From contig ONVK01000030.1 of the NCBI GenBank assembly GCA_900321255.1, positions 848-64,847 of the forward strand: DNA of 64,000 bases, given 5' to 3'. Positions 1-64,000 of the stretch are shown one piece after another (within the stretch, counting starts at the first letter, position 1; each line of letters begins with the position of its first letter). Below the pieces are notes generated by a model. That model was not told the origin of the DNA and did not search any database. It saw nothing but the letters and a program-made list of their open reading frames with translations. This DNA is from an uncultured Lentisphaerota bacterium (lineage in GTDB: Bacteria; Verrucomicrobiota; Kiritimatiellia; RFP12; UBA1067). The position numbers and the translations under genes are program-made.

Positions 1-456
1 CTCGGGATGGTGGCCGCGATGGTGGGGATAGTAGTACCACACGACCTCGGTGCGGTAGGCAAGACCCCAGACCTTGTCGTCGTCGAACCAGAAGGTGTGG
101 TCGAAGTGGATGTTGGGGTCGAATTCGTTGAACCACTTGCCGTACTGACCGTTGCGCTTGTCGGTGAGGTCAGAGTTGAACCAGAGGCCGACACCGACCG
201 AACCGATGTCCCACGGGAGGTTCAGATTGCCCTCGGCGTACGTCTGCCATGTGGGCTCGGAGTTGAGGAGCGAGCCGTAGAGCTGGTAGCCGGAGTAGAT
301 TCCGGAGGAGCCGAATCCCCAGAAAAGCGGGGCGCCGTCCTCTTTCTCTGCCTCGGCGGGCTGGTTCGCCTGCGCCTGGGAGTCATCGGCCTTGGGCTCG
401 TCGGCAAACGCGGCGAAAGCCGCGCACGCCGCAGCTGCGATCATTAGTTTTTTCAT
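1..456 (-). CDS. hypothetical secreted protein, N-terminal part only (ORF runs off the left edge of the window)
   Basis: Hand translation of the minus strand from ATG 456..454 gives MKKLMIAAAACAAFAAFADEPKADDSQ...FWGFGSSGIYSGYQLYGS... The N-terminus looks like a signal peptide and the body is Gly/Tyr/Trp-rich. It is absent from the ORF track because no stop lies in the window. The listed 7..447 (+) ORF is its antisense shadow. Confidence 0.5.
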   Translation of the reverse strand, partial: MKKLMIAAAACAAFAAFADEPKADDSQAQANQPAEAEKEDGAPLFWGFGSSGIYSGYQLYGSLLNSEPTWQTYAEGNLNLPWDIGSVGVGLWFNSDLTDKRNGQYGKWFNEFDPNIHFDHTFWFDDDKVWGLAYRTEVVWYYYPHHRGHHPE

Positions 457-503
457 GTTTTGATCCTTTTTGTGGTTTGGTTGTGTACGGGGAAACCCAT
501 GTC

Positions 504-2147
504 TCAGGCCTTTGCCTTGTCTCCGCCGAAGCGGTCGGCGTCCTTGATGGACGGCGCGGTCTCGGAGAACTCGAAGTCCTTGCCGGGGAGGATGGCGTTC
601 AGGACAATGCCCATGAGCGCTCCGACGGCGAGCCCGGAGAGCGATATCTTGAGCGACCCTACGGTGAACGCGATCGCACCCGCCTTCGAGAACGAGATGC
701 CGAGCGTGAGGACGAGGATGAGGGCGGCGATGAGCATGTTGCGGCTCTTTCCGAGGTCTACCTGGCTCTCGACGAGGTTCCTCACGCCCACGGCGGAGAT
801 CATCCCGTAGAGGATGAACGAGACGCCGCCGATCGTCGCGCCGGGGATCGTGCCGATGAAGGCCGAGAACTTCGGGCAGAACGATACGAGGATCGCGAGG
901 CAGGCGGCGATGCGGATGACGCGGGGATCGTAGACCTTCGAGAGCGAGAGGACGCCAGTGTTCTCGCCGTACGTAGTGTTGGCGGGAGCGCCGAAGAGCG
1001 AGGCAAGGCAGGTTGCGAGGCCGTCGCCCAGCATCGTGCGGTGGAGGCCCGGGTTCTCGAAGAAGTTGCGCTTCACGGTCGAGGAGATCGCCGAGACGTC
1101 GCCGACGTGCTCCATGATCGTCGCGAACGCAAGCGGGAAGACGATAAGAATCGCGCTCGTGATCCTGCCCCAGTCCGGGCTCGAGAGGATCGGGAACACC
1201 GTGTTCCCCATCTTGACGGGGAGGCCGATCCACGCTGCGGAGGCAACGCCGGAATAGTCGATCGACTGGCTGAGGCCGAGCTTGCCGAGGATTACCGCGG
1301 CAATGTATGAGAATATGACGCCCATGAGGATCGGGATGATCCTGAACATGCCGCGGGCGAATATCGAGAACCCTATCACGGTCGCTATCGCGACGAGGGC
1401 GACGGGCCAGTCTGTCGTGCAGCTGTTGATCGCGACGGGAGCGAGTACGAGGCCGATGCCGATGATGATCGGACCCGTCACGACGGGCGGGAAGAACTTC
1501 ATCACGGTCTTGACGCCGCAGGCCTTGACGAACCCGGCTACCACAAAGTAGAGGAGCGACGACGACGCGACGCCGAGACAGGCGTACTGGAGCATCTTCG
1601 TCTTGTCGCAGTCCTCGAAGCCGGCCGCGCCTGCCATCCCGGCGAGCGCAAAGTATCCGGCGAGGTAGGCGAACGACGAGCCGAGGAACGCCGGGACGAT
1701 GCGCTTCGTGAGGAGATGGAAGAGGAGCGTGCCGAGGCCCGCCCAGAGAAGCGTTGCGCTCGGGGAGAGGCCGGTGAGGATCGGCACGAGGATCGTCGCG
1801 CCGAACATCGCGAACATGTGCTGAACGCCGAGCACCGCCATCTTCGGGATGCCGAGCGTGCGGGCGTCGTAGACCGCCTCGCCGGCCCTGTACTTGTCGC
1901 GCAGACGGGCGATGGCATGCGCAAGCGCCGCCGATTCGTCGGGCGTGACGACGCCGTCTTCGGCAATCGAGACCAGGAGCTTTTCGAAAAGCGCGAGGTC
2001 GTTGTCCTTCGCCGCAAACGGATGGACGAGGCCTATGAGCGCCTTCGTCTCGTCTATGTCGGCCTTTCCGTCCGCGAACGTGAACTTCTCCGCAGCCGTA
2101 AGGAGCTGCGAAATCATCCAGGAACTGTCATTCTGTCGTGTAGCCAT
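504..2147 (-). CDS. uraA: NCS2-family uracil permease (UraA/PyrP type) with an extra ~85-aa N-terminal module
   Basis: From ORF 504..2246. Start moved to ATG 2147 (MATRQ..., preceded by AAGGAAA) because the upstream 33 codons overlap apt. UraA hallmarks are present: QHMFAMFGATILVP, IMEHVGD, NTTYGENTGV. The N-terminal extension carries DGKADIDE...EDGVVTPDES. Confidence 0.85.
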   Translation of the reverse strand: MATRQNDSSWMISQLLTAAEKFTFADGKADIDETKALIGLVHPFAAKDNDLALFEKLLVSIAEDGVVTPDESAALAHAIARLRDKYRAGEAVYDARTLGIPKMAVLGVQHMFAMFGATILVPILTGLSPSATLLWAGLGTLLFHLLTKRIVPAFLGSSFAYLAGYFALAGMAGAAGFEDCDKTKMLQYACLGVASSSLLYFVVAGFVKACGVKTVMKFFPPVVTGPIIIGIGLVLAPVAINSCTTDWPVALVAIATVIGFSIFARGMFRIIPILMGVIFSYIAAVILGKLGLSQSIDYSGVASAAWIGLPVKMGNTVFPILSSPDWGRITSAILIVFPLAFATIMEHVGDVSAISSTVKRNFFENPGLHRTMLGDGLATCLASLFGAPANTTYGENTGVLSLSKVYDPRVIRIAACLAILVSFCPKFSAFIGTIPGATIGGVSFILYGMISAVGVRNLVESQVDLGKSRNMLIAALILVLTLGISFSKAGAIAFTVGSLKISLSGLAVGALMGIVLNAILPGKDFEFSETAPSIKDADRFGGDKAKA

Positions 2148-2178
2148 TGTCGTTTCCTTAGTTAGTTTCGTTGGCAAG

Positions 2179-2949
2179 TCATTTTCCGGGGTACTTGAGG
2201 AGAGTGGCGACGTCGTAGCCCTTGAGAAGCCCGGCCCTCGCGCCAAAGCCCTCGAGCTCGATCGGGAAGATCATCTTGACGACCGTGCCTCCGAGACGCT
2301 CGACAAGCCGCGCCGCGGCGGCAGCCGTGCCGCCCGTCGCGAGCAGGTCGTCTACGATCACGGCCTTCTCCCCGCGGATCACGGCGTCGGCGTGCATGTG
2401 CAGCGTCGCCTTCCCGTATTCGAGGTCGTAGTCCTCCGAGATCGTGCGGCGCGGAAGCTTCCCGGGCTTGCGGATCGGCACAAACGCCTTTCCGAAGCGC
2501 GCGGCGATGGCCGCGCCGAAGATGAAGCCGCGGGATTCCGGCGCCGCGACAAGGTCGAAGCTGACGCCCTCCAGCGCCTCGGCGATCTCGGACAGCGCGA
2601 GGTTGAAGCCCTCGCCGGACTCGAGTATCCCCGTCACGTCGCGGAAAAGCACCCCCGGCTTCGGGAAGTCGGGTATCTCGCGGACGTAGTCGGCGAGACG
2701 CGGACGGCCCGAGAGGAGCTTGTCCATCAGACGCGCGATCTGGAACGACTCCTCGTCCGTCACGACCCCGTCCTGCCTGACGCGCTGCAGGAGCGCTTCG
2801 AGCTCGCAGGCCCCGGGCTCGCCCTTCAGGACGAACGGCCGGATCGTCCTCAGTATCACGGAAGTCTCGCCGAGCGTCACGCGCCCGTCGTACATCACCG
2901 CCGTCCGCAGCGAATCGAGGATCTTGAGCAGTCTGTAGTCGCCGACCAT
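2179..2949 (-). CDS. apt: adenine phosphoribosyltransferase with an extra ~80-aa N-terminal module
   Basis: Apt motifs IPDFPKPGVLFRDVTGI, APESRGFIFGAAIA and VIVDDLLATGGTA (PRPP loop). The N-terminus carries DGRVTLGE...QDGVVTDEES. An internal Met (MDKLLSGRPRLADYVREIPDF) would give a canonical-length Apt, so use of the long form is not proven. Confidence 0.85.
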   Translation of the reverse strand: MVGDYRLLKILDSLRTAVMYDGRVTLGETSVILRTIRPFVLKGEPGACELEALLQRVRQDGVVTDEESFQIARLMDKLLSGRPRLADYVREIPDFPKPGVLFRDVTGILESGEGFNLALSEIAEALEGVSFDLVAAPESRGFIFGAAIAARFGKAFVPIRKPGKLPRRTISEDYDLEYGKATLHMHADAVIRGEKAVIVDDLLATGGTAAAAARLVERLGGTVVKMIFPIELEGFGARAGLLKGYDVATLLKYPGK

Positions 2950-2959
2950 CCCATCCTCC

Positions 2960-4636
2960 CTACATCATTGCGTACTTGGCGATGAAAAGAGCCGTCAGGA
3001 TGTACATGATCCAGTGGATGCGGCTGAACTTGCCGGCAAGCGCGTTTATGACCGTGTACGAGATGACGCCGAACATGATGCCCTCCGAGATCGAATAGGT
3101 GAACGGCATCGCCACGATCGTGAGGAAGGCCGGAACCGCCTCTCCCGCGTCGCGCCAGTCGATGTCGGCGCAGGACGATAGCATCAGATAGCCGACGATG
3201 ATGAGCGCCGGAGCCGTCGCAAAGCCCGGGACCGCGAGGAAGATCGGAGCGAAGAGTATCGCGAGCGCGAAGAGCGCGGCGGAAGTGACTGCGGTGAGGC
3301 CCGTCTTGCCGCCGGCCGCAACGCCGGACGCAGACTCGACATATGTCGTCGTCGTGGAAGTGCCGAAGACGGCTCCCACAGATGTCGCGATGGCGTCGGC
3401 GCAGAGCGCCCCCGAAATGCGCGGGAGCTTGCCCTCCTTCGTGAGGAAGCCACCCTTCATCGAGACGCCGATGAGCGTGCCGAGCGTGTCGAAGAGGTCC
3501 ACGAAGAAGAACGCGAACATCACGACGAAGAAGTCGAGCGACTTGGCGAGCGCCCAGCCGGAACCGACGACCTCGCCCTTCACGGTGTGCGTCCAGTGCT
3601 CGGGCGAGAAGAGCGCGCCGATGGTCGAGCCGAACTCCCTGAACGCGCCGGCGATGTCGCTGACCGCGAAGCTCGGATAGGTCGAGAAGAACTTCGCCTC
3701 GGCGTTCGGCACGTAGAGCCCCGTCGCCTCGGCGACCATGCCGAGGACCCAAGTCGCGAAGATGCCGAGCAGAATGGCGCCCTTGAACCCCTTCACGAGC
3801 ATGAAGCCCGTCAGGACCGTGCCGACGAGCGCGAGAATCGCCGTCACGCCCTGCGTATGGAAACTCCCGGCATCCCTGAAGCTGACGAGCGAAACGAGCG
3901 TCGCGTCGCTGTTCACGATCACCTTCGCCGTCTGCAGCGCGATAAAGCATATGAAAAGGCCTATTCCGGCCGCCACCGCGCGCTTGAGCGTGATCGGTAT
4001 CGAGTTGAATATGCTTTCCCGAACGGGCGTCAGCGAAAGCGCGAGGAATACAAGGCCCTCCACGAACACCGCGAGAAGAGCAAACTGCCAGCTGTAGCCC
4101 ATGCCGAGCACGACGCCGAACGTGAGGAACGCGTTGAGTCCCATGCCCGGAGCGAGGACGAACGGATAGTTCGACATGAACGCCATGAGGAGCGTTCCGA
4201 CGACAGCCGCCACGGCCGTCGCCATGAAGACGCCGCCTCGCGGAATGCCGGCGACGGACAGGATGTTGGGGTTGACGGCGAGGATGTACGCCATCGTCAT
4301 GAACGTCGTGATGCCGGCCGCGACCTCGACCTTGACCGTCGTCCTGTTTCTCTTGAGCTTGAAGACCCTGCCGAGGAAGGTCGTCTCGGGTTCTTCGCTC
4401 TCGGCCTCGCGCGTAAGCCACTTGAGGTGGGCGCCGATGCGCACCGACTCCTCTGGCGTCACGACGCCGTCTTCAAGGACGTCCTCGAGCGCCTTCACGA
4501 ACTCGGCCATCTCCGCGCTCTTCTCGGCGCGCTCCTTGGCGTAGGCGAGGAGGATTACCGCCTCGGCGCGGTCTACCTTGCCGTCTTCGAGAATCGTCTT
4601 CTCGAGTTTGCGTATCGATTCCTTGATGTCGTTCAT
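2960..4636 (-). CDS. NCS2 AzgA/PurP-type adenine/guanine/hypoxanthine permease with an extra ~95-aa N-terminal module
   Basis: AzgA-family motifs AAGITTFMTMAYILAVNPNIL and TSTTTTYVESASGV, plus many TM helices. The N-terminus carries EDGKVDRAE...EDGVVTPEES. There is no alternative start codon between the module and the transporter core. Confidence 0.85.
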   Translation of the reverse strand: MNDIKESIRKLEKTILEDGKVDRAEAVILLAYAKERAEKSAEMAEFVKALEDVLEDGVVTPEESVRIGAHLKWLTREAESEEPETTFLGRVFKLKRNRTTVKVEVAAGITTFMTMAYILAVNPNILSVAGIPRGGVFMATAVAAVVGTLLMAFMSNYPFVLAPGMGLNAFLTFGVVLGMGYSWQFALLAVFVEGLVFLALSLTPVRESIFNSIPITLKRAVAAGIGLFICFIALQTAKVIVNSDATLVSLVSFRDAGSFHTQGVTAILALVGTVLTGFMLVKGFKGAILLGIFATWVLGMVAEATGLYVPNAEAKFFSTYPSFAVSDIAGAFREFGSTIGALFSPEHWTHTVKGEVVGSGWALAKSLDFFVVMFAFFFVDLFDTLGTLIGVSMKGGFLTKEGKLPRISGALCADAIATSVGAVFGTSTTTTYVESASGVAAGGKTGLTAVTSAALFALAILFAPIFLAVPGFATAPALIIVGYLMLSSCADIDWRDAGEAVPAFLTIVAMPFTYSISEGIMFGVISYTVINALAGKFSRIHWIMYILTALFIAKYAMM

Positions 4637-4665
4637 TTCCTGTCCTTTCGATCCGGCGGCAGACG

Positions 4666-4959
4666 CTAGATGATGTTGAGTATGTCGGAAAAGCCCGTTA
4701 TGTCGAACACTTCCTTGACGGAGGGCTGGACGCCTGCGATCTGGAGCGTTCCGCCCTTCGCCATCATCGTCTTGTGGGCGGTGAGCATGAGCCTAAGCCC
4801 CGCCGAGCTCATGTACGGCACATCCGCAAGATCGATGACGACTTTCGTCGCGTCGCCGAACTTGAGCCCTGCCTCGAGTTCCGGCGCGGTTACGGTATCA
4901 ACGCGTCCGCTGACGGAAATGGTCAGCGTGCTTCCCTCTGTGTTAGTTTTTATCTCCAT
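4666..4959 (-). CDS. STAS-domain anti-sigma-factor antagonist (SpoIIAA/RsbV-like)
   Basis: 97 aa. LTISVSGRVDTVTAPELE...DLADVPYMSSAGLRLML contains the conserved phosphorylatable Ser context (SSAGL). It overlaps the upstream phosphatase/kinase gene by 17 nt. Confidence 0.85.
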   Translation of the reverse strand: MEIKTNTEGSTLTISVSGRVDTVTAPELEAGLKFGDATKVVIDLADVPYMSSAGLRLMLTAHKTMMAKGGTLQIAGVQPSVKEVFDITGFSDILNII

Positions 4960-6976
4960 ATTCTTTTCCCATTGTAAGTATGTTCCTGTCGTTGTTCCGC
5001 CTGTAGGTGACAGGCGACATCGTCTTCTTGACGATCAAGATTCCAAGCCCGCCGACCTCGCGGTCATCGGCGCAGAGCGTCGTGTCGGGGTCGCGGTGCG
5101 CAAGCGGATCGAACGGCTTGCCGTTGTCCGTTATGACGAGGCGCACGCCGTCCGGATGGCGGGTTCGCTCCACCGTAAGCGTCCAGTCCGTCGCGCCAGA
5201 ATAGCGCACGATGTTCGCGAATATCTCGTCCGCCGCGACCATCATGATGTTCGAGCAGTCGTCCGGCACGCCCTCAAGCGCCTTCGCGAGGTCGGCGGAC
5301 GCCTTCGAGAGGTCTTCCATCGTCGGCCTGTACTCGCCGGTGAACGTCGCGGGCTCGCCGCGGTAGCGCATGACGAGCTGCGTGCAGTCGTCCGCCTGCT
5401 CCGCGCCGGCGGCATGGCGGCGAACGTCCTCTATCACGGCCGACAGAAGTTCGCCGCGCCTCCCGGAGCAGCCTGACACGGTCTTGAGGAGCTGGTCGTC
5501 TCCGTATAGCTCTCCAGCCGCGTTGTGCTGCTCGACGATCCCGTCGGTGTAGAGGTATATCGCGTCGCCCGGCTCAAGCTGCAGCTCCTGCACGCGGTAG
5601 CGCACGCCCGCCATCGCGCCGAGAACGAGCGAGGGCCTGGACCTGAGGTATTCGACTTTTCCGCCGAGTCTGACGATCGGAGGATTGTGCCCTGCGTTCA
5701 CATACGACACGTGTCCCGTGCGGATGTTCAGCTCGCCGGCCCAGGCAGTCACGAAAGTGTTGGAGGTATTCCCCTCGCAAAGGGCATCGTTCGCCTCCTC
5801 GATGACCTGTTCGATCGGTTTCCCCGTCTGCGCGGCGCTCTTTATCTGCGCCTTCGCCCTCATCATGAACATCGCGGCCGGGACGCCCTTCCCGCTCACG
5901 TCCGCAACGAGGAACAGCACGCGGTCAGGCCCGGTGAAGTAGAAGTCGTAGAAGTCTCCGCCGACTTCCCTCGCCGTGTCCATCGACGCCCAGATGTCGA
6001 AACTCGTCTCGTCGGGGAACGGGGGAAACACGTTGGGGATCGCCGCCAGCTGTATGTCCGTCGCCATCTTGAGCTCCTTCGCGGTCTGGAGCTTGATCTG
6101 GTTGCGGACGAAGGATGAGATCACGAATCCGACGAGAAGCGCGACGAACACGAGCGCCGCGCCGTTCAACACGGCGGTCGCGCCTACAAGGACGTCGCGC
6201 TGCACAGCTGCGGAGTCCTTGGGGATCATGATGTACGTCGGAAAGCCCTCGATTTCCTTGCGCTTCCAGTAGAAAGAGCTGTCGGGATCCTCCCAGTGCG
6301 CACCCTCGCGGTTCGGCTCCTCGTAGTCGGAGAGAATTAGCCCGGACATCGTAGTCACCACTATTCCGCCATTCCCGCCGACGCGCCAGTTGCGGAAGAG
6401 GTCCATGAGCGAGGAGCGCGACAGGCCGCGGAGCGACTCGCCGTCGCAGCCGATTTCCACGAAGCCGCCTGTCGACGGCATCCAGACCCCGATGAACTTG
6501 CGCCACGCGCCGTTCGCGGTGTTCGAGCGGTACGGCTGGCAGTATTCGGTGTCCGGTCCGGTGACGAGGCACATCATGTCCTCGGCCTGGCCGCCCGCCG
6601 TCTTGAAGTTGAAGGCCGGCCGGTCGGCGGAGGCGAGGTAGTCGGTCACCGACGAGGCAACGATGTCTCCATTCGTGTCGGCGACGCTGATCTCCGTGAC
6701 GTGAAGCTCCCTGGCGAGCGCCTGAAGCGACGCAGTGTCCACGGGATAGCCGTCCTCCTCTATCCGCTCGCGAACAGCCATGCACTGCAGGACAAGCCTT
6801 TCCTCTACGCAGTCCGACATCTCGTCCTCGACGTTCTCGAACGTGCGGTCGATCAGCTTGTACGCGTCGCGCTCCGAGAGCCGCGAGTGGAGGAACCACG
6901 TGAACGCCATCGACAGCAGGAACGCCGCGAAGACGCTCAGCACAAGCTTAAGGTTGAGGCTGCGGCGCTGCGTCAT
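4943..6976 (-). CDS. membrane sensor: periplasmic Cache-like domain + PP2C/SpoIIE phosphatase + C-terminal RsbW/SpoIIAB-like kinase (HATPase) domain
   Basis: N-terminal TM, a periplasmic domain and a second TM. SpoIIE motifs EVGGDFYDF, LVADVSGKGVPAAMFM, TDGIVE. C-terminal HATPase motifs ADEIFANIVRYS, VRLVITDNGKPFDP, VGGLGILIVKK. Confidence 0.85.
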   Translation of the reverse strand: MTQRRSLNLKLVLSVFAAFLLSMAFTWFLHSRLSERDAYKLIDRTFENVEDEMSDCVEERLVLQCMAVRERIEEDGYPVDTASLQALARELHVTEISVADTNGDIVASSVTDYLASADRPAFNFKTAGGQAEDMMCLVTGPDTEYCQPYRSNTANGAWRKFIGVWMPSTGGFVEIGCDGESLRGLSRSSLMDLFRNWRVGGNGGIVVTTMSGLILSDYEEPNREGAHWEDPDSSFYWKRKEIEGFPTYIMIPKDSAAVQRDVLVGATAVLNGAALVFVALLVGFVISSFVRNQIKLQTAKELKMATDIQLAAIPNVFPPFPDETSFDIWASMDTAREVGGDFYDFYFTGPDRVLFLVADVSGKGVPAAMFMMRAKAQIKSAAQTGKPIEQVIEEANDALCEGNTSNTFVTAWAGELNIRTGHVSYVNAGHNPPIVRLGGKVEYLRSRPSLVLGAMAGVRYRVQELQLEPGDAIYLYTDGIVEQHNAAGELYGDDQLLKTVSGCSGRRGELLSAVIEDVRRHAAGAEQADDCTQLVMRYRGEPATFTGEYRPTMEDLSKASADLAKALEGVPDDCSNIMMVAADEIFANIVRYSGATDWTLTVERTRHPDGVRLVITDNGKPFDPLAHRDPDTTLCADDREVGGLGILIVKKTMSPVTYRRNNDRNILTMGKEYGDKN

Positions 6977-7686
6977 TTCGCCCCTCCTTCCGCTATGACG
7001 GCATTGGCCGCCGCAAGCACGTCGGGGCGACGCTTGTCAACCGCGACCCCGTAGAACTCGCGCGTCTGCAGAGGCGAGACAGCGAGCTTCCCTCCGGACG
7101 CCTCGGCAAGTGTCGTCAGCTGTACGCCGTCGAAGAGCACCGCGTCGACCTCGTCCCTCCTGAGCGCAGCGATGGCGTCCTGGATGCGGATATAGCGCTT
7201 GGGGTCGCATCCGTGCAGGCAGAGGTAGACGTCGTGAGCAGAATCGGACTCGATGCCGATGCGGATGGCGTTGAGCTGCGACATGCGGGGCTTCTTTCCG
7301 TCCGTCCTGTACAGGAAGCGCGCACCGCCCTCCCCATAGGGTTCGGAGAAGTCGATGTCGCGGCGCCGCGCCTCGGTCATCGTGATGGTCGCGATGGAGA
7401 AATCGGCGGTGCCGGCCTTGAGACGCGGCAGGATCTCGATGAAATCGACGCCTTCCATGACCATCTTGCGGCCCATCTTCGCGGCGATCTTCCGCGCGAA
7501 CTCGACGTCCGTACCGACGATTTCGCCGGCCTCGTTCCTGTAGCAGCACGGCGGCTCGGTCGGGTTCGCGAGAAAGAGAAGCGGACGCGACATGTCGGTG
7601 ACGCGCGGATCGACCGTTTCCCGCCTGTCCTTGTCGGAACAGCCGGCGAACACGGCGAGCGCGAGCAGCATGCATAGTCGTTTCAT
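6973..7686 (-). CDS. lipoprotein, family-3 solute-binding protein (amino-acid-binding type)
   Basis: Lipobox LAVFAGC. SBP_bac_3-like IVGTDVEFARKIAAKMG...DFSIATITMTEARR..DFSEPY. It has 4-nt overlaps with both neighbours. Confidence 0.8.
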   Translation of the reverse strand: MKRLCMLLALAVFAGCSDKDRRETVDPRVTDMSRPLLFLANPTEPPCCYRNEAGEIVGTDVEFARKIAAKMGRKMVMEGVDFIEILPRLKAGTADFSIATITMTEARRRDIDFSEPYGEGGARFLYRTDGKKPRMSQLNAIRIGIESDSAHDVYLCLHGCDPKRYIRIQDAIAALRRDEVDAVLFDGVQLTTLAEASGGKLAVSPLQTREFYGVAVDKRRPDVLAAANAVIAEGGAK

Positions 7687-9380
7687 AGCTTGAACATGTT
7701 CCTGTTGAACCCTGTTGTCGTCATGTTTCGCCGCGCGGGGATCGCCACCATCAGGTTCGCGACGAGATACGAGCGCAGCGACGAAGCCGTCGAGTCGGCG
7801 TCGGTTATGTCAAAGAGCTTCCCGTCGTCGCGGATCACCACCGTGATGCCGTTCGACCAGTCGACCGATATCTCCGCATGCGTCCGCCTGCCGGCGTTTC
7901 TGTCCTTTACGAGCATCAGCGTCTCCTCGATGAGCAGCGAGACGAGCCCGGACTTGCGGTCGTCCATCCCCCTGCGCGTGCCGAGGAACCTGCCGACTGT
8001 GGCGGACGCGTCGCAGATCGCCTTCGTGTCAAGCACCAGGTCGTAGACGCGCGAAGCGCGAATCCGCGCACGGTCGAGGAAAAGCGGGAACGCCCTGCGG
8101 CCACACCTGAAGGCGACATACACCGCGACGAGGCCGATGGCGGCGTAGGGACTTGCCGCGAGCGCGGACCACACGCCGCACTCGCCGAAGAGCCAGCCGG
8201 CCGCCGGAGCGAGCGCGACCGGCAGCACGAAAGTCGCGAGCGCCGTCACGCCGACGGCAAGCCCCTCTCGGACGCGGAAGGTGTAGTAGGAGTTGAGCAG
8301 CATCACAAACGCCGTGCCGACGAGCCCGAGCGAGACGATGCGCACCGCGGTGCGGGCGGCCTCGGCGAGCGACGGATCGGTGATCCCGACCATGGACACG
8401 ACGAGCTGCGGGAACGCGACGGCGAGAAGCGTAAGCACCAGCCCCTCGGCCGCGGAGACGCGCGCCGCGAGGCCCATTATGCGGCGCGTGAGGCGGTCGT
8501 TGCCCTCGCCGATGTAGACGCTCGCGAGCGGCTGCGCCGCGGTCGCGACCCCGTCGAAGGCCTCGCTCACCCCGAGTATCACGAGAACCGCGGCAAGCAC
8601 CGGAAGCCTGCCTTCGCCGAAACGCGAAATGATGTAGAGGTTGAGCATCAGCGTGAGACCCGCCTGGCAGAGGCGTATGCTCGCGTCGCCGAGCGCGCAC
8701 GCGCAGATTCGCCCGGTGTCCGCAAGCGAGAAATGCCGCACGAACGCCATCGAGTTCTCCTCTCGGCGAAGGTGCATAAGGAGGACGCACAGCGCCATGA
8801 GGTGCCCGACCGTCGTGCCGATGGCGCACCCTGTGTAGCCGTAGCGCATCGTGAGCGGAATGGATAGCGCGCAGTTGCCGAGAAGCTGCGCGATGTAGGC
8901 GCCGGCGCATACACGCCCGTCGCCGTCGGCATAGCCCATGGACGAAAAGTAGAACGACAGCGGCTCGAGAACCGCGCACGGGAGAAACCACACCCAGTAC
9001 TCTCGAGCGCCGGCCAGCACCGCGCCGGATACGCCGAACGCCGCGGTCGCGGCGTTGCGCGAAAGCGCGAGCGCGCCCATGAGGAGAAGCCCGAACCCGA
9101 GCGCAGACCAGAGGCCCTGGGTCAGCAGTTCGCTCGCGCGCCTGCGGTCGAAGCGCCCCATCTCCATCGCGTAGAGGACGCTCGTCCCTGTTCCGACCAG
9201 CAGCGCGACGAAAGACACGACGTTGAACATCGGCTGCATCAGGTTTATGACGGAAAGCCCTTCCTCGCCTATGATCTGCCCGCAGATGACGCTGTCGGAA
9301 AGCCCCATCAGGTACTCCGCCGCCATCGCGAAAGTCGCGGTGGGAAGGAATCTGGCGAACTTGTTGGCGGCAAAGGTCAT
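7683..9380 (-). CDS. MATE-family transporter fused to a C-terminal degenerate RsbW-like (HATPase_c-type) domain
   Basis: About 440 aa with ~12 TM helices and a MATE-like N-terminus (AAEYLMGLSDSVICGQIIGEEGLSVINL). The C-terminal ~120 aa (LVSLLIEETLMLVK...GITVVIRDDGKLFDIT) parallels the kinase domain of the 4943..6976 product, but the G-box is replaced (ASSLRSYLVAN). Confidence 0.7.
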   Translation of the reverse strand: MTFAANKFARFLPTATFAMAAEYLMGLSDSVICGQIIGEEGLSVINLMQPMFNVVSFVALLVGTGTSVLYAMEMGRFDRRRASELLTQGLWSALGFGLLLMGALALSRNAATAAFGVSGAVLAGAREYWVWFLPCAVLEPLSFYFSSMGYADGDGRVCAGAYIAQLLGNCALSIPLTMRYGYTGCAIGTTVGHLMALCVLLMHLRREENSMAFVRHFSLADTGRICACALGDASIRLCQAGLTLMLNLYIISRFGEGRLPVLAAVLVILGVSEAFDGVATAAQPLASVYIGEGNDRLTRRIMGLAARVSAAEGLVLTLLAVAFPQLVVSMVGITDPSLAEAARTAVRIVSLGLVGTAFVMLLNSYYTFRVREGLAVGVTALATFVLPVALAPAAGWLFGECGVWSALAASPYAAIGLVAVYVAFRCGRRAFPLFLDRARIRASRVYDLVLDTKAICDASATVGRFLGTRRGMDDRKSGLVSLLIEETLMLVKDRNAGRRTHAEISVDWSNGITVVIRDDGKLFDITDADSTASSLRSYLVANLMVAIPARRNMTTTGFNRNMFKL

Positions 9381-9395
9381 AGTTTCCTGTTTGGG

Positions 9396-9404
9396 ATTAT
9401 ACCA
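9396..9404 (-). promoter_or_regulatory. extended -10 box TGGTATAAT upstream of the MATE gene
   Basis: The minus strand reads TTTGGTATAAT, followed by 15 nt containing AGGAAA and then ATG 9380. Confidence 0.45.
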
Positions 9405-9432
9405 AATAGCGCCTCTTTAGTGTGGAATTTCT

Positions 9433-11091
9433 TCATCCGTTGTATCGTACGATCAGCTGCGTGCAGTCGTCCGCCTGCTCCACAAGCCCGCCGTACGCGA
9501 CGACAGCGTGGAAGACGGCGCGCAGCAGAGGCGACGAACCGCCTTCGACAGCCGCGACGCCGTTCGAGAGCATCGACTCAAGCGAGAAGCGCAGCCTCTC
9601 CTCGCCGAACAGGTCTCCGCGCTCGTCGGGTTGCTCTGTGATTCCGTCCGTGTAGAGGTAGATCGCCTCGCCGGGACGGAGCGTCAGCTCGTGCGACTTG
9701 TACGTGATCCCCTCCATCGCGCCGAGCATCAGGCCCGACCTGTCGCGGACGAACTCCGGCGCGGAGCCGGACGAAGTCCGGATCGGCGGGTTGTGCCCCG
9801 CGTTCACGAAGGTGACGACGCCAGTCGTCAGGTTCAGCTCGCCAAGCCACGCCGTGACGAACATGTTCGCGTCGTTGTCGCGGCTCAGCGCGTCGTTCGC
9901 CCTCTCGGCGACCTCGGCGAGCGGAAGCCCCGTCTGGGCGATCCCCTTGATCGTGGTCTTCGCGCGCATCATGTACAGCGCCGCGGGAACGCCCTTCCCG
10001 CTGACGTCCGCAATCATGAACATGAACCTGTCGGAGGTGATGAAGTAGAAGTCGTAGAAGTCGCCGCCTATGTCGCGCGCCGCCTGCATCGTCGCCACGA
10101 TGTCCATCCTCGTCTCGTCGGGGAAAGGCGGGAAGACGCGCGGAATCGCGCTCTCCTGGATGTTCGTGGCCATCTCCATCTCGTGCTTGCGCTGGGCGGC
10201 GAGCTGGTCGCGCACGTAGTGCGCGATCACGAGCCCCACGAGGATCGCCGCGAGTATCAGGGCCATTCCGTTCAGGAACGCGGAGGTCGCCACAAGGACC
10301 CGCCTCTCGACGACCGCCGTCCTCTTCGGAATCACGACGTATACGGGGAAGCCCTCGAACATGCGCTTCTCCCAGTAGTTATCCTCGCCGGGGTCGCGCC
10401 ACTGCCCGCCCTCCTGCCCCGCAACTGGATGGGAGATGATCGTCCCGTTGTCGGTCGTTATGAAGATGCCACCCTCGTCTCCGCTCACGTGCCAGCCGTG
10501 CGTGAGGCCGGTGAGGGCGGAGCGCGCAAGGTTGCGGAGGGCCTTCTCCCGTGCGCCGACGAGCACAAATCCGCCTTCGGGCATCCAGACCCCGACGTAC
10601 TTGATCTTCTCGCCGCGGAGCGTGCTCGGAAGAGGCGGCTGCGCAAGCTCGAACCCTTCCGTCAGAAGCGACGCAAACTCGTGCGCCTGGCCCTCGGCCG
10701 TGTTGAAGTTCAGCGCCCCGACCTCTTCGCGTCGCGCACTGTGGGAGAGATTTCCGTCCGCATCCGCTATGCATATCTCGTCCACCCCGAGTTCGTCCGC
10801 GAGCGCGCGGAGGCGCCTGCTCGACTCGTCAGGGTCGTTCCACCACGGCTGCCCCTGCATCTCGTAGACTTTGTCGCGCACCACCATCGCCTGGCGGAAC
10901 ATGCGCGCGTCCACGCGCTCGCGTATATCCACCGCCACGTCGCTGAACACATTGTCGATGAGGTGCTTCGTGTCGCGCCATGTAAGCTGCTCGTGAAGCA
11001 TCCACGTAAGCACGAGCGAGGCGACGAACGCAAGCGCAACGGCGCCGACGAGACGCCGCGCGAGCTTGCGCTGTGCAGTTCCCATCACCAT
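9433..11091 (-). CDS. membrane sensor: periplasmic Cache-like domain + PP2C/SpoIIE phosphatase (paralogue of 4943..6976 without the kinase domain)
   Basis: DIGGDFYDF, MIADVSGKGVPAALYM, TDGITE. The periplasmic domain aligns with its paralogue (YVGVWMPEGGFVLVG vs FIGVWMPSTGGFVEIG). An alternative ATG lies at 11085. Confidence 0.85.
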   Translation of the reverse strand: MVMGTAQRKLARRLVGAVALAFVASLVLTWMLHEQLTWRDTKHLIDNVFSDVAVDIRERVDARMFRQAMVVRDKVYEMQGQPWWNDPDESSRRLRALADELGVDEICIADADGNLSHSARREEVGALNFNTAEGQAHEFASLLTEGFELAQPPLPSTLRGEKIKYVGVWMPEGGFVLVGAREKALRNLARSALTGLTHGWHVSGDEGGIFITTDNGTIISHPVAGQEGGQWRDPGEDNYWEKRMFEGFPVYVVIPKRTAVVERRVLVATSAFLNGMALILAAILVGLVIAHYVRDQLAAQRKHEMEMATNIQESAIPRVFPPFPDETRMDIVATMQAARDIGGDFYDFYFITSDRFMFMIADVSGKGVPAALYMMRAKTTIKGIAQTGLPLAEVAERANDALSRDNDANMFVTAWLGELNLTTGVVTFVNAGHNPPIRTSSGSAPEFVRDRSGLMLGAMEGITYKSHELTLRPGEAIYLYTDGITEQPDERGDLFGEERLRFSLESMLSNGVAAVEGGSSPLLRAVFHAVVAYGGLVEQADDCTQLIVRYNG

Positions 11092-11831
11092 CTGCGCCGC
11101 CTCCTCTTGCCGGCCGTTATCACCATGTCGAGCGCCTTCTTGAGCCGCGTGTCGCCCTTGCGCACGGCTATGCCGAAGTTCTCGCGCGTCTCGAGGCGGG
11201 ACGCGGCGAATTCGCCGTTCGAGTTCTCCGCGTCTATGCGAACCGCGCAGCTGTCGAAGAACATCGCGTCGAGCCGCTTCGCCTTGAGGTCATCCATCGC
11301 ATCGACGTAGGAGCCGTAGCGGACGGGATCGAGCCCATGCGAGGTCAGGTAGAAGTCGTAGGTCGACGCATCCATCGTGCCGATGCGCATCTTCTCGGCG
11401 CGGATCATCGTCGGCATCTCCTCTCCCGCGCGGTAGAGGAACATCCCTCCCTCCGTCGCGTAGGGAACCGTGAAGTCCACGGTCTGCAGCCTGCCCTCAG
11501 TGATCGTTATGCCGGACGCGGCCATATCGGCCTCCCCTGCGCTTACCATGGTCAGCAGGTTCGGGAACTTCTCCTTGCGTATCTCGAGCTTGCACCCAAG
11601 CTTTGCCGCCGCCGCGCGCGCGATGTCTATTTCCAGACCGACTATCTCGCCCGTCTCGTCGTCGCAGTAGGAATACGGGCGGGTGTCAGTCGTGGTGACG
11701 AGCAAAAGCACGTTGTTCGTGCGGGCGGGAGGAGGAGGCGGCGCGTCAGCGTCGCGCCCGCTGCATCCGGCGGAAAGCATCGCGGCGAGAACGAGCGCCG
11801 CAGCCGACAGTGTATAGACTCCTCCCCTCAT
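11085..11831 (-). CDS. lipoprotein, family-3 solute-binding protein (second copy)
   Basis: Lipobox MLSAGCSG. IVGLEIDIARAAAAKLG...DMAASGITITEGR..DFTVPY. The stop overlaps the start of the downstream PP2C sensor. Confidence 0.8.
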   Translation of the reverse strand: MRGGVYTLSAAALVLAAMLSAGCSGRDADAPPPPPARTNNVLLLVTTTDTRPYSYCDDETGEIVGLEIDIARAAAAKLGCKLEIRKEKFPNLLTMVSAGEADMAASGITITEGRLQTVDFTVPYATEGGMFLYRAGEEMPTMIRAEKMRIGTMDASTYDFYLTSHGLDPVRYGSYVDAMDDLKAKRLDAMFFDSCAVRIDAENSNGEFAASRLETRENFGIAVRKGDTRLKKALDMVITAGKRRRRRW

Positions 11832-11853
11832 CTACCAGTATCGCCTGAAGCGG

Positions 11854-12474
11854 TCAGAGGGTGCCGAAAATGCGGTCGCCGGCATCGCCAAGACCAGGAA
11901 CGATGTAGAAATGGCTGTTCAGGCGCTCGTCTTTGGCCGCGGTGAACACAGGGACGTCGGGATGCTCCTTCTCGACCTTCGCAATGCCCTCCGGCGCGGC
12001 AATGAGGTTGAGGAAGACGATTCGCCTGTAGCCGAGCTTCTTGAGCTGGGCGAACGCATCGCACGCGCTCCCGCCCGTCGCGAGCATCGGGTCGATCACG
12101 ATCGCGAGCTCGTCGTTCTTCGCCGGCGGAACTTTCGCGTAGTACGGAATCGGCTCGGCCGTCGCCTCGTTGCGCTGCATGCCGAGAACGCCGACCTTCG
12201 CGTACGGAAGGACGTGCAGCATCGCGTCGAGCATGCCCATTCCGGCGCGGAGAATCGGGACGATCACAATGGAGTCCTCGATCTTCACGCCCGTCGTCTT
12301 CGCGACAGGGGTCGTGACCGGGATCTCGACGGTCCGCAGGTCCTTGAGACTCTCGATTGCAAGAAATTCCGTTATCTCGTTTACGAGCTCGCGAAACTGC
12401 TTCGGCTTTGTGTTGATGTCGCGCATAAGCGTGACGCGGTGCTTTACAAGTGGATGGTTCAGGACTGTATGCAT
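11854..12474 (-). CDS. upp: uracil phosphoribosyltransferase
   Basis: 206 aa. ILRAGMGM, VIDPMLATGGS, YIVPGLGDAGDRIFGT. Confidence 0.92.
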   Translation of the reverse strand: MHTVLNHPLVKHRVTLMRDINTKPKQFRELVNEITEFLAIESLKDLRTVEIPVTTPVAKTTGVKIEDSIVIVPILRAGMGMLDAMLHVLPYAKVGVLGMQRNEATAEPIPYYAKVPPAKNDELAIVIDPMLATGGSACDAFAQLKKLGYRRIVFLNLIAAPEGIAKVEKEHPDVPVFTAAKDERLNSHFYIVPGLGDAGDRIFGTL

Positions 12475-12480
12475 AAGAGA

Positions 12481-12606
12481 GTTTAAAGTTTAAAGTTCAA
12501 AGTTCAAAGTTTAAAGTTGGAAGTTGGGAGTTGAGAATTGAAAGTTGAGAGTTGAGAGTTTGATGTTTGGTCTTTAAAGTTTAGGTTTGAAGTTCGAAGA
12601 TTTTGA
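12481..12606. repeat. tandem heptanucleotide array, about 18 units (GTTTAAA/GTTCAAA/GTTGAGA...)
   Basis: Phase-7 periodicity was read directly from 12481 to 12606. The array lies between the pilD stop and the upp start, and is AT-rich in an otherwise GC-rich window. Confidence 0.9.
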
Positions 12607-12619
12607 GGCTTACGGTGCT

Positions 12620-12627
12620 ATTATACA
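12620..12627 (-). promoter_or_regulatory. possible -10 box (TGTATAAT) for upp, upstream of the heptamer array
   Basis: The minus strand reads ATGTATAAT directly after the pilD stop codon. If used, the heptamer array would be the ~140-nt upp leader. Confidence 0.3.
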
Positions 12628-13536
12628 TTAAGGAACGACGAGACGCAAATACCAATCCACAAGCTGCGGACCGAAGAACATCCACGAAAGACACCCTATG
12701 CAGATGTACGGCCCATACGGTATTGGCGTAAAACCACCAAGTTTTGTCTTGGAAAGAAGAATTAACGACACACCGACGACGCTACCGACGACCGAGGAGA
12801 GGATGAGAGTCACAAGAACCGCAATCGGTCCGAAGAGCGCACCGACCGCCCCCATAAGGAATACGTCGCCCATTCCCATGGCCTCGCGCTTGAACGCCTT
12901 CGAGCCCACCCAGCGCACAAACCAGAGGAGTCCGAAGCCAAAGACAAGGCCACTTATGGAGTACGCGAGCGGGAAGTACATCCTCAAGTCGGAGAAGTCG
13001 AACGCGAAGTTTCGAGTGCTTGCGCTGACGAACGTCCAGAACAGGACGCCGAGCACCATTCCTCCGACCGTCGTGAAGTCGGGGAGAAGCTGGTGGTCGA
13101 AGTCGATAAACGAACCGGCAATCATCAACGATATCCAAATCCACCAGACAAGCAGGATGATGATTCCAGCAATGTAGGTGACCTGCCCGAACGGAGCGAC
13201 GACCGGCTTCCCGTCGCCGCCGAACAGATGCAAGAACACCGCAAGGAACAGCAGACCGCCCAGGAGCTCCACGAAGATATACCGCGGCGAAATCGGCGCA
13301 CGGCAGTTGGCGCACTTGCCCCTGAGCGCAAGCCACGAGAGGATCGGAATGTTCTGGTACCACCTGATCGGCGAGTTGCACTTCGGGCAGTGCGACGGCG
13401 GGGAGACGATCGACTCGCCCCTTGGCGCGCGCCAGATGACGACGTTGAGGAACGACGCAATGCACGCCCCCAGCCAAAAGCTGAAAAACGCCAATATCGG
13501 CATAAGTTCTTTTAGGATGTTGGCGTGCTGATTCAT
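12628..13536 (-). CDS. pilD: prepilin peptidase / N-methyltransferase (peptidase A24)
   Basis: CPKCNSPIRWYQNIPILSW...GKCANC zinc-finger-like motif, GMGDVFLMGAVG active-site region, polytopic membrane protein. Confidence 0.88.
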   Translation of the reverse strand: MNQHANILKELMPILAFFSFWLGACIASFLNVVIWRAPRGESIVSPPSHCPKCNSPIRWYQNIPILSWLALRGKCANCRAPISPRYIFVELLGGLLFLAVFLHLFGGDGKPVVAPFGQVTYIAGIIILLVWWIWISLMIAGSFIDFDHQLLPDFTTVGGMVLGVLFWTFVSASTRNFAFDFSDLRMYFPLAYSISGLVFGFGLLWFVRWVGSKAFKREAMGMGDVFLMGAVGALFGPIAVLVTLILSSVVGSVVGVSLILLSKTKLGGFTPIPYGPYICIGCLSWMFFGPQLVDWYLRLVVP

Positions 13537-13537
13537 G

Positions 13538-14524
13538 TCACTCGCTCTTCAGTTCGCGGCCCATCATCGACTCGACGGCCTTCCGGGCGTCGAAGTCCTC
13601 GTAGCAAAGCGCGTAGACGAGATCGCAGATGGGCATCTCGACGCCAAGCTTCGCGGCAAGGTCGTGGACAACCTTCGAGTTCCAGACGCCTTCGGCCACC
13701 ATCTGCATCGAGCCGAGAATGTCCTTTATCTTCTCGCCCTTCCCAAGCCGCTCGCCGACGGAATGGTTTCGCGAGTGGACCGATGTGCAAGTGACGATGA
13801 GATCGCCTATCCCGGCGAGCCCGGAAAGCGTCTCGGGCTTACCGCCGTAGGCGAGCACGAAGCGCTTCATCTCAGCGAGACCGCGCGTGATGAGCGCGGC
13901 CCTCGTGTTGTCGCCGAAGCCCATGCCGTCGGAGCAGCCGACGGCAATCGCGATGACGTTCTTGACGGCGCCGCCTATCTCTACGCCGACCGGATCGGGC
14001 GAAGTGTAGACGCGGAACTTGGGGCCAGACCAGACGCGCTGGACCTTCTTCGCCTTCTCCTCGTCCTCGCACGCGGCGACGATTGTAGTCGGAATCCCTC
14101 GGCTCACCTCCTCGGCGTGAGTCGGCCCTGCGAGCGCGACTACGCTCTTTATCCCGAGTATCTCCTTCGCGAGCTCCGTCATGCGCTTGTTTGACGATTC
14201 GCAAAGCCCCTTCGTGAGCGAGACGACGAGCTGGTCGTCGGTTATGAGACCCCTGAAGCCCTCCATCACCGACGCAAAGAACTTGCTCGGCGGCGCGAGA
14301 ACGACGATTTCGGCGCCCTTCACCGCCTCTTCGCGGTCGGAAGTAAGCTTCAGCGCGTCGGGCAGAACGACGCCCTTCAGGAACTTCTCGTTTCTCCTGG
14401 TGCGGCGCTGCTCCTCTATGTAGTCCGGGAACGCGCCCCATACCGTCACGTCATGCCCATAGCCAACGAGAAGCAGCGCATTCGCCGTTCCCCATCCACC
14501 ATCGCCAATCACCGCAATTTTCAT
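13538..14524 (-). CDS. gpsA: NAD(P)H-dependent glycerol-3-phosphate dehydrogenase
   Basis: MKIAVIGDGGWGTA..., GPTHAEEV, KNVIAIAVG, consistent with the GpsA family. Confidence 0.9.
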   Translation of the reverse strand: MKIAVIGDGGWGTANALLLVGYGHDVTVWGAFPDYIEEQRRTRRNEKFLKGVVLPDALKLTSDREEAVKGAEIVVLAPPSKFFASVMEGFRGLITDDQLVVSLTKGLCESSNKRMTELAKEILGIKSVVALAGPTHAEEVSRGIPTTIVAACEDEEKAKKVQRVWSGPKFRVYTSPDPVGVEIGGAVKNVIAIAVGCSDGMGFGDNTRAALITRGLAEMKRFVLAYGGKPETLSGLAGIGDLIVTCTSVHSRNHSVGERLGKGEKIKDILGSMQMVAEGVWNSKVVHDLAAKLGVEMPICDLVYALCYEDFDARKAVESMMGRELKSE

Positions 14525-14530
14525 GCGTAT

Positions 14531-14539
14531 ATTATACCA
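14531..14539 (-). promoter_or_regulatory. extended -10 box TGGTATAAT, 6 nt from the gpsA ATG (leaderless arrangement)
   Basis: The minus strand reads TTGGTATAAT-ATACGC-ATG. Confidence 0.5.
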
Positions 14540-14548
14540 AATTCCACC

Positions 14549-16084
14549 CTACCTGGAATCAGCCTTCTTCTCTATCCTGTCTAAATAAGCCGTCGCGAAC
14601 CTGCGTGCCCATATGATGCGCTCGTCAGCCGGGTCTCCGCCGGCGCGAAGGATCCTGTCGGCCGCTTCAACGGCCGCGGAGAATGCCTTGCGAGCCGCAG
14701 CAATGTCGCCGCGCCCGCGGTCGTAGAAAGTCCTGCCGCGGCACACAAGCAGCTCTGGATCGTCCGGGTTCCGCCCGAGGCCCTCGCTGACGACGCGAAG
14801 CGCAAGGGCCTTGTCCTTCATAGAGCTGTCGGCGATGAACCACGCGGTAGTCCAGGCGTCGATGTTGTGGGGGTCGGCCTTGACCGACGCCCAGAACCAC
14901 GGCATCATCTCGACAGATTCGGCCCCGGCGAGATGCCTGTGGATTTCCGGCGCACGGACATGTTCATTGATCCAAGCCCAGGGATCGTCGGAGAAACAGT
15001 GTTTCCCCTCGTGCTCCCCGTCGTGGTCGTCGAGATCGTCGTCATGCCCATGCTCGCATTCGTGACAGACGTGATGATCGCCTTCTCCGTGCTCGTCGTG
15101 ATTGTGCGAGCCGAGATGGTCACAGTCCACGTCGATTCCGCCGTGGTAATACGTGTCCGCCTTGTGAACAAGCGCGCGGCTGATCGTCCCGCGCGCGTCG
15201 CCGAACGCGACGGCAAGAGCGCCTTCGCCCTTCACTACCTGGGGCATCGCGTCGCCGCCGCGGAGTTGGCGCATCGCGGACGGAACGGCCAGCGCGGCGA
15301 AGGCCGCGGCGGCGAGAGCTGTTGCGCCAAGCCTCACAGGCGCCTCCTGCGGAGAACGAGCGCGGCGAGCATAGAGCAAGACGACCGAGAACACGATTCC
15401 GTCAACTGCGCCCCAGCCGTGGACGAGGCGCTGGCGCATGTCGAAGAACTCGGCGTGCGGAGCGACCGCGTAGACGGCTTTCACGACCCAGGCGAGCGCG
15501 GGATTGAGGCCTTCGGCGTATTCGGGGAGCTGCCGCCCGAAGAAGAACATGCCGACAAGAACTATTGCGGAAAGCGACAGATTCGCAGAGGCCGTCACGA
15601 GAAGCGAGCCGAGGAGCGACACGGCGACGGCAAGCGCGACGAATGCGAAATGAAGCACGATGGCCTGCGGCAGTTCCGCGGCAAATGCGCCGCCCCTGAG
15701 GAGCACGCTCGCGACGAAGAGGACATAGAAGAACGCAAGCGCCGACCACGCCGCTGCGACCGCGCCGATGTACTTGCCGACGAGAAGCCGTCCGCGCGAG
15801 ATCGGCTTTGCGAGAAGCGGGTAGATCGTGCGCGACTCGAATTCCGGCGGAAAGAGCCGCTGCCCCGCACCGAGCGCGATGAAGAGCGAGAAGCCCCAGA
15901 CGAGAAGGAGCGCCATCTCGTCGAGGTAGCGCGACGCGCCCGCGGCGCCAAAAGGCGTCGCCATCGAAAGCGGCACCATGAGCGCAAGGCCAAGCAGCAA
16001 GAGCGCGAATACATCATTGCGCCGCCACAGCTCGAGGAAAGAGAGCTTAACGAGAGAGCGCACCTGCCTGAGGAAAAGTTTCAT
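14549..16084 (-). CDS. ABC-2-type transporter permease fused to a His/Asp/Cys-rich segment and a TPR-like C-terminal domain
   Basis: The N-terminal ~240 aa has 6 TM helices (ABC-2 style) and there is an extra TM at ~aa 252-270. The segment DCDHLGSHNHDEHGEGDHHVCHECEHGHDDDLDDHDGEHEGKHC lies at aa ~313-362 (nt 14999..15148). The tail is helical and repeat-like. Confidence 0.65.
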   Translation of the reverse strand: MKLFLRQVRSLVKLSFLELWRRNDVFALLLLGLALMVPLSMATPFGAAGASRYLDEMALLLVWGFSLFIALGAGQRLFPPEFESRTIYPLLAKPISRGRLLVGKYIGAVAAAWSALAFFYVLFVASVLLRGGAFAAELPQAIVLHFAFVALAVAVSLLGSLLVTASANLSLSAIVLVGMFFFGRQLPEYAEGLNPALAWVVKAVYAVAPHAEFFDMRQRLVHGWGAVDGIVFSVVLLYARRARSPQEAPVRLGATALAAAAFAALAVPSAMRQLRGGDAMPQVVKGEGALAVAFGDARGTISRALVHKADTYYHGGIDVDCDHLGSHNHDEHGEGDHHVCHECEHGHDDDLDDHDGEHEGKHCFSDDPWAWINEHVRAPEIHRHLAGAESVEMMPWFWASVKADPHNIDAWTTAWFIADSSMKDKALALRVVSEGLGRNPDDPELLVCRGRTFYDRGRGDIAAARKAFSAAVEAADRILRAGGDPADERIIWARRFATAYLDRIEKKADSR

Positions 16085-16809
16085 TTCGCCTCCTCCAGGG
16101 TCTTGAGGAAAAGTCGCTCAAGATTGGCGGCTCCGTCTCCTGCGAGATCCCTCACCGGTCCCTGGTAGACGCAGTGGCCCTTCTTCATTATCGCGACGCG
16201 GTCGCAGAGAAGCTCGGTCTCGCCAAGTTCGTGCGAGGAGAAAAACACTGTTTTGCCGCGCCTCTTGAGATCCAGCAGGAGTTCCCGGAAATGGATGCGC
16301 GCGAGCGGGTCGAGCCCCGTGAACGGCTCGTCGAGGACAAGGAGATCTGGGTCGTTCAGGAGCGCCTGCGCGATTCCGGCGCGCTGGAGCATCCCCTTGG
16401 AATATGTCTTGAGCGGACGCTTCGCGGCATCGGCGAGCCCGACGGCATCGAGGAGCTCGTCCGTGCGCCTCCTCACCGTCTTCGCGTCGAGCCCGCATAT
16501 CCCGCCGTAGAACGAAAGCAGTTCGCGCGCGTCGAGATAAGGGTAGTACGTCGCGACCTCGGGCATATAGCCGATATGCGAGCGGACGCGTGGATCGGAA
16601 GGATCGCCGCCAAGCACCTTGACTGTGCCGGACGTGGGGGCGAGAAGCCCAAGCGTCATCTTTATGGTCGTCGTCTTCCCTGCGCCGTTGGTGCCGAGGA
16701 AACCGACGATCTCTCCAGGCGCAAGCGCGAGGGAGAGCCCGTCGACGGCCTTCACGGATCCGAAAGAGCGCGAGACGCTGTCGATGTCAACTGCGCTGCC
16801 AGATTTCAT
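16081..16809 (-). CDS. ABC transporter ATP-binding protein
   Basis: Walker A GTNGAGKTT, signature SKGMLQR, Walker B LLVLDEP. It has 4-nt overlaps on both sides. Confidence 0.9.
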   Translation of the reverse strand: MKSGSAVDIDSVSRSFGSVKAVDGLSLALAPGEIVGFLGTNGAGKTTTIKMTLGLLAPTSGTVKVLGGDPSDPRVRSHIGYMPEVATYYPYLDARELLSFYGGICGLDAKTVRRRTDELLDAVGLADAAKRPLKTYSKGMLQRAGIAQALLNDPDLLVLDEPFTGLDPLARIHFRELLLDLKRRGKTVFFSSHELGETELLCDRVAIMKKGHCVYQGPVRDLAGDGAANLERLFLKTLEEAK

Positions 16810-17474
16810 TTTTTGCCTTCTTTCGCAAATGCGAGGATATCCGCGGCGACAAGGGGATTCTGGAACGTGAACGCGAAGCGCGCGGTAAATGTGCCGCGGT
16901 CTGTCTCGAAGATGATTCCACCTGGCTCGACGGCGAAAGACCTGAACTCAGAAAACGGGATCGCAAAGTCAAGCTCCTTGCCCGCGAAGGCGATACCTCT
17001 GCTCGTGATGTAGCAGTGCGTGCGCTGGTCGACGTTGCACTTCCGCCTGAAATGCGGGAGCGCAACGTCGCTGGGGCGTCCCAGCCTGCTCGGCCCGGCG
17101 TAGCCGTCGTACGGCGGCTCGGAGAGGGAAGTGTAGAGCGTCCCCTTCTCGTGGAAGAATATAAGGTCTGTCTTTCCAATGGACGCGAGGCTCGCCGTCT
17201 TTCCCCTTCCCGCGGGATGCGGGCTAAGGCCGGAAGTCCCGCCTTCGGCAAGCCACTTCGCATGGCGCTCGCGGTTGCGGCGCACGCGGCTCCTGCGCCG
17301 CGTCCAGACTACGACCATCGGTATCACAAGCCAGAAAAACGCAAACGCCACCGCAATTAGGCCGAGCGCGTGCATGAACCACGGCTTGTCGAGATTGTCC
17401 AGGTCCTGGTAGATGAACCAGAACATCCCGCCGAGGAACACGAAGGCGATCAGCTTTCGCAAGGCATAAATCAT
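16806..17474 (-). CDS. hypothetical membrane protein (two N-terminal TM helices plus a soluble C-terminal domain)
   Basis: ORF with a plausible composition, translationally coupled to the ABC ATPase. No family was recognised. Confidence 0.5.
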   Translation of the reverse strand: MIYALRKLIAFVFLGGMFWFIYQDLDNLDKPWFMHALGLIAVAFAFFWLVIPMVVVWTRRRSRVRRNRERHAKWLAEGGTSGLSPHPAGRGKTASLASIGKTDLIFFHEKGTLYTSLSEPPYDGYAGPSRLGRPSDVALPHFRRKCNVDQRTHCYITSRGIAFAGKELDFAIPFSEFRSFAVEPGGIIFETDRGTFTARFAFTFQNPLVAADILAFAKEGKK

Positions 17475-17481
17475 GGCGGTA

Positions 17482-17489
17482 ATTATAGC
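17482..17489 (-). promoter_or_regulatory. -10 box GCTATAAT, 7 nt from ATG 17474 (leaderless arrangement)
   Basis: The minus strand reads GCTATAAT-TACCGCC-ATG. Confidence 0.4.
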
Positions 17490-17542
17490 ATAAATCGGCT
17501 ACTGAGAGAACTATGCGAATCCTATCTCCCGGAGCAGCCATC

Positions 17543-18232
17543 CTACCGGTACTTCACTATGCACCAAATTGCCTTCACGCCGTCTTTCCAACCGATTTTC
17601 TTGCCCTCGGCATAGGTGCGACCAGAGTATGATATGCCAACTTCATAGACACGCAGCCCGGCGCGCGCAACACGCGACGTGATCTCCGGCTCGAAACCGA
17701 ACCGATCCTGCTGCAAGTGCGGCAAGATTTCCATAAGCGCCTCGCGGCGAAAAGCCTTATAGCACGTCTCCATGTCGGTAAGATTCAGATTCGTGAACCA
17801 ATTGGAGAGCATAGTCAGGAACTTGTTTCCAACGGAATGCCAATAATAGAGGACTCGATGCGCCTCTCCTCCCATAAAGCGCGACCCGAAGACTACGTCG
17901 GCCTTTTTGTCTATTATCGGCTGTATAACTTTCATGATTTCGGTCGGGGCATATTCCAAGTCAGCATCCTGCACGATGACGACATCTCCTGTCGCGGCGG
18001 CGAATCCTGTGCGCAACGCAGCTCCTTTCCCTCGATTATTGTCATGCCGAAGTTTGACTACTTCATTCCCCTCGTCGCTTGATATTGCATCCATTATCTC
18101 AGTCGATCCATCAGAACTACAATCGTCCACTAAGACAATCTGCTTTTGCATCGGCAACGCCTTAAGTGCTGCGACGACTGCTCCAAGCGTGTTTTTTTCA
18201 TTGTAAATAGGAACGACAACCGACAGTTTCAT
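17543..18232 (-). CDS. family-2 glycosyltransferase (polyprenol-phosphate sugar synthase type)
   Basis: VVVPIYNE, VDDCSSDGS, VQDADLEY, consistent with the GT2/DPM1-like family. Confidence 0.85.
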   Translation of the reverse strand: MKLSVVVPIYNEKNTLGAVVAALKALPMQKQIVLVDDCSSDGSTEIMDAISSDEGNEVVKLRHDNNRGKGAALRTGFAAATGDVVIVQDADLEYAPTEIMKVIQPIIDKKADVVFGSRFMGGEAHRVLYYWHSVGNKFLTMLSNWFTNLNLTDMETCYKAFRREALMEILPHLQQDRFGFEPEITSRVARAGLRVYEVGISYSGRTYAEGKKIGWKDGVKAIWCIVKYR

Positions 18233-18921
18233 CGAACATCTCCTTTCTCCACGACAAGCAGTAGATTAGACGGCAAGCCCATGAACCTCATCTTTTTGAT
18301 TTTAAACACTCTCACACCCAGTTCCTCCAACATTCCACGGAGAGCGCCTTCATCTAATAAATTGAGATTGTCCTCTTTGGACAGCACTTTATACCCAAGA
18401 GCCCGGATTATCATTCGATGCCAAGCCACAGGCAACCAATGAAGGAATGGAAGTCCTGTATGCATTTCGACAGGGAACCAGCGGTTGGGCGTAGTGATGA
18501 AAACATGCCTTCTTGCCACTCGAAAACATTCACGCAGGAATGCCAGTTGACATTCCCTAGAGCCAACATGTTCAATCACGGCAGACGAAAAGACAAAATC
18601 AAACGACTTGTCGGCAAACGGCATTTTTCTTGCGTCGCCGCGAACAAACTTAATACCTGGCCACACCTCGCTCATCCAAGAAGCATCCTGATTCGAGAAG
18701 GCCGTGATTCGATCAGGATGAGGGAACATCATCTCGAAAAAATTTGAAAACCCACATTCGCGATCTGCCGTAACTCCGACATCAAGCACAGAATGCACTG
18801 CATCCAAGGGCAGCATGCAGCTCATTGCACGATAAATCTTACGCCTGGCAAAAAGCGTAAGCCGATCACGCCATGAATTCGGCTTGGCGACGCAATATGT
18901 CTCAGAGCAGGCCAAGTGCAA
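18229..18921 (-). CDS. class I SAM-dependent methyltransferase
   Basis: VLDVGV...FDFVFSSAVIEHV (Methyltransf_11-like). TTG start preceded by GGGGGTGA. Confidence 0.75.
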   Translation of the reverse strand: MHLACSETYCVAKPNSWRDRLTLFARRKIYRAMSCMLPLDAVHSVLDVGVTADRECGFSNFFEMMFPHPDRITAFSNQDASWMSEVWPGIKFVRGDARKMPFADKSFDFVFSSAVIEHVGSRECQLAFLRECFRVARRHVFITTPNRWFPVEMHTGLPFLHWLPVAWHRMIIRALGYKVLSKEDNLNLLDEGALRGMLEELGVRVFKIKKMRFMGLPSNLLLVVEKGDVR

Positions 18922-18930
18922 TCACCCCCA

Positions 18931-20736
18931 TTAAGAGTCTTCGTGCCCCGCCAAATTCGACGAATCATCCTTCGACGAATCAGTCAGAGACAACTCATAA
19001 TTGATAATGGTAATTTCCTCGCGCTCCCCCATGAAGACGCCAAGAAGCACAAAATCATCAAAAAACCTGCGGACAACGTTAGGATGTATAGCCTTGATGG
19101 TTTTCCTTGAATATATTTTGCAGGACATTCCGTTGCGCCTTAGGATATTTTTAACAATGTCAGGATCACGGAAGAAAGCGTCACCATATTTGCCCATCTG
19201 AAGAAAAACACGTTTACCTGTCCGCAACAACTGCGAAATGAATTCAGGGTCTTCAAAAAACGTCTTCTTAAATGGCAGCTTGCATATTCCTTTGTCCACC
19301 AGTTCGCCAATAATCCTCTGCTCTCCGGACGACGGAGGATCGCAGACCCCACCTATTGGGAAAGGCGCCACCATGTGCGATGCGTAATCAAACTGACGTG
19401 TAAATGGGACAAGCGCAACATTGTCCGAAGCAAGGGCGAAATAATCAAGAATCAGCGGGTCTCCGTCCTGCACAATTACAGATTCCCGAGGCAATGCTGA
19501 AGCCGTGTTTATCGCAGAACACAGCCAGAACTTACGCCCCTTGACGACATACCAATATTGGGCATTTGAGACAAGAAACGCCATCAAGACGCCGAGAATC
19601 GCCAATAGCAGTCCCAACTGCGCGTACCGACGCAACGCGAACTCGGAAAACATCCTGATTGCATAAAACGCAAAAGGCAGAAAACATATTGCCACTGGCA
19701 GGAAGAATCTTGTGTCGGCCCAATAGTACCCGCCATAAAGGGCCACCAATATTATAGTTTGTAAAATAAGATACGAAGCTGCAGCCAAGAACCATCTATT
19801 TTTCTGTACACCGCCAAATCTTCCGCCTGCAATTAGAAGAAAAAACATCACAGTCAGCACGCAATCGGCAATTGTAATCATACCTATTGCGGTATGCGTC
19901 ATAACATAGACAACGTTCTCAATGTTTGCAAGACTAAACATCAGCTGAGGAAAGTCACATGGCACCGAAGCCCAATATTTATAGCCACTTCTAAAAAAGC
20001 TGCCAAAAACCACACGATTGTAAATAAGGTTTATAAGCACATATGCAACAACCGGGGCTGCGATTAGCAGGCATCGCCATAGGAAAGACCTCCAACTCTC
20101 CCTGCGCAAAAGGAGAACAACTACAAACGCCAGTATCATTGGCAATCCAGTCATGCGCACCATTCCAAGCCAAGCGACAAGCAAGCCGGCACAAAAGCAA
20201 AACCTCGGCGAATGGCTGCGGGCAGCGGCGAACCTAGCGAAAAGCAACGTGTTGACCGCAAGCAAAGCCGTATAGGGGATCTCGGTCATAACGACACGGC
20301 TATAAAAGACAAAATCAGGCAGAAACATCAACAGCAGCGGCGGCACTGGCGCCGCCCATCCAAGGCCTACCCTCCTCCCAAACTCAAATATCAGCGCAAG
20401 GAGAACGAGCGAAAAAGCCAATATTGCCCAATGGAAGCAAAGAGGATTGCCGCCACTCAGCAAATATGCGGGCGTAAGACATGTCAACGAGAACCAAGGC
20501 GAATATCGTGATGGATACCATTCTCCGTTGAGAGTAAAACCGAACTTGCCATGTTCAAAAAGGTTTACAAGGCAAATAGAGTACTCAGACGAATCCGGCG
20601 GGATTGTCAACGCCGCGCCCAACTCGGAAGGAAGATACAATAAAAAAGCGGCAAAAAACAAACACGCGACCAATATCAGATGCGAGAATTTTAAGCGCCC
20701 CGCCCTCCAATTCTGAATATACCCCACATTCGCCAT
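18931..20736 (-). CDS. large polytopic membrane protein, GT-C fold glycosyltransferase-like (ArnT/PMT family-like)
   Basis: About 400 aa of TM helices with an acidic first periplasmic loop (PPDSSEYS), then a ~200-aa soluble C-terminal domain. Architecture-level call only. Confidence 0.55.
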   Translation of the reverse strand: MANVGYIQNWRAGRLKFSHLILVACLFFAAFLLYLPSELGAALTIPPDSSEYSICLVNLFEHGKFGFTLNGEWYPSRYSPWFSLTCLTPAYLLSGGNPLCFHWAILAFSLVLLALIFEFGRRVGLGWAAPVPPLLLMFLPDFVFYSRVVMTEIPYTALLAVNTLLFARFAAARSHSPRFCFCAGLLVAWLGMVRMTGLPMILAFVVVLLLRRESWRSFLWRCLLIAAPVVAYVLINLIYNRVVFGSFFRSGYKYWASVPCDFPQLMFSLANIENVVYVMTHTAIGMITIADCVLTVMFFLLIAGGRFGGVQKNRWFLAAASYLILQTIILVALYGGYYWADTRFFLPVAICFLPFAFYAIRMFSEFALRRYAQLGLLLAILGVLMAFLVSNAQYWYVVKGRKFWLCSAINTASALPRESVIVQDGDPLILDYFALASDNVALVPFTRQFDYASHMVAPFPIGGVCDPPSSGEQRIIGELVDKGICKLPFKKTFFEDPEFISQLLRTGKRVFLQMGKYGDAFFRDPDIVKNILRRNGMSCKIYSRKTIKAIHPNVVRRFFDDFVLLGVFMGEREEITIINYELSLTDSSKDDSSNLAGHEDS

Positions 20737-20754
20737 AAGACCAATGCCAAAAAT

Positions 20755-22770
20755 CTATTGATAAAACCAGTAACCGCCGACAATATGATCGCCGAGAAAT
20801 CCAATGCGGCTAACCGGGTTCTTAATCGCCATGCCAGGTATCTTGAACGAAACGTCACTAAAGCCGTTCGCCGCATAAGAGACCTCTACCGTAGTTGCGA
20901 CATCCCCATCTACAGAGACATTAAGCTTGAGGGGATTGGCAAATGCGCAGTCAATCACATTGCTTGCCACGGCAGTCGACCGCACAACCGAATGGCTTGG
21001 CCAGAATCTCGCGACGACAACCGCGTCACATCCGGGTTTCAGCGGCACGGACATTTCATCACCACCGAGAACAACACGGCCGACATCAACAATCTTCCTC
21101 TCTCCCAATCTGCCAAACTGCACAAACGGATCAAACACAGGATACCCCCATCTCGTGATCACGCTGTATTTCGCAGAAGACTCATCCGCCTCATACCCTA
21201 CATCTACCTTGGCAACCAGGCTCAGCCCGGCGATTGCAGTCTTCGGCAAAACAGAATCGAACGCCCCCCAGTCGGCTTTCATCAAAGTCATTCCACCTGG
21301 GCCAGCGAGCACAACATCTCCCAGCATGGCGACGCCATCTCGCCCCAGAAGCGAAACGAGATCGGAACATGCAAGCCAATAGTCAAACCTCAAATCCGGC
21401 CTGTTGCGCAGTCTTTCAATATTCTCCGGGACATCCTGAGGCGCAAATTCAGGAGAGTAAACACCTGTGAGATGTGCGAATCTCCGAGGCGAAAGGAAAT
21501 ACGCCGGCGCACAGGGGAAGCCCCCGACAGACGCGCCCTTCGGCATGATGCGTTCGCAATCTCTCGCAAACATACGGCCACTGTCAACATACGAGCACGC
21601 CTGATGAAAGCTGCAATGGCAGTAGATGCTCCCCATCAGGCAAAAAGCAAGAACAAGCACTGACGGCAGCCTGCGAACAGGGCGGGGCAGCCTGTCTTCC
21701 ATCAACACAAGACCGTGCGCAGAAAAAATTGCAAAAACCGGGAATGTCCACACGATGTATCGCTCCATGTTCATTCCCTGCATGCCGCTCTGGGCGATGT
21801 TGGCCAATCCTCCTGCTGCCGCGAGTACAAACACCAAAAGTCCGTACAGATTGTCTCGCGACCAGCGGTAGCCGACAATCCCGACCACAAGCAGCACTCC
21901 TCCGAAAAGAGGCACCGCAAACAAATCTCGCGGCATCCCCGGCGACATGCCGAGAAGCAGGCATTTCACCATGGAGAACAAATCAGAAATCGATGCCATA
22001 ACCGCCGCGGAGAAAGGCAAGACGGTAAAATGGCCTTTCCCCGCTATACTGGAGAACTGTGCCCTGCCCGTCAGCATGTAATTCAAGGCAAACACACCAC
22101 AGACGGAAAGCACGCCGATGACCGCGGCCAAAAGCTTCGAACGCATTTCCGCGTTCGTACGACACAGGGAAAAAAGCATTGTAACCACGGCGAACGAAAT
22201 TACGAATATCATTCCTTCGGGACGTACCCATGATGCAAACGCAAGGAGAACTCCTATCTGCCAAATGCGCTGTCGCGAGAGCACATATGCAAACAAACCG
22301 CTGAAAGCCAGCCAGAAACCGACATCTGTCTGAGAGAAAGTCGCAAACGCACAATGCCCGGACAGCGCAATCATCAACGACGACAGGATCTTGGCATCAC
22401 CCCGGTCGCACCAGACATCAACCGCCTTGATCCAGGAAAACAAAAACACACAGTAGAACAACGCATTCAAAAGGAACCCGACGACAATCATTGCATCGCC
22501 GGAAAACCCTAAAGCATATGGAATCGCAAGGACGAATGGATATAGAACTGTAGTAGTGCCAGTGCAAACCGACGAACCTTCAGAGAAGGAAAAGGGATGT
22601 CCCTCGACTATGCGTCGTGCAGCCTGATAGTAGAGCGGTGTGTCGGGCTGCGGTATTGCCAGCACACACTCGTCATTGGCCATCGACCCTGCGAACCAGT
22701 ATGCCGCAACTTGAAGCAGACAAATAACAAGTCCCAACCTGCAAGCGCTAAATCGCGAAAATTTTTGCAT
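20755..22770 (-). CDS. large polytopic membrane protein with a ~250-aa C-terminal extracytoplasmic domain (possible GT-C/TfpW-like enzyme)
   Basis: Start set at ATG 22770 (MQKFSRF...); the ORF-track start 22782 is a TTG inside the pilin terminator. More than 10 TM helices. No family was recognised with certainty. Confidence 0.5.
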   Translation of the reverse strand: MQKFSRFSACRLGLVICLLQVAAYWFAGSMANDECVLAIPQPDTPLYYQAARRIVEGHPFSFSEGSSVCTGTTTVLYPFVLAIPYALGFSGDAMIVVGFLLNALFYCVFLFSWIKAVDVWCDRGDAKILSSLMIALSGHCAFATFSQTDVGFWLAFSGLFAYVLSRQRIWQIGVLLAFASWVRPEGMIFVISFAVVTMLFSLCRTNAEMRSKLLAAVIGVLSVCGVFALNYMLTGRAQFSSIAGKGHFTVLPFSAAVMASISDLFSMVKCLLLGMSPGMPRDLFAVPLFGGVLLVVGIVGYRWSRDNLYGLLVFVLAAAGGLANIAQSGMQGMNMERYIVWTFPVFAIFSAHGLVLMEDRLPRPVRRLPSVLVLAFCLMGSIYCHCSFHQACSYVDSGRMFARDCERIMPKGASVGGFPCAPAYFLSPRRFAHLTGVYSPEFAPQDVPENIERLRNRPDLRFDYWLACSDLVSLLGRDGVAMLGDVVLAGPGGMTLMKADWGAFDSVLPKTAIAGLSLVAKVDVGYEADESSAKYSVITRWGYPVFDPFVQFGRLGERKIVDVGRVVLGGDEMSVPLKPGCDAVVVARFWPSHSVVRSTAVASNVIDCAFANPLKLNVSVDGDVATTVEVSYAANGFSDVSFKIPGMAIKNPVSRIGFLGDHIVGGYWFYQ

Positions 22771-22774
22771 ACAT

Positions 22775-22813
22775 AAAAACAAAAGGCGGAGAGGGTCTAC
22801 CTCTACCGCCTTT
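22775..22813 (-). terminator. Rho-independent terminator after the pilin gene
   Basis: The minus strand reads AAAGGCGGTAGAGG-TAGAC-CCTCTCCGCCTTT, followed by TGTTTTT. Confidence 0.7.
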
Positions 22814-22840
22814 CGTTATCCATTTACGAATCAATGCACA

Positions 22841-23215
22841 TCAATTACCAGTCGCAACACTTTCAGGAAGGACATGCAGATCTGGTTCACCGGCGTTAGC
22901 GCAGGTCACACCAATCGCATCGTTTGCAAGGGAGATGGTGTACGCAGCAGAACTCTTGGGACAAACTGGCGTTTTCTTGATGTACAGGGTTGAACCGCAC
23001 AGATCCGCCGTCGTGGGAGCGGTTGTGCCCGGATGGCTCATCAGCCACTGTTCACCAGCGGTCTGGAGCTGCTTCATATTGCTGATGCAAGAAGCGCGCT
23101 GGGACTCGTTGCGATACTTCACGAAGTTCGGGATCGCAACAGCGGCCAAAATGGCGATGATGGCGACCACGATCATGATTTCTATGAGGGTAAAACCCTT
23201 CAGCATTCTTTTCAT
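22841..23215 (-). CDS. type IV pilin / pseudopilin with prepilin N-terminal cleavage-methylation motif
   Basis: Start set at ATG 23215: MKRMLKG/FTLIEIMIVVAIIAILAAVAIPNF. Four Cys residues in the C-terminal half. Confidence 0.88.
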   Translation of the reverse strand: MKRMLKGFTLIEIMIVVAIIAILAAVAIPNFVKYRNESQRASCISNMKQLQTAGEQWLMSHPGTTAPTTADLCGSTLYIKKTPVCPKSSAAYTISLANDAIGVTCANAGEPDLHVLPESVATGN

Positions 23216-23278
23216 GGTTGTGTTCCTTTTTTTGTTTTGTTTATTTGCGCCGACACCATGCCGACGCAAAAAATTGTA

Positions 23279-23294
23279 TGCAAATCTCATGCCA
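23279..23294 (-). promoter_or_regulatory. sigma-54 (-24/-12) promoter for the pilin gene
   Basis: The minus strand reads TGGCAT-GAGAT-TTGCA, 63 nt upstream of ATG 23215. Confidence 0.7.
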
Positions 23295-23410
23295 ATGTCC
23301 GTTATATACATATAATATCGCATCCCCAAGAAATAATCAGCAGTTATCGATTACAGGCCCTTCATAAACTTTTTTGCACAAATAAGAAAATTTCGCATCA
23401 TTGCAAAATA

Positions 23411-24754
23411 TCAGTCATCGGAAAGCTTCCTGTATAAGGTTGACAGATTTACCTTCAGCGTCTCCGCCGCCTTTTCCTTATCGCCACCGGTATTGCTAAG
23501 AATCTGCTCAATATATTCACGTTCTTTTTGCTTTAGGAACGACTTAAGCGATGCATTTGTAGAGCCTTCGGGCACATTCTGTGCCGATTTATACTCGGCT
23601 ATCTTCTGCGGCAACAGTTCGCGCGTTATTTCGCCGCCACGGTAGAAAGTCAACGCATGCTTTATAGCATTCTCAAGTTCCCGCACATTACCCGGCCAAT
23701 CGTATGCCGTCAATGCCTTTGCGGCATCTGCGGAAATTTCAGGTGCCGGCGACACACCATCGTGTTCAGTGCGGATAAAGTGCCGCGCAAGCGGAATAAT
23801 GTCTTCGGGGCGTTTCCTCAAGGGCGGTATATCAATCGTTATAACCGCAAAACGATAATAAAGATCGCTTCTGAACGTCCCCTTGACGACTGCCTCCTCA
23901 AGGTTTACGTTGGATGCCGCAATCACCCTGACATCAACTGGGATGGATTTAGTTCCCCCAACACGGCGTATCTCCTTCTCCTGAAGCACGCGGAGCAACT
24001 TGCCCTGCAGATGGAGCGGCATTGAAGATATCTCGTCAAGGAACAGCGTCCCCCCATTGGCCGCCTCGAAAAGGCCCTCCTTGTCAGCTACAGCCCCAGT
24101 AAAACTGCCCTTTACATGGCCAAACATTTCACTTTCAAGGAGATTCTCTGGTATCGCCGCACAGTTCACCGCAACCCAGGGGCGCCTTGCGCGCGTGGAG
24201 TTGCGATGTATGGTCTTTGCGATAACTTCCTTGCCCGTACCGCTTTCGCCTATGATTAGCACTGTCGCAGCCGTTGGAGCCACCTTCTGTATCGTCTCGC
24301 AGACGCTCGTCATCAGAGTCGACGAGGCAATGAAATTCTCGAAGCGATATTTCACAGAGGGCTCCGAAATCGCAGCCGTCACCGCGGACTTTGATATCCG
24401 GTCCTCGGCACGCTTGAGACACGCAATAAGGTCGTCAACCTTGAATGGCTTCGTCAGATAGTCGAAAATCCCGCTCTTCATCGCCTCGATAGCCGTCTCC
24501 ACGCTTGCATAGGCGGTAAGAAGGATGACCGGCATGGAAGGCGCGATGTTCTTGATTTCGCGAAAGAGAGTCATCCCGTCCATCGGCGTCATGCGCAAAT
24601 CGGTGATGGCAATGTCTATGCCGCCCTTTCGCACAATGTCAAGAGCTGCACTGCCATCGCGCGCTGTTTCGACAACATAGCCGTTTGCCTTCAGCAGGCT
24701 CTGGAGCAGAAGAAGTATCCGTGGCTCGTCATCGACTATGAGAATCTTCGACAT
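23411..24754 (-). CDS. sigma-54-dependent response regulator (NtrC/PilR family: REC + AAA+ + Fis-type HTH)
   Basis: Start set at ATG 24754 (MSKILIVDDEP). GESGTGKE, GSFTGA (GAFTGA-type loop), and C-terminal AAETLKVNLSTLYRKL. Confidence 0.9.
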   Translation of the reverse strand: MSKILIVDDEPRILLLLQSLLKANGYVVETARDGSAALDIVRKGGIDIAITDLRMTPMDGMTLFREIKNIAPSMPVILLTAYASVETAIEAMKSGIFDYLTKPFKVDDLIACLKRAEDRISKSAVTAAISEPSVKYRFENFIASSTLMTSVCETIQKVAPTAATVLIIGESGTGKEVIAKTIHRNSTRARRPWVAVNCAAIPENLLESEMFGHVKGSFTGAVADKEGLFEAANGGTLFLDEISSMPLHLQGKLLRVLQEKEIRRVGGTKSIPVDVRVIAASNVNLEEAVVKGTFRSDLYYRFAVITIDIPPLRKRPEDIIPLARHFIRTEHDGVSPAPEISADAAKALTAYDWPGNVRELENAIKHALTFYRGGEITRELLPQKIAEYKSAQNVPEGSTNASLKSFLKQKEREYIEQILSNTGGDKEKAAETLKVNLSTLYRKLSDD

Positions 24755-24761
24755 GGAGAGA

Positions 24762-24770
24762 ATTATACTA
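24762..24770 (-). promoter_or_regulatory. -10 box TAGTATAAT, 7 nt from ATG 24754 (leaderless arrangement)
   Basis: The minus strand reads TAGTATAAT-TCTCTCC-ATG. Confidence 0.4.
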
Positions 24771-24797
24771 CAAAATTTCACAATCGGCAAGCGCGAG

Positions 24798-24813
24798 TGG
24801 CACACAATTTGCT
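24798..24813 (+). promoter_or_regulatory. sigma-54 (-24/-12) promoter for the pilMNOPQ-like operon
   Basis: The plus strand reads TGGCAC-ACAAT-TTGCT, a perfect consensus. It ends 15 nt before the GTG at 24829. Confidence 0.7.
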
Positions 24814-24828
24814 AAAATATGTCTCGAC

Positions 24829-26028
24829 GTGAAACTGCAACTGACAAAAGACAAGACGATCGAGATAAAATTCCCCTCCGGCGGCGGAGCGAAATCTGCC
24901 GGGGACATCACGGGCATAGAGCTTTTCGCCCCTGGCGAGACGGGCTGCCCCGCAGTACGTCTCATCAGGAAAAAAAAGGGATGGCACATTGCGGCGACGG
25001 GGTTCGTCAAGTCTCCTGACGGCGAGCTGCCGATGCGATGGGAAGACACCCCCCATCAGCCGATATGGGAAATGCCGAGGGAGTTCACCTCTCCGCACGC
25101 GGCGCTCGCGGCGAATTCACCGATGGCGACATTCGCCCAGTCCACCGCAGACGCCGTGGTGCAGGACATGATGTCCGGCCTGCCCGCGCAGGACATAAAG
25201 TCCGCGTTGTCGGAAAAAACCTCCCTTGACGGCAAGAAGCGTTTCGGCATCAAGCGCGACCAGCCTGCGGCGCAACCCCAGAAGCCTGCGACTACGCCTG
25301 AAGCCTCTGCCCACAGGCCCGAATTCCCCGAAGCAGGGAAGCCAGTATCGGAGAACGGCCGTCGGTTCGTTGTGCGTCCAATGGCCGAGGAGAACTTCCA
25401 CCTCTGCGCCTCGCTGCCTGAATTTCAGACGCTGTGGCTGTCAAGGCTTCTCCCCGAGGGAAAGCGCCCAACCGCCTCGTCGATACAGGTGTCGGAGTCC
25501 GCGCTGATGGCGAGCATTCTGCTGCAGCCCGAGTTCATTGCCGCCGACGGCAGCGCTCTCGCGATATTCGCAAGGCCCGACTCGACCTACCTCGCCGGGT
25601 ACAAGAAAGGCGAACCCGTTCTCTGGCGGCGCTGCCCAGGCGTGGGCGGCACGCTCGCGATGCGGGAAACCGTGCGCGCCACCCTCGGTCTCGACGAAGA
25701 GCTTGTCGACTCAGTCCTCAACGAGTCGCTCATCGACCCTCGCCCCGCCCTTGAGCCGTTCGTAAGGCCCATCCTCGGGCAGCTCTCGCTATCGCTTGAC
25801 TATCTGGCCGGCAAGCACGGCCTCAAATTTGACCATGCATTTCTGATGGGAATAGGAGCGGGCGCCGCACACTGGTCGGCCTATGCAGAGGAGTCGCTGC
25901 ACCTGAAGCTCCTCTCCCCCGATCCGTTCGAGGGGCTTGTGGTTGACAAGGGCGTTGATTCGGGCAACGCCTCGCGTCAGCTCGTCGCGCTCGGCGCCGC
26001 AATAGCCGGAATGGAGGCGACGACATGA
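24829..26028 (+). CDS. PilM-like (actin-fold) pilus/secretion assembly protein, divergent
   Basis: GTG start. The C-terminal half resembles PilM (VGGTLAMRETVRATLGLDEE..., FLMGIGAGAAHW). First gene of a five-gene, 4-nt-overlap operon ending in a secretin. The start codon is uncertain because of its closeness to the sigma-54 promoter. Confidence 0.55.
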   Translation: MKLQLTKDKTIEIKFPSGGGAKSAGDITGIELFAPGETGCPAVRLIRKKKGWHIAATGFVKSPDGELPMRWEDTPHQPIWEMPREFTSPHAALAANSPMATFAQSTADAVVQDMMSGLPAQDIKSALSEKTSLDGKKRFGIKRDQPAAQPQKPATTPEASAHRPEFPEAGKPVSENGRRFVVRPMAEENFHLCASLPEFQTLWLSRLLPEGKRPTASSIQVSESALMASILLQPEFIAADGSALAIFARPDSTYLAGYKKGEPVLWRRCPGVGGTLAMRETVRATLGLDEELVDSVLNESLIDPRPALEPFVRPILGQLSLSLDYLAGKHGLKFDHAFLMGIGAGAAHWSAYAEESLHLKLLSPDPFEGLVVDKGVDSGNASRQLVALGAAIAGMEATT

Positions 26029-26675
26029 AAACAGCCGCCTTTCACCTGAATCTCCTCAAGTCAAACGAGGTTCTCTCTTCGTCGCCCGTACGCCTCAGGG
26101 TAATGCTCCCTGTCGGCGCCCTTCTCGCCTGCGTCGGCCTGCTCGTCTGGTGGGGCGTTCTCTTCACCCAGATATTCCTTGCGAAAACTCAAGCACGAAG
26201 CATCAAGGAAGACCTCGCAACGAAAAACAGCGCGCACGCCGAGGCTATACAGAAGCGCGAAACTGCGCGCGAGCTCAAACAGCAGCTCGAACAGCTCGAG
26301 TTCTACAAGGCGGGCGTACGCGCAATAGGAGCGCCGCTCGCAAAGTTCGCCGAGGTTGTTCCGATGAGAGTCCAGCTGAAAGAGCTTTCGATATCCAAAC
26401 CGCGGCCACAGGTTCTTATGCCGCCCGGGGCAAAAGTTCCCCTCTTCGGGCCAATAGAGAACGTCGAAACCCAGAAGCTCGTAATCGTAGGGCTCGCCAC
26501 AAAGGAAACGCCCGTCGTTTCGCTTATGGAGTCGCTTGAGAGCGGCTTCGAAACGCTCGTGACGGGCGAACACAACGTCAACTCCTTCAAGCAGGACAAC
26601 ACCGAGATTGACGGCAAGCGGCTCCTCAGCTTTGAAATCGAATACTCCATGCCGGGAAGGAGGTTCGCGAAATGA
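26025..26675 (+). CDS. PilN-like bitopic assembly protein
   Basis: N-terminal HLNLLK motif, one TM helix, a coiled-coil, and its position after the PilM-like gene. Confidence 0.6.
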   Translation: MKTAAFHLNLLKSNEVLSSSPVRLRVMLPVGALLACVGLLVWWGVLFTQIFLAKTQARSIKEDLATKNSAHAEAIQKRETARELKQQLEQLEFYKAGVRAIGAPLAKFAEVVPMRVQLKELSISKPRPQVLMPPGAKVPLFGPIENVETQKLVIVGLATKETPVVSLMESLESGFETLVTGEHNVNSFKQDNTEIDGKRLLSFEIEYSMPGRRFAK

Positions 26676-27271
26676 ACAGCGGCGTCTTCCAGAACATGGC
26701 TCCGAACGCGAAGCGCTCGTTCCTCGTGACTGCCATTTTTGCAGCCCTCGCAACGGTTATATATCTATTCTGCGTCCAGCCGTCCACCTCCGAGCTTGAA
26801 AAAGCGAAACAGGAACTTTCGGAACTCCAGGACAGGCAATACAGAACCGACCTTGACCTGAAGCGCTCAAACACGGTCGCAAAAGATCTTTCCGAGCTCG
26901 AAGCGGCTCTCAAGCCATATCGCGACGCGATGCTCGTCCCGCTCCTTGAATCCTACTCGATGCGGGCAAAGACCATTATCGATCCACTCGCCCTCGGCGC
27001 GGGGCTCAACAACGTGACCTACTCGGACGAGCCGTTCCGCGCTCTCCCGCTGCCGGCGCCGATGCCGCGCCAGCTCCACACGCGCGCAGCGGTAATGCTT
27101 ACGGCGACAGGCAGCTATCAACAGGCCGTGTCGTTTTTGCTCCGTCTTGAAAAAGAGCTGCCGCTCGTTTCGCTGCGGCAATTGCAGATCACGGCTCAAC
27201 AAGATCCACGATCTCAATCCGTGTCCATGGTTCTCGAATGGCCGGCAAAAGGAGGCTTGACGCGCAAATGA
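26672..27271 (+). CDS. PilO-like bitopic assembly protein
   Basis: One TM helix followed by a coiled-coil (ELEKAKQELSELQD), and its position in the operon. Confidence 0.55.
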   Translation: MNSGVFQNMAPNAKRSFLVTAIFAALATVIYLFCVQPSTSELEKAKQELSELQDRQYRTDLDLKRSNTVAKDLSELEAALKPYRDAMLVPLLESYSMRAKTIIDPLALGAGLNNVTYSDEPFRALPLPAPMPRQLHTRAAVMLTATGSYQQAVSFLLRLEKELPLVSLRQLQITAQQDPRSQSVSMVLEWPAKGGLTRK

Positions 27272-27741
27272 GCCCAATGATTATCATAGCGGCGATTGCC
27301 GTGAGGAATCCCTTCTGGCCCATCGGCTTTGCCGGGGAACGGGAGGTCATAAGCGCCGAGCCGACGGTCGAAGTCAATATCGCCGCGGTCCCCACCGACG
27401 AAGACACCGCAACGGCGGGGGCTGTCGCGCGGTCGTCGCAGACGATATCGGACCGTCACTGGAGCGACGCCAGAAAGACGCTTAAGACGAGCGGGATCGT
27501 GGTCATAACGGGCCAGGACGGCGCCAAACGACAGTGCATACTTATCAACGGCCTCGCCTATGGAGACGGCGACCTCGTCTCAGTGAACCACAACGGGCAC
27601 AGATTCACATGGCGCGTAAAGGGGCTTACGAACAGGGACACCATAAAGCTCGTGCGCGTCCGCGTCAAGACGATCGAAAACGACAATATAGACGAAAGCA
27701 AGCTTAAAGACATCCTCGAAAAGAAGGAGAACAAGAAATGA
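27268..27741 (+). CDS. PilP-like small assembly protein
   Basis: Start set at ATG 27268 (ATGA overlap, AAAGGAGG RBS). NPFWP motif after the N-terminal hydrophobic segment, and its position before the secretin. Confidence 0.5.
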   Translation: MSPMIIIAAIAVRNPFWPIGFAGEREVISAEPTVEVNIAAVPTDEDTATAGAVARSSQTISDRHWSDARKTLKTSGIVVITGQDGAKRQCILINGLAYGDGDLVSVNHNGHRFTWRVKGLTNRDTIKLVRVRVKTIENDNIDESKLKDILEKKENKK

Positions 27742-29744
27742 AGTGCCTAACAGCGACATTGTTCGCATTGATGATCTCGGCGGCAACGGCCCTGGAACCG
27801 GCTGGCGCAGTCGACGAGACGTCCGCTCCAGCCCCCGTCGAGCCCTCGGCATCGCTGCAGGACGAAGGAACCGACGAGATCGACCTTGAAGAAGACGACT
27901 CGGCGATCGCTGCAAAAAAGCCGCAGATAAAAGGAGAGATGTCGGAGGGCACCATGTCGCTCGTCGACATAGACTGCGACGACGCGACGCTCGCAGACAT
28001 TCTCCGCCAGTTCAGGAAGACTACCGGCGCAAACATAATCTCCGACGACTCCACTAATCTGCAGCGGCGCGTCTCCGTGTCGCTCAGGCACGTTCCGTGG
28101 CTGCAGGGCATGACGGCGATCCTCGGCTCGCGAGGTTTTCGCGTGGAGATCAGAGACAACATCTACCGTGTCGTCGAAGACCTGCAGCTTATCCCAGTCT
28201 CGACGAGGACATTCAGACTCAACCACGCGTCCGCAAAGGAACTTGCCGATCTCTTCAACGCGACATACGCGCCAAAGGACCCTGCCGGGAAGATCAAGTC
28301 ACCGATCGCCTCGAGCTTCCCTGGGGCGAATGTCGTAGTCGTCACGACCACCGACAAAATACTCTCCGACTGCGAGGCGATCATAGCAGCGGTAGACGAG
28401 GCTGTTGCGCAGATCTACATCGAAGCGCGATTCATCGAGCTTTCGACCGAGGCGCTGCACAAGCTCGGCATGCAGTGGAACTCCCTTGAAAGCTGGGGCG
28501 CTTCCGTGAGGAACATCAACGGCGGATGGGAATACAACAGCGGACGGTCGGCATACTACGGTTCGCAGATATCCACCAGGACCTCAACACGCAGCCCGTC
28601 TTCCACAACCTCCGTTGACGGAGATGGCAAGACAACGCAGCAAACTTCAACCCAGATCAGCGATTCATCAACCTACACGGGCATCATGCCTACCACGCTT
28701 GGAGCCGCCACCGGCGCAGGCAGGGCGGCGGAGGACATGGCGTGGCACAACGCGCGCGGCTTTTCGGGGCAGCTCTCGATGGACGACTTCCGCCTCGCCA
28801 TGAGCGCATTCGAGCAGATGTCCGACGCTAAGATATTCTCCAACCCGAAGATCATCGTGTCGAACGGCAAGGAAGCCAAGGTCGACATGACGACAAAGTA
28901 CCCGAACGTCACCATCGACTCGAACTACACGGGGCAGAACTCCCAGAACCTCTCGATCTCGACGAAGCTCGACACGATCCCGGGCGAGGACAAGTTCATG
29001 TTCGCGAAGGAGGCGTTCTTCAGCTGGGGCATACAGCTTTCCGTGACGCCGCGCATCTCGCCCGACGGCCTCATCTCCGTCGAAATCGTCCCGACGATCA
29101 GCGACTGCACCGGCTACCTCACCGTCAACTCGAGCCAGGAGACAGATACGCCATACACGCAGTACCCGATCATCGAGGTGAAGCGCCTCACGACCGAGTT
29201 CACGATGAAGGACGGCGCCACGGCGGTGATCGGCGGTCTCTCGAAGACGGTCGAGGAAGACGTCGATTCCGGCATCCCGTTCCTCCGCAAGATCCCCTGG
29301 GTCGGCCCGAAGCTCTTCGGCTGGAAGAGCCGCCAGAAGGACCAAAAGGAGATTCTCGTGTTCGTGACCGTCGGAATCGCCGATCCGTCCAATCTCCCGA
29401 AGGACATCGGACTTCCCAAGAACGCCATACTCGGCCGCGAATTCGTACGCGGCAACAAGCTCGAGCCAGGCGATCGCGAAGACGGCGGAGCGAAGGTCCT
29501 CAAGCTCGACATGTCTCCCGTCGAAAGCCGCGGCAAGAATCGCAAAGACAAGGAATCCGGCGAAATCAGGAAAGGCGAAGTGAGGATTACGCCCGCCGAG
29601 CCCCTCGTCACGACGCTCGCGGAAGAATCGCTGCGCCAGGAAGAACCTGTGCCGGCGGAAGAGCCGCCGGCGCCTGTCGAGGTCGAGGCGCCAGCCGCAG
29701 AGCCTGAGCCGGCCGAAAAACCGGCAGGCGGCGACAATCAGTGA
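27738..29744 (+). CDS. pilQ: secretin (PilQ/GspD family) with a Ser/Thr-rich insert and a Pro/Glu-rich C-terminal tail
   Basis: Signal peptide. N0-like ATLADILRQFRKTTGANII. Secretin core AQIYIEARFIELS..., ATAVIGGL..., GIPFLRKIPWVGPLF-type motif (IPFLRKIPWVGPKLFGW). Confidence 0.85.
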   Translation: MKCLTATLFALMISAATALEPAGAVDETSAPAPVEPSASLQDEGTDEIDLEEDDSAIAAKKPQIKGEMSEGTMSLVDIDCDDATLADILRQFRKTTGANIISDDSTNLQRRVSVSLRHVPWLQGMTAILGSRGFRVEIRDNIYRVVEDLQLIPVSTRTFRLNHASAKELADLFNATYAPKDPAGKIKSPIASSFPGANVVVVTTTDKILSDCEAIIAAVDEAVAQIYIEARFIELSTEALHKLGMQWNSLESWGASVRNINGGWEYNSGRSAYYGSQISTRTSTRSPSSTTSVDGDGKTTQQTSTQISDSSTYTGIMPTTLGAATGAGRAAEDMAWHNARGFSGQLSMDDFRLAMSAFEQMSDAKIFSNPKIIVSNGKEAKVDMTTKYPNVTIDSNYTGQNSQNLSISTKLDTIPGEDKFMFAKEAFFSWGIQLSVTPRISPDGLISVEIVPTISDCTGYLTVNSSQETDTPYTQYPIIEVKRLTTEFTMKDGATAVIGGLSKTVEEDVDSGIPFLRKIPWVGPKLFGWKSRQKDQKEILVFVTVGIADPSNLPKDIGLPKNAILGREFVRGNKLEPGDREDGGAKVLKLDMSPVESRGKNRKDKESGEIRKGEVRITPAEPLVTTLAEESLRQEEPVPAEEPPAPVEVEAPAAEPEPAEKPAGGDNQ

Positions 29745-31156
29745 CGCCGCTCCGACGTTCCCGGAATGCCCAGGATGGCGCGGTACTTCGCGACCGTCCT
29801 GCGTGCGACCGGGAACCCTTCTTTCTTTAGCATCTCCGAAATCCTGTCGTCGGAGAGCGGATGTGACCTGTCTTCTCCCGCGATAATCGCGGCAAGCCGG
29901 TCGCGAAGCGCGTCCTTCGTGACCTGCTCGCCCGAGTCGGTGGTGATTCCCGACGTAAAGAACTTCCTGAGCTCGACAGTCCCCTTCGGCGTGGAGGCGT
30001 ATTTGTCGCGGACGGTGCGCGACACCGTCGCGTGGTGAACGCCCGTCTTCTCGGCGATCTCCTGCATCGTAAGCGGCCTCAGGCCCTTGAGCCCCTTCTC
30101 GAAGAATCCCGGCTGCGCGTCGAAGATCGCCTGGGCGATGTCGGTGATCGTCTGCTGGCGGCGTTCAACGGCCTCGACGAGCGAATTGGCGGCGGCTATG
30201 CGCTGGCGGATGTAGCTCTTCGTCTCCTTGTCGACGTTCGGATCCGCAAGCATCTTCAAGTACTTCGGCGAGATGTGCACCTCGGGAAGGCTCCTGTCGT
30301 CGACTCTCGCCTCCCAGCCCTCGTCGGTCTTGACGGCATGCACCTCCGGATGCACATAGCTGACCGACTTGCCCGCAAGGTCGTATGCGCGTCCAGGCCG
30401 TGGCTCGAGCGTCCGGAGCTCCCTCAGGACATCAGCATAGCGCTCGTGGGAAATGCCGAGATCACGCTCAATGACGGCGATGCGCCCTTCCGCCATGTCC
30501 TCGAAGTGGCGCTCTATGAGCGCGCGTACGTCATCCTGGTACGGCGAGCCGTCGAGCTTGTCCATCTGCGCGAGCAGGCATTCCTGAGGCGTCCTCGCTC
30601 CGCAGCCGGGAGGGTCGAGCTGCATTATCTGCTTGAGGACGGCGACTATCTTCTCCTCACTCTCGCCCGAAACCATCACAATGTCGGGGATCGAGCCGAC
30701 GAAACGCCCGTCGGCGTTCAGCTCGCCTATCAACATCTCCGCAAGAGGCAGGTCTTTCTCGTCGATGTCCGACATCTTGAGCTGCGCGAGCAGGTGCTCC
30801 TCAAGCGTTTCCTCCTTCGTCTGCCTGTCGAAGAACCGCTGTCGCCTCTCGTCCGCATCCTCGTCCCGAGTTATCGCGGCGGCCGCGCCGAACTCTGGCT
30901 CGTAGTCCTCTTCTGACAAACCGGACTCGTCGACGCTCTCGTCTCTCTCCATCTCGCGGACCTTCTCCGAGACGGTCGTCTTCTCGAGACTCGCCTCTAT
31001 GTCCTCGATGCAGGGGTTGCGGCTCATCTCCTCGTGGAGACGCTGCCTGAGCTCGGGGAGGCTCATCGCGAGAAGCTCAAGACCCTGCCGCATCTGCGGC
31101 GCAAGCGTCTGGCTCTGCGTCAGCCTCTGCCGTAGTTCGCCTGAAAGCCCGGGCAT
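29738..31156 (-). CDS. rpoN: RNA polymerase sigma-54 factor
   Basis: N-terminal Gln/Leu-rich region (QSQTLAPQMRQGLELL) and C-terminal RpoN box ARRTVAKYR. 1-nt overlap (TAATG) with the upstream ATPase gene. Confidence 0.92.
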   Translation of the reverse strand: MPGLSGELRQRLTQSQTLAPQMRQGLELLAMSLPELRQRLHEEMSRNPCIEDIEASLEKTTVSEKVREMERDESVDESGLSEEDYEPEFGAAAAITRDEDADERRQRFFDRQTKEETLEEHLLAQLKMSDIDEKDLPLAEMLIGELNADGRFVGSIPDIVMVSGESEEKIVAVLKQIMQLDPPGCGARTPQECLLAQMDKLDGSPYQDDVRALIERHFEDMAEGRIAVIERDLGISHERYADVLRELRTLEPRPGRAYDLAGKSVSYVHPEVHAVKTDEGWEARVDDRSLPEVHISPKYLKMLADPNVDKETKSYIRQRIAAANSLVEAVERRQQTITDIAQAIFDAQPGFFEKGLKGLRPLTMQEIAEKTGVHHATVSRTVRDKYASTPKGTVELRKFFTSGITTDSGEQVTKDALRDRLAAIIAGEDRSHPLSDDRISEMLKKEGFPVARRTVAKYRAILGIPGTSERRH

Positions 31157-32844
31157 TACTGCTCTTCCGTGACGCGCATGACCTCTTTTACGCTCGTGAC
31201 GCCGGCGAAAACCTTCGCCCAGCCGTCCTCGCGCAGGGTCTTCATGCCCTTTGAAAGGGAAATGTTCCTGATCTGCGTGGCGTTCTCGCGGCGCACTATC
31301 GCGCCCTCGATGTCTTCGTCGACCTCAAGCACCTCGAAGAGCGCGCGGCGCCCCTTGTAGCCGGTCCTGGTGCAGGAGTCGCAGCCCGCCGGCTCGAACA
31401 CCGTGTCCCTCTCGGGCGGCACGTCGAGCGTGTAGTACTTCATGTCGAGCGGGACTTCCTTCCTGCACTGCGGACACAGGCGGCGGCAGAGGCGCTGGCC
31501 CATCACGCCGGCGACTGCAGACGCGATCAGGAACGGCTCAACGCCCATGTCGATCAGTCGCGGGAAAGCGCCTGCGGCGTCGTTGGTGTGCAGCGTAGAA
31601 AACACCATGTGGCCGGTGAGCGACGCGTTGATCGCGATTTCGGCCGTCTCGCGGTCGCGTATTTCGCCGACCATGATGATGTCGGGGTCCTGGCGCAGAA
31701 ACGCACGGAGGGCCCTCGCGAACGTCATGCCGATCTCGCTCTGCATCTGCACCTGGTTGATGCCGGCCATGTGGTATTCGATCGGGTCCTCGGCCGTCAT
31801 GATGCGGACGTCTATCTTGTTGACCTCGGAGAGGAACGAATAGAGCGAGGTCGACTTTCCCGAACCCGTCGGCCCCGTGACGAGGAAGATGCCGTTCGGC
31901 CGGTGGATGATCTTGTTGACGACGGCGTAGTCGCGTTCGTTGAAGCCGAGGTCGTCCATCTTGACGAAGTTGCCGCTCTTCGCGAGAAGTCGGAGGGAGA
32001 TCGACTCGCCGTATGCGGCGGGCATGGTCGACACGCGGATGTCGATGTCCTGCCCGGCGATGCGTATGCCTATGCGGCCGTCCATCGGCAGGCGCTTCTC
32101 TGCGATATCGAGGTTCGCCATGACCTTGATGCGTGAGATGATAGCGCTCTTGAGGCGGTTCAGCTGAGGCGGAACGTCGACCTTGTGGAGCATGCCGTCG
32201 ATGCGGTAGCGGATGCGGAGCTCCGTCTCCTGCGGCTCGATGTGGATATCGGTCGCGCCCTGGCGGTCGGCTTCTGCGATGATCTGGTTGACGAACTTGA
32301 CGATCGAGGCCTCCTCGCCCATCTCGTTGACGTCGATCTTCGTCATCGCGCCGATATCCTCGTCGACGGAATACCGGCCGTCCTCGATCATCTTCTCGAT
32401 CGCGTCCGCGCCGACGCCGTAGTACTTCTTTACGGCCTTCTCGACTTCCTCCCTGGGGGCGAGCGCAGTCTTGATCGTGCAACCGGCGACGAGCCTGAGG
32501 CCGTCCGCCGCGGCGGTGTCGAAGGGGTCCGAAGTGACGATCGTGAGCGACGTGCCGTCCGTCTTGAACGGCAGGACGTTGTACTGGTAGACCGCCGACG
32601 CCGGAAGTTTCGTGAGCGCGTCTGGATTCGGCTGCTGGTGCTCGAGATCCACCGTGTCAAGCCCGATGGCCCGGCCGACGGCGGCGAGGAAATCGGCTTC
32701 CTTCGCGCCGCCGAACTTCACGGCAGCCTCGGCGAGCCCCATGCCGGGATTCGCCGCGCGGTTGTCGGAGATGCGCTGAAGCTGCTCGTCGGAAAATATC
32801 CCGGCGGACTTCAGCAGCATGATCGCCAGAGAGTTCTCGCTCAT
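31156..32844 (-). CDS. GspE/PilB-family secretion/pilus assembly ATPase
   Basis: T2SSE N-terminal domain, Walker A GPTGSGKST, Asp/His boxes, and a tetracysteine CPQC...CDSC. Confidence 0.9.
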   Translation of the reverse strand: MSENSLAIMLLKSAGIFSDEQLQRISDNRAANPGMGLAEAAVKFGGAKEADFLAAVGRAIGLDTVDLEHQQPNPDALTKLPASAVYQYNVLPFKTDGTSLTIVTSDPFDTAAADGLRLVAGCTIKTALAPREEVEKAVKKYYGVGADAIEKMIEDGRYSVDEDIGAMTKIDVNEMGEEASIVKFVNQIIAEADRQGATDIHIEPQETELRIRYRIDGMLHKVDVPPQLNRLKSAIISRIKVMANLDIAEKRLPMDGRIGIRIAGQDIDIRVSTMPAAYGESISLRLLAKSGNFVKMDDLGFNERDYAVVNKIIHRPNGIFLVTGPTGSGKSTSLYSFLSEVNKIDVRIMTAEDPIEYHMAGINQVQMQSEIGMTFARALRAFLRQDPDIIMVGEIRDRETAEIAINASLTGHMVFSTLHTNDAAGAFPRLIDMGVEPFLIASAVAGVMGQRLCRRLCPQCRKEVPLDMKYYTLDVPPERDTVFEPAGCDSCTRTGYKGRRALFEVLEVDEDIEGAIVRRENATQIRNISLSKGMKTLREDGWAKVFAGVTSVKEVMRVTEEQ

Positions 32845-32845
32845 A

Positions 32846-33889
32846 TCAGAAGAACATTTTCGCCACCGCGAGAAGACCCTGCTTCCACGGAACGCGGTGG
32901 GAGACGCCAGACTTGCCCTTGAACTCCGAGAGATGCTCGACGTACCAGTCGTAGTTTCGGATAAGCGCCTGCTTGTTGGAGTGCCGGGGCTTGAAGTCGA
33001 GTATCTTCTCGGCCTTCTCGATCGAGACGAACGAGTCGGTGGAGGCCGTCTCGTAGACCCAAGGATAGAGGGGCGAGAGGTGCAGTTTCTCGAGGATGCG
33101 GAGGATGAAGACTATCGGCTTCACGGGCGTGCCGTGGATCTTCTTCCCGTGGCCCGCATGGTCGAGGACGGCCTGGTAGTCCTCCTTCATCGTCGTGAAC
33201 TCCTTCGCGCCGATGTTGAACTCGGTCGCGACCTTGTCCTTCGGGTACGTCATCGCGTTCCAGATCGCATGGTCGAGGTCGTCCACGTCCATCAGCTGGT
33301 AGCGGTTGTTGCCGCTGCCGATCATCGGGAAGCCGTGACCCGTATACGCCCAGTCGTAGAAGAGCGCGAAAACGCCGAGACGCTCCGGGCCTATGAAGCT
33401 CTTCGGGCGTATGATCGAGACGCAGTACCCTTCCTTGATCGCCTCGCGGCAGATGTCCTCCGCGTCGATCTTCGCCTGGCCGTATGGTCCGACGCCGATC
33501 AGCGGATCGGTCTCGTAGATCGGATGCTTCTTCGGTACGCCGTAGACTGCCGTAGAGGAAATCTGGATCATTCTGTCGCAGCCGAACTTGCGGCACGCGG
33601 CAAGGACATTGCGGCATCCATCGACCTCGGTCGTGAAGATGTCCTTCTCGGAGTAGAGCGGAAGCGCCGCGGCACAGTGAACTACGATATCGCAGCCCTC
33701 GACGCATTTCTCGACAGCCGGAACGTCACGGACGTCGCCAAGAGTGAACTTGAGCCACGGCTCGGACTTCTCTGGATAGTCGAAGTCGGCTATGTCGAGG
33801 ACGCGGATCTCCTCCACGCCCTTGGTGCGGAGGAAACGAATGAGGTTGATGCCGAGAAAGCCCGAGCCGCCTGTGACGAGGACCTTCAT
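32846..33889 (-). CDS. NAD-dependent epimerase/dehydratase (SDR family)
   Basis: Start set at ATG 33889: MKVLVTGGSGFLG. YGQAK catalytic motif. Confidence 0.85.
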   Translation of the reverse strand: MKVLVTGGSGFLGINLIRFLRTKGVEEIRVLDIADFDYPEKSEPWLKFTLGDVRDVPAVEKCVEGCDIVVHCAAALPLYSEKDIFTTEVDGCRNVLAACRKFGCDRMIQISSTAVYGVPKKHPIYETDPLIGVGPYGQAKIDAEDICREAIKEGYCVSIIRPKSFIGPERLGVFALFYDWAYTGHGFPMIGSGNNRYQLMDVDDLDHAIWNAMTYPKDKVATEFNIGAKEFTTMKEDYQAVLDHAGHGKKIHGTPVKPIVFILRILEKLHLSPLYPWVYETASTDSFVSIEKAEKILDFKPRHSNKQALIRNYDWYVEHLSEFKGKSGVSHRVPWKQGLLAVAKMFF

Positions 33890-33897
33890 CGCGCACC

Positions 33898-34350
33898 TCA
33901 CTTCGCTTCAGGAGCGGCTGGCGCAGGAGCGGCAGGTGCGGCCGGCGCAGGAGCGGCGGGAGCGGCAGGAGCGGCGGGAGCAGCTGCAGGGGCAGCAGGC
34001 GCCTCGGGCGCAGCTGGCACATCGGGGACTGCCGGAAGCTCGGGCGCCGCAGGAAGCGCAGGCGCAGTCTCGGCCGCAGGCTCTGCTTCGCGGGCCATCA
34101 GGCTGCGGGAGTGAACCGTCGAGGTGAGACGGGCAAGAACGAGCGTGTTGAGAAGGAAGATCGCGCCGAGAATCGCAGTCGTGCGGATGAGGACATTGCC
34201 CGCGTCGGCACCGAGCGACGCCTCGAGCATGCCGCCTCCGAACGCGCCGCCGAGACCGCCTTCCTTCGGCTTCTGAAGCATGACGACCATCGCCAGAAGG
34301 ATGCAGACCAGCACCTCTACCACATAAAGAAACCCAATGAAAATTGCCAT
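33898..34350 (-). CDS. secG: preprotein translocase subunit SecG with an ~70-aa Ala/Pro-rich C-terminal tail
   Basis: LLAMVVMLQKPKEGGLGGAFGGG and a second TM helix. The tail is PALPAAPELPAVPDVPAAPEAPAAPAAAPAAP... Confidence 0.8.
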   Translation of the reverse strand: MAIFIGFLYVVEVLVCILLAMVVMLQKPKEGGLGGAFGGGMLEASLGADAGNVLIRTTAILGAIFLLNTLVLARLTSTVHSRSLMAREAEPAAETAPALPAAPELPAVPDVPAAPEAPAAPAAAPAAPAAPAAPAPAAPAAPAPAAPEAK

Positions 34351-34378
34351 TTCGCTTTCCTTTCGTTTATTGGTGTAT

Positions 34379-34387
34379 ATTATACCT
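34379..34387 (-). promoter_or_regulatory. -10 box AGGTATAAT upstream of secG
   Basis: The minus strand reads AGGTATAAT, followed by a 28-nt leader with AAAGGAAAG and then ATG 34350. Confidence 0.4.
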
Positions 34388-34404
34388 AATTTTTGCGCCT
34401 CTCG

Positions 34405-35498
34405 TCAATGCCGCACAGGCGCATTCTGCGGCGCGGCGGAACGCGCGGACTTGACGACAAGCGTGAAGCGCGAGCCCGACGGCACGACAGGCGAGAACCA
34501 CACGTCGCCGCCGTGGAGACGCGCGATGCGGCGGACGATCGCGAGCCCGAGCCCCGCGCCGCCCGACTCGGCCGCGCGCGCGGGGTCCACGCGGTGGAAT
34601 CGCTCGAAAATCCTCTCCGCATGCTCTGGCGGTATACCTATGCCGTGATCCTCGACAACGACGGCGAAACCGCGGGCCGTTGCGGAAACAGAGACCGCGA
34701 CATCCGGCGAACCTGAGTGGCGGATAGCGTTCGAGACAAGATTGGCTATCGCCTCCGAGACAAGCCGCGCATCGATCGTCGCGACGCAGGGCGCTTCTGG
34801 CGCAGCGAACGACAAGTCGATTCCGGCAGCCTCGGCGCGCGGACGGAGCGACTCCACCGTCTCTCGCACAAGATCGGCGAGATCGGTTTCTGCAGGGTCG
34901 AGGGCGTTCGACTCGCGCTCAAGCCGCGCAAGGTCGAGAATCTGCTGGACGAGCGTGTTGAGCCGCTTCGACTCCTTCGATATCATCGAAAGAAGCGGCC
35001 GCTGCGCATCGGAAGCGCCGCCGTCCTCAAGCATGTCGACCGCGCCGAGTATGCCGGTGAGCGGCGTCTTGATCTCGTGCGAGACGTCGGCCACAAACTC
35101 GCGGCGGAACTTCTCGAGCCGCGCGAGCTCGCGTATCCTGACGCGCTGGCGGTAGAGCGCGAAGAAGAAACGCGGTCAAGAGGAATTCCAAGCATCACCT
35201 CGAAGGCCCCGGCGTCTTCAATCGCCCCGTAGATGTAGTCGCTGTCGCGCAAGACGTCGGTGAAGCCGCCGAGGGAGTCGAAGACCAGCCCGCCCTTGGG
35301 CTTGCCGAAGATGCTGAGCCGCACTCCGTCTGCCGCGCACTGGCGGCTGAACGCATGAACGGCGGCGAAGTCGCCTGTGCGCAGAGGCTCCTCAAGCGTA
35401 GAGGCGGCAACCTTGGTCCTGGAGAACAGGTCATTCCCGGCCCACTCGAGCACAGACGCGCGGAAAGCCGACATCTCGCGTGCGAAGACGACCGTCAC
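34405..35498 (-). pseudogene. sensor histidine kinase split by a frameshift (ORFs 34405..35094 and 34983..35498)
   Basis: The downstream ORF holds the complete HisKA+HATPase (SHEIKTPLT, GGAGLGLAIV). Its frame continues upstream as FFFALYRQRVRIRELARLEKFRREFVADVSHE until a TGA at 35176..35178. The sensor part is in another frame (..GAFEVMLGIPL). No canonical start codon precedes the first TM helix. Confidence 0.6.
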
Positions 35499-35541
35499 GC
35501 CGACAAAACCGACGGCGGCGATTGCGGCGGGAAGCCACGTC

Positions 35542-36095
35542 CTAAACCTTGATTCGATAACCCACCCCCCTTATCGTCTCTATGTGGTCGCTCCAGCCGC
35601 CGAGCTTCTGACGCAGCTTCGCGACCTGCACGTCTACAGTGCGTTCGTCGGCGGGACGCTGGAACACGCGCCCCCGATCCTGAGGCCGTCGAAATCCATT
35701 CCCTCCGTGACTGGAAGCCCCCTTCTCAAGACCGCGTTCACGCGCGCAAGGAGAACCTTCCTGTCGAACGGCTTCGTCACATAGTCGTCAGCTCCGGCAT
35801 CGAGGCCGCGCACTATGTCCTCGCTCGCGGTCCGCGCAGTAAGCATGACGATGCGCGTCGCCGCGAGCACGGGCGTGGCGCGTATCCTCTTCGCTATCGC
35901 GAAACCGTCGAGACCGGGGAGCATCACGTCGAGAAGCAGCAGGTCGGGCTTCTCCCTCTCCACCATCTTGAGCCCGTCGTCGCCTCGCGGCGAGGAGGCG
36001 ACGTCGGAGTATCCGGCGCCGAGAAGCGCCATCTCGAGGAGCGCGCGTATCGTCGCGTCGTCCTCTATGATGCGGATCTTGGCAAGTTCACCCAT
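35542..36095 (-). pseudogene. OmpR-family response regulator with a frameshift at a G5/C5 run and a shortened winged-helix domain
   Basis: The receiver domain is intact (LLLLDVMLPGLDG, DDYVTKPF; ORF 35634..36095). After DGLRI, a +1 shift at 35671..35675 restores DRGRRVFQRPADERTVDVQVAKLRQKLGG..IETIRGVGYRIKV*. About 35-40 aa of a normal wHTH appear to be missing. Confidence 0.6.
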
Positions 36096-36098
36096 GGT

Positions 36099-37454
36099 CT
36101 ACAGGGCGGCGAGAATCCTGCGCCCCCATTCGCGCGCCTTGTCGAACTGCGCAAGTGAATAGCTTTCGTTCGGGGAGTGTATCCTGTCTTCCGCCTGCCC
36201 CCAGCCGACGATCAGCGGAGCCGCGCCAGAGGCCTCGCGCAGGAGCGAGAGAACCGGTATCGACGCGCCGCACCACTGGAACGCGGGGCCGCGCGGGTCC
36301 ATCTCGGAAAGGACGTCGGCCGCAAGGCGAAAGAGCGGCGAGGCGAGCGGAAGCCTGAACGCGGCAGTGCCTTCGGACACATCCTCGAACGAGATCTTCA
36401 TCCCCTTCGGGCATCTGTCCTCGAGATGCGCGCGCACCGCGGCAAAGGCGCCGCGCGGCGACTGGCCGGGCACGAGGCGCATCGATATCTTCGCGAACGC
36501 GGACGAGGGGATGACAGTTTTCGCGCCCGGCCCGCCGTATCCCGAATGGATTCCGTTCACCTCGATCGTCGGCTCGAACGAGTTGCGCTGGACGAGCGTC
36601 TTCCCCGTCTGCCCGCCGCACGGCTCGCAGCCGATGTCCGCCTCAAGCGACTCCTCCGAAGGTCCGAGCGCCTCCGCCTTCGCGAGCTCGTCGTGAGTCG
36701 GGTTCTCGATCCCGTCGCGAAACCCCGCGACGGCGATCGAACCGTCGGGGAGGTGGAGGCTCGCGACGAGTTCCGCGATGCCCTGGGCCGGATTCGGCGA
36801 TATGCCGCCGTATTCGCCGGAGTGGAGATCGCGCGACGGACCCGTGAGATTGACCGTAAAGTGCGAGACTCCGCGAAGGCCCGCGACGATCGCCGGCCTC
36901 AGGTCCGGCGCGGCGGAGGTGTCGCACACGAGCAGCACGTCAGCGGCGAGGCGGCGCCTGAGAGACGGGACGAGCTCGGAAAGCGCCCTGCTGCCCGACT
37001 CCTCCTGGCCGTCGAGAACGATCTTGATGTTGATCTTTCGCCCTTCCGACGCGAGGTAGTCGCGCATGCCGCAGAGGAGCGCGAACGTCTGCCCCTTGTC
37101 GTCGTTCGCGCCGCGGCAGTACATGCGCCCATCCTGGACGACCGGCTCGAAAGGCGGCGTCTTCCACTCCCCGAGCGGATCCGGCGGCTGGACGTCGTAA
37201 TGCCCGTAGACGAGAACGGTCGACCCTCCTTCTTCCCCCTTCCGCTCGGCAAAGACGACCGGCGGCGGCAGCTTGGCTTCCGCGGCGGATTCGCCGCGCC
37301 CGGGATAGAGGAGCTCCACCTCGAAACCGAGCTTCGAAAGCCACTTCCGCAGCCATGACGCGCACGAGACGCATTCCTTGAGATGCGCTGCGTCCGCGCC
37401 TATCGACTCGAACCCGAGAAGTTCACGCCACTCGCCAAGAACTGATTCCTCCAT
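36099..37454 (-). CDS. M20-family metallopeptidase (dipeptidase/ArgE-DapE-like)
   Basis: Start set at ATG 37454 (AAAGGAG RBS). VYGHYDVQP, GANDDKGQ, DGQEESGS. Confidence 0.85.
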   Translation of the reverse strand: MEESVLGEWRELLGFESIGADAAHLKECVSCASWLRKWLSKLGFEVELLYPGRGESAAEAKLPPPVVFAERKGEEGGSTVLVYGHYDVQPPDPLGEWKTPPFEPVVQDGRMYCRGANDDKGQTFALLCGMRDYLASEGRKINIKIVLDGQEESGSRALSELVPSLRRRLAADVLLVCDTSAAPDLRPAIVAGLRGVSHFTVNLTGPSRDLHSGEYGGISPNPAQGIAELVASLHLPDGSIAVAGFRDGIENPTHDELAKAEALGPSEESLEADIGCEPCGGQTGKTLVQRNSFEPTIEVNGIHSGYGGPGAKTVIPSSAFAKISMRLVPGQSPRGAFAAVRAHLEDRCPKGMKISFEDVSEGTAAFRLPLASPLFRLAADVLSEMDPRGPAFQWCGASIPVLSLLREASGAAPLIVGWGQAEDRIHSPNESYSLAQFDKAREWGRRILAAL

Positions 37455-37479
37455 CGTCGCTCCTTTCGTTAAGCCCCTA

Positions 37480-38616
37480 TCATATCGCGCCGACAAGCCA
37501 GGCGAAAACGAGCAGAGCCGCAATCGCCGCAACGGCCATGACAGCCCACGAAGCCAGCCTGCGCATCCGCTTGCGCCGCTTCAGCCGGTTTACGAAATCC
37601 TGTATCTCCACGTCCTGCGTCTCGTACGCAAGCGGGTCGGCGTTGTCGTCGGGAGAAGCGGCGCTCTTCTGCAGAAGCGAGCGCATGCTGACGAGCGTCG
37701 GCGCGGAATCCGCGCTGCGGTCGAACTTTACTTCGCCGGCAGGCCTGGTCTTGAGGTGGTAGCCTATCTTCGCGAACTCCGCGATGAGCGCGGCAGGCGT
37801 CGCGATGCGCCTGTCGCACTCCTTGACGCACATCCTGCGAATGACCGTCGCAAGCGCGGAATCGACTTCCGGGTTTATGTCGCGAATGTCCGGGAACGGA
37901 TCCGAGGAAAGCGTCTGCACGAGGATCTGCGGCGCGTTTGGCCCGTCGTACGGCACCTTGCCCGCGATCATCTCGAAGAGAACGACTCCGAGCGAGTATA
38001 TGTCAGCGCGGACATCCACCGCCGACGCGTCGAGCGCCTGCTCGGGGGCGACGTATGCGGGTGTTCCGAAGACGCTTTCCGCCTCGGTGCAGAGCGAGTC
38101 GCGCAGGCCATCGGCCTTAGCTATGCCGAGGTCGACGAGCTTGACCGTGCCGTCGGGCTGGATCATTATGTTCTCGGGCTTTATGTCGCGGTGCACGACG
38201 TGGTATTCCTGCGCAGCGTCGAGAGCCGACGCCACCTGCAGAACGACCTCCACGGCGCGGGCGGGGGCGAACTTTCCGGCGAAGGCGAGCGCCTGCCTGA
38301 GGTCTCCGCCCGAGACGTAGTCCATCACGATGAAGTAGATGCCGCGCGCCTCGTCAAAGCCGCAGTCGTGCACCGCCACGAGGTTGGGGTGGCGTATGCG
38401 CGTCGCTATCTTCGCCTCGCGCAGAAAACGCTTTACGTAGTCGGAGTTCTCCTTCGCGACATCCGGGAAAAGCGCCTTGAGCGCATAGACGGTGTCGAGC
38501 AGCTCGTGCCTCACGAGGTAAACGGCGCCGAGCGAGCCGTTGCCGAGAAGCCGTTCTACGACGTAGCCGCGGAACTTGTCGCCCGAGTGGAAAATCTCCG
38601 GCTTGCCGAAGTTCAT
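37480..38616 (-). CDS. Ser/Thr protein kinase, C-terminal tail anchor
   Basis: Start set at ATG 38616 (ATGA overlap). GNGSLGAVY, ALK, HRDIKPENI, DLG, GTPAYVAPE. Single C-terminal TM helix. Confidence 0.88.
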   Translation of the reverse strand: MNFGKPEIFHSGDKFRGYVVERLLGNGSLGAVYLVRHELLDTVYALKALFPDVAKENSDYVKRFLREAKIATRIRHPNLVAVHDCGFDEARGIYFIVMDYVSGGDLRQALAFAGKFAPARAVEVVLQVASALDAAQEYHVVHRDIKPENIMIQPDGTVKLVDLGIAKADGLRDSLCTEAESVFGTPAYVAPEQALDASAVDVRADIYSLGVVLFEMIAGKVPYDGPNAPQILVQTLSSDPFPDIRDINPEVDSALATVIRRMCVKECDRRIATPAALIAEFAKIGYHLKTRPAGEVKFDRSADSAPTLVSMRSLLQKSAASPDDNADPLAYETQDVEIQDFVNRLKRRKRMRRLASWAVMAVAAIAALLVFAWLVGAI

Positions 38617-39389
38617 CCGGCCCCTCCGATTTTGACGACCACGGCGGAATAGTTGTCGCGCGCACCGGTGGCGACGACAAGCGAGCATATGCGGGCGAGG
38701 ATTGTCTTCGCGTCGCCGCCGCCTGAAACGGCGACGGAGAGCGCCGAAGGCGGCACCGCGCCGTGCACGCCGTCCGAGCAGACAAGCAGGACGTCTCCCT
38801 CCTTGACGTCGAACTTGCGCCAGTCGACCTTGAGCCGCTCCTGCCCCACTCCGACTGCACGCGTGAGAACATGGGAGAGGGCGAGCGCCCTGACGTCGGC
38901 AAGCGGCTTCACGCCCTGCGGAGGACGGTGGGACAGTATCGCCTCCGTCAGCGTATGGTCGCGCGTCAGCTGCTGGAGCTTCCCGTCCCGCAGGCGGTAG
39001 ACCCTGCTGTCGCCGACGTTCCCGACTGCCGCGATGCGCTTGCCGTCGCTTATCAGAACGGCGACGGTCGATCCCATCTGCCTGTATCCGGCGGAAGAAG
39101 CTATCGCCCTTATCTCGTCGTCGGCGCGGCGAATCGCGTCGTCGACAAGCCGGACGCGATCGGCGAAGCCAACGTGTTCGCGGAGCGCCGAATCAATGCT
39201 GCGGCAAATGATGTCGCTCGCCTGTCCACCTGCCTCGCCGCCTCCCATTCCGTCGGCAACGCAGAAGACGAGGGTCTTGGGATCTGCGACGAGATGGTCC
39301 TGGTTGTCTTTGCGCACGAGCCCGCATTCGCTGGCGGAAGCGACGTCAACCTTGAATCTGCGTCTTTCACCGACAAGTCCGAACAGCAT
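38613..39389 (-). CDS. PP2C-family Ser/Thr protein phosphatase
   Basis: Start set at ATG 39389. RKDNQDH, VADGMGG, VCSDGV. Confidence 0.88.
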   Translation of the reverse strand: MLFGLVGERRRFKVDVASASECGLVRKDNQDHLVADPKTLVFCVADGMGGGEAGGQASDIICRSIDSALREHVGFADRVRLVDDAIRRADDEIRAIASSAGYRQMGSTVAVLISDGKRIAAVGNVGDSRVYRLRDGKLQQLTRDHTLTEAILSHRPPQGVKPLADVRALALSHVLTRAVGVGQERLKVDWRKFDVKEGDVLLVCSDGVHGAVPPSALSVAVSGGGDAKTILARICSLVVATGARDNYSAVVVKIGGAG

Positions 39390-39394
39390 GGCGG

Positions 39395-40393
39395 CTACCC
39401 TCCCCTCAACGCCCTGAAAACAGCAAGGACAAGCGCCTCGAGCGCAAGAACCATCGCGGTCGCCGCAAACAGCACGCCGCGGTCGCGATACCACGGCGGC
39501 CTGGCCGGCGCCTCCTCGCGGACCTGCTCGGGGCCAGCGCTGGCGCCAAGCAGCGGAATCAGCCGCCCGAGCACAAGCGCCGCGGAACGGGGCCGGTCGT
39601 CGGGATCGGGCAGCGTCATTTCGGCGACAAGCGCCGCGAGCGCCGGCGGCACGTCCGGACGCGACTCGCGCACGTCCGGGAACGCGCGACCCTCTATGGC
39701 CTTCGCGAGCGTGTTCATCGCGTTCTCCCCCGCGTTAGGCCTGCGCCCAGCCAGGAGCTCGTACAACATGACGCCGAACGAGTAGATGTCGGCGCGTATG
39801 TCGACGGAGTGCGAGTCGAGCATCTGCTCAGGGGCCATGTATGCAGGGGTGCCGATCACGGCGGAAGCGCTTGTCGCGCGCACGTCGCCGCGCTGCTCGA
39901 AGCGCGAGATGCCGAAATCCGCGAGCTTGGCGGTGCCGTCAGCCGCAAAGAGGACGTTGTCTGGCTTTATGTCGCGGTGCACCATCCCGTTGCGCTCGAT
40001 GTGCACAAGCGCATGCGCGACATCGCGCGCAATCGACACCGCCCTCTCGACGGGAAGCCCGTTCTTCGAGGCGGACACGAGATCCCTCAGCGAACCGCCG
40101 GGAAGATATTCCATTACATGGTAGAAAAGCCCGGTCGCCGCATCGCGCCCTGCATCCCAGACCTCGACTAGATTCGGATGGCGGGCCCTGGTCGCGAAAT
40201 CGGCCTCGTGCAGAAACCGCTCGGCAAAGCTCTGGTCGTCGGACGGCGCGAGCACCTTGAGGGCGCATCTCGCGCCCTTGGGGTTCTCCGCAAGGAACAC
40301 CACGCCCATGCCGCCCGAGCCGAGCCGCCTCACGATGCGAAGATTCCCGAAGATGCCTCCGGGGACAAGTGTCTCTCGCCAATCACCGTCCAC
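39395..40393 (-). CDS. Ser/Thr protein kinase, C-terminal tail anchor (second copy)
   Basis: GTG start. GSGGMGVVF, ALK, HRDIKPDNV, DFG, GTPAYMAPE. C-terminal TM helix. Confidence 0.85.
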   Translation of the reverse strand: MDGDWRETLVPGGIFGNLRIVRRLGSGGMGVVFLAENPKGARCALKVLAPSDDQSFAERFLHEADFATRARHPNLVEVWDAGRDAATGLFYHVMEYLPGGSLRDLVSASKNGLPVERAVSIARDVAHALVHIERNGMVHRDIKPDNVLFAADGTAKLADFGISRFEQRGDVRATSASAVIGTPAYMAPEQMLDSHSVDIRADIYSFGVMLYELLAGRRPNAGENAMNTLAKAIEGRAFPDVRESRPDVPPALAALVAEMTLPDPDDRPRSAALVLGRLIPLLGASAGPEQVREEAPARPPWYRDRGVLFAATAMVLALEALVLAVFRALRGG

Positions 40394-40399
40394 AAGAGC

Positions 40400-40408
40400 A
40401 TTATACCA
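40400..40408 (-). promoter_or_regulatory. extended -10 box TGGTATAAT, 6 nt from the GTG start at 40393
   Basis: The minus strand reads TTTGGTATAAT-GCTCTT-GTG. Confidence 0.4.
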
Positions 40409-40420
40409 AAAAGAACGGAC

Positions 40421-41803
40421 CTATGCAGTCCCGACTTTCTCTGGCTGGCCGCCAACGGCGGCGGTCTTGCGGGTGCGCGCCTTGAGGAACATCCTGAGCG
40501 GAGCCCCTTCGAGCCCGAAGCGCGCGCGGATGTTCTTTTCGATGTAGCTCAAGTACGCGGGGGTGACGAGCTTCGGGTCGTTCACGAAAAGGCGTATCGT
40601 CTGCGGGTTCGTCGAGACCTGCAGCCCGTAGTAGATCTTGAGCCGCTTGCCCCTCACCATCGGCGACTGCGTCTTCTTCGTCGCCTTCACGATGGAGTTG
40701 TTGAGCATCCCTGTCGGAATCCTCTCGCTCGCCGACGCCGCGGCGCGGTCGATCGCCTCTACGGTACGGCGGATGTTGTAGCCCGACTTGTTGGAGCAGA
40801 AGACAATCGGCGCAAAGTTGAGGAACGGCATCATCTTGCGCACCGCATCCGCCGCCTTCTTCTCGTTGGTGATTCCGTCCTTGATCGCGAGATCCCACTT
40901 GTTGAGCATCAGGACGCACGCCCTGTGCGCGTCGAGTATCTTGCCCGCGATGCGCTTGTCCTGCATCGTCGGACCCATCACGGGGTCGAGCAGGAGAACC
41001 ACCACGTCCGCCTCCTCGATCGCTTGCTCCGAGCGGAAGAGCGAGAAATTGTCGACGGAAGTCTTCGACATCTTCGTGTGCGGCTTCATCCCCGCGGTGT
41101 CGACGAGCATGTAGCGCCGCGCCTCGGGACCAGTGCCGATCGTGAACGGCACCTCGACCGCGTCGCGCGTCGTGCCCGCGATCTCGGAGACGATCACCCT
41201 CGGCGCGTTGAGGAGCCGGTTGATATACGAGGACTTCCCGGCATTAGGCCGACCGACCACCGCGACCCTTAGCGGACGCTTCGCAGACTCCTCCTCCATA
41301 TCCACCGGGGGAAGCTTCGAGACGAAGTCCTTCACGAGCGCATCCACGCCGCGGCCGTGCTCAGCGCTCGTCGCGAAAACGGGAAGGCCGAACCGCTCGA
41401 ACTCCGCAGCGCGCCAGTCGTCGTCAGGCGTGTCGCACTTGTTCGCCGCGATTACGCACGGAACGCCGGACTTGCGGACGCGCTGGATGACTTCGGAATC
41501 GAGAGGCGTGATGCCCGCGCGCGCATCAACCACGACGACGCAGACGGCGGAATCCTCGACCGCGAGCGCGGCCTGGCTCTTCGTCTCCTCGTCGAGCGGA
41601 TCGTTCGTGACGCTGCGGTCGAACGCAATGCCGCCGGTGTCGACGAGCATTATCTTGCGCCCAAGGACGTCGACCTCGCGCGTCACGCGGTCGCGCGTCA
41701 CGCCCGGCTGGTCGAATACGATGGCGACGCGCTTCTTCGCAATGCGGTTGAAAAGCGCGCTCTTGCCCGTGTTGGGCCTGCCTACGAGAGATACGACGTT
41801 CAT
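40421..41803 (-). CDS. der: ribosome-biogenesis GTPase Der (EngA)
   Basis: Two G domains (GRPNTGKSALFN, GRPNAGKSSYIN) plus a KH-like C-terminus. Confidence 0.92.
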   Translation of the reverse strand: MNVVSLVGRPNTGKSALFNRIAKKRVAIVFDQPGVTRDRVTREVDVLGRKIMLVDTGGIAFDRSVTNDPLDEETKSQAALAVEDSAVCVVVVDARAGITPLDSEVIQRVRKSGVPCVIAANKCDTPDDDWRAAEFERFGLPVFATSAEHGRGVDALVKDFVSKLPPVDMEEESAKRPLRVAVVGRPNAGKSSYINRLLNAPRVIVSEIAGTTRDAVEVPFTIGTGPEARRYMLVDTAGMKPHTKMSKTSVDNFSLFRSEQAIEEADVVVLLLDPVMGPTMQDKRIAGKILDAHRACVLMLNKWDLAIKDGITNEKKAADAVRKMMPFLNFAPIVFCSNKSGYNIRRTVEAIDRAAASASERIPTGMLNNSIVKATKKTQSPMVRGKRLKIYYGLQVSTNPQTIRLFVNDPKLVTPAYLSYIEKNIRARFGLEGAPLRMFLKARTRKTAAVGGQPEKVGTA

Positions 41804-41824
41804 CTTATGCTCCTTGAGGAAAGT

Positions 41825-41833
41825 ATTATACCA
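41825..41833 (-). promoter_or_regulatory. extended -10 box TGGTATAAT upstream of der
   Basis: The minus strand reads TTTTTGGTATAAT, followed by a 21-nt leader with AAGGAG and then ATG 41803. Confidence 0.45.
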
Positions 41834-41850
41834 AAAACCGCTATCGCGTA

Positions 41851-41947
41851 GGAGTCAGTACAGAGGAGTCAGGAGTCAGTGCAAGGTGATAAAACACTGA
41901 CCCCTGACTACTGACCCCTGACTACTGGCCCTGACCCCTTGACTTCC
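41851..41947. repeat. two opposed heptanucleotide-repeat blocks (GGAGTCA units, then CTGACYC units) forming a long imperfect hairpin
   Basis: GGAGTCAGTACAGAGGAGTCAGGAGTCAGTG ... CACTGACCCCTGACTACTGACCCCTGACTACTGGCCCTGACCCC. It lies in the divergent der / GT4 intergenic region. Confidence 0.85.
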
Positions 41948-41962
41948 TTCGTTCATTTTTAG

Positions 41963-41968
41963 GATAAT
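41963..41968 (+). promoter_or_regulatory. -10 box GATAAT, 8 nt from ATG 41977 (leaderless arrangement)
   Basis: The plus strand reads TTTTTAGGATAAT-ACGCGCAG-ATG. Confidence 0.35.
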
Positions 41969-41976
41969 ACGCGCAG

Positions 41977-43140
41977 ATGACAGTCTGGATAGAGAACCCC
42001 TTCGACAACCTCCCAGCAGAGGGCTTCCGCCCTCAGCGCTACTGGCTCATGGCCGAGGCGTTTGCGCGCGCCGGGCACGACGTGACATTGTGGACGAGCG
42101 ACTTCTCCCACGCGAAGAAGGCGCCGCGCACCCTTTCAAAAGTCGAAGCGCCCTTCCGTCTCATGCTCGTCAAGACGCCGCCCTATTCAGGCAACGTGTC
42201 GTTCAGGAGAATCGCGAGCCACCGCGCATACGCCGCAAACTGGCTTGCCGACGCCCGCGCCGAGGCGAGGGAATCGGGGAAGCCCGACGTCATAGTCGTC
42301 TCCATGCCTCCGCTTTCGACCGCCGACGCCGCGCTTGCGATGAAGAGGGAATTCGGCGCGAAGATCGTCGTCGACGTTATGGACGCATGGCCCGAGACCT
42401 TCTACCGGCTTCTCCCGAAGCCTCTCCGGTTCCTCGGCGCGATTCCGCTTCTTCCGCTCCACGCAGCCGCGTCACGCGCCTACCGCGGCGCAGACCTCGT
42501 GACGGGCGTTTGCGACGCCTACGAGAAAATCGCCTTTTCCTGCGGCGCGCGCAGCTATGCGCGATTCTACCACGGAGTATCCATCCCCGCTGAGCGAGGA
42601 GCGCGAGCCACCGACCGCGAGTCGCGGCTCTCCTTCGTATACGCCGGCAACTTCGGCCGTGGCTACGATCTCTCGGCGGCGATAAAGGCAGTCCTCGAAA
42701 ACGAAGAAGCGACGCTCGACATCGCGGGTGCGGGCGAGCGCGAAGCCGAGTGGCGCGCGCTCGCGGCGCATTCGCCGCGCATCCGCTTCCACGGCTATCT
42801 CTCGCGAGACGAGCTCGACAAGCTCCTGGACAGTGCGTCGATCGGCGTCATCCCGCTTTCCGACGATACTTTCGTGGGGCTTCCCTACAAGCTCGGCGAC
42901 TACGCGGTGCACAATCTCAGGATGGTGACGTCGCTCCGCGGCGAATGTGCCGCGATTCTCGAGAAACACAGCGCAGGCGCGATCTACGATGCGAAAGATC
43001 CAAGCTCGTTCATGGCTGCGGCGAAGAAAGTTCAAGCGTCAACGCCCGACTTCGACTCGCTTCTATCAGAGCTCGATGCAGAGAAGATCTACGCTGCCTA
43101 CGTAGATCGCATCTCCGCTCTCGCAAACACTCGCCAATAA
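41977..43140 (+). CDS. GT-B fold glycosyltransferase (family 4/1-like)
   Basis: 387 aa. The N-terminal WbuB-like region (FRPQRYWLMAEAFARAGHDVTLWT) and a C-terminal EX7E-like region are consistent with a GT4 enzyme. Confidence 0.65.
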   Translation: MTVWIENPFDNLPAEGFRPQRYWLMAEAFARAGHDVTLWTSDFSHAKKAPRTLSKVEAPFRLMLVKTPPYSGNVSFRRIASHRAYAANWLADARAEARESGKPDVIVVSMPPLSTADAALAMKREFGAKIVVDVMDAWPETFYRLLPKPLRFLGAIPLLPLHAAASRAYRGADLVTGVCDAYEKIAFSCGARSYARFYHGVSIPAERGARATDRESRLSFVYAGNFGRGYDLSAAIKAVLENEEATLDIAGAGEREAEWRALAAHSPRIRFHGYLSRDELDKLLDSASIGVIPLSDDTFVGLPYKLGDYAVHNLRMVTSLRGECAAILEKHSAGAIYDAKDPSSFMAAAKKVQASTPDFDSLLSELDAEKIYAAYVDRISALANTRQ

Positions 43141-43507
43141 TCGCCGGCGATGCACCGTTTGGCGGCGGACGAAGTCTCCACTGCCGAACAATTGCGCGGC
43201 TTTGGTGGCGGGTCGCTTTGGCGAACATTCGCGCCGTGTTTTCCGCTTTGCAGAAAATAACCTACGCGCTCATTCGGTGAAGTCTCGCCGGACAATACGC
43301 GCGTTGGTGCAAACCACGTCGGTCTCGACTTCAACGTCGCCAAAGCGCCCCGCCCCCTCCGCCGCGACGCCACGCCCCGCACAAACAGCCCTTTTACAAC
43401 GGTCCTACGGGGTCTGTCCCCGCTGTCCATTACACACAATTAAGCTCGCTGACGGAACGTCGGCGAGCGCAGATGCTACGAAGAAAAACGCACCATAGCG
43501 GAAGGTT

Positions 43508-43705
43508 GGGCTAACGGCGCATGTGTGAGGAGCGAGCGCAGGGGAACGGCGCGACGACAGTTCGCGTGATGCGCCAGCGGACGCGCGCGAGACGAGGAGG
43601 TGGTATCCCGCCGACGAAGTATCGCGCTGCGGACGGTGGATGCAGCGCGCGGGAGGAGTCGCGCTTTTCCCCGGAGGGAGAGACGAACGCATGCGGCGTT
43701 AGCCC
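43508..43705 (+). ncRNA. candidate structured RNA A (family unknown)
   Basis: The 16-nt closing helix 43508..43523 / 43690..43705 pairs at 15 of 16 positions. It encloses a symmetric 17x17-nt purine-rich internal loop. Next comes a 15-nt helix, 43541..43555 / 43658..43672 (13 Watson-Crick pairs, one G-U and one mismatch). An inner hairpin lies at 43624..43648. The G-U pair favours the plus strand. Confidence 0.3.
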
Positions 43706-43723
43706 AGCTCCCGAGGGTGCCAT

Positions 43724-43888
43724 GCGCGGTCACGGTCGGGGCCGCAGCGGGGCGGACCGAAGCAGGGGGAGGCGAGTTGTGCAGGACTCGCCCCCGACGG
43801 CGTATATGTATACGCCGAGCGGGGCGAAGGACGCGCAAATCGCCCGCCCTGCACAGGGAGCACCGTTGCCCTGACCGTGACCGCACGC
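43724..43888 (+). ncRNA. candidate structured RNA B (family unknown)
   Basis: An ~16-bp helix, 43724..43741 / 43869..43888, has an 11-bp perfect core (CGGTCACGGTC/GACCGTGACCG). It encloses a 7+9-bp hairpin at 43788..43827 centred on GGCGTATA-TG-TATACGCC. Confidence 0.3.
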
Positions 43889-43941
43889 TGGAAGGCAAAC
43901 CAGCACAGTCTGCATCAAAAAGCGCTACCTACCGTTGTAAA

Positions 43942-44883
43942 TCAGAACTTGCGGTTGCGCGAGAGGACGAAGAAAAGCGCGCCGATGAGGACGGCGAGAA
44001 CGCACGACACGCCCATCACTATGCCGAATGCGCTCGCGTGCTGCTGAAACGGCAGCGGGATGTTCATGCCGTAGATCGACGCGACGAGCGTCGGAACGGC
44101 GAGGAGAATCGTCGCCGCCGTGAGGTACTTCATCACGTTGTTGAGGTTGTTGTTGATCAGCGACGCAAAAGTATCGAGAGTGCCGTTCAGGATGTTCGCG
44201 TGGATCGTCGCCGTCTCAAGCGCCTGCTGGTACTCGACCATCGCGTCCTCGAGCTGGTCACGGTCGTCTTCGCTCATCACGAGCTGGCGCGCCGTGTTCG
44301 CGCGGGCGAGCGCGATCGTGTCGGCCTTGAGCGACGTCGTGAAGTAGACGAGCGACTTCTCGATCGTGAGGAGCTTCAGGAGCACTTCGTTCGAGATCGA
44401 CTCGTGGAGCTCGTCTTCGAGCGCGAGAGAGCGCTGGTGGATGTCGTGGAGATAGCGGAGGAACAGCACTCCGCCGTGCCAAAGCAGGCGGAAAGCAAAG
44501 CGGTAGCGGTCAGACGGCGGGCAGACGCGGCGTATCTGGTCGAGGAACGCCGTAGTGACCGGCGTCTGCGCGCTGCACACCGTGATGACCGTCTCGCGCA
44601 CGAGGATGATTCCGAGCGGGACAGTGCGGTAGGGAACCACCTCGTCGTCCTCCACCGCGTACGGGACGTGGACGATGAGGATCGACGCGTCGTCTTCGTA
44701 GTCGAAGCGCGGGCGTTCGTCGGCGTCGAGAGGGTCGGTGAGGAAGTCGCGCGGAACGCCGGAGTGCGTCAGGACGCGCTCGAGCTCGGTCGTGGTAGGC
44801 TCGACGAGATTGATCCAGCAGGACGGGGCGAAATCAGAAGTCTCCCTCAGACCTCCGTTCTCCCAGCGGTAGATCGTCATCAT
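43942..44883 (-). CDS. corA: CorA-family magnesium/cobalt transporter
   Basis: YGMNIPLPF (GMN motif) followed by the last TM helix. Length 313 aa. Confidence 0.88.
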   Translation of the reverse strand: MMTIYRWENGGLRETSDFAPSCWINLVEPTTTELERVLTHSGVPRDFLTDPLDADERPRFDYEDDASILIVHVPYAVEDDEVVPYRTVPLGIILVRETVITVCSAQTPVTTAFLDQIRRVCPPSDRYRFAFRLLWHGGVLFLRYLHDIHQRSLALEDELHESISNEVLLKLLTIEKSLVYFTTSLKADTIALARANTARQLVMSEDDRDQLEDAMVEYQQALETATIHANILNGTLDTFASLINNNLNNVMKYLTAATILLAVPTLVASIYGMNIPLPFQQHASAFGIVMGVSCVLAVLIGALFFVLSRNRKF

Positions 44884-44897
44884 GTCGCACCCCCTTT

Positions 44898-44918
44898 CCA
44901 GTTGCCAGTTGCCGAGTC
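44898..44918. repeat. three tandem heptamers (CCAGTTG CCAGTTG CCGAGTC)
   Basis: Read directly. It lies between the pheS stop and the corA start. Confidence 0.6.
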
Positions 44919-45929
44919 CTACGCGAGCTGCGAGAGGAATCGGACGTCGTTCTCGTAGAGCCAGCGGATGTCGGGAATCCCGTACTTGATCATCGCGATG
45001 CGCTCGACGCCGAAGCCGAACGCATAGCCGGAGACCTTCTCGGGGTCGTAGCCGACGTGCCCGAAGACGCGCGGATCGACCATGCCCGCGCCAGCGACCT
45101 CGATCCAGCCGGACTGCTTGCAGACGTTGCAGCCCTTCCCCTTGCAGACATGGCAGGTGAAGTCGACTTCGACCGACGGTTCTGTGAACGGGAAGAAGTG
45201 GGGGCGGAAACGAACCGTCACGCCGTCGCCCATCATCTCCCTCGCGAAGTACGCGAGTACTGACTTGAGGTCGGCGAGCGAGACGGGCTTGGTGTCGACG
45301 TAGAGCCCCTCGATCTGGTGGAAGTTCGCGGAGTGCGTCGCGTCCGTCGTGTCGCGGCGGTACGTGCGCCCCGGGCAGATCACGCGGATCGGCGGCTTGT
45401 TCTCCATCATCGTGCGGATCTGCACCGGCGAGGTCTGGGTCCTCAGGAGGCAGTCGTCGCCGAACCAGAAAGTGTCGCTCCTGTCCATCGACGGATGGTG
45501 CGCCGGCGTGTTGAGCGCCGTGAAGTTGTTGAACCTGTTCTCGAGCTCGGGACCGTCGGCGACGGTGAAGCCGAGGCGTCCGAAGATCGCCGCCGTCTCC
45601 TCGATGACGCGCGAGAGCGGATGCTTAACGCCGAGGGCGCGCCAGCGCCCGGGAAGCGTGAGGTCGGCGTCTACGGGCTTCTCGCCTGACGCGCCGCCGC
45701 CCTTCGCCGCGAGCGCGGCCTCGACCTCGGCACGCCACGCCTGGACGGCCTTGCCGAACGCGGGGCGCTCCTCCTTCGGGACGTCCTTCATCGCCTTGAT
45801 GAGCGCGGGAATCGAGCCGTTGCGGCCGACGTACTTCACGCGAAGCGCCTCCACGGCGGCCGCGTCAGCCGCAGCCGCGATCTCCTTCAGGCTCTCCGCC
45901 TTCGCATTCTCGAGTTCTGCCAGAGTCAT
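44919..45929 (-). CDS. pheS: phenylalanine--tRNA ligase alpha subunit
   Basis: FNFTALNTPAHHPSMDRSDTFW, HQIEG, GFGVERIAMIKYGIPDIR. Confidence 0.93.
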   Translation of the reverse strand: MTLAELENAKAESLKEIAAAADAAAVEALRVKYVGRNGSIPALIKAMKDVPKEERPAFGKAVQAWRAEVEAALAAKGGGASGEKPVDADLTLPGRWRALGVKHPLSRVIEETAAIFGRLGFTVADGPELENRFNNFTALNTPAHHPSMDRSDTFWFGDDCLLRTQTSPVQIRTMMENKPPIRVICPGRTYRRDTTDATHSANFHQIEGLYVDTKPVSLADLKSVLAYFAREMMGDGVTVRFRPHFFPFTEPSVEVDFTCHVCKGKGCNVCKQSGWIEVAGAGMVDPRVFGHVGYDPEKVSGYAFGFGVERIAMIKYGIPDIRWLYENDVRFLSQLA

Positions 45930-45955
45930 TTTCGCTCTCCAGATTTTTGTCGCGT

Positions 45956-45964
45956 ATTATACCC
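45956..45964 (-). promoter_or_regulatory. -10 box GGGTATAAT upstream of pheS
   Basis: The minus strand reads GGGTATAAT, followed by a 26-nt leader with GGAGAG and then ATG 45929. Confidence 0.4.
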
Positions 45965-46011
45965 TTTTTCGGCGCGTGCCTCAACCATAGACATCGCCCG
46001 CTCTTCTGCCG

Positions 46012-48294
46012 TCACAGCTTGTTGCGCTGGATCTTGCCAGAGACGGTCTTCGGAAGCTCGTCGCGGAAGACGACGATGCGCGGATACTTGTAGGGAGCCG
46101 TGTGCGTCTTCACGTAGTCCTGGATCTCCTTCTTGAGCTCTTCGGTGCCCTCCTTGCCCTTCACGAGCTTGATCGTCGCCTTCACGACCTGCCCGCGGAC
46201 GGGATCTGGCGCGGCAGAAACGCCGCACTCGACGACGTAGGGAAGCTCCATGATGACGTTTTCGATCTCAAACGGCCCGATGCGGTAGCCGGAAGACTTG
46301 ATCACGTCGTCCGCACGGCCGACGTAGTGGTAATATCCGTCCTCGTCCTTCCACGCGAGATCGCCCGTGTGGTAACAGCCGTGGCGCCACGCCTCCGCCG
46401 TCTTCTCCTCGTCCTTGTAGTAGCCGACGAAGATGCCGGGATGCGGGTTCGAGCGCGGGGTCCTGACGACGATCTCGCCGTGTTCGCCGGCGGGAACGGA
46501 GTGCCCCTCGGGATCGACGAGGTCGATGCCGTAGTCGGGAATCGGCTTGCCCATCGCACCCGGCTTGATCTCGTCGCCGAAGAGCGTCCCGAGCGCGCAC
46601 GTCGTCTCGGTCTGGCCGAAGCCCTCGTAGATGGAAAGGCCTGTCGCGCGCTTGAACTGCGTGAACACCTCGGGGTTCAGCGCCTCGCCCGCCGTCGTCG
46701 CATGGTGCACCGACGAGAAGTCGTACTTCGAGATGTCCTCTTTTATGAGCATGCGGTACATCGTCGGCGGCGCGCAGAAAGTCGTGATGCCGTACTTCGC
46801 GAACATCGGGAGGATCTGCTCTGCGTGGAAGCGCGCGAAGTCGTAGACGAAGAGAGCCCCCTCGCACATCCACTGGCCGTAGAACTTGCCCCAGCTCGCC
46901 TTGGCCCAGCCCGTCTCGGAGATCGTGAGGTGCAGCCCGTCGCGCTCGACCTGGTGCCAGTACTTCGCGGTGACGAAGTGCCCGAGCCCGTAGAGATGGC
47001 TGTGGAGCGCCATCTTGGGATACCCGGTCGTGCCGCTCGTGAAGAACATGAGCATCGGGTCCTTCCCTCCGGGGGCGTCCGGCCCGCGCCCGAAGACGCG
47101 CGAGAAGCCGACGTATTCGCGGTCGAAGCTCCTCCATCCCTCGCGGTCGCCGTTGACGATCATCTTGATGAGGGAATATCCGGGCTTCTCCTTCGCGATC
47201 TCCGCCTCGGCAAGCTCGGCCTCGTGCGCGACATCGCCGTCGGCGGTGCAGACGAGGGCCTTGACGTCCGCCGCCTTGAAGCGGTAGACGAGGTCATGGT
47301 CCTTGAGCTGGCTCACCGCCGGGATCACGACCGCGCCGATCTTGTGGAGCGCGAGGACGGCCGGCCAGTACTGCCAGTGGCGCTTCAGGATGAAGAGGAC
47401 CTTGTCGCCCTTCCCGATGCCGACCGACCTGAAGTAGTTCGCCATCTGGTTCGAGATGTCGCTTATCTCGCGGAACGTGAAGCGGCGTTCGGTGAAATGG
47501 TCGCTGACGTGCAGGAGCGCGAGCTTTTCGGGATAGCGGTTGGCTATCTCGTCGATCACGTCGAAGGCGAAGTTGAAGCGCTCGGTGTTCTTGAACTTCA
47601 CGTGCTCGAGATGGCCAGAAGCGTTCTCCTCGCACTCGACGAACTTGTCGACGACGAGCGGCACCTTCTCGTGGCGCGGCCGCACCGTCTCAAGGCCGAG
47701 ATGCGTATCTCCGCCCTCGCCCGCCATCACCATCGCGAGGAACGTGACGCCGTTCGGGTCGGTCGCGAGCATGCCGTGCGGCGTCGAAGAGCGGTAGTAG
47801 ATCGAGTCGCCTTCGTGAAGCTCCTCGACGTGCTCGCCGACGCGTATCTTCATCGAGCCCTTGAGGACTATGTCGAACTCCTGCCCTGCGTGGGTCGTCG
47901 TGGAGATGGGCTTGTCCAAGAGCGCCGGGTCGTACTTGTAGGTGACCCAGTAGGGAGTGCCGAGGCGGTTCTGGAACATCGCCGCCTGGTTGCGGATGTC
48001 CATGTGCGTCTCGTGAGCCGTAAGAGGGCCCTGCCCCGCGCGCGTCACTTCATAGCCGGAGAGGTGGGCGCTATGGCCCTTCAGAAGCGCGTTGATGTCG
48101 ACGCCAAACGTAATCGCGCACTGGTGGAGGAAGTTGAACGTCGGGTCGAGCTTCCCGGCCTCGACCGCCTTGTAGTCCTCGACGGAGACCTCCGTCTTCT
48201 CCGCCATCTGCTCAACAGAATACCCGATGATCTCGCGCATCTCGCGTATGCGCGCGGCCATCTCGATCAGATTCTTTTCCGATTCTTCGCTCAT
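46012..48294 (-). CDS. fusion protein: XRE-type HTH + cupin domain + AMP-forming acyl-CoA synthetase (medium-chain/ACSM-like)
   Basis: N-terminal IREMREIIGYSVEQMAEKTEVSVEDYKAVEAG (HTH_XRE). Cupin GQEFDIVLKGSMKIRVGEHVEELHEGDSIYY. Synthetase motifs FFTSGTTGYPKM, YHTGD, SGKIQR. Confidence 0.85.
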   Translation of the reverse strand: MSEESEKNLIEMAARIREMREIIGYSVEQMAEKTEVSVEDYKAVEAGKLDPTFNFLHQCAITFGVDINALLKGHSAHLSGYEVTRAGQGPLTAHETHMDIRNQAAMFQNRLGTPYWVTYKYDPALLDKPISTTTHAGQEFDIVLKGSMKIRVGEHVEELHEGDSIYYRSSTPHGMLATDPNGVTFLAMVMAGEGGDTHLGLETVRPRHEKVPLVVDKFVECEENASGHLEHVKFKNTERFNFAFDVIDEIANRYPEKLALLHVSDHFTERRFTFREISDISNQMANYFRSVGIGKGDKVLFILKRHWQYWPAVLALHKIGAVVIPAVSQLKDHDLVYRFKAADVKALVCTADGDVAHEAELAEAEIAKEKPGYSLIKMIVNGDREGWRSFDREYVGFSRVFGRGPDAPGGKDPMLMFFTSGTTGYPKMALHSHLYGLGHFVTAKYWHQVERDGLHLTISETGWAKASWGKFYGQWMCEGALFVYDFARFHAEQILPMFAKYGITTFCAPPTMYRMLIKEDISKYDFSSVHHATTAGEALNPEVFTQFKRATGLSIYEGFGQTETTCALGTLFGDEIKPGAMGKPIPDYGIDLVDPEGHSVPAGEHGEIVVRTPRSNPHPGIFVGYYKDEEKTAEAWRHGCYHTGDLAWKDEDGYYHYVGRADDVIKSSGYRIGPFEIENVIMELPYVVECGVSAAPDPVRGQVVKATIKLVKGKEGTEELKKEIQDYVKTHTAPYKYPRIVVFRDELPKTVSGKIQRNKL

Positions 48295-48355
48295 GTTGCC
48301 ATCGACTCCGGGCTAACGTGCTGTCGCACATCGCCCTATTTTGGTGAATTGATAT

Positions 48356-48364
48356 ATTATATCA
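48356..48364 (-). promoter_or_regulatory. extended -10 box TGATATAAT upstream of the HTH-cupin-synthetase gene
   Basis: The minus strand reads ATATGATATAAT, about 60 nt upstream of ATG 48294. Confidence 0.35.
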
Positions 48365-48385
48365 TATTTCACCGAATCGGGGTGT

Positions 48386-49081
48386 CTATGCCGAGAAAGT
48401 CGGATCGAACGAATAGCCGACGCCGCGGACAGCGCGTATCGCCCGCCCTTCCGCGGCAAGTTTGCCGCGCAGATCGTGCACGATGACGCTGAGAAGGTTG
48501 TCGCTCACGTCTGCCCCGGAGCACAGCTTCGCGAGAAGCCAGTCACGCGAAAGCACCTCCCCCTTCCTCGACACGAGAAGCCGCATAAAGGCGACCTCCC
48601 TCGCGGAAAGCTGCGCCGTCTCGCCCGTGGAACGCCTCATCGAAAGCTTCGCGGCATCCACGCGCCACTCGCCGAAGCCAAAGTCCCCGCTCGGCTCGTC
48701 GACGCGCGACCTGCGAAGCGCCGCCTCGACGCGCGCGAGGAGAAGCGAAGCGGGAAGCGTCTTCACGATGTAGTCGTCAGCGCCGTAGCCGAAGCCCTTC
48801 AGCTGGCTCTCCTCGTCGCCGAGCGCGGAGAGAAACAGCACCGGAACGGAGGGGTCGGTCTCGCGTATCGCGGCGCAGACGGCAAAGCCGTCGGACTTCG
48901 GCATCATGACGTCGAGAAGCACAAGGTCAGGCCTCGACTCGCCGAAGAGCCTCAGCGCCTCAGCGCCGTTCTTCGCCTCGCGCACCGCGTAGCCCGCATC
49001 GGCGAGAATCCCGGAAACGCCGCGCCTGACCGTTCTGTCGTCGTCGGCGACAAGTATCTCGGCTTTCATCTCAGCGCCCAT
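48386..49081 (-). CDS. OmpR-family response regulator (orphan, no adjacent kinase)
   Basis: LVLLDVMMPKSDG, ADDYIVKT, and wHTH ending AVRGVGYSF. An alternative ATG lies at 49069 (MKAEILV). Confidence 0.88.
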   Translation of the reverse strand: MGAEMKAEILVADDDRTVRRGVSGILADAGYAVREAKNGAEALRLFGESRPDLVLLDVMMPKSDGFAVCAAIRETDPSVPVLFLSALGDEESQLKGFGYGADDYIVKTLPASLLLARVEAALRRSRVDEPSGDFGFGEWRVDAAKLSMRRSTGETAQLSAREVAFMRLLVSRKGEVLSRDWLLAKLCSGADVSDNLLSVIVHDLRGKLAAEGRAIRAVRGVGYSFDPTFSA

Positions 49082-49096
49082 CCGCCAAGCACCCAG

Positions 49097-49408
49097 TCAT
49101 GCATCCGGCTGTCCGTCGGCGGGGAACAGTCTTGCGAGCACCTGTTCGGCAGGAGTGTACGACTTCTTGGCGTTGTTGCACTCCTTGCAGCACGGAACGC
49201 AGTTTCCGCGCGTCGACCTTCCGCCGCGCGAAACGGGAACGACGTGGTCGAGCGTCAGGTTCTCGGCTCCGACCTTGCGGTGGCAGTAGTGGCACTCGCC
49301 TTTCGCTATGAGCGCACGCCACCAGCCGGTCTTGCGCAGCTCGCGCGCCTTCTCGCGCTCGCGCCGCACATGCTCCGGATCGGGATTGAGATCGAGCCAG
49401 TCGTCCAT
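49097..49408 (-). CDS. small stand-alone HNH endonuclease
   Basis: 103 aa. CHYCH..LTLDHVVPVSRGG..N.VPCCKECNNAK (HNH/zinc-finger pattern). Confidence 0.75.
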   Translation of the reverse strand: MDDWLDLNPDPEHVRREREKARELRKTGWWRALIAKGECHYCHRKVGAENLTLDHVVPVSRGGRSTRGNCVPCCKECNNAKKSYTPAEQVLARLFPADGQPDA

Positions 49409-49432
49409 AGCCGGCAGCCGCTCCCGCCGAGG

Positions 49433-51166
49433 TCAGTCCTCGGCTGGGACGGCGGGCGCAAGCGTCTCGAAGTCGGCGGTCGCGCCCACGTAGCCCGACA
49501 TGACCTGCTCGAGCCCCGCACGGACGCGCGGGAACTCCATGTTGAGCCAGAAATCGAGCGCGGGCTTCTTGTAGTCGTACTTTTCGGCCGCCTTCACGAA
49601 GAGCGCGGCGACGACGAGCGCGATGCCAGCGTCGACGAGCTTCCTCGCCGAGAGGTCGTGGTATGTCTTCGAGTCTTCGCGGCCCTTCACGTATTCGATC
49701 GCGTCGTCGAGCGCCTTCAAAAGCGCCGTCATGCGCGGATGCTCGCCGTGCCAGTCCTCCTTGCCGAGGATGTCGGCGACGACCTCCTTGACGAGACCGC
49801 CTGTGACGCCCGCGATCGCGGCGACGACCTGGAGCTGCGAGGTCCCCTCGTAGATCGTCGTGATGCGGCTGTCGCGCAGATACCGTTCGCACGGATAGTC
49901 CTTCATGAAGCCCGAGCCGCCGAGAACGGCGATCGCGCCCTGCGCGTTGCGCATCGAAAGCTCTGAGCCGTAGTACTTCGCCATCGGGGTGAGCATCTTG
50001 TTGAACGCCGCGTACTTCTTGAAACGCGCGCGGACGGCCTGTGCCTCGGGCGTTCCCTTAAGCGTCTCGAACTTCTTGCCGAGCCCCGCTTCGAGGTCGA
50101 CGTTCTTCGCCGCGTAGTAGGTGAGGAGGCGCGAGGCCTGGAGCTCGACCGACATCGTCGACATGAGCTCGCGGAGCGCCGGGAACGTGTCGATCGTGAC
50201 GCCGAACTGCTTTCTCGCCGCCGCGTAGTCGCGCGCAGCGCGGTAGGCGGCCTCGGCGATGCCGGTGCCCTGGGCGGCGATGCCCATTCTGGCGCCGTTC
50301 ATGAGCGCCATGACGTAAGTGATGAGGCCGCGCTTACGAAGACCGATCAGCTTCGCGGGCGCCTCTGTGAAGACCATCTCGCACGTGGGCGAACCGTGGA
50401 TGCCGAGCTTGTTCTCGAGGCGGCGCACCTTGACCCACGGGCCCTTCTCGACGAGAAGGCAGCTTAAGCCGCGTCCGTCGCTGAACTCGGGCTCGGTGCG
50501 CGCGAGGACGAGCAGCACCTCTCCGCAGCCGTTCGTGATGAAGCGCTTGACGCCGTTGACGCGCCAGACGCCGTCCTTGTCCTGGTAGGCGGAAGTCTTT
50601 ACGGACTGGAGGTCGGAGCCGGCGTCCGGCTCGGTGAGGACCATCGCGCCAGTCCACTCGCCTGTCACGAGGCGCGGAACGTACTCTTTCTTGATCTCCT
50701 CGTCGGCGAACCAGTTGATCGTCTCTGCGATGCCCTGGAGCCCGAAGAGGTTCATAAGCCCGGCGTCGCCGCGGCTAACGATGTCGTTGCACGCGGTGAG
50801 GACGGTGCAGGGCATGTTGAGGCCGCCGAGGTAGTAGGGAATCGTGACGCCCATTAGCCCCGTCTTCCCGAAGAGCTCGATCGCGAGCTTCATGCCGGGG
50901 GCGCGCGTCACGGACCCGTCCTCGTTCAGCGTGTTGCCGACGAGGTCGGTCTCCTCAGCGAGCGGGGCGATGCGGTTCGCCATGATGTCGCCGCAGAGGT
51001 CGATCGCGCGCTTGTAGTTGTCGATCGCGTCTGCCGCGTCCTTCGGCGCGAAGTCGTATTCCTTCGCGAACTTGAAGTCCTCTTCGAGCAGCGTCGCGAC
51101 CTCGCTCAAGTCGAGAAGGTCGATGACGTTCTCGATGTCCTTGTTGTCTCTGTAGAAATTGCCCAT
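49433..51166 (-). CDS. acyl-CoA dehydrogenase (long form, ~577 aa)
   Basis: LTEPDAGSDLQS, IYEGTSQLQ, and a C-terminal extension domain. It lies directly downstream of etfBA. Confidence 0.85.
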   Translation of the reverse strand: MGNFYRDNKDIENVIDLLDLSEVATLLEEDFKFAKEYDFAPKDAADAIDNYKRAIDLCGDIMANRIAPLAEETDLVGNTLNEDGSVTRAPGMKLAIELFGKTGLMGVTIPYYLGGLNMPCTVLTACNDIVSRGDAGLMNLFGLQGIAETINWFADEEIKKEYVPRLVTGEWTGAMVLTEPDAGSDLQSVKTSAYQDKDGVWRVNGVKRFITNGCGEVLLVLARTEPEFSDGRGLSCLLVEKGPWVKVRRLENKLGIHGSPTCEMVFTEAPAKLIGLRKRGLITYVMALMNGARMGIAAQGTGIAEAAYRAARDYAAARKQFGVTIDTFPALRELMSTMSVELQASRLLTYYAAKNVDLEAGLGKKFETLKGTPEAQAVRARFKKYAAFNKMLTPMAKYYGSELSMRNAQGAIAVLGGSGFMKDYPCERYLRDSRITTIYEGTSQLQVVAAIAGVTGGLVKEVVADILGKEDWHGEHPRMTALLKALDDAIEYVKGREDSKTYHDLSARKLVDAGIALVVAALFVKAAEKYDYKKPALDFWLNMEFPRVRAGLEQVMSGYVGATADFETLAPAVPAED

Positions 51167-51169
51167 CTC

Positions 51170-52195
51170 TCACTCTCCCTTGGCGCGAATCGCCTTGATA
51201 AGCTTTGGAATGACGACGTTCAGGTCGCCGACGATGCCGTAGTGCGCGACCTTGAAGATCGGCGCGTCCTTGTCGGTGTTGATCGCGATGATCTTCGCCG
51301 AGTCCTGCATGCCGGCGAGGTGCTGCACCGCACCCGAGACGCCGCAGCTGATCATAAGCGCAGGGCGAACCGTGACGCCCGTCTGCCCGATCTGCCGCTC
51401 GTGCTCGCAGTAGCCGAGGTCGACCGCCGCGCGGCTTCCGCCAACTGCACCGCCGAGAACCCCCGCGAGGTCGTGGAGGAGCCTGAAGTTCTCCTTCGAC
51501 CCGACGCCCGCGCCGCCGCACACGATGATGCGCGAGCCCTTGAGGTTGACGGACGAGACCTTGCGGACGATCTCGACTACCTCGACCGGGATCTCGACCC
51601 CGTCGAGATGCGCCGAGTGCTTCACGAGCTCGCCCTTGCGTCCCTCCTCGCGCGCAAGCGGCTTCATCACGCCCTCGCGCACAGTCGCCATCTGCGGCCA
51701 GTTGCGCGCGTTGACGATCGTCGCGATGATGTTGCCGCCGAAAGCGGGACGTATCTGGTGGAGGACGTTTGTGAACGTTTCCTTCGTCTTCTTGTCCTCG
51801 TAGTCGCCGATCTGCAGGTCGGTGCAGTCGGCCGTAAGCCCGCACCTGAGCGCCGAGGCGACGGACGGCGCGATGTCGCGGCCCATGTGCGTCGCGCCGA
51901 AGATCACGATCTGCGGATTGACCTCCTTTACGAGCTCGACCATCGCGTGGCGGTAGGCCTTGTTGCGATAGACCTTCAGCGCGGGATCGTCGATCATATG
52001 CACGACATCCGCGCCCGCCTCGAAGAGCGGCTTCGCAAGCGCCTCTACGCCAGAGCCCATCAGGACCGCTCCGACCTTGACTCCGAGCTTCGACGCGAGT
52101 TCGCGCGCCTTGCCGAGAAGTTCGAACGGAACGTCGGAGAGCTTGCCCTCCTCCTGCTCCGCAAATACCCAGACTTCGCCTTGTATGTTTTTCAT
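51170..52195 (-). CDS. etfA: electron transfer flavoprotein alpha subunit
   Basis: VCGGAGVGS..., PALMISCGVSGAVQHLAGM. Confidence 0.9.
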   Translation of the reverse strand: MKNIQGEVWVFAEQEEGKLSDVPFELLGKARELASKLGVKVGAVLMGSGVEALAKPLFEAGADVVHMIDDPALKVYRNKAYRHAMVELVKEVNPQIVIFGATHMGRDIAPSVASALRCGLTADCTDLQIGDYEDKKTKETFTNVLHQIRPAFGGNIIATIVNARNWPQMATVREGVMKPLAREEGRKGELVKHSAHLDGVEIPVEVVEIVRKVSSVNLKGSRIIVCGGAGVGSKENFRLLHDLAGVLGGAVGGSRAAVDLGYCEHERQIGQTGVTVRPALMISCGVSGAVQHLAGMQDSAKIIAINTDKDAPIFKVAHYGIVGDLNVVIPKLIKAIRAKGE

Positions 52196-52213
52196 AGTTT
52201 CAAATTTTTAGTT

Positions 52214-52262
52214 CCAACTACTAACGACTGACTCCTGGCCCCTGACTACTGACCACTATCCG
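52214..52262. repeat. tandem heptanucleotide array, about 7 units (CCAACTA CTAACGA CTGACTC CTGGCCC CTGACTA CTGACCA CTATCCG)
   Basis: Read directly. It fills the etfB-etfA spacer and overlaps the etfB stop codon. Confidence 0.8.
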
Positions 52263-53053
52263 ATCGTGTGGTCCTTGATGAGTTCGGCAACAAGGCCGCC
52301 GATTCCCTCGTCGGTCGCGGCAACCTCCTTGAACTCGCCGCCCGCGAGGACGACGGACTCGATCTTGTTGACGCTCGTCGGAGACCCGGCGAAGCCGCAG
52401 CGGTCGTCTTCGCAGCCAATCGCGGCGCAGTCGAGGATCGTCGGCGCTGCGTTCTTGTACTTCATGACGCGACGCATCTCATAAGGCCTCAATTCCCCGA
52501 ACTTCTCGGTAACGGTGAAGAGAGCGGGAAGCTTGGCGCGGCAGGTCTCGACGCCGGTGCCGATGTCGCGCGTCGCGATTGCGACGTTTCCGTCCAGATC
52601 AAGCTTCTCGAGATAGGTGACGACGGCGCAGTCGAGCTTCTCGCCGATCTGCGGACCCGTCTGGGCCGTATCGCCGTCGATGGCCTGGCGGCCGCAGAAG
52701 ACGAGGTCGGGGTTGAACTTCTTAACCGCCTGCGAGAGGATGTAGCTCGTCGCGAGCGTGTCGGAGCCCGCCGCCTTGCGGTCGGTGACGAGAACCGCCT
52801 CGTCGGCGCCGCAGGCGAGCGCCTCGCGCAGAACGGCCGTCGCCGCGGGGAGGCCCATCGCGATCGCGACGACCCTGCCGCCGTAGCGCTCCTTTACGGA
52901 CAGCGCCGCTTCAAGGGCGTTCTTGTCCTCGGGGTTGAAGATCGCGGGCAGCGCCGCGCGGTTGATGGTCCCGTCGGCCTTCATGGCCTGGCCGGTGACC
53001 TTCTTCGTATCCGGAACCTGCTTGACGCAGACTACACACGTGTATCCATTCAT
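52256..53053 (-). CDS. etfB: electron transfer flavoprotein beta subunit
   Basis: Start set at ATG 53053: MNGYTCVVCVKQVPDTKK. The Arg-rich upstream extension of the listed ORF was rejected. Confidence 0.88.
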   Translation of the reverse strand: MNGYTCVVCVKQVPDTKKVTGQAMKADGTINRAALPAIFNPEDKNALEAALSVKERYGGRVVAIAMGLPAATAVLREALACGADEAVLVTDRKAAGSDTLATSYILSQAVKKFNPDLVFCGRQAIDGDTAQTGPQIGEKLDCAVVTYLEKLDLDGNVAIATRDIGTGVETCRAKLPALFTVTEKFGELRPYEMRRVMKYKNAAPTILDCAAIGCEDDRCGFAGSPTSVNKIESVVLAGGEFKEVAATDEGIGGLVAELIKDHTIG

Positions 53054-53060
53054 GGGGGAT

Positions 53061-53069
53061 ATTATACCA
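53061..53069 (-). promoter_or_regulatory. extended -10 box TGGTATAAT, 7 nt from the etfB ATG (leaderless arrangement)
   Basis: The minus strand reads TTTTTTGGTATAAT-ATCCCCC-ATG. Confidence 0.5.
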
Positions 53070-53140
53070 AAAAATGCCGCGGCATATGCGCCGCGCCTGC
53101 ACCTAAGGCGCAGAAATACGGCTAATGCCGACAGCAAGAT

Positions 53141-54493
53141 TCAGCTCGCGATGGGGATGGGCGATTTCGAGCGGCGGCCGGAGAACGCCAGCGAGGCGAA
53201 GACCGCGAACGCCAAAAGCGGCTGGTAGTAGAGGCACTTCAGGAGCGCGAGCGAGTCGATCCTCATGTCGAGCCCCTTCGCGACGCCCATCGCGATCAGG
53301 ATCTGCGCGCCGTAGGGAATCAGCCCCTGCACGACGCACGACGCCGTATCGAGGATGGACGCGATTCGCACCGGCTCGGCCTTGAACTTGTCGGCGCACT
53401 CCTTCGCTATCGGCCCGGCGATCACGATCGCGACGGTGTTGTTCGCCGTGAAGCAGTTGACCGCGGCGACAAGGAAAAAGACCCCAAGCTCGCAGGTGCG
53501 CGGCCCGCGTATCACCTTCGCGATCCTGTCCGTGAGCCACAGGATTCCTCCGTTCGCCTGGACGGACCTGAAAAGCCCGCCGGCAAGGAGCGCGACGATG
53601 AGCGTCTCGCCCATGCCGAGCGTGCCCTTCCCGAGAAGGTCCATCGCGTCGAAGAACGCAAATTTCCCGAACGCCCCGCCGATCACGGCCGAAAAAACGG
53701 TGCCGGAGAAGAGAAGCGCCATCACGTTGAACCCGGCAAGCGCGAGCGCGAGCACGAAGACGTAGGGAAGGATGAGCACCACGTGCTGCCACGTGACGGC
53801 GGGAGTCTCGACCGCTCCGGCCGCCGAACCCGACATCGCGTAGAGGAACAGCGCGACGAGCGCGGCGGGAGACGCGATGAGGCCGTTCGCGAGGAACTTG
53901 TCCTTCATCCTCACTCCCTGCGTGCGCGTCGCGGCGATCGTCGTGTCGGATATCATCGAGAGGTTGTCGCCGAACATCGCGCCTCCGACGACCGCCCCCA
54001 TGAGAAGCGCGGGGCTGAGCTGCAGAGGCCCTGCAAAACCAAGCGCAATCGGCGTCACCGCGGCGATTGTGCCGCAGGATGTTCCGATGGCGAGCGATAT
54101 GAGGCACGAGACGAGGAACACTCCGGCGACCATGAGTTTCGCGGGGACCAGCGACTGCGCGATCGTGACTGCCGCGTCAACCGCCCCCGAACCCTTCGCT
54201 ATCGTCGCGAACGCGCCGGCGAGGATGAAGATGAGGCACATGATCATTATGTTCGGCTCGCCCATGCCGCGCGCGTAGACTTCGACCTTCTCGTCAAGCG
54301 TGCGGCGGCGGCCGATGATGAGCGACACCGCGGACGCGACGACGAACGCAACCGGCATCGACACCTTGTACCACGGCATCTCGAAGCCGAGGTGGTCGGC
54401 GTAGAGCGAGAGCCCCACGTAGAACGCCGCGAAAACGGCGAAAGGAACCAGCGCGAGGCCGCTCGGCCTCGGGGAATCTTTCTTCTCAGCCAT
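53141..54493 (-). CDS. nhaC: NhaC-family Na+/H+ antiporter
   Basis: Start set at ATG 54493 (MAEKKDS...). 450 aa and polytopic. AGAFATIAKGSGAVDA, ISLAIGTSCGTIAAVTPIALG, MISDTTIAATRTQG. Confidence 0.7.
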   Translation of the reverse strand: MAEKKDSPRPSGLALVPFAVFAAFYVGLSLYADHLGFEMPWYKVSMPVAFVVASAVSLIIGRRRTLDEKVEVYARGMGEPNIMIMCLIFILAGAFATIAKGSGAVDAAVTIAQSLVPAKLMVAGVFLVSCLISLAIGTSCGTIAAVTPIALGFAGPLQLSPALLMGAVVGGAMFGDNLSMISDTTIAATRTQGVRMKDKFLANGLIASPAALVALFLYAMSGSAAGAVETPAVTWQHVVLILPYVFVLALALAGFNVMALLFSGTVFSAVIGGAFGKFAFFDAMDLLGKGTLGMGETLIVALLAGGLFRSVQANGGILWLTDRIAKVIRGPRTCELGVFFLVAAVNCFTANNTVAIVIAGPIAKECADKFKAEPVRIASILDTASCVVQGLIPYGAQILIAMGVAKGLDMRIDSLALLKCLYYQPLLAFAVFASLAFSGRRSKSPIPIAS

Positions 54494-54495
54494 TG

Positions 54496-55419
54496 TCAGG
54501 GGAGCGTCGGGAAGGCCGCGCCGTCGACGGTACGCTCGGAGAACTCGTCGCGGTTGTCTGGCTCGGGGGCGAACAGCATGGCGTATTCGTCCACGAGATC
54601 CTTCGCGCAGTTCGTAGTGACGGTATCGGCGCCGACGGCAAAGGCGCGGAGCGCGTGCGAAAGATCGTCGACCGTCCACACATGGAACGAAAGCCCCGCC
54701 TTCTTGACGGCGGCGACGAACGCCTCGTCCACGACATCCGGATCGAACTGCATGTCGACGCCGTCCGCGGCGGCCGCACGCGCCCCGGCGACAACCTCGT
54801 CGACCGTGATCGGGCGGGAGGCCCCGCCGTCGTCCTTCTTCGCGCACACAAGCCAATACACAGTGTACTCAGGGAGGATGTCCTTCACGGCCTTGCATAC
54901 GCCCTGGTTGAAGCAGATGAACAGCACATTGCCGGGTGTCGCGTTGTTCTGCGACGAAAGTATCGCCTTGATGACAGGCACGATCTCCGGACCGGACTTG
55001 ATCTCGAGATAGATGCGCCTGCCGTTCTTCGCGAGCGCGAGGACATCTTCAAGAAGCGCAGGAGGCGTTCCCGCGAACTTGGAATCCTTCCACTTGCCCC
55101 AGCTGCCGACGTCGAGCTTCGAGAGCGTCTCTTCCCACGATGCCTCGGAGCACCTGCTTGAGTTCGCCCCTCCGGTCGTGCGCTTCAGATCCGGGTCGTG
55201 GAAAGTGAACACGCGCCCGTCCTTCGAAAGATACAGATCGCACTCGAAGCCGAAGCCGCGCTCAACCGCGAGTTTGTATGCAGGAAGAGTGTTCTCGGGC
55301 GCGTCCTTCGACTCGCCGCGATGGGCGATCAGTGTGTCATACGCCGGCTTTTTCACGGTGGCGCACCCGGCAAGGGCCGCGATGGCGATTGTCTGAAGAA
55401 CTAACGTCGCGATTTTCAT
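54496..55419 (-). CDS. glycerophosphodiester phosphodiesterase, lipoprotein
   Basis: Lipobox IAALAGC. HRGESKDAPENTLPAYKLAVERGFGFECDLYLSKDGRVFTFHD (GDPD motifs). Confidence 0.88.
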   Translation of the reverse strand: MKIATLVLQTIAIAALAGCATVKKPAYDTLIAHRGESKDAPENTLPAYKLAVERGFGFECDLYLSKDGRVFTFHDPDLKRTTGGANSSRCSEASWEETLSKLDVGSWGKWKDSKFAGTPPALLEDVLALAKNGRRIYLEIKSGPEIVPVIKAILSSQNNATPGNVLFICFNQGVCKAVKDILPEYTVYWLVCAKKDDGGASRPITVDEVVAGARAAAADGVDMQFDPDVVDEAFVAAVKKAGLSFHVWTVDDLSHALRAFAVGADTVTTNCAKDLVDEYAMLFAPEPDNRDEFSERTVDGAAFPTLP

Positions 55420-55464
55420 ATGGTTTTCCTCCTGAGATTTCCACGGACGCTGCCGTATGTCGTC

Positions 55465-55473
55465 ATTTTACCA
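55465..55473 (-). promoter_or_regulatory. extended -10-like box TGGTAAAAT upstream of the GDPD gene
   Basis: The minus strand reads TTTTGGTAAAAT, followed by a 45-nt leader with AGGAGG and then ATG 55419. Confidence 0.4.
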
Positions 55474-55500
55474 AAACCACACTCTCCAGGCAAGTGCCGC

Positions 55501-57390
<1,890 letters not shown>

Positions 57391-57413
<23 letters not shown>

Positions 57414-58272
57414 TGCCGTAAATCTCTTGCCTTCCGCCGTCCATTATCCACAGCGCGGAAACTGCCATGTCGCCGACGAGAATTTTCAACTTGTCGTCGA
57501 GGAACTTCTTTCCTTCTTCCGGGCCAAGCACGAATAATGTCGTGGAAAGGCCGTCTGCCCACATCGCGGAATTGCAAAGAACCGTCACTGACGCGACTCC
57601 GTTCGAGACGGCGAGCCCCGTCCGCCCGTCGTAGATGTGGCTGCCGCGGTAGTACGTCGCGCTCGTCGCAAGCGCCTCGCCCTCGCGAAGTTCGACGACC
57701 GCGGCAAATCCGCCGCCATTCGGATCCATCACGCCAGTGCGCCACGGCCTGTGGGATCCGCCTTCGCCACGAACCGCCTTGATGTTCCCTCCGATGTCGA
57801 TGAGCGCATCGGCATGGTCGGCATAGCAGTCCTTCGCCGCGACATCGACGGCAAAACCTTTGGCAATCGCACCAAGATCGAGTGTCTTTGGTCCTCGCCA
57901 GCGCGGATTGAACGCACCGCCAGACTCGTGCATAAGCTTGAACGCAGCCTCATAGCAAGGCCGCACATCGCGACTGTACAACATCGGAGACTTGCCGCAC
58001 TGGGAGAGGATCTCCTCCTCTTCGAGCGGCGCGAGCCGACTCAGTTCGGAATCAGGGTCATGCGCATTGAGCGCATGCTCGAGATCGAATGTGATTTGGC
58101 GCACAACACTCGTCGCCGCAGCATGAAAGAATATTGACGCGCTCCGCACTTGCACGGCCGCAATCGTCCCCATGACGGGCCATTCGACGCGCTCGATCTG
58201 CTGCCGCCCGCAACCGGCAAGACACATCGCGGCAACCACAAGCCACAATCCGCTATATCTCGACGATTTCAT
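57391..58272 (-). CDS. apbE: FAD:protein FMN transferase (ApbE family), lipoprotein
   Basis: Lipobox MCLAGCG. VMGT, LDLGAIAKGFAVD, SGTYYRG-type motif (SATYYRGSH). Confidence 0.85.
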
Positions 58273-59023
58273 CTTGGCAGAGAACCTTGAGGTCTATGTC
58301 CGTGCGCCCGATTTCGCAAAGCGTAGTGCGCATCGCGCCCTCGGCGACATGCGGCACGTTGCAGTCGCGCGAAAGATGCGCGAGCGCGAGTTTCCTCAGG
58401 CGCGGCGACGCGAAGCGCCTGACGAGATCGCACGCCTGGTCGTTCGACAGGTGACCGCGCGGGCCCGCGATGCGCTGGATCAAGTTTGGATGGCGGCCGC
58501 TCCTTCGAAGGAGAACAGCGTCGTGGTTAGACTCGAGCGTCGCTATGTCCGCCTCGGAGAGATTCTCCCCTATCGATTCGAGGGGCGTGCCTATGTCGGT
58601 CGCGTGGAAGTACCTGCATTCGCCGTCCGAGACGAGAAAGCCGACGGGGTCGCTCGTGTCGTGGGGAATCGCAAACGGCTTGATGTCGAAAGGCCCGGCC
58701 TCGAAGTCCTGACCGTTCTCGAATATCGAGAAGTCCATTTCGTCGACGCCTGTCGCCACGGATATGGAGTCCGCCGTCATCGCATTTGCGAAAAGCCCCG
58801 CCCCGGGAAAACAGTCGTGGAACTTCGCAACACCCTTTATGTGGTCGTCGTGGCTGTGGGTGAAGACCGCCGCAACGACAGACCCGAGGTCAACGCCTGC
58901 GGCGCGGCTGCGCTTCAAAAGCTCGCGGCAGCTGAGGCCGCAGTCTATGAGAAGGACCGAGCCACCCGACTCGACGCAATACGCGTTTCCTGCGCTGCCG
59001 CTCGCGAGGGAGACGACCCTCAT
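58253..59023 (-). CDS. MBL-fold metallo-hydrolase
   Basis: Start set at ATG 59023 (ATGA overlap): MRVVSLASGSAGNAY..., THSHDDHIKG (HxHxDH). Confidence 0.85.
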   Translation of the reverse strand: MRVVSLASGSAGNAYCVESGGSVLLIDCGLSCRELLKRSRAAGVDLGSVVAAVFTHSHDDHIKGVAKFHDCFPGAGLFANAMTADSISVATGVDEMDFSIFENGQDFEAGPFDIKPFAIPHDTSDPVGFLVSDGECRYFHATDIGTPLESIGENLSEADIATLESNHDAVLLRRSGRHPNLIQRIAGPRGHLSNDQACDLVRRFASPRLRKLALAHLSRDCNVPHVAEGAMRTTLCEIGRTDIDLKVLCQDEIVEI

Positions 59024-59310
59024 CCCTCGCCTCCGTCTGCCGCGCGCCTGTTCTTGATGGAGTAATAGCAGTAGAGCGCAAGGTCGGTGGAGACGAGGAG
59101 GATGTCTACTGCGTATATGCCTATGACCCACATCCCGACGCCGCTCACGACATGGCTCGCTATGCCGCAGAGATAGCCCGCTATGACGATGACCTCGAAA
59201 AGCGGGCTCTTCCCGTCGACACGCTTCGCCCTATAGGTCTTCGCTATCGCAAACGGCCACGACACCCCGAAGAGGGCGAGCATCATGAATTCGAGAAAGT
59301 GCGCAAGCAT
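59020..59310 (-). CDS. small 3-TM membrane protein, PQ-loop/SemiSWEET-like
   Basis: 96 aa. Three hydrophobic helices, and SWPFAIAKTYRAKRVDGKS resembles the PQ-loop motif region. Topology-level call. Confidence 0.45.
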   Translation of the reverse strand: MLAHFLEFMMLALFGVSWPFAIAKTYRAKRVDGKSPLFEVIVIAGYLCGIASHVVSGVGMWVIGIYAVDILLVSTDLALYCYYSIKNRRAADGGEG

Positions 59311-59318
59311 TGCAACAA

Positions 59319-60629
59319 TCAGCCGCGGTCAAAGGCGCGGTGCGCTATGTCCTTGCGGTAGAACATCTTGTCGAAGGCGATCTTCCCGACGCCGGCATAC
59401 GCCTTGTCGACCGCTTCGCGCAGCGTCGCGCCCATGCCCGTCACGCTCAGGACGCGACCGCCGGAGGAGAGGATCTTCCCGTCAGCCGTCTTCGTTCCGC
59501 AGTGGAACACGATTGCGCCGGCCGCAGCCGCCTCGCCGAGGCCTGAAATCTCCTTGCCCTTCTCGTACGAACCGGGATATCCGCCGGATGCGATGATCAC
59601 GGTAGCCGCCGCCTCGTCCTTCACCACCACATCCTCGTCTTTGAGGCAGCCCTTTGCCGCGTGCAGAAGCGCCGTTGCGAAACTGCCGCCGAGCCGCGGC
59701 AGAACCGCCTCGGTCTCGGGGTCGCCGAAGCGCGCGTTGAACTCGACGACGTTTACCGTAGAGCCGCTCTTCGCAAGAGGCCCGTGCGGATTGGAGTTCG
59801 CGTCGTTGACCATGAGACCCGCGTAGAGGACACCTCGGTAGGTGATGCCGCGTTTTTTAAGCTCGCGCACTACAGGGAGGATGATCTTCTCCTTGATTTC
59901 GGGGAGCTTGTCGGCAGTCACGACCGGAGCGGGGCTGTACGCGCCCATTCCGCCAGTGTTCGGGCCCTTGTCACCGTCGAACACGCGCTTATGGTCCTGC
60001 GACGACGGCAGGAGAACGGCGTTCTCGCCGTCGACAAGCGCGAGGATCGAACATTCCTCGCCGTGGAGAAACTCCTCGATCAGCACTTCCGCGCCGGCCG
60101 CGCCGAACTTGTTCCCGACAAGCATGTCGTCGATTGCGGCCTCCGCGTCCTCCGTCGTCTCCGCGACGATCACGCCCTTGCCTGCCGCGAGTCCGTCGGC
60201 CTTGATGACGACTGGGAGCCCGAACGACGGAAGCGCCGCCTTTGCGGCCGCAGCGTCGGTGAAGACCTCGGCCTTGCCGGTCGGGACGCCCGCCGCGTCC
60301 ATCACTTCCTTCGCAAAGCGCTTCGAGCCCTCCATGCGCGCGCCCGCCGCGACAGGCCCGAACGCCGTGACGCCTACGCCCTGGAGCGCATCCACAAGCC
60401 CCTTGACGAGCGGCGCCTCAGGACCCACGACGACGAGATCGGGGTGGTTTATGGTCGCCCACGCCGCAATGCCCTCGATGTCGTCGGCCGCAATCGCCAC
60501 GTTCGTCGCGACAGCCGCGGTTCCAGCGTTACCCGGGGCACAGTATAGTTCATGCCCCTCTTTGTCCTGTGCGAGTCGCCATGCAATCGCGTGCTCGCGT
60601 CCGCCGCTTCCTACTACAAGTATCTTCAT
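59319..60629 (-). CDS. purD: phosphoribosylamine--glycine ligase
   Basis: Start set at ATG 60629: MKILVVGSGGREHAIAWRL. ATP-grasp body, and ARFGDPETE. Confidence 0.92.
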   Translation of the reverse strand: MKILVVGSGGREHAIAWRLAQDKEGHELYCAPGNAGTAAVATNVAIAADDIEGIAAWATINHPDLVVVGPEAPLVKGLVDALQGVGVTAFGPVAAGARMEGSKRFAKEVMDAAGVPTGKAEVFTDAAAAKAALPSFGLPVVIKADGLAAGKGVIVAETTEDAEAAIDDMLVGNKFGAAGAEVLIEEFLHGEECSILALVDGENAVLLPSSQDHKRVFDGDKGPNTGGMGAYSPAPVVTADKLPEIKEKIILPVVRELKKRGITYRGVLYAGLMVNDANSNPHGPLAKSGSTVNVVEFNARFGDPETEAVLPRLGGSFATALLHAAKGCLKDEDVVVKDEAAATVIIASGGYPGSYEKGKEISGLGEAAAAGAIVFHCGTKTADGKILSSGGRVLSVTGMGATLREAVDKAYAGVGKIAFDKMFYRKDIAHRAFDRG

Positions 60630-60733
60630 CTTCACACCCTTGACTTGAAAAATCACCGTTTAACGGATTGGCGGATAGTATAGCAAACCTCAGTTTTCTG
60701 CGCAATGCGCATCAAGCTGGGGCAGGGGGTGCG

Positions 60734-62623
60734 TCAATGATGCGACTTGTACCAGTCGGAAGCGATGTCGGCCTTGCCGTTCGAATAGCGGTAGACGCGC
60801 TGGATGGCATAGCCGCCGCCAGAGCCCTTCCCGGTCTTGATGGCGTGGCCCTGGCCGTTGACGATTGCGTTGATGCCGACGAGCGGACCGTCTCCGTTCG
60901 CGATCTCGACGGTGCAGGCGTTCTCGATCACGACGCCGGGCGAATCGGGAACCTCGACCGCATCGTCGAGGAAGACGCTGTTCCCGTTAGTGTTGATGAA
61001 AACGTCGTAGACACCTAAGCCCACGGCATAGTGGCGCTTCACTCCGTCCGAGACCTTGTAGGCCGCATATCCCTTCTTCTTCCCACCGTGCGACATCCAC
61101 GTCGCGTTGCCCGGCGGATCGTAGCATTTCTCGTTCTGAAGGAAGAAAACTTTGCCGTCCTCGCCGTTCCAGAGGACGTCATGCTCCTGGAAGTGCTCGA
61201 CGAAAAGCCCGTAGCATGACACGCCGTCGCCGTTCACGACAATCCCGTTTTTCGACGTGTTGGCCGTCCAGCCGGTGTGGTCTCCGTGATCGGCGCGCCA
61301 TATCCACGTGTGGTCAACGACGACGTCGTTCGCATTGACCTCGAGGCAGACATCCGTCTTGCCTGGTTTGCCAGTCCCGCCTACGCGGTAGACGAGATCG
61401 ACGAGGAAGATCGGATCGTCGACATGACGCCGTTCGGACTTCTTCACCCCAACGACGACAAAGCGCTTCGACGCACGCTCCGCATCGAAGATGAGCCCCG
61501 CGATCACGATTCCGTCAGCGTCCGCGCATTTAAGCGCCGCATCGCCGTTCTCCGGAACTATCGTCGCCTCGCCAATGCCAAGGACGATTGTGCCTGGCTT
61601 CGCCACCTTTATCGGCTCGTCGACATGATAGACGCCGGGCGTGAAGAGGACGTTCTTTCCTGCGGCAAGCGCGGCGTTTATCGTCTTCGCCGTGTCCTTG
61701 CCTTCCTTCGCCACATGGAAGTCTCGCGCAAGGTCAAGTATCTTCCCCTCGCCCATTCCGCCGTTGGCGCGTCCTTCGCCCCAGCTCACGCCCTTCGCTC
61801 CGCGGCGAATCGCCGGCACGAACACCTTGAACTTCCCGCCGTCGACAAACAGAAATGGCTTCTCGCGGGCAATCTCCGTCTCGTCGACGATGGTCGTGCA
61901 GCCGCCCGCGCGCCAGTTGGACGAGACGCCCTTCACGGACGTCGGCGCACACTTGGCGAGGAGCTTGCCGCCGTCCTTGCTCTTCGCGGCGAAATCGCCC
62001 GCACAACCGACGACGACCTGGTTCCAGTTGATGCCGTATATCCCGCCGCCGAACATGTTGTTGCGGTAGAAGTACTGCTGCTGCGAGTAGGAACCCGCCG
62101 GCTTCTCGAACACGCAGTCCGCTACGAACCCGCCGGAAGCCCAGCCGTAGAACCAGTCAAATACGGCCTTGCGCGAGACGTAGAGGCGCCGCGCGGGAGC
62201 CGCCTGCGAAACCGCCCACTGGAAGTTGAAGTACGGATCGGCGTTGTTGTCGGTGTCTGCAATAGAGACGTTCTCGATCCCCACCCAGAAGTTGCACGTC
62301 GCGTTGTTCTTGTCGAGCGCGGCAGGCGTCTTGACGTTGGCGAGCTTCACCTCGTCTGGCGTACGCCCGAGCCCGAGAACCTGGGTGTAGTAGCCGACGT
62401 TGAGCGTGCCCGCCTTCGTGTAGTCGCCGGGAAGGAAGAGGAACGCCTGTCGCTCAGGCCCGAACTGGCGGTGACGCTGTCGCTTAAAGACCGTCTCGAC
62501 CGTCTCGGCGACTTTCTTCATGTCGTCGTCCGGGGAGAAGACGTGCACATTCGGCCCCAGCGCGGAAGTCTGCGACGGAGTTGCCGCGAGTGCGGCGGAA
62601 AAAAGCAGCATGGCAGTTGTCAT
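60734..62623 (-). CDS. secreted right-handed beta-helix protein, pectate-lyase-superfamily / GH55-like glycoside hydrolase
   Basis: Signal peptide. ATCNFWVGIENVSI resembles the NFxRxxxNxxID motif of pectate_lyase_3/GH55 proteins, and there are two beta-helix-like halves. The family assignment is tentative. Confidence 0.5.
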   Translation of the reverse strand: MTTAMLLFSAALAATPSQTSALGPNVHVFSPDDDMKKVAETVETVFKRQRHRQFGPERQAFLFLPGDYTKAGTLNVGYYTQVLGLGRTPDEVKLANVKTPAALDKNNATCNFWVGIENVSIADTDNNADPYFNFQWAVSQAAPARRLYVSRKAVFDWFYGWASGGFVADCVFEKPAGSYSQQQYFYRNNMFGGGIYGINWNQVVVGCAGDFAAKSKDGGKLLAKCAPTSVKGVSSNWRAGGCTTIVDETEIAREKPFLFVDGGKFKVFVPAIRRGAKGVSWGEGRANGGMGEGKILDLARDFHVAKEGKDTAKTINAALAAGKNVLFTPGVYHVDEPIKVAKPGTIVLGIGEATIVPENGDAALKCADADGIVIAGLIFDAERASKRFVVVGVKKSERRHVDDPIFLVDLVYRVGGTGKPGKTDVCLEVNANDVVVDHTWIWRADHGDHTGWTANTSKNGIVVNGDGVSCYGLFVEHFQEHDVLWNGEDGKVFFLQNEKCYDPPGNATWMSHGGKKKGYAAYKVSDGVKRHYAVGLGVYDVFINTNGNSVFLDDAVEVPDSPGVVIENACTVEIANGDGPLVGINAIVNGQGHAIKTGKGSGGGYAIQRVYRYSNGKADIASDWYKSHH

Positions 62624-64000
62624 TTTTTGTCAGGTTTGTCTTGCGAGCCGTATACGGAAAGGGAAAAGAGGGAAATGCCGTAGCCCGTGTTGCGGCGGAG
62701 TCCCTTGACGCGGAGCTTCCTCGCGGCGGAGGGCTTAAGCTCGACGGTCTCGGTTCCGCCCTTCCCTCCACGCACACTTGCAGCCGTCGTCCACGTTTCG
62801 CCGTCTGCGCTCACCGCTATGTCGTAGTCGGTTGCACGGGCGTTCTCCCATACGAGAACCGCACGCGTCACCGTGTAGACATCGCCGAGATCTACCTCGA
62901 TCCACTCGCCGTCCTTGTGCGCGCTTCCCCAGCGCGTCTTGGGATCTCCGTCGACTGCGTTTTCCGCGCCAAGCCCCGCGTTCTCCTGTGACGACGCTCT
63001 TGCGGCGCGGCCTCTCGCGAGATCGATCTCGGAAAGTGGCTTGGCCGAGACGTGCATCGTCGCCTCTTTCCCGCCAAGCGAAATCGTAAGCTCACCCTCG
63101 CCTGCGGCATCCGCAAAAAGGAGCCCGCCCTTCTTCAGCGAACAGAACGCGGGCATGCGAACGAGCTTCACGCCCTTAACCGGCATAGCGCCGCCGAACT
63201 GGTCTTTTGCGGACGGAGTCAGCTTGAAGCTGTGTCCGACGGCAAGCTCGATAGACTTGGGCCCAAGAGAGAACGACACGACCTCAAGCTTCTCCTCGGT
63301 CACTGGAGCGGAGACGATCTTCTTCGGAATGGCTGCCGCGTCCCATGCCGGAAGCGACAGAACCGCCTGGCGTGCGCGGCCGCTTACGGAAAGCACTCCA
63401 GGCGCGGCGTCAAGCGTGAACAGCGTCGCGCCCTTCCCGTCGAAGAATCTTACCTTGCGCGGCGCCTTCCCGGCGTTCCACGCCATGTACGTGCGCTTGC
63501 CGTCCTTCACGAAAGCGCGCGCAGCCGGGAAGTCGGCGCGAACGGAGAAGTCGAGCTCGCCCCACGAGAGGTGGCTGTGCGTAGCCCAGTAGGTGAGATG
63601 TCCCGTGTCGGCGTTCTTCACGACGCCGCGCCCTTCGCGCTCGAGCCTGTCGAATATCGCCGCGGCCTGCTCGGGATCGCTGCGCTGGAGATAGCTGAGC
63701 ACGACGTTTCCTAAAGAGGCGTTGCCGAGCTCTCCGTCCCAGCCGGACACGTGCTTCGAGCCCCACATCGTGTCGTAGTCCCATTTCGCGAACTTGAGGT
63801 CTTCGCTCAGGTAGTCGAGCGCGGGGGAGTTGGGAAGCCACTGTATCGAATGCATCCACACGGGGTCGCCGCTGAAGTATGTCCACCAGCCGACGCCATG
63901 GCATGTGAGGTTGGAGTTGTAGGGCTTCGTGTACTTCGTATAGTCGATGTTCTTCCTGTCGCGGTCGAACCAGTATTCCGCCGTACCGCGCGCCTCGCTT
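62620..64000 (-). CDS. secreted glycoside-hydrolase-like protein with a C-terminal F5/8 type C (discoidin/CBM32) domain; N-terminus beyond the window
   Basis: The frame stays open upstream of the listed GTG (..YTKPYNSNLTCHGVGWWTYFSGDPVWMHSIQWLP..) to position 64000. The C-terminus NAVDGDPKTRWGS...WIEVDLG...DYDIAVSADGETW is a discoidin domain. The catalytic part is possibly GH81-like (low confidence). Confidence 0.6.
   Translation of the reverse strand, partial: SEARGTAEYWFDRDRKNIDYTKYTKPYNSNLTCHGVGWWTYFSGDPVWMHSIQWLPNSPALDYLSEDLKFAKWDYDTMWGSKHVSGWDGELGNASLGNVVLSYLQRSDPEQAAAIFDRLEREGRGVVKNADTGHLTYWATHSHLSWGELDFSVRADFPAARAFVKDGKRTYMAWNAGKAPRKVRFFDGKGATLFTLDAAPGVLSVSGRARQAVLSLPAWDAAAIPKKIVSAPVTEEKLEVVSFSLGPKSIELAVGHSFKLTPSAKDQFGGAMPVKGVKLVRMPAFCSLKKGGLLFADAAGEGELTISLGGKEATMHVSAKPLSEIDLARGRAARASSQENAGLGAENAVDGDPKTRWGSAHKDGEWIEVDLGDVYTVTRAVLVWENARATDYDIAVSADGETWTTAASVRGGKGGTETVELKPSAARKLRVKGLRRNTGYGISLFSLSVYGSQDKPDKK

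Follow-up and report, generated by a model that had tools for sequence, protein, structure and literature searches.

In the rumen Kiritimatiellae genome considered here, the window (the whole stretch of 64,000 nucleotides that was analysed) contains three co-directional salvage genes on the minus strand, at the coordinates given by an earlier reading of the sequence alone (the sequence-only reading): an AzgA-like permease (2960-4636, 558 aa), Apt (2179-2949, 256 aa) and a UraA-like permease (504-2147, 547 aa counted from the ATG). Public gene calls agree, with products of 256, 558 and 547 aa; a 580-aa form of the UraA-like protein, which starts at a TTG and overlaps apt, is unlikely. In each gene a good Shine-Dalgarno sequence (aaagga, gggagga and taagga) is present, and the next ATG is that of the long start. 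Matches to the canonical family models of Pfam and NCBIfam begin only at residue 105 in the AzgA-like protein, 84-85 in Apt and approximately 102-104 in the UraA-like protein; hence each protein has an extra N-terminal segment of about 80-100 aa that canonical members of the families lack, as had been claimed for these consecutive genes. The features are as follows.

504..1889, minus strand: UraA-like protein, linker (with the conserved AVYDARTLG) and NCS2 uracil-permease core (Pfam Xan_ur_permease, E = 2e-84, residues 102-487; NCBIfam uracil permease, E = 5e-84)
1890..2147, minus strand: UraA-like protein, N-terminal module, aa 1-86, the module proper being approximately aa 10-86 (ORF, Shine-Dalgarno taagga and ATG, HMM match E = 2e-40, AF2 model, dN/dS 0.27)
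2179..2709, minus strand: canonical Apt catalytic domain (NCBIfam apt equivalogs, E = 3e-61, residues 84-253 onto model positions 8-176 of 176)
2710..2949, minus strand: Apt, N-terminal module, aa 1-80 (ORF, Shine-Dalgarno gggagga and ATG, HMM match E = 1e-41, dN/dS 0.12)
2960..4408, minus strand: AzgA/PbuG-like purine permease, acidic linker REAESEEPETT and permease core (Pfam Xan_ur_permease, E = 1e-31, residues 105-521), the canonical N-terminus beginning at FLGRVFKLKRNRTT
4409..4636, minus strand: AzgA/PbuG-like purine permease, N-terminal module, aa 1-76, MNDIKESIRKLEKTILEDGKVDRAE...LEDGVVTPEESVRIGAHLKWL (ORF, Shine-Dalgarno and ATG, HMM match E = 3e-44, pairwise BLASTP, dN/dS 0.22)
4666..4959, minus strand: STAS gene of the anti-sigma-antagonist type, ending 29 bp upstream of the AzgA-like gene; context and possible partner (Pfam STAS, E = 1e-17)
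4943..6976, minus strand: membrane sensor protein, PP2C phosphatase (SpoIIE) fused to an RsbW-type kinase (HATPase_c_2); context (Pfam, E = 4e-51 and 1e-17; synteny)
6973..7686, minus strand: SBP_bac_3 solute-binding protein paired with the PP2C sensor; context (Pfam; synteny)
11854..12474, minus strand: upp, uracil phosphoribosyltransferase without the module, 206 aa (Pfam UPRTase, E = 6e-69, residues 4-205)

Upp had been singled out as lacking the module, and the UPRTase domain indeed fills residues 4-205 of its 206; a second phosphoribosyltransferase near the operon lacks it as well.

Homology of the modules and selection on them

The sequence-only reading held that the three extensions align with each other, and the peptides it quoted match the sequence exactly. 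Pairwise BLASTP confirmed the homology: E = 1e-10 for both UraA versus Apt (32% identity, 81 aa) and UraA versus AzgA (39%, 67 aa), and E = 4e-6 for Apt versus AzgA (34%, 58 aa). A search of all six reading frames of the window with a three-module HMM matched only these three segments (E <= 1e-40), the next match having E = 1.6. Thus, in each gene product a single copy of an autonomous domain of about 80 aa stands in front of a canonical salvage protein.

The reported synonymous differences in the DGVVT core were also found (GAC GGC/GGG GTC GTG/GTC ACG CCA/CCC/GAC GAG/GAC GAG/GAA TCG). Nucleotide identity of the modules over aligned codons is 48%, and identity of 85-87% is limited to a patch of 27-31 nt around DGVVT..ES, in agreement with the suggestion that no recent DNA duplication had occurred. 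Selection at the protein level, also proposed earlier, is seen in module dN/dS of 0.27 (core, 0.15) for the UraA-like protein, 0.12 (0.07) for Apt and 0.22 (0.19) for the AzgA-like protein, calculated over 9-25 orthologues per protein. Purifying selection acts on all module subtypes. Module identity is 60-77% within one type of host protein and 26-35% between types; judged by these sequences, the fusions are old, and the subtype of the module is specific to the host protein.

Distribution of the module and its wider family

In loci from rumen and gut Kiritimatiellae MAGs the N-terminal module is carried by AzgA-like, UraA-like and PbuX-like permeases and by Apt, the PbuX-like xanthine permease having a single copy (410 bits). 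A GlnQ/HisP-type ABC ATPase in Kiritimatiellae MAGs has a single C-terminal module, in the position where ABC ATPases usually bear their regulatory domains (MalK, MetN, OpuCA), and on an unplaced metagenomic contig Upp itself has a C-terminal module (P0178). Fusions of the module to uptake and salvage proteins are repeated and independent. The module is conserved across 33 MAG loci, and the permeases retain it in all 33. Apt without the module was observed in nine loci, which form one clade nested among module-bearing Apts; thus, the module was lost in one clade of Apt but never from the permeases. Since the permease modules persist where Apt has lost its own, their role cannot depend on a module-bearing Apt.

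A full profile search yielded 1604 representative protein clusters at E <= 1e-3 and 248 at E <= 1e-10. Most clusters contain tandem pairs of modules beside BRCT or DEDDh-exonuclease domains, phages included, and exactly two tandem modules are present in 94 of the 140 new representatives. Single modules also occur as a free-standing gene adjoining uraA (L018, 7674-7958) and fused to a zinc ribbon (P0068). We found no Pfam or NCBIfam model covering the module, and the cellular homologues are named "hypothetical protein" or merely "BRCT domain-containing protein". Judging from these profile matches, the module belongs to a large unannotated domain family.

Predicted fold and the conserved turns

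The AF2 model of the UraA-like copy (pLDDT 84, pTM 0.71) contains four helices, with two DG-x-V-x3-E motifs at helix junctions, so that the predicted fold is a four-helix unit, helix-loop-helix twice. The two D-G-x-[VI]-[TD]-x-x-E turns, spaced by 38 residues, hold the only near-invariant residues of the family (D19, E26, D57 and E64 across 42 diverse segments). In the model, D-G could serve as a helix C-cap and [TD]-x-x-E as the N-capping box of the next helix; the four acidic residues could then be purely structural and need not bind anything. In the AF2 model of a natural tandem protein (pTM 0.50) the two modules are not confidently packed, and hence module-module pairing has no structural support from it.

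The likeness to TerB, DjlA-N or a pseudo-EF-hand, suggested by the sequence-only reading, stood at the level of the motif, which corresponds to EF-loop positions 5-12, but not at the level of profile or fold. The window modules did not match the TerB or EF-hand models even at E <= 10. Among the 42 segments of the wider family all matches were sub-threshold: TerB, the commonest Pfam match, in 12 (best E = 1e-4), EF-hand_5 in 8 (best E = 1e-5) and DUF533 in 8; with full proteins TerB matched 5 of 85 (best E = 7e-6). The hhalign probabilities were 2% for the module profile versus TerB, 0.4% for the tandem protein versus TerB and 6% for the module versus calmodulin. Foldseek found neither a TerB nor an EF-hand fold and did not retrieve 2JXU, 2H5N or 2OU3; the profile search against PDB gave E = 0.09 for 2H5N and 0.21 for 2OU3, and a sub-threshold HMM match to troponin C (E = 5e-4) was summed over weak stretches. 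As the HMM, hhalign and Foldseek results are all weak or empty, the resemblance is restricted to the motif, and no functional precedent emerged from Foldseek, the PDB profile search or hhalign.

Possible roles of the module

The sequence-only reading had put forward either common allosteric control of salvage or a bringing of Apt to the permeases. Through the module, uptake and salvage probably acquire a shared handle for control or assembly. Our preferred, still tentative reading (probability about 0.45) is that it is a shared cytoplasmic post-translational control handle, coupling base uptake and phosphoribosylation to one signal. Because NCS2-fold permeases have their N-termini in the cytoplasm and Apt is a soluble protein, the module should be cytoplasmic on all three proteins; as Apt works without it in the sister clade, it is presumably not part of catalysis or transport. 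It would read one cytoplasmic signal and impose it jointly on uptake and phosphoribosylation. In the permeases a short linker would tether it to TM1, which belongs to the mobile core (elevator) domain, so that a change in what the module binds could gate transport, and in Apt it would be joined almost directly to the N-terminal helix leading into the active-site hood.

The signal could be a cation or a small ligand that the four conserved acidic residues bind, or a partner protein, the best candidate being a phosphorylatable STAS from the gene immediately upstream, together with the PP2C/RsbW-type switch. The gene order Upp-MatE-SBP-PP2C/RsbW-STAS-AzgA-(Apt)-UraA is conserved, and the immediate upstream neighbour of the AzgA-like gene is STAS in approximately 20 of the 25 loci where the region is visible, including loci without an adjacent PP2C gene. 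No STAS gene adjoins AzgA in L012, L013, L024 and L026, and none was detected upstream of AzgA in L023; the modules are kept in each. The BRCT- and exonuclease-type architectures have no STAS neighbour. Pairing with a second module may also belong to the mechanism, because the wider family usually has tandem pairs; from that architecture, the pair may be the working unit.

If, instead, the modules bind each other, homo- or heterotypically, they would tether Apt (Upp in another, unplaced lineage) to base permeases, and imported bases would be phosphoribosylated at the membrane, a physical metabolic trapping similar to dockerin-like recruitment to a scaffold. The permeases and two different phosphoribosyltransferases do bear the same module, the prevalence of tandem pairs suggests that the pair is the unit, free-standing modules exist, and uptake of uracil and adenine in E. 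coli depends on Upp and Apt activity. The AzgA and UraA module distances co-vary beyond the core distances (partial r = 0.42, permutation p = 0.023, 12 genomes), but this mirror-tree correlation is weak, and shared phylogeny confounds it. We consider docking unlikely, given that loss of the module from Apt in one clade left the permease modules in place, that upp and the second nearby phosphoribosyltransferase lack it, that the amino-acid ABC ATPase bearing it has no phosphoribosyltransferase partner and that module-module packing is not confident. The present data do not distinguish regulation in general from scaffolding.

Similarly doubtful is a sensor role in which every module recognises one and the same ligand in the cytoplasm, such as Mg2+ or Ca2+ bound by the four acidic residues or a metabolite related to nucleotides, and regulates its host allosterically with no partner protein. 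The acidic residues being the sole near-invariant ones, the correspondence of the motif to the EF loop, the recurrence of sub-threshold EF-hand and TerB/DUF533 matches and the many unrelated architectures, compatible with a generic ligand, are consistent with such a sensor. However, EF-loop ligand positions 1 and 3 are hydrophobic, predicted helices extend into the would-be loop, hhalign found no significant similarity to metal-binding families, and helix capping can account for the acidic residues.

A signal-free accessory, aiding folding, membrane insertion, stability or oligomerisation, is improbable: purifying selection by itself is no proof of regulation, and to our knowledge all the host proteins are oligomers, but the hosts are both membrane and soluble and bear the module at either terminus, the domain also exists as a free-standing gene, and the sister-clade Apt functions without it. 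An annotation artefact, with true starts downstream and similarity of untranslated or recently duplicated DNA, has practically no chance, being refuted by conservation in the 33 MAG loci; nothing was found in its favour beyond the existence of an internal Met in Apt (MDKLL), where no Shine-Dalgarno sequence was found in contrast to the long starts, and both the module dN/dS (0.12-0.27) and the 48% nucleotide identity versus protein E-values of 1e-10 contradict it.

Among known systems, TerB/DUF533 (Pfam TerB clan; KP-TerB structure 2JXU) is likewise wholly helical, has two "DG...E" turns and forms an accessory domain on many unrelated proteins, but the spacing of its DG motifs, in a validated TerB sequence, is approximately 78 residues rather than 38. 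The EF-hand pair and the dockerin, with its EF-hand-like "F-hand" repeats, share the size of approximately 75-80 aa and the two helix-loop-helix units. The residues of the module motif fall on EF-loop positions 5, 6, 8, 9 and 12, its loop-to-loop spacing is 38 residues versus 36 in calmodulin, and the exiting helices in the AF2 model start exactly at loop position 10. Unlike in EF-hands, loop positions 1 and 3 have hydrophobic residues in place of Asp or Asn, the predicted helix 3 passes through the would-be loop, and Foldseek matched the module to no EF-hand. The dockerin is one small module docking many enzymes; it is extracellular, whereas the module is cytoplasmic.

By analogy, the module may be compared with cytoplasmic regulatory domains such as CBS pairs, STAS of SulP/SLC26 and the C-terminal domains of MalK, MetN and OpuCA, where one small domain recurs on transporters and soluble enzymes and conveys a common signal, although its sequence and predicted fold are unrelated to theirs. 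In SLC26/SulP transporters the 7+7 UraA fold is combined with a STAS domain; in the present cluster STAS is encoded by a gene of its own, upstream of the AzgA-like one. Finally, permease and phosphoribosyltransferase genes are adjacent here as in E. coli uraA-upp and purP-apt, pairs known for functional coupling and for the old "group translocation" idea, and base uptake and phosphoribosylation are mechanistically linked by metabolic trapping. We know of no common domain or established physical complex in the known permease-phosphoribosyltransferase systems, whereas here the permeases and Apt carry a common dedicated module.

The N-terminal module of the salvage proteins

The minus strand carries five co-directional genes, which are spaced by 10-31 bp or overlap slightly:

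4943-6976, minus strand: PP2C/RsbW-kinase sensor, first of the array
4666-4959, minus strand: STAS protein, second
2960-4636, minus strand: AzgA/PbuG-like purine permease, 558 aa, third
2179-2949, minus strand: adenine phosphoribosyltransferase (Apt), 256 aa, fourth
504-2147, minus strand: UraA-like uracil permease, 547 aa, fifth

All three salvage genes start at the first ATG downstream of a good Shine-Dalgarno site, and the product lengths agree with the public gene calls, named 'adenine phosphoribosyltransferase' and 'uracil permease'. The canonical family models match only from residues ~102-104 (UraA-like), 84-85 (Apt), and 105 (AzgA-like), hence each protein has approximately 80-100 extra amino acids at the N-terminus. 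The UraA-like protein is an NCS2 nucleobase:cation symporter (Xan_ur_permease, E = 2e-84; NCBIfam uracil permease, E = 5e-84; residues 102-520); as its score is below the equivalog cut-offs, uracil is its presumed substrate. Apt passes two equivalog models over residues 84-253 (NF002636, 206 bits at the cut-off of 125; TIGR01090, 201.6 bits at the cut-off of 185.85). The AzgA-like protein matches Pfam Xan_ur_permease (E = 1e-31, residues 105-521), has no match in the NCBIfam scan, and contains RVFKL..(6)..TEV.AG.TTF..M.YI..VNP, which we take to be the AzgA/PbuG-type (COG2252) motif.

The sequence-only reading proposed that these extensions are one module shared by three consecutive salvage proteins. 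This was borne out by pairwise BLASTP (UraA vs Apt, E = 1e-10, 32% identity over 81 aa; UraA vs AzgA, E = 1e-10, 39% over 67 aa; Apt vs AzgA, E = 4e-6, 34% over 58 aa), and by a three-module HMM, which found only these three sites across the six translated frames of the 64-kb window (next best E = 1.6). Equally correct were the statements that the DGVVT[PD][DE]ES core is encoded by different codons in the three genes, and that upp at 11854-12474 lacks the module.

The module-coding DNA is 48% identical overall, with just one similar patch of 27-31 nt. In related genomes (17 UraA, 9 Apt, and 25 AzgA orthologues), dN/dS of the module is 0.27 for UraA, 0.12 for Apt, and 0.22 for AzgA, compared to 0.15, 0.07, and 0.19 for the respective cores. 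Thus, the module is translated and evolves under purifying selection, and its similarity among the three proteins is old conservation at the protein level. A recent DNA duplication is rejected by the 48% nucleotide identity; translation from start codons downstream of the module, which would have removed it from the proteins, is rejected by the Shine-Dalgarno sites at the long starts together with the module dN/dS.

AlphaFold2 (AF2) with a 10-sequence alignment predicts a four-helix unit (pLDDT 84, pTM 0.71), the helices of the UraA copy being residues 2-16, 24-38, 42-57, and 62-81. Two conserved turns are situated at the H1/H2 junction (D19-G20...E26) and at the H3/H4 junction (D57-G58-V-V-T61...E64). 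Only D19, E26, D57, and E64 are invariant or nearly so across 42 diverse family segments.

Distribution of the module

We recovered 33 genome loci with module genes (denoted L), all in MAGs of rumen or gut origin; the label is Kiritimatiellae or Kiritimatiellia for about half of the MAGs, and Verrucomicrobia, Lentisphaerae, or plain uncultured bacterium for the others. Locus L003 (RUG12088) is 99-100% identical to the window. Past window coordinate 1, it contains a second phosphoribosyltransferase (8765-9304, 179 aa, motif VLVVDDVFDTGKTA) without the module, ~2.1 kb downstream of the UraA-like gene; the DNA in between encodes an apparent outer-membrane protein and a further exported one.

Single-module architectures (P, individual module-bearing proteins)
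AzgA-like permease: N-terminal module
UraA-like permease: N-terminal module
PbuX-like xanthine permease (410 bits): N-terminal module; L008 3562-5172, L020, L022
Apt: N-terminal module
GlnQ/HisP-type ABC ATPase: C-terminal module; L028 2-559, L029
Upp: C-terminal module, then zinc ribbon; P0178/P0196, L037 7887-8852 (metagenomic contig)
Small free-standing single-module ORF, ~85 aa: directly downstream of a UraA-like gene; L018 7674-7958
Stand-alone protein, 121 aa: module and zinc ribbon; P0068

The module subtypes are host-specific, with identity of 60-77% within a type and 26-35% between types; thus, the fusions are old. Three module proteins have a CxxC...CxxC zinc ribbon after the module: the Upp fusion, P0068, and the UraA orthologue of L021 (5881-7692), where it is placed between the module and the permease; the module with the ribbon looks like a mobile unit. 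Two fragments stand apart. P0070 (155 aa) has a single module followed by transmembrane segments that resemble the beginning of a nucleoside permease of the NupG/XapB type; NCBIfam gives no family match for it. P0008, a 609-bp ENA contig with an Apt-type module running into GatB-like sequence, is most likely an assembly chimera and was not taken as a real fusion.

The permease modules are kept in every locus, while Apt occurs in two forms. Module-bearing Apt is found in L003, L013, L015, L018, L027, and L032-L035; the divergent P0185 and P0098 have it too. In L004-L008, L011, L012, L016, and L026, Apt starts directly with the canonical N-terminus; in L004 it begins MKNLDNYVKGIPDFPKPG, a few bases past the azgA stop codon. 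In the Apt-core tree (neighbour-joining, midpoint-rooted, of moderate reliability) the proteins without the module cluster as a single clade that branches from within the module-bearing ones, suggesting that the module was lost once in Apt. Hence Apt works without the module in the sister clade, and the role of the permease modules is independent of the Apt module. This clade is a natural control for coupling of uptake to phosphoribosylation.

The L018 Apt (5060-5950) has one and a half modules, and its extra N-terminal half, MNAREKKAFLQILQGLKDFVLADGTVDLDETAAMLGL, is close to the start of the L022 PbuX-type permease module, suggesting recombination between module-bearing genes.

We define a 'double DG-E' family by a length of ~80 aa, a prediction of four helices, a pair of D-G-x-[VI]-x3-E turns separated by 38-45 residues, and significant similarity to the family profile; all three window copies belong to it. 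The A1 family profile retrieves Bacteroidota tandem proteins with E = 8e-9 and 7e-7 in a search of 5.8 billion proteins. The A2 profile, run against 1.84 billion representative proteins, yields 1604 clusters with E <= 1e-3, of which 248 reach E <= 1e-10; the ~1600 clusters are those formed at 50% identity. Exactly two tandem modules are present in 94 of the 140 new representatives taken from the best 150 of the 1604.

Architectures in the wider family
Two modules and BRCT: ~300 aa; BRCT matched in 37 of the 85 proteins scanned
DEDDh exonuclease and two modules, with or without BRCT: ~450 aa; exonuclease model matched in 18 of the 85
Two modules and an unknown stretch of ~900 aa
Two modules alone: named 'hypothetical protein' in Aquiflexum and Cognataquiflexum

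Most of the wider family consists of tandem pairs beside BRCT and/or DEDDh exonuclease domains (P0057, P0062, P0090, and others). The BRCT-type members reside in temperate phages (Vibrio K139/Kappa orf2/kp3 and several Pseudomonas phages; phage records AF125163.2 2200-2955, NC_010275.2 1847-2602) and in plasmids; their annotation is limited to 'BRCT domain-containing protein' or wrongly gives NAD-dependent ligase. Giant proteins of 2000-4000 aa (P0050, P0056, P0063, P0146, P0189) show 11-16 partial half-module matches with a regular 98-residue period, and may be repeat proteins of the same helix-turn-helix unit.

Gene neighbourhood and possible roles

The conserved gene order is Upp-MatE-SBP-PP2C/RsbW-STAS-AzgA-(Apt)-UraA. 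The STAS gene is immediately upstream of the AzgA-like gene in ~20 of the 25 loci where this region is visible, and stays there even without an adjacent PP2C gene (L016, L017, L022, L025); it is absent in L012, L013, L024, and L026, and was not detected upstream in L023. The window has the partner-switching set: a STAS protein (E = 1e-17) with the phosphorylatable-serine motif YMSSAGL, and one protein combining SpoIIE (E = 4e-51) and HATPase_c_2 (E = 1e-17). There are two minus-strand pairs of SBP_bac_3 and membrane-PP2C (SpoIIE) genes, at 4943-7686 and 9433-11831; the PP2C protein of the first pair is fused to the RsbW-type kinase domain (HATPase_c_2), and the STAS gene follows. The operon of the switch contains neither a sigma factor nor an anti-sigma target. 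The shared module suggests a possible non-sigma output for the conserved PP2C/RsbW/STAS switch in rumen Kiritimatiellae.

Control of the operon by a riboswitch or another RNA element was considered and rejected, since the window has no Rfam or tRNA matches. The promoter and terminator scans of the window stayed at the background level.

The sequence-only reading offered two functional ideas, common allosteric control of salvage or recruitment of Apt to the permeases, and both are now constrained by the clade that lost the Apt module and by the additional host proteins. The module is expected to be cytoplasmic from the established topology of its host families. We tentatively favour, at a probability of about 0.45, a regulatory role as a shared control handle, because the module recurs on importers, at the C-terminus of an ABC ATPase, and on base-consuming enzymes. 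The ABC ATPase C-terminus is a classical site of regulatory domains. All carriers, that is, several importers and the enzymes consuming the imported bases, would read one signal. In NCS2 proteins TM1 belongs to the mobile core domain; the permease modules are attached to this helix by a short conserved linker, and could plausibly gate the elevator movement. The signal might be a partner protein, for which the neighbouring STAS is the best-placed candidate; alternatively, the acidic turns might bind a cation or small ligand, or one module might pair with another.

Among the alternatives, a docking or metabolon role is doubtful. Two observations favour it, the tandem-pair pattern of the wider family and a weak, not decisive mirror-tree signal between the AzgA and UraA modules (partial r = 0.42, p = 0.023, n = 12). 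Against it, the AF2 model of a natural tandem-module protein has pTM of 0.50 without confident module-module packing, and hence lends pairing no structural support. Similarly unlikely is the specific version in which docking builds a membrane-bound permease-phosphoribosyltransferase complex, or hands all carriers over to the upstream phospho-regulated STAS protein; if true, uptake and phosphoribosylation would be physically coupled and jointly switched by a partner-switching cascade without a sigma-factor output.

An autonomous ligand sensor is improbable to about the same degree. The D-G-x-[VI]-[TD]-x-x-E turn corresponds to positions 5-12 of the EF-hand loop, the exiting helices starting at loop position 10. 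The D/E residues of the predicted turns could also act in helix capping, as a C-cap and then an N-capping box; with this reading, and with hydrophobic residues at loop positions 1 and 3, metal binding is possible and not implied. A purely structural role is very unlikely, and the chance that the module, an autonomous conserved domain, is an artefact is negligible.

If the shared control handle, or the docking alternative, is right, the module would be a clear example of a single dedicated domain that coordinates several nucleobase transporters with substrate-trapping enzymes, and an old question, physical or allosteric coupling of base uptake to phosphoribosylation, would become directly testable.

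Comparison with TerB, EF-hand, and other known domains

The sequence-only reading likened the module to TerB or a pseudo-EF-hand. For TerB (PF05099), none of the window modules matches even at E <= 10. In the wider family TerB is the commonest sub-threshold match, with 12 of the 42 segments at E <= 0.1 (best E = 1e-4), all below the threshold; P0047 scores 18 bits, against a gathering score of 24.4 bits. DUF533 and EF-hand_5 each match sub-threshold in 8 of the 42. Comparison by hhalign of our A4 alignment with KP-TerB, whose sequence was checked against 2JXU, and with a 19-sequence TerB alignment gave 2% over no more than 19-20 columns at a single DG..E turn, and the tandem protein gave 0.4%; low diversity of the TerB alignment (Neff 1.5) limits the sensitivity of these comparisons. 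Foldseek with the AF2 models of single and tandem modules retrieved generic helical bundles from PDB (best E 0.5-0.7), with no TerB entry (2JXU, 2H5N, 2OU3) among the 50 best matches listed. The DG motifs are ~78 residues apart in TerB, whereas here the spacing is 38.

In the EF-hand loop, positions 5 (D), 6 (G), 8 (V/I), 9 (T/D), and 12 (E) fit the module motif. However, an EF-hand needs oxygen ligands at positions 1, 3, 5, and 12, whereas the window modules have F/T/A/L/M/R at 1 and 3. The EF-hand HMMs do not match the window copies, hhalign with calmodulin gives 6%, and Foldseek retrieves no EF-hand. Profile searches of PDB sequences returned nothing significant: troponin C at E = 5e-4, summed over weak stretches, and the TerB-like 2H5N and 2OU3 at 0.09 and 0.21. 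Thus, given the sub-threshold HMM matches, the low hhalign values (0.4-6%), the Foldseek result, and the different spacing, we assign the module to neither TerB nor EF-hand. The guess was reasonable and the likeness stands at the motif level; membership is confirmed by no statistical test.

Pfam and NCBIfam scans of isolated modules, full proteins, and 85 family members found no model that covers the module; the sub-threshold matches are limited to TerB, DUF533, EF-hand_5, GA_3, and YmfL. The latter recur (E = 1e-6 to 0.02) between the second half of the module (window Apt aa 49-81, AzgA aa 37-75; also P0047, P0070, P0081, P0082) and positions ~90-143, in the C-terminal part, of NCBIfam NF041471, which models the e14-prophage YmfL family of putative regulators. 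A literature search on TerB with BRCT/exonuclease, phosphoribosyltransferase, or DjlA, and on group translocation, gave nothing relevant.

The analysis thus brings to light a large domain family without a Pfam or NCBIfam model, which includes phage and bacterial BRCT/exonuclease proteins. On the favoured reading, the module would be of a known kind, a regulatory accessory domain common to transporters and enzymes, though drawn from a family absent from the libraries searched.

Follow-up and report, generated by a model that had tools for sequence, protein, structure and literature searches.

A six-gene array within a nucleobase-salvage gene string

The window analysed here is a stretch of 64 kb from a rumen Kiritimatiellae bacterium. 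Its open reading frames, taken together with profile searches, reveal six tightly packed genes on the minus strand at positions 4666-11831. In order, these encode a solute-binding lipoprotein (SBP1, 11085-11831, 248 aa; SBP_bac_3, E 9.6e-28), a sensor phosphatase (PP2C-A, 9433-11091, 552 aa; SpoIIE, E 1.3e-47, residues 353-550), a MATE transporter with a C-terminal tail (7683-9380, 565 aa; MatE, E 1.5e-19), a second lipoprotein (SBP2, 6973-7686, 237 aa; SBP_bac_3, E 9.5e-24), a second sensor phosphatase fused to a kinase domain (PP2C-B, 4943-6976; SpoIIE, E 4.4e-51; HATPase_c_2, E 1.2e-17) and a STAS protein (4666-4959, 97 aa; STAS, E 1.4e-17). From SBP1 to STAS the junctions measure -7, +52, -4, -4 and -17 bp, negative values being overlaps. 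A first-pass annotation had described this array, and its reading frames are exactly as given there, with the domains found by Pfam and NCBIfam. Roughly 25 species-level genomes have this arrangement, the overlapping junctions included, a recurrence far beyond what chance would give.

The array is enclosed by a string of nucleobase-salvage genes, also on the minus strand, with gaps of 10-29 bp. The uracil phosphoribosyltransferase gene upp (11854-12474; UPRTase, E 5.8e-69) lies 22 bp upstream of SBP1 and probably heads the transcription unit. At the other end, 29 bp separate the end of the STAS gene from the start of a gene for an NCS2 nucleobase permease extended by 95 aa at the N terminus (2960-4636; Xan_ur_permease, E 1e-31), and these two genes are probably co-transcribed. 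A phosphoribosyltransferase gene (2179-2949; Pribosyltran, E 8e-12) and a second NCS2 permease gene (504-2246; Xan_ur_permease, E 2e-84) form the downstream end of the string, at 504-2949. The salvage genes are probably co-transcribed with the array and are further candidate outputs of the switch proposed below; because the array is embedded in this string, the earlier view of the MATE transporter as the only non-signalling protein does not hold.

Sensors, phosphatases and a putative STAS phospho-switch

SBP1 has the lipobox LSAGC and a motif of the amino-acid-binding type, GITITEGR, and SBP2 has the lipobox FAGC, all read in translation. The array has no gene for an ABC importer permease or ATPase, and SBP1 and SBP2 are presumed to be the ligand-binding partners of the PP2C-A and PP2C-B sensors respectively; the pairing of a solute-binding protein with a sensor phosphatase is kept in 28 loci. 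PP2C-A consists of a transmembrane segment, a periplasmic dCache-like domain, a second transmembrane segment and a SpoIIE-family PP2C domain, and lacks a kinase domain. It is 43% identical to the sensor region of PP2C-B (residues 1-300, 6077-6976, minus strand), in which TM1 and TM2 flank a periplasmic double-PDC (dCache) domain. The sole Pfam support for Cache is a dCache_1 match in PP2C-A that falls under the cut-off (E 0.009). The AlphaFold2 model of PP2C-B residues 1-300 (pLDDT 74) has 39 Foldseek matches in the PDB at E<=1e-3, nearly all of them to double-PDC/dCache sensors and one to the LuxQ periplasmic domain from the complex with LuxP (2hj9_C), which bears out the Cache assignment made at first pass. 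Both phosphatases retain the metal-binding motifs GDFYD, DVSGKG, TDG and DD, those of PP2C-B lying in a SpoIIE-family domain at residues 350-538 (5363-5929, minus strand).

The RsbW-type serine kinase domain of PP2C-B (residues 553-671, 4964-5320, minus strand) has the N-box DEIFAN, the G1 motif DNGKPFD and the G2 motif GGLG, and these motifs mark it as the one kinase in the module that is catalytically intact. Its fusion to a phosphatase had been called unusual, which is not the case: PP2C and RsbW-type kinase share one polypeptide in HsbR (PA3346) and SypE (PMC8256260) and in Rv1364c of M. tuberculosis (PMC10950880), and both Pfam domains are present in 120/120 homologues among the matches listed. 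As such, the fusion of kinase and phosphatase is a known architecture.

The STAS protein matches TIGR00377 (anti-sigma-factor antagonist) with E 2e-21. Its serine, in the motif YMSSAGLR, aligns with S58 of SpoIIAA and S56 of RsbV, and the motif is conserved in all 38 STAS proteins neighbouring MATE-tail loci; judged from this sequence, the single-domain protein is the putative phospho-switch of the module. Profile searches find no further copies of the STAS, kinase, PP2C or tail domains in the 64 kb.

A degenerate RsbW-like tail on the MATE transporter

The transporter domain (residues 1-425, 8106-9380, minus strand) matches MatE in two stretches and an NCBIfam MATE efflux transporter family with E 1e-23, and a profile aligns residues 16-417 to the structures of PfMATE and DinF-BH (E 4e-16). 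Conserved charged residues of the core, including D152 and E292, are kept. Behind it lies a cytoplasmic tail of 139 aa (residues 427-565, 7683-8102, minus strand) that resembles a divergent GHKL domain of the RsbW/SpoIIAB kind. The tail has no match in Pfam even at E<=10 and none among PDB sequences, and in BLASTP it matches the neighbouring kinase domain only with E 0.97.

Three lines of evidence support an RsbW-like fold for the tail, as the first-pass annotation had suggested. In the first, the AlphaFold2 model of the tail (pLDDT 77.5) finds UsfX, RsbW or SpoIIAB in ten of its 12 top Foldseek matches and LvrC chains in the other two; probabilities for the former are 0.98-1.0, with modest E values of 2e-3 to 4e-2 and TM scores of 0.5-0.67 (for example 8ih8_C, E 2.3e-3; 1tid_A, TM 0.61), and beyond the GHKL matches the probability is below 0.2. 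In the second, an HMM built from 29 true kinase domains matches 66 tails (best E 3.9e-5), and hhalign aligns the tail family colinearly with the kinase domains (E 8e-5). The tail of the window itself does not match this HMM at E<=0.01, so that homology rests on the tail family as a whole. In the third, six of 84 diverse tail relatives give sub-threshold matches to HATPase_c_2, and no other cytoplasmic domain family recurs among the 84.

The N-box column that would hold the Mg-ATP asparagine has Asn in none of the 84 relatives, and Ser and Arg replace the G2 GxG glycines in 71 and 68 of them respectively. As both this asparagine and the glycines of the ATP lid are missing, the tail is probably a pseudokinase, although their loss is no proof that nucleotide binding is lost. 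By contrast with these sites, E485, D518, G520 and N559/R560 are kept in 80-84 of the 84, and E485 and G520 are invariant across relatives of 25-51% identity, which points to purifying selection on a non-catalytic function of the tail.

Gene neighbourhoods of the MATE-tail family

The tail family comprises 514 clusters at 50% identity. In full-length matches the tail occupies about residues 430-565 of proteins of 560-590 aa and always follows a MATE domain; MatE is present in 84/84 scanned tail proteins and the MATE-tail fusion is obligate. At least five lineages of gut anaerobes have this design, and no description of a MATE transporter with a pseudo-anti-sigma tail was found in the literature searched.

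Neighbourhoods were counted in 49 species-level loci whose flanks each extend for at least 3 kb. A gene for a STAS protein, PP2C or kinase lies within 6 kb of the MATE-tail gene in 37 of the 49 (STAS in 26, PP2C in 28, kinase in 19), and the remaining 12 have no partner-switching gene within that distance. Related Kiritimatiellae supply much of this co-occurrence, and the counts are not fully independent. The linkage takes at least five gene orders in several lineages (Kiritimatiellia, Bacillota and Fibrobacter); STAS, kinase and MATE-tail follow one another in both Bacillota and Kiritimatiellia, and ten loci contain the minimal pair of MATE-tail and STAS without PP2C or kinase. About ten Fibrobacter loci have a membrane PP2C directly before or after the MATE-tail gene, and a search of them out to 10 kb, with a cut-off as loose as E<=5, finds no STAS, so STAS is not a universal neighbour.

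In one lineage, MATE, tail and STAS are fused in a single protein of 678 aa (P0156; STAS, E 7e-11), in which the serine motif is intact. Its in-frame junction recurs in a second protein, P0390, which is 87% identical to it and carries substitutions in the linker.

The genomic setting of the MATE-tail gene varies with lineage: in Kiritimatiellae it lies within a nucleobase-salvage operon, with upp adjoining it in 17/49 loci, and in Fibrobacter, Synergistales and Anaerovoracaceae it lies beside a single-module NRPS.

A transporter as the proposed output

We propose, with moderate confidence based on sequence and structural models, that the output of this partner-switching module is a transporter and not a sigma factor. 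SBP1 and SBP2 would report two periplasmic solutes to their own dCache sensors, much as LuxP does to LuxQ, and the state of each sensor would set the activity of its PP2C domain and possibly that of the fused kinase as well. The kinase domain would add a phosphate to the STAS serine and the phosphatases would take it off. In one of its two states, most likely the unphosphorylated one by analogy with RsbV and SpoIIAA, the STAS protein would dock on the pseudokinase tail and switch MATE transport on or off post-translationally. The two RsbW-like domains would in this way share the work, one phosphorylating STAS and the other binding it and signalling to the transporter. We infer the contact between tail and STAS from homology, gene neighbourhood and the one fused lineage.

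A rather unlikely alternative is that the tail, or the kinase domain of PP2C-B, is a membrane-bound anti-sigma factor that sequesters a sigma-70-family protein encoded elsewhere; STAS would free sigma in the canonical way and MATE would be only a membrane anchor or flux sensor. The structural model of the tail indeed matches best with UsfX, the anti-SigF factor of M. tuberculosis (8ih8_C, 8jzt), the outputs of partner switches can be unlinked, and the sigma factor under PA3346/PA3347 is still unidentified (PMC8256260). However, our search for a sigma factor, which covered the 64-kb window and the neighbourhoods of the loci, detected no sigma-70-type gene in the array or among the Pfam-scanned open reading frames of the window (about half of the called genes), and no recurrent sigma-like family among 367 unclassified open reading frames neighbouring 76 loci. 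The absence of a sigma factor from the array agrees with the first-pass annotation, as does the position of rpoN at 29738-31156, 18 kb away. Moreover, the tail is always attached to a 12-TM transporter, never alone or on another anchor, and the transporter core retains its conserved charged residues.

It is also unlikely that the tail is itself a phospho-substrate or direct partner of PP2C, the kinase and phosphatases acting on its Ser/Thr residues (T526, S534 and T555 are candidate sites) and STAS doing no more than compete with or regulate the kinase. In the 49 loci PP2C neighbours are no rarer than STAS neighbours, 77 and 71 of the 84 relatives keep T526 and S534 respectively, and the Fibrobacter loci, which pair a membrane PP2C with MATE-tail and lack STAS, raise the possibility that PP2C acts on the tail. 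Against this, STAS proteins are the targets of known RsbW-type kinases and SpoIIE-family phosphatases, the ten minimal pairs have STAS and neither PP2C nor kinase, and the MATE-tail-STAS fusion points to contact between the tail and STAS.

Regulation of the NCS2 permease by the free STAS protein, with or without MATE as a second output, seems to us quite improbable. SulP/SLC26 and NCS2 proteins are of the same fold. The idea draws on analogy to the STAS domains fused to SulP/SLC26 transporters (PMC8256260), and on position: NCS2 starts 29 bp past STAS here and adjoins STAS or MATE-tail in 24/49 loci, including some with the order MATE-tail, STAS, NCS2, and stand-alone homologues of its unusual 95-aa extension lie directly upstream of MATE-tail genes in eight loci. 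But this linkage is confined to Kiritimatiellae and may be inherited synteny; elsewhere MATE-tail has partner-switching neighbours and no NCS2, and in the permease no domain is recognisable as a dock for STAS, RsbW-like or otherwise.

Finally, a lack of any functional coupling, with MATE placed in a signalling operon by inherited order and the tail a structural remnant, could account for the 12 loci without partner-switching genes and for the many loci from one class, but is highly improbable given the strong purifying selection on the tail, the linkage in different gene orders in Kiritimatiellia, Bacillota and Fibrobacter and the existence of the fusion with STAS.

For MATE as a non-sigma target, the degenerate tail, the linkage in 37/49 loci and the MATE-tail-STAS fusion together give strong backing at the level of sequence. 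Of the earlier interpretation, the non-sigma output with MATE as its probable target is supported, and the two side claims, on the fusion and on the sole non-signalling protein, fall. The switch of this rumen Kiritimatiellae bacterium is complete and of the type that ordinarily releases a sigma factor, and a membrane transporter is its likely target.

Comparison with known systems

The module shares with RsbU-RsbV-RsbW and SpoIIE-SpoIIAA-SpoIIAB of Bacillus a SpoIIE-family PP2C, a HATPase_c_2 serine kinase and a single-domain STAS protein with its serine in the same loop, and in each an RsbW-fold domain is the known or proposed STAS-binding partner. Unlike those modules it has no sigma factor in the array, it divides the role of RsbW between an active kinase on a phosphatase and a degenerate copy on MATE, and its phosphatases span the membrane, carry dCache sensor domains and are each paired with a solute-binding lipoprotein.

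As in HsbR-HsbA (PA3347) of Pseudomonas aeruginosa, SypE-SypA of Vibrio fischeri and Rv1364c, a fused pair of opposing activities would act on one STAS protein or domain; the target of SypA is still unknown (PMC8256260, PMC10950880). The input to those proteins is a cytoplasmic receiver or PAS domain, whereas here it is a periplasmic dCache domain with a solute-binding protein, and those systems lack a transporter bearing a pseudo-anti-sigma tail. Non-sigma outputs are known from SiaABCD, in which SiaC activates the diguanylate cyclase SiaD, and from the HenR/All4160 module of Anabaena (PMC8457831; bioRxiv 10.64898/2026.04.08.717354). In these too a phospho-switch protein is under the control of PP2C and kinase, and it regulates an enzyme directly rather than transcription, but the cyclase or glycosyltransferase targeted has no RsbW-like docking domain, whereas here a recognisable, degenerate anti-sigma fold is carried on the proposed target.

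In structure the tail comes closest to mycobacterial UsfX, and the RsbW paralogues of M. smegmatis have separate roles, RsbW1 in binding, RsbW2 as kinase and RsbW3 as antagonist (PMC10950880); the mycobacterial proteins are soluble and control SigF, while in the present module a transporter carries the copy of the binding type. The SulP/SLC26 family likewise couples a STAS fold to a membrane transporter, although its STAS domain belongs to the transporter itself, a GHKL-like docking domain plays no part, and no serine phosphorylation cycle of RsbW kinase and SpoIIE PP2C is described in the review PMC8256260. On the input side the closest parallel is LuxP-LuxQ, in which a periplasmic solute-binding protein signals to a double-PDC membrane sensor; LuxQ has a histidine kinase as its output domain, in place of which the present sensors have a PP2C, alone or with a serine kinase domain.

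Results

The six genes of the array (4666–11831, all on the minus strand of the window, which has a GC content of about 63%) are separated by junctions of −7, +52, −4, −4 and −17 bp, negative values being overlaps. The first encodes a solute-binding lipoprotein, SBP1 (11085–11831, 248 aa; SBP_bac_3, E 1e-27; lipobox LSAGC in the translation), and the second a membrane sensor phosphatase, PP2C-A (9433–11091, 552 aa; SpoIIE over the whole Pfam model, E 1e-47). These are followed by a MATE protein (7683–9380, 565 aa), in which Pfam finds MatE repeats in two stretches (E 1.5e-19) and whose residues 427–565 form the C-terminal tail, and by a second lipoprotein, SBP2 (6973–7686, 237 aa; SBP_bac_3, E 1e-23; lipobox FAGC in the translation). 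The last two genes encode PP2C-B (4943–6976, 677 aa; SpoIIE over the whole Pfam model, E 4e-51), a sensor phosphatase with a fused RsbW-type kinase domain at residues 553–671 (HATPase_c_2, E 1.2e-17), and a STAS protein (4666–4959, 97 aa; STAS, E 1.4e-17; TIGR00377, anti-sigma-factor antagonist, E 2e-21). Open reading frames, Pfam and NCBIfam matches and translated motifs together agree with the six-gene inventory of the first-pass annotation. A contig of the rumen MAG RUG12088 encodes proteins that are 100% identical over the MATE tail region and 96–100% identical for the adjacent genes; the next relatives, labelled Kiritimatiellae, are 86% identical.

In translation, the PP2C metal-binding motifs GDFYD, DVSGKG, TDG and DD are intact in both phosphatases, and the kinase domain of PP2C-B has its N (DEIFAN), G1 (DNGKPFD) and G2 (GGLG) boxes. 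The second serine of the STAS loop YMSSAGLR aligns with S58 of SpoIIAA and S56 of RsbV, and the serine loop is kept in all 38 STAS proteins that neighbour MATE-tail genes. With a single-domain STAS protein carrying this serine, a HATPase_c_2 kinase and two SpoIIE-family phosphatases, the array has all that a partner switch should show at the level of sequence save the defining output, as a sigma factor is absent. This absence had been pointed out before and stands: there is no sigma-70-type gene in the array, and rpoN (29738–31156) is the sole sigma gene found in the window. Searches of the window with profiles made from the array proteins find no further copies of the STAS, RsbW-type kinase, PP2C or tail sequences. 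The rpoN gene is itself surrounded by several type IV pilus or type II secretion-like genes, namely those for a prepilin peptidase (12628–13536), a sigma-54-dependent response regulator (23411–24805), a secretin (27738–29744) and a T2SSE/MshEN ATPase (31156–32844).

The window tail has no match in Pfam even at E ≤ 10 and does not reach the gathering score of HATPase_c_2, a 32-sequence tail profile has no match at E ≤ 10 among all PDB sequences, and BLASTP of the tail against the neighbouring kinase domain of PP2C-B gives E 0.97. The relationship to RsbW is exposed only by structure comparison and profile-to-profile steps. When the AF2 model of the tail (pLDDT 77.5, pTM 0.74) is searched with Foldseek, 10 of the top 12 matches are UsfX (the mycobacterial anti-SigF factor), RsbW or SpoIIAB, with probabilities of 0.98–1.0, TM scores of 0.49–0.67 and modest E-values, and the other two places are taken by chains of LvrC, a response regulator of Leptospira; the next entry is a histidine-kinase ATPase domain, after which the probabilities collapse. 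An HMM of 29 genuine kinase domains from related loci matches 66 tails among 5941 ORFs (best E 3.9e-5), and hhalign of the tail alignment against the kinase alignment gives a colinear match (E 8e-5). Sub-threshold HATPase_c_2 matches at E ≤ 0.01 are seen in 6 of 84 diverse full-length relatives (best 0.002), among which no other cytoplasmic domain family recurs. The description of the tail as RsbW-like, made earlier by inspection of the sequence, is thus upheld by Foldseek, the kinase-domain HMM and hhalign, with no match in Pfam, and the modelled tail has the Bergerat-type alpha/beta (GHKL) fold of anti-sigma kinases.

Profile alignment pairs the catalytic DE of the kinases with an invariant EE in the tail, and the G1 box DxGxxFD with RDDGxIFD, of which the DxG is kept (D518 in 80 and G520 in all of the 84 relatives). 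The column aligned to the N-box Asn, a ligand of Mg-ATP, holds Asn in none of the 84, and the kinase G2 sequence GGLG is replaced by S-S-L-R (Ser in 71/84, Arg in 68/84), the GxG ATP lid being missing. The tail is conserved about as well as the transporter core (mean column identity 66%, against 67% over the whole MATE protein), and several tail motifs are invariant. Because of the fold match, the missing Asn and G2 features and this conservation, we consider the tail an RsbW-fold domain that has very probably lost kinase activity; strong selection with lost catalysis is the signature of a binding module. The near-invariant N495 was considered as a shifted N-box Asn and rejected, because in the model it caps the C-terminal end of the helix at tail residues 48–68, and it is 23 residues from the G1 Asp where 29–31 are expected.

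Both small lipoproteins have the SBP_bac_3 fold by Pfam and NCBIfam. There is no ABC importer permease or ATPase gene in the array, and the nearest ABC genes (14549–16809) are those of an ABC-2 exporter only; we infer an orphan, sensory role for SBP1 and SBP2. In Pfam only PP2C-A has a dCache_1 match, and this lies below the gathering score (E 0.009, 16 bits against a cut-off of 45). Residues 1–300 of PP2C-B, aligned with the PP2C-A paralogue and ten homologues, are modelled by AF2 (pLDDT 74) as a helix of 70 residues followed by two alpha/beta modules and then the second TM helix, the layout of a dCache domain, in which a long N-terminal helix and then two PDC modules lie between two TM helices. 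Foldseek against the PDB gives 39 matches at E ≤ 1e-3, nearly all to double-PDC/dCache sensor domains, including HK1S-Z16 (1.2e-7), DctB, KinD, Mlp24, Tlp3 and McpU, and also the periplasmic domain of LuxQ, crystallised with its binding protein LuxP. The TM scores are low (0.3–0.4), and the match, which justifies the earlier label of Cache for these periplasmic domains, is one of topology. RsbR, the sole PDB-sequence match of the sensor profile (E 0.32), was discarded as spurious.

The MATE core, of the MOP superfamily, matches TIGR00797 at E 2e-22 and 79 bits, under the curated cut-off of that model, and the structures of PfMATE and DinF-BH align to residues 16–417 (E 4e-16). The conserved D152 and E292 would be compatible with ion-coupled export of a substrate.

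Searched against 1.84 billion representatives, the tail profile recovers 514 clusters (50% identity), and the family is found mainly in anaerobes of the rumen and gut. Taking one genome per species, we examined 78 loci with MATE-tail genes (designated by L-numbers), annotated by profiles seeded from the window proteins; most are from rumen and gut Kiritimatiellae, with others from Fibrobacter, Bacillota, Synergistales and Treponema. The first-pass annotation had proposed comparing neighbourhoods for co-occurrence of the MATE gene with the module, and this is seen, in differing gene orders: at 37 of the 49 loci that have 3 kb or more of sequence on either side, many of them phylogenetically related, a partner-switching gene lies within 6 kb of MATE-tail (STAS at 26, PP2C at 28, kinase at 19), and about a quarter of the 49 have no such neighbours. 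The commonest order is MATE-tail, SBP, dCache-PP2C-kinase, STAS, and the window has this order with an extra SBP and PP2C pair upstream. A MATE-tail and STAS pair alone is found at ten loci. Other arrangements are STAS, stand-alone kinase, MATE-tail (L050, L077 and, in Bacillota, L071, where the kinase matches HATPase_c_2 at E 5e-23), STAS, MATE-tail, PP2C-kinase (L043), MATE-tail, STAS, SBP, PP2C-kinase (L054), and, in Fibrobacter, MATE-tail, PP2C. In one lineage MATE, tail and STAS are joined in P0156, one protein of 678 aa (STAS, E 7e-11). An assembly artefact is ruled out by a second sequence, P0390, which shares 87% identity and the in-frame junction with P0156 and carries substitutions within the linker.

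Some loci depart from these arrangements in their components. In two from Kiritimatiellae (L007:10233–12164 and L025:4334–6337) the dCache-PP2C gene stops before the kinase domain and STAS directly follows it, leaving modules of phosphatase, STAS and MATE-tail in which a linked kinase is absent. In two from Bacillota (L064 and L065) MATE-tail is separated from the pair of PP2C-kinase and STAS by a RelA_SpoT-domain protein of the small alarmone synthetase type (L064:9758–10852) and an HD-like ORF; in place of the dCache domain, the PP2C-kinase begins with several TM helices that give a weak QueT-like match. Two MAGs assigned to Fibrobacter succinogenes (L074, L079) have MATE-tail with an adjacent membrane PP2C.

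Outside Kiritimatiellae the recurrent neighbour of MATE-tail is a single-module NRPS of 960–990 aa with A-T-C domains (AMP-binding, PP-binding, Condensation), found at L067:5736–8618 (minus strand), L059:5844–8717 and L080:10432–13404, and also at L057, L060 and other Fibrobacter loci. This suggests that in these lineages the transporter exports a small NRPS product. At L059 the ORFs for PP2C, NRPS and MATE-tail overlap in that order.

The array has a further context that the first-pass annotation missed. On the same strand, with gaps of 10–29 bp, upp (11854–12474) lies upstream, and an NCS2 permease (2960–4636), a phosphoribosyltransferase (2179–2949) and a second NCS2 permease (504–2246) lie downstream. 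Among Kiritimatiellae, MATE-tail has upp and NCS2 for neighbours also at loci without signalling genes (L003, L010, L013), so the module of signalling genes and MATE lies within a probable nucleobase-salvage operon. Predicted terminators (8, against 9.0 expected in shuffled sequence) and promoters (3, against 2.2) in positions 1–14000 are uninformative on operon structure, and no riboswitch or other RNA family is found in the window with Rfam.

The NCS2 permease adjoining STAS has a 95-aa N-terminal extension (4352–4636, minus strand), without a Pfam match, that carries two repeats, ILEDGKVDRAEA and LEDGVVTPEES. Stand-alone 85-aa homologues (E 1e-14 to 5e-8) are found directly upstream of MATE-tail at eight loci (L018:2317–2571, L021:4731–4982, L022:1230–1538, L043:273–599, L047:4355–4618, L049:8337–8726, L051:8457–8714 and L062:8456–8713), and abut or overlap the MATE-tail genes where checked. 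The extension may be a further regulatory module common to both transporters. Elsewhere in the window, positions 18000–24000 have a GC content of 0.47–0.52 against 0.63 in the remainder and contain two large minus-strand ORFs of low GC3 without Pfam matches (18931–20736, 601 aa; 20755–22782, 675 aa); this region may have been acquired horizontally. A 760-aa protein (46012–48294, minus strand) combines HTH_19 and Cupin_2 with an AMP-binding enzyme that is complete and includes its C-terminal domain, an apparent fusion of a DNA-binding domain to an enzyme resembling acyl-CoA synthetases.

Discussion

Based on sequence, predicted structure and gene neighbourhood, we lean towards a model in which the array is a partner switch with the MATE protein as its output and the STAS protein binding to the tail. 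In this model the orphan SBPs, which lack cognate ABC importer genes, would report periplasmic solutes to the dCache sensors in the manner of LuxP and LuxQ, the solute probably being an amino acid or a derivative because of the ITxT..R motif. The sensors would control how active the phosphatases are and, in PP2C-B, perhaps also how kinase and phosphatase are balanced. The one active kinase domain would phosphorylate the STAS serine, and the two PP2Cs would remove the phosphate. In one of its states, by analogy the unphosphorylated one, STAS would bind the pseudokinase tail and alter MATE activity, and the two RsbW-like domains would divide catalysis and binding between them. Such a division has a precedent in mycobacteria, where RsbW2 phosphorylates, RsbW1 binds SigF and RsbW3 heterodimerises (PMC10950880).

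The strongest of the alternatives, and an improbable one, is sequestration, by the tail or by the kinase domain, of a sigma factor whose gene lies elsewhere in the genome. Two observations speak against it. Fusion of tail and transporter is obligate, as every full-length match is 560–590 aa with the tail C-terminal and all 84 relatives scanned have MatE, and recurrent sigma neighbours are absent: clustering of 367 unclassified ORFs neighbouring 76 loci gives no recurrent sigma-like family. Slightly less probable is that the phosphatase and kinase act on the tail itself, as might be the case in Fibrobacter, where a membrane PP2C abuts MATE-tail and no STAS gene is found within 10 kb even at E ≤ 5; at this threshold no STAS gene is found near the Synergistales MATE-tail genes either. 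That the adjacent NCS2 permease is the output, alone or additionally, has a little less to commend it again. Inherited synteny without function is a very improbable account of the linkage.

A more far-reaching reading, to which we assign an even chance, is that MATE-tail proteins are a previously unrecognised class of signal-gated transporters in which a catalysis-dead RsbW fold serves as cytoplasmic receiver, and a phospho-regulated STAS protein directly opens or closes the exporter according to periplasmic solutes sensed through the SBPs and dCache phosphatases. Partner-switching modules rank with the commonest signalling devices of bacteria, and many 'non-canonical' STAS proteins, SypA among them, still lack a known target. 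The MATE protein is a candidate target, marked by a degenerate STAS-binding anti-sigma fold and in one lineage fused to STAS. Were this confirmed, the architecture would surprise a signalling specialist and give a concrete answer to what orphan STAS proteins act on; it would be the first partner switch with a transporter domain as the 'partner', would show that anti-sigma domains are reusable as receiver domains of effectors, and would offer a template for finding other orphan STAS targets, by seeking degenerate RsbW-like domains on effector proteins. MATE transporters are usually regarded as regulated by transcription, and these would be gated post-translationally by an extracellular signal. 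Because the Fibrobacter MATE-tail gene adjoins a small NRPS gene, the cargo may be a secreted metabolite that matters for the ecology of the gut. Fibrobacter succinogenes is a culturable species and could give an experimental entry point if cultured strains carry MATE-tail too.

Full-text searches found no paper that deals with a fusion of MatE and HATPase_c_2, with partner switches of Kiritimatiellae, with a transporter as a partner-switch output, or with a transporter that has a degenerate anti-sigma domain as apparent receiver. Partner switches with outputs other than a sigma factor are known, SiaC acting on SiaD (PMC8457831) and the HenR/All4160 module of Anabaena (bioRxiv 10.64898/2026.04.08.717354) being examples, and SypA is described as a STAS protein awaiting its target (PMC8256260). 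PP2C-B is a bifunctional PP2C and RsbW-type kinase encoded next to STAS, with PF07228 and PF13581 together in all 120 of the homologues listed. The first-pass annotation considered this fusion of phosphatase and kinase unusual, a view we do not share, as such fusions are already known from HsbR (PA3346) and SypE (PMC8256260) and from Rv1364c (PMC10950880). Those proteins receive their input through a cytoplasmic receiver or PAS domain, whereas PP2C-B has for this purpose a periplasmic dCache domain flanked by two TM helices, and it is only in this periplasmic dCache and SBP input that the fusion here differs from HsbR, SypE and Rv1364c.

Follow-up and report, generated by a model that had tools for sequence, protein, structure and literature searches.

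The best-known role of partner-switching modules is the regulation of sigma factors, and a few of them control other soluble targets. Their kinases belong to the GHKL proteins, in which the N-box asparagine, the glycines of the G2 box, and the ATP lid hold the Mg-triphosphate. SpoIIAB and RsbW are dimers, and the lid/G2 region of SpoIIAB faces the antagonist (structures 1TH8 and 1THN). STAS domains also occur as fused parts of the SulP/SLC26 transporters. To our knowledge, no MATE transporter with a dedicated cytoplasmic regulatory domain is known.

Loss of kinase activity does not remove an RsbW-type protein from partner switching: UsfX of M. tuberculosis and RsbW1 and RsbW3 of M. smegmatis are kinase-negative, alongside the kinase-positive RsbW2, and kinase-dead RsbW homologues still take part in such switches (PMC7693655). 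STAS proteins can also act on transporters, as in the MlaFEDB ABC transporter, in which the STAS protein MlaB is bound to MlaF (PMC7367683), while DauA/DctA-DcuS provides examples of a transporter acting as a co-sensor (PMC5703999). A literature search for a MATE transporter with an RsbW-like tail returned no prior description, in agreement with the sequence-only reading of this DNA, whose author knew of none, and a 2021 review devoted to stand-alone STAS proteins has no mention of MATE or efflux.

The locus considered here lies in a stretch of 64,000 nucleotides from an uncultured Lentisphaerota bacterium (GCA_900321255.1 ONVK01000030.1:848-64847), referred to below as the window. It encodes a MATE-type protein that ends in a predicted RsbW-like pseudokinase domain and is followed by the genes of a putative partner-switching module (Table 1).

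Table 1. Features of the MATE-tail locus, with positions counted from the first nucleotide of the window.
Feature	Position	Strand	Basis
MATE-plus-tail protein gene, 565 aa	7683..9380	minus	ORF, Pfam MatE, 136-member 90% cluster
MATE transporter core, aa 1-~427, divergent family member	8100..9380	minus	Pfam MatE
Cytoplasmic tail, 138 aa (aa 428-565), predicted RsbW/SpoIIAB-like pseudokinase domain	7686..8099	minus	hhalign, AlphaFold2/Foldseek, Pfam in relatives
N-box remnant LLIEETLMLVKDRN (aa 482-495), with the Glu pair retained and a hydrophobic residue in place of the Mg-binding Asn	7896..7937	minus	hhalign column map
G1-box equivalent RDDGKLFD (aa 517-524), D-x-G kept	7809..7832	minus	Aligns with kinase TDNGKPFD
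SSLRSYLV (aa 533-540) replacing G2 box GGLGILIV, conserved family motif	7761..7784	minus	hhalign
C-terminal signature TTTGFNRNMF (aa 554-563), predicted last beta-strand of the fold	7692..7721	minus	Conservation, model
Periplasmic solute-binding protein SBP_bac_3, 237 aa	6973..7686	minus	Pfam E 9.5e-24
Membrane sensor with PP2C phosphatase and active-looking RsbW-type kinase, 677 aa	4943..6976	minus	SpoIIE 174 bits, HATPase_c_2 64.6 bits
STAS protein, 97 aa, anti-sigma-antagonist type, YMSSAGL phospho-serine motif	4666..4959	minus	Pfam STAS E 1.4e-17
Second membrane sensor-PP2C phosphatase, without kinase domain, 552 aa	9433..11091	minus	SpoIIE 162.7 bits, no HATPase match
Second SBP_bac_3 solute-binding protein, 248 aa	11085..11831	minus	Pfam E 9.6e-28
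NCS2 nucleobase permease, possible second client of the module	2960..4636	minus	Xan_ur_permease E 1e-31

A widespread MATE fusion protein

The N-terminal three quarters of the 565-aa product carry the marks of a transporter. Pfam MatE (PF01554) matches in two stretches with an E-value of 1.5e-19 and 70.7 bits against a cut-off of 24.9, and the NCBIfam models PRK09575 and TIGR00797 align to residues 6-420, although with scores (84 and 79.4 bits) below their curated cut-offs of 445 and 147.4. A single-sequence search of the core against the PDB gave no match. On these sequence matches the protein is assigned to a divergent branch of the MATE (MOP superfamily) transporters. Source annotations call it a "hypothetical protein" or a "Na+-driven multidrug efflux pump", and the 138-aa tail region is overlooked by current annotation.

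The fusion of core and tail is real, widespread, and conserved. All listed members of the 136-member cluster at 90% identity are 565 aa long, the identical sequence is found on 22 contigs, and about 80 full-length relatives at 30-90% identity (down to about 30% in the tail) share the same architecture. A profile of the tail retrieves 526 clusters (50% identity) at E ≤ 1e-3 and 359 at E ≤ 1e-10; the full-length matches are nearly all 557-600 aa, with the tail at about positions 430-570. The family spans gut and rumen members of the Kiritimatiellae, Verrucomicrobia, and Lentisphaerae, along with some spirochaetes and Firmicutes-like low-GC organisms.

The reading frame might be an assembly or sequencing artefact joining a MATE gene to a separate small gene; a merge by sequencing error had been named in the sequence-only reading as grounds for rejecting its proposal. 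Several database matches to the tail are indeed short proteins of 77-235 aa, which would speak for such a merge. These do not qualify as free-standing proteins: they are fragments left by contig ends or artefacts of gene calling, many still have the last MATE helices in frame, and one is interrupted by a run of Ns at a scaffold gap. Together with the cluster, contig, and relative counts given above, this refutes the merge, whose probability is negligible.

An RsbW-like tail with a conserved but apparently noncatalytic motif set

The relationship of the tail to RsbW-type kinases is visible to profiles and structure models and escapes pairwise comparison. A BLASTP comparison of the tail with the 677-aa neighbor's kinase domain is not significant (E 0.89), single-sequence searches of Pfam and the PDB with the 138 residues gave no match, and HATPase_c_2 (PF13581; gathering cut-off 27.4 bits) does not match the window's tail even at E ≤ 10. 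Profiles built from two tail alignments (A1 and A2) and run against PDB sequences returned nothing or a single chance match to prohibitin. When 70 diverse tails (A2) are aligned by hhalign to 15 bona fide HATPase_c_2 kinase domains encoded in these operons (A3), the two families match over 115 columns with a probability of 96.2% and an E-value of 2.5e-9, against 0.2% for an unrelated control alignment.

Structure prediction points the same way. The AlphaFold2 model of the tail has moderate confidence (pLDDT 71), and its top Foldseek matches in the PDB (1tid_A, 1th8_A, 8ih8_C, and 6m37_C) have a probability of 1.0 and a TM-score of about 0.6. The best 14 PDB matches (TM about 0.5-0.63) are SpoIIAB, UsfX, or RsbW chains, save two LvrC chains at ranks 8 and 12. 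Among family members, HATPase_c_2 is the sole recurrent Pfam match (6 of 18 and 8 of 70), with best E-values of 2.8e-4 and 1.3e-4 that remain below threshold (17.5 bits for P0171). Because the hhalign match, the Foldseek neighbors, and the recurrent Pfam family agree, the tail is assigned, by profile and by model, a Bergerat-type GHKL/RsbW fold homologous to RsbW/SpoIIAB. The Foldseek check suggested earlier yields SpoIIAB, UsfX, and RsbW.

The sequence-only reading had derived the parallel between the tail and the neighboring kinase domain from two short blocks, which taken alone would not prove similarity; the parallel is upheld at the level of profiles. The block pairing GITVVIRDDGKLFD with GVRLVITDNGKPFD aligns exactly as proposed, while the correct pairing of LLIEETLM with AADEIFAN differs by one residue from the earlier version. 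The proposed replacement of the nucleotide-binding G box is confirmed, with ASSLRSYLVAN paired exactly to VGGLGILIVKK in the profile alignment.

The tails have lost some kinase motifs and kept others. The invariant N-box asparagine of the kinases (E-x-x-x-N) aligns with Leu or Met, and the GGLG (G-x-G-x-G) of the G2 box is replaced by SSLR, with a 10-column gap that corresponds to an ATP lid 10 residues shorter. On the other side, the glutamate pair E485/E486 of the N box is kept (E485 in 70 of 70 tails), the G1 glycine is invariant and the G1 aspartate present in at least 90%, and the glutamate pair and the D-x-G are each conserved in at least 90% of the 70 tails. At the G2 position, the S, L, R, and V of SSLRSYLV are invariant in the family alignments A1 and A5, and the lid/G2 region is the most conserved part of the tail. 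The C-terminal signature is invariant among close relatives, its N and R recur in at least 90% of the 70 tails, and the model places a strand there (tail residues 131-137).

From this motif loss the tail looks catalytically dead, and it is predicted to lack both ATP binding and serine-kinase activity. The earlier description of a degenerate, dead kinase is supported in that key catalytic motifs are gone, but "degenerate" misleads, since hardly any variation is seen in the new motifs and both the D-x-G of the G1 box and the N-box glutamate are kept. Near-invariance of the replacement motifs argues for a specialized pseudokinase and not a decaying one.

The operon around the MATE-tail gene

The MATE-tail gene overlaps the next gene, which encodes a solute-binding protein, by 4 nt, and in about 22 genome loci the MATE-tail and sensor genes are likewise separated by an SBP_bac_3 gene. 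The 677-aa sensor that follows appears to supply both catalytic components of a partner-switching system, a PP2C phosphatase and an RsbW-type kinase; its kinase domain has all of the motifs (N-box DEIFAN, G1 DNG, and G2 GGLG), and its closest PDB sequence is Rv1364c. The STAS gene is the third gene downstream, as first proposed. Its product scores 75.9 bits against TIGR00377 (cut-off 53.45), and the serine motif is conserved in all STAS neighbors, so that an antagonist with a phosphorylatable serine, the remaining component of such a system, is predicted here as well. On the upstream side, a sensor-PP2C without a kinase domain also precedes the MATE-tail gene in loci L002, L006, and L027.

In 20 of the loci L001-L055 an NCS2 permease gene comes after STAS, in 18 of them with no intervening gene. 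The nearby upp (uracil phosphoribosyltransferase) and APRT-like genes and two NCS2 permeases hint at nucleobases as the MATE substrate. An ORF and Pfam survey of the operon found no sigma factor or other output gene. A promoter and terminator scan of window positions 1-13000 gave counts at the level of shuffled sequence, and an Rfam scan of positions 1-16000 found no riboswitch and no other RNA family.

Genomic coupling to STAS proteins

The MATE-tail gene is coupled to STAS well beyond this genome. A STAS gene lies within 5 kb in 57 of 135 distinct loci and within 200 bp in 25 of them; beyond 5 kb, 293 kb of flank contained no STAS match. At least five arrangements join the two genes: (i) MATE-tail/SBP/sensor-PP2C-kinase/STAS, (ii) MATE-tail/STAS/NCS2, (iii) MATE-tail/STAS/stand-alone kinase, (iv) STAS(/kinase)/MATE-tail, and (v) a MATE-tail/STAS pair standing alone in a distant low-GC organism, with no NCS2 gene and no kinase or phosphatase within 7-10 kb. 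In two independent metagenome assemblies the STAS domain, a separate gene product in the window, is fused to the MATE-tail protein itself (P0066 and P0180, 94% identical).

Modeled with AlphaFold2, the natural fusion of tail and STAS reaches a pTM of only 0.67, with the lid region (residues 102-107 and 120-131) and the linker at pLDDT below 50, so that the model speaks neither for nor against a defined interface. Each half of the model matches one chain of the same PDB complexes (SpoIIAB:SpoIIAA, RsbW:RsbV, and UsfX:RsfB), and its structural matches include MlaB and SLC26 STAS domains.

The coupling is not universal. In 29 loci with adequate flanks, about one-third of the informative loci, there is no STAS gene nearby, so that a cis-encoded STAS cannot be required throughout the family. 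These loci include those of the Akkermansia and Treponema members and of most low-GC members, and some of the latter lie in NRPS, glycosyltransferase, or ATP-grasp contexts. Overall, adjacency in several gene orders, two fusions, and a minimal low-GC pair give strong comparative support to a link between tail and STAS. NCS2 permeases co-occur with STAS almost as often as MATE-tail genes do and could be the real client.

Proposed mechanism and alternatives

A conserved, apparently dead RsbW-fold tail on a transporter whose gene is repeatedly beside or fused to STAS suggests that the transporter is probably switched directly by the partner-switching module. The best explanation, to which we give slightly more than even credence, is a divergent MATE transporter regulated by STAS docking on its dead RsbW-like tail, as the sequence-only reading had proposed. 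The tail would follow the last membrane helix and face the cytoplasm, as a GHKL-fold homologue unable to transfer phosphate. The periplasmic solute-binding protein probably feeds the membrane sensor, which through its PP2C and intact RsbW-type kinase would set the phosphorylation state of STAS. Unphosphorylated STAS would dock on the pseudokinase tail, as RsbV does on RsbW, and phosphorylated STAS would not. Docking, its dependence on phosphorylation, and the resulting change in transport activity, including its sign, are the parts we infer. In this division of labor, the active kinase would write the signal and the dead kinase fold on the transporter would read it. Among RsbW-like candidates for the output partner of STAS, only the tail lacks catalytic motifs, and the adjacency statistics and fusions support it in that role.

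The strongest competitor, still rather unlikely, takes the tail as an RsbW-fold domain that does not bind STAS and serves structure, dimerization, or stability, with STAS acting elsewhere, either on the NCS2 permease or within the kinase/phosphatase pair only. The tail occurs throughout the family irrespective of context, including the 29 informative loci that lack STAS; NCS2 follows STAS in many loci, and in one locus (L009) MATE-tail adjoins NCS2 with no STAS. The dimeric state of SpoIIAB and RsbW would suit such a role, and the co-fold of the fusion, with its limited pTM and poorly modeled lid and linker, also leaves room for it. Against this stand the persistence of STAS beside MATE-tail while all else varies, down to the lone pair in a low-GC genome, the fusion of STAS in two assemblies to the tail and not to the permease, and the conservation peak of the tail in the very region that faces the antagonist in SpoIIAB. 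Information might also flow the other way, with MATE as a trigger transporter or sensor whose tail traps or frees STAS depending on the state of transport, titrating it from the kinase/phosphatase or another target. This we regard as improbable, even though the genomic evidence serves it as well as it serves STAS control of transport, because adjacency and fusions carry no direction. The operon shows no output gene, so that some output is missing, and transporters acting as co-sensors have the DauA/DctA-DcuS precedent. Yet STAS tethered to the transporter in the fusions fits a regulatory domain of the SulP/SLC26 kind more readily than a diffusible messenger, and the operon is already equipped with two dedicated periplasmic sensors and their solute-binding proteins.

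Less probable again is a tail that is not inert, acting as an atypical kinase on STAS or sensing a purine nucleotide or free nucleobase through the retained, adenine-contacting G1 aspartate and N-box glutamate to gate the transporter. The retention of just these residues would be accounted for, as would the bare MATE-tail/STAS pairs, which keep the STAS serine with no other kinase within 7-10 kb, and the devotion of the window locus to nucleobase salvage (UPRTase, PRTase, and two NCS2 permeases). The replacement of the Mg-binding asparagine and of all G2 glycines and the shortened lid speak against catalysis, however; in many loci a separate kinase with all motifs lies right beside STAS, and family members also occur outside any nucleobase context.

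If STAS does dock on the tail, the 138-aa region gains a function and the pseudokinase repertoire a new domain family, and a direct post-translational route would run from an extracellular signal through the solute-binding protein, the membrane PP2C/kinase, and STAS to the transporter and efflux. The broader claim, that a large unannotated MATE family of hundreds of clusters is gated directly by phospho-STAS through its own pseudokinase receiver, we hold at a little under even probability; were it true, secondary transporters would be a new output class for bacterial partner switching. MATE-tail plus STAS would offer a compact two-gene system in which to test phospho-switch control of a secondary transporter.

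Comparison with known systems

On the input side, the 677-aa neighbor has the sensor-PP2C-kinase layout of Rv1364c of M. tuberculosis (sensor-PP2C-kinase-STAS), its best PDB match, and the host organism belongs to the PVC group, as does Chlamydia with its membrane RsbU (PMC4552016). Both of these represent the input half of the module, and neither has a transporter in the switch.

The tail itself compares most directly with RsbW/SpoIIAB (HATPase_c_2), to which it is detectably homologous, with the same predicted fold and a similar size (about 135-145 aa), and which is likewise encoded beside a STAS antagonist with a phospho-serine motif and a PP2C phosphatase. Unlike these free-standing kinases, the tail is fused to the C-terminus of a 12-helix transporter, lacks the N-box asparagine and the G2 box, has a shortened lid, falls under the Pfam threshold, and is encoded in an operon in which no sigma factor gene is seen.

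UsfX and the mycobacterial RsbW1/RsbW3 are precedents for the split proposed here, in which the STAS antagonist is bound by a dead RsbW fold and phosphorylated by a different, active kinase, and UsfX chains are among the top structural matches of the tail. These proteins are soluble and have sigma F as their other partner, whereas the tail is part of a membrane transporter and its presumed output is transport, not transcription.

SulP/SLC26 and MlaFEDB provide the precedent for the output, in that STAS contacts and modulates the cytoplasmic part of a transporter, as proposed here, and two MATE-tail relatives carry STAS fused to the transporter, as SulP/SLC26 proteins do. The present family differs in belonging to another transporter superfamily (MATE/MOP), in offering a putative docking site on a kinase-derived domain in place of a nucleotide-binding or transport domain, and in pairing with a STAS protein that looks phospho-regulated by a dedicated kinase and phosphatase.

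The MATE Protein and Its Tail

The 565-aa MATE protein matches Pfam MatE with 70.7 bits and aligns to NCBIfam MATE models over residues 6–420, with scores under the family cut-offs, and is thus by sequence a divergent MATE. An Arg-rich stretch behind the final hydrophobic segment precedes the last 138 residues (the tail). The C-termini of MATE transporters such as NorM and DinF are cytoplasmic, and from its position the tail should be as well. A merge artefact is excluded: the 90% cluster of the protein comprises 136 sequences, of which all those listed have 565 aa, and the exact sequence occurs on 22 contigs. Short tail matches resembling free-standing proteins are truncated at contig ends, with the last MATE helices still present; a scaffold gap interrupts one of them.

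Homology to RsbW-Type Kinases

Searched as a single sequence, the tail has no match in Pfam or the PDB, and BLASTP against the kinase domain of the 677-aa neighbor gives an E of 0.89. The two aligned blocks from which the sequence-only reading drew a parallel between these domains are therefore no proof alone. A word-indexed search returns 32 close relatives, while an exhaustive profile search at E ≤ 1e-3 yields 526 clusters (50% identity), 359 of which reach E ≤ 1e-10. Nearly all full-length matches are 557–600 aa long, with the tail at residues ~430–570. Only HATPase_c_2 recurs as a Pfam family among members, in 6 of 18 and in 8 of 70; none of these matches reaches the threshold, the lowest E being 1.3e-4. 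Aligned by hhalign, 70 diverse tails and 15 genuine kinase domains, encoded in related loci by neighboring genes for sensor-PP2C-kinase or stand-alone RsbW-like proteins, match with 96.2% probability (E 2.5e-9, 115 columns) versus 0.2% for an unrelated control alignment, which bears out the parallel.

The AlphaFold2 model of the tail (pLDDT 71, pTM 0.67, lid region weak) has the order strand, two helices, two strands, lid helices, strand. Its 14 best Foldseek PDB matches are chains of SpoIIAB, UsfX, another anti-sigma-F factor, and RsbW, apart from ranks 8 and 12, which are chains of the response regulator LvrC; the next matches are histidine-kinase catalytic domains.

A Predicted Specialized Pseudokinase

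The hhalign column map compares tails with kinase domains at (i) the N-box, where the kinase D-E aligns with E485-E486, E485 being invariant in the 70 tails, (ii) the invariant Mg-binding Asn of kinases, aligned with Leu/Met, (iii) the G1 box D-x-G, retained as D518-x-G520 (Gly invariant, Asp in at least 90% of tails), (iv) the G2 box G-G-L-G, which reads S-S-L-R in tails, a replacement the sequence-only reading had correctly noted, and (v) a lid 10 residues shorter. The substituted segments FDITDxD, SSLRxYxV, and TTTGFNRN are nearly invariant in close relatives and recognizable family-wide. By sequence, the tail is thus predicted to be a specialized pseudokinase under purifying selection. The earlier description as a degenerate, dead kinase fold fits the lost Mg-binding Asn and G2 box and the shorter lid, but not the near-invariance of the replacements, which is not that of a decaying remnant.

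Gene Neighborhood

The minus-strand genes from 12474 down to 504 form a translationally coupled run. The MATE gene and the next solute-binding gene overlap by 4 nt, as do the latter and the 677-aa sensor gene, which overlaps the STAS gene by 17 nt. Among near-identical contigs is L002, at 100% identity.

Features of the window and of two natural fusions
Feature	Location	Strand	Remark
Uracil phosphoribosyltransferase (upp, UPRTase)	11854–12474	minus	E 5.8e-69
SBP_bac_3 solute-binding protein	11085–11831	minus	
Membrane sensor with PP2C (SpoIIE) phosphatase domain	9433–11091	minus	without kinase domain
565-aa MATE protein	7683–9380	minus	
Second SBP_bac_3 protein	6973–7686	minus	
677-aa membrane sensor with PP2C and HATPase_c_2 domains	4943–6976	minus	kinase N, G1, G2 motifs intact
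97-aa STAS protein	4666–4959	minus	
NCS2 permease	2960–4636	minus	
Phosphoribosyltransferase (PRTase), APRT-like	2179–2949	minus	
Second NCS2 permease	504–2246	minus	
302-aa multi-pass membrane ORF	12628–13536	minus	CPKC...C..C motif
MatE-tail-STAS fusion	L056 148–2184		ENA ERZ27247096
MatE-tail-STAS fusion	L057 2345–3472		ENA ERZ27260154

A second pair of solute-binding protein and sensor-PP2C lies directly upstream of the MATE gene (9433–11831, minus) and recurs in L002, L006, and L027. Two sensor phosphatases thus flank the transporter gene, only one of which also has a kinase. Throughout 504–12474, nucleobase-salvage genes (upp, the PRTase, and both NCS2 permeases) enclose the signaling and MATE genes, which hints that a nucleobase may be the transporter substrate or the sensed signal.

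The two NCS2 permeases and the PRTase, consecutive genes at 504–4636 (minus), share an N-terminal helical extension of ~80–100 aa in which the repeat DG-x-(V/I)-(D/T)-x-x-E-S occurs twice. Eight other loci (L015, L016, L038, L041, L045, L046, L049, and L050) have a stand-alone ~90-aa version immediately upstream of MATE-tail. The Pfam matches are weak (TerB, DUF533, SHOCT-like, and GA_3), and the PDB gives no convincing match; the extension is a candidate for a further regulatory module common to these genes. G+C falls to ~0.54 at 12000–13500 versus ~0.64, across the 302-aa ORF, whose cysteine motif we take to resemble that of prepilin peptidase.

Genomic Coupling to STAS

Related loci were gathered from species-representative genomes (54), metagenomes (80), and, for several, exact look-up, and iterated HMMs of STAS, PP2C, kinase, tail, and MATE core were run on their six-frame ORFs. 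In 57 of 135 distinct loci, the MATE-tail gene has a STAS gene at most 5 kb away (at most 200 bp in 25), 29 lack one despite at least 3.5 kb of downstream and 1 kb of upstream flank, and 49 are too short to judge. The related loci, which are non-independent events, hold 57 STAS matches in 766 kb of flank within 5 kb and none in 293 kb beyond. STAS is absent from about one-third of informative loci, mostly those of more divergent members; Akkermansia and Treponema are represented there, as are low-GC members whose surroundings are of NRPS, glycosyltransferase, or ATP-grasp type. The tail is thus common to the whole family, but a STAS gene in cis is not.

Gene order varies among loci with STAS: (i) MATE-tail/SBP/sensor-PP2C-kinase/STAS, as in the window, (ii) MATE-tail/STAS/NCS2, (iii) MATE-tail/STAS/stand-alone kinase, (iv) STAS(/kinase)/MATE-tail, and (v) in a low-GC organism (40% GC, butyrate-pathway neighbors), MATE-tail and STAS alone, with 18 nt between them and no kinase or phosphatase within ~7 kb upstream or ~10 kb downstream. 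The serine motif Y(M/I)SSAGLR is conserved in every neighboring STAS protein.

An active-looking kinase, STAS, and the pseudokinase stand side by side most clearly in the compact triple of MATE-tail, STAS, and stand-alone RsbW-type kinase (N, G1, and G2 intact), without PP2C between. This triple recurs in metagenome loci L082, L085, L100, L109, L119, L124, L128, L129, L135, and L142 and genome locus L033; L042 and L051 have the order STAS, kinase, MATE-tail. In locus L062 (Logan SRR30684047, 2405–7710), which lacks STAS, two MATE-tail genes (products of 597 and 569 aa) diverge from each other in a cluster that also encodes an NRPS fragment, two proteins of GT_STM0557_N type, and one of 2499 aa; for some family members, the exported substrate may be a secondary metabolite or glycoconjugate.

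Two independent metagenome assemblies from different samples encode MatE, tail, and STAS as one polypeptide. The fusions are 94% identical over tail and STAS, with two residue differences between their in-frame linkers. In the monomer model (pTM 0.67; lid and linker pLDDT <50), one half matches one chain and the other half the second chain of the same PDB complexes, SpoIIAB/SpoIIAA, RsbW/RsbV, and UsfX/RsfB. A condensation-domain (NRPS-type) gene lies upstream of the L057 fusion.

Proposed Mechanism and Relation to Known Systems

Alongside the observed architecture, homology, motif pattern, conservation, and genomic coupling, we infer a phospho-dependent docking route. STAS phosphorylation would be set by the sensor PP2C/kinase, probably informed by the periplasmic solute-binding protein; unphosphorylated STAS would dock on the pseudokinase tail, and docked STAS would alter transport by the MATE protein. 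The direction and sign of regulation are putative, as is the substrate. In a rival account, information flows in reverse and the transporter is the sensor; in another, the tail has a structural or dimerization role, and STAS has the co-occurring NCS2 permease as its target instead. The retained G1 Asp and N-box Glu suggest a further alternative, a residual nucleotide- or nucleobase-binding or atypical kinase role.

Databases name the window protein "hypothetical protein" or "Na+-driven multidrug efflux pump," and precomputed Pfam lists give MatE alone or, for the tail region, nothing. In line with the sequence-only reading, no MATE transporter with an RsbW-like domain was found in a full-text literature search or a review of stand-alone STAS proteins. 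The parts are all of known kinds; new is their combination, in which a secondary transporter carries a putative pseudokinase receiver and is genomically coupled to STAS. STAS domains touch transporters in SulP/SLC26 proteins. The MlaB–MlaF pair is another such case (PMC7367683). Among Mycobacterium smegmatis proteins, only RsbW2, which has the N, G1, and G2 motifs, phosphorylates RsfB, while RsbW1 and RsbW3 group with kinase-negative anti-sigma factors (PMC7693655). As in this experimental precedent from M. smegmatis, a catalytic RsbW-type kinase would here be split from a kinase-dead, binding-only RsbW fold (PMC7693655).
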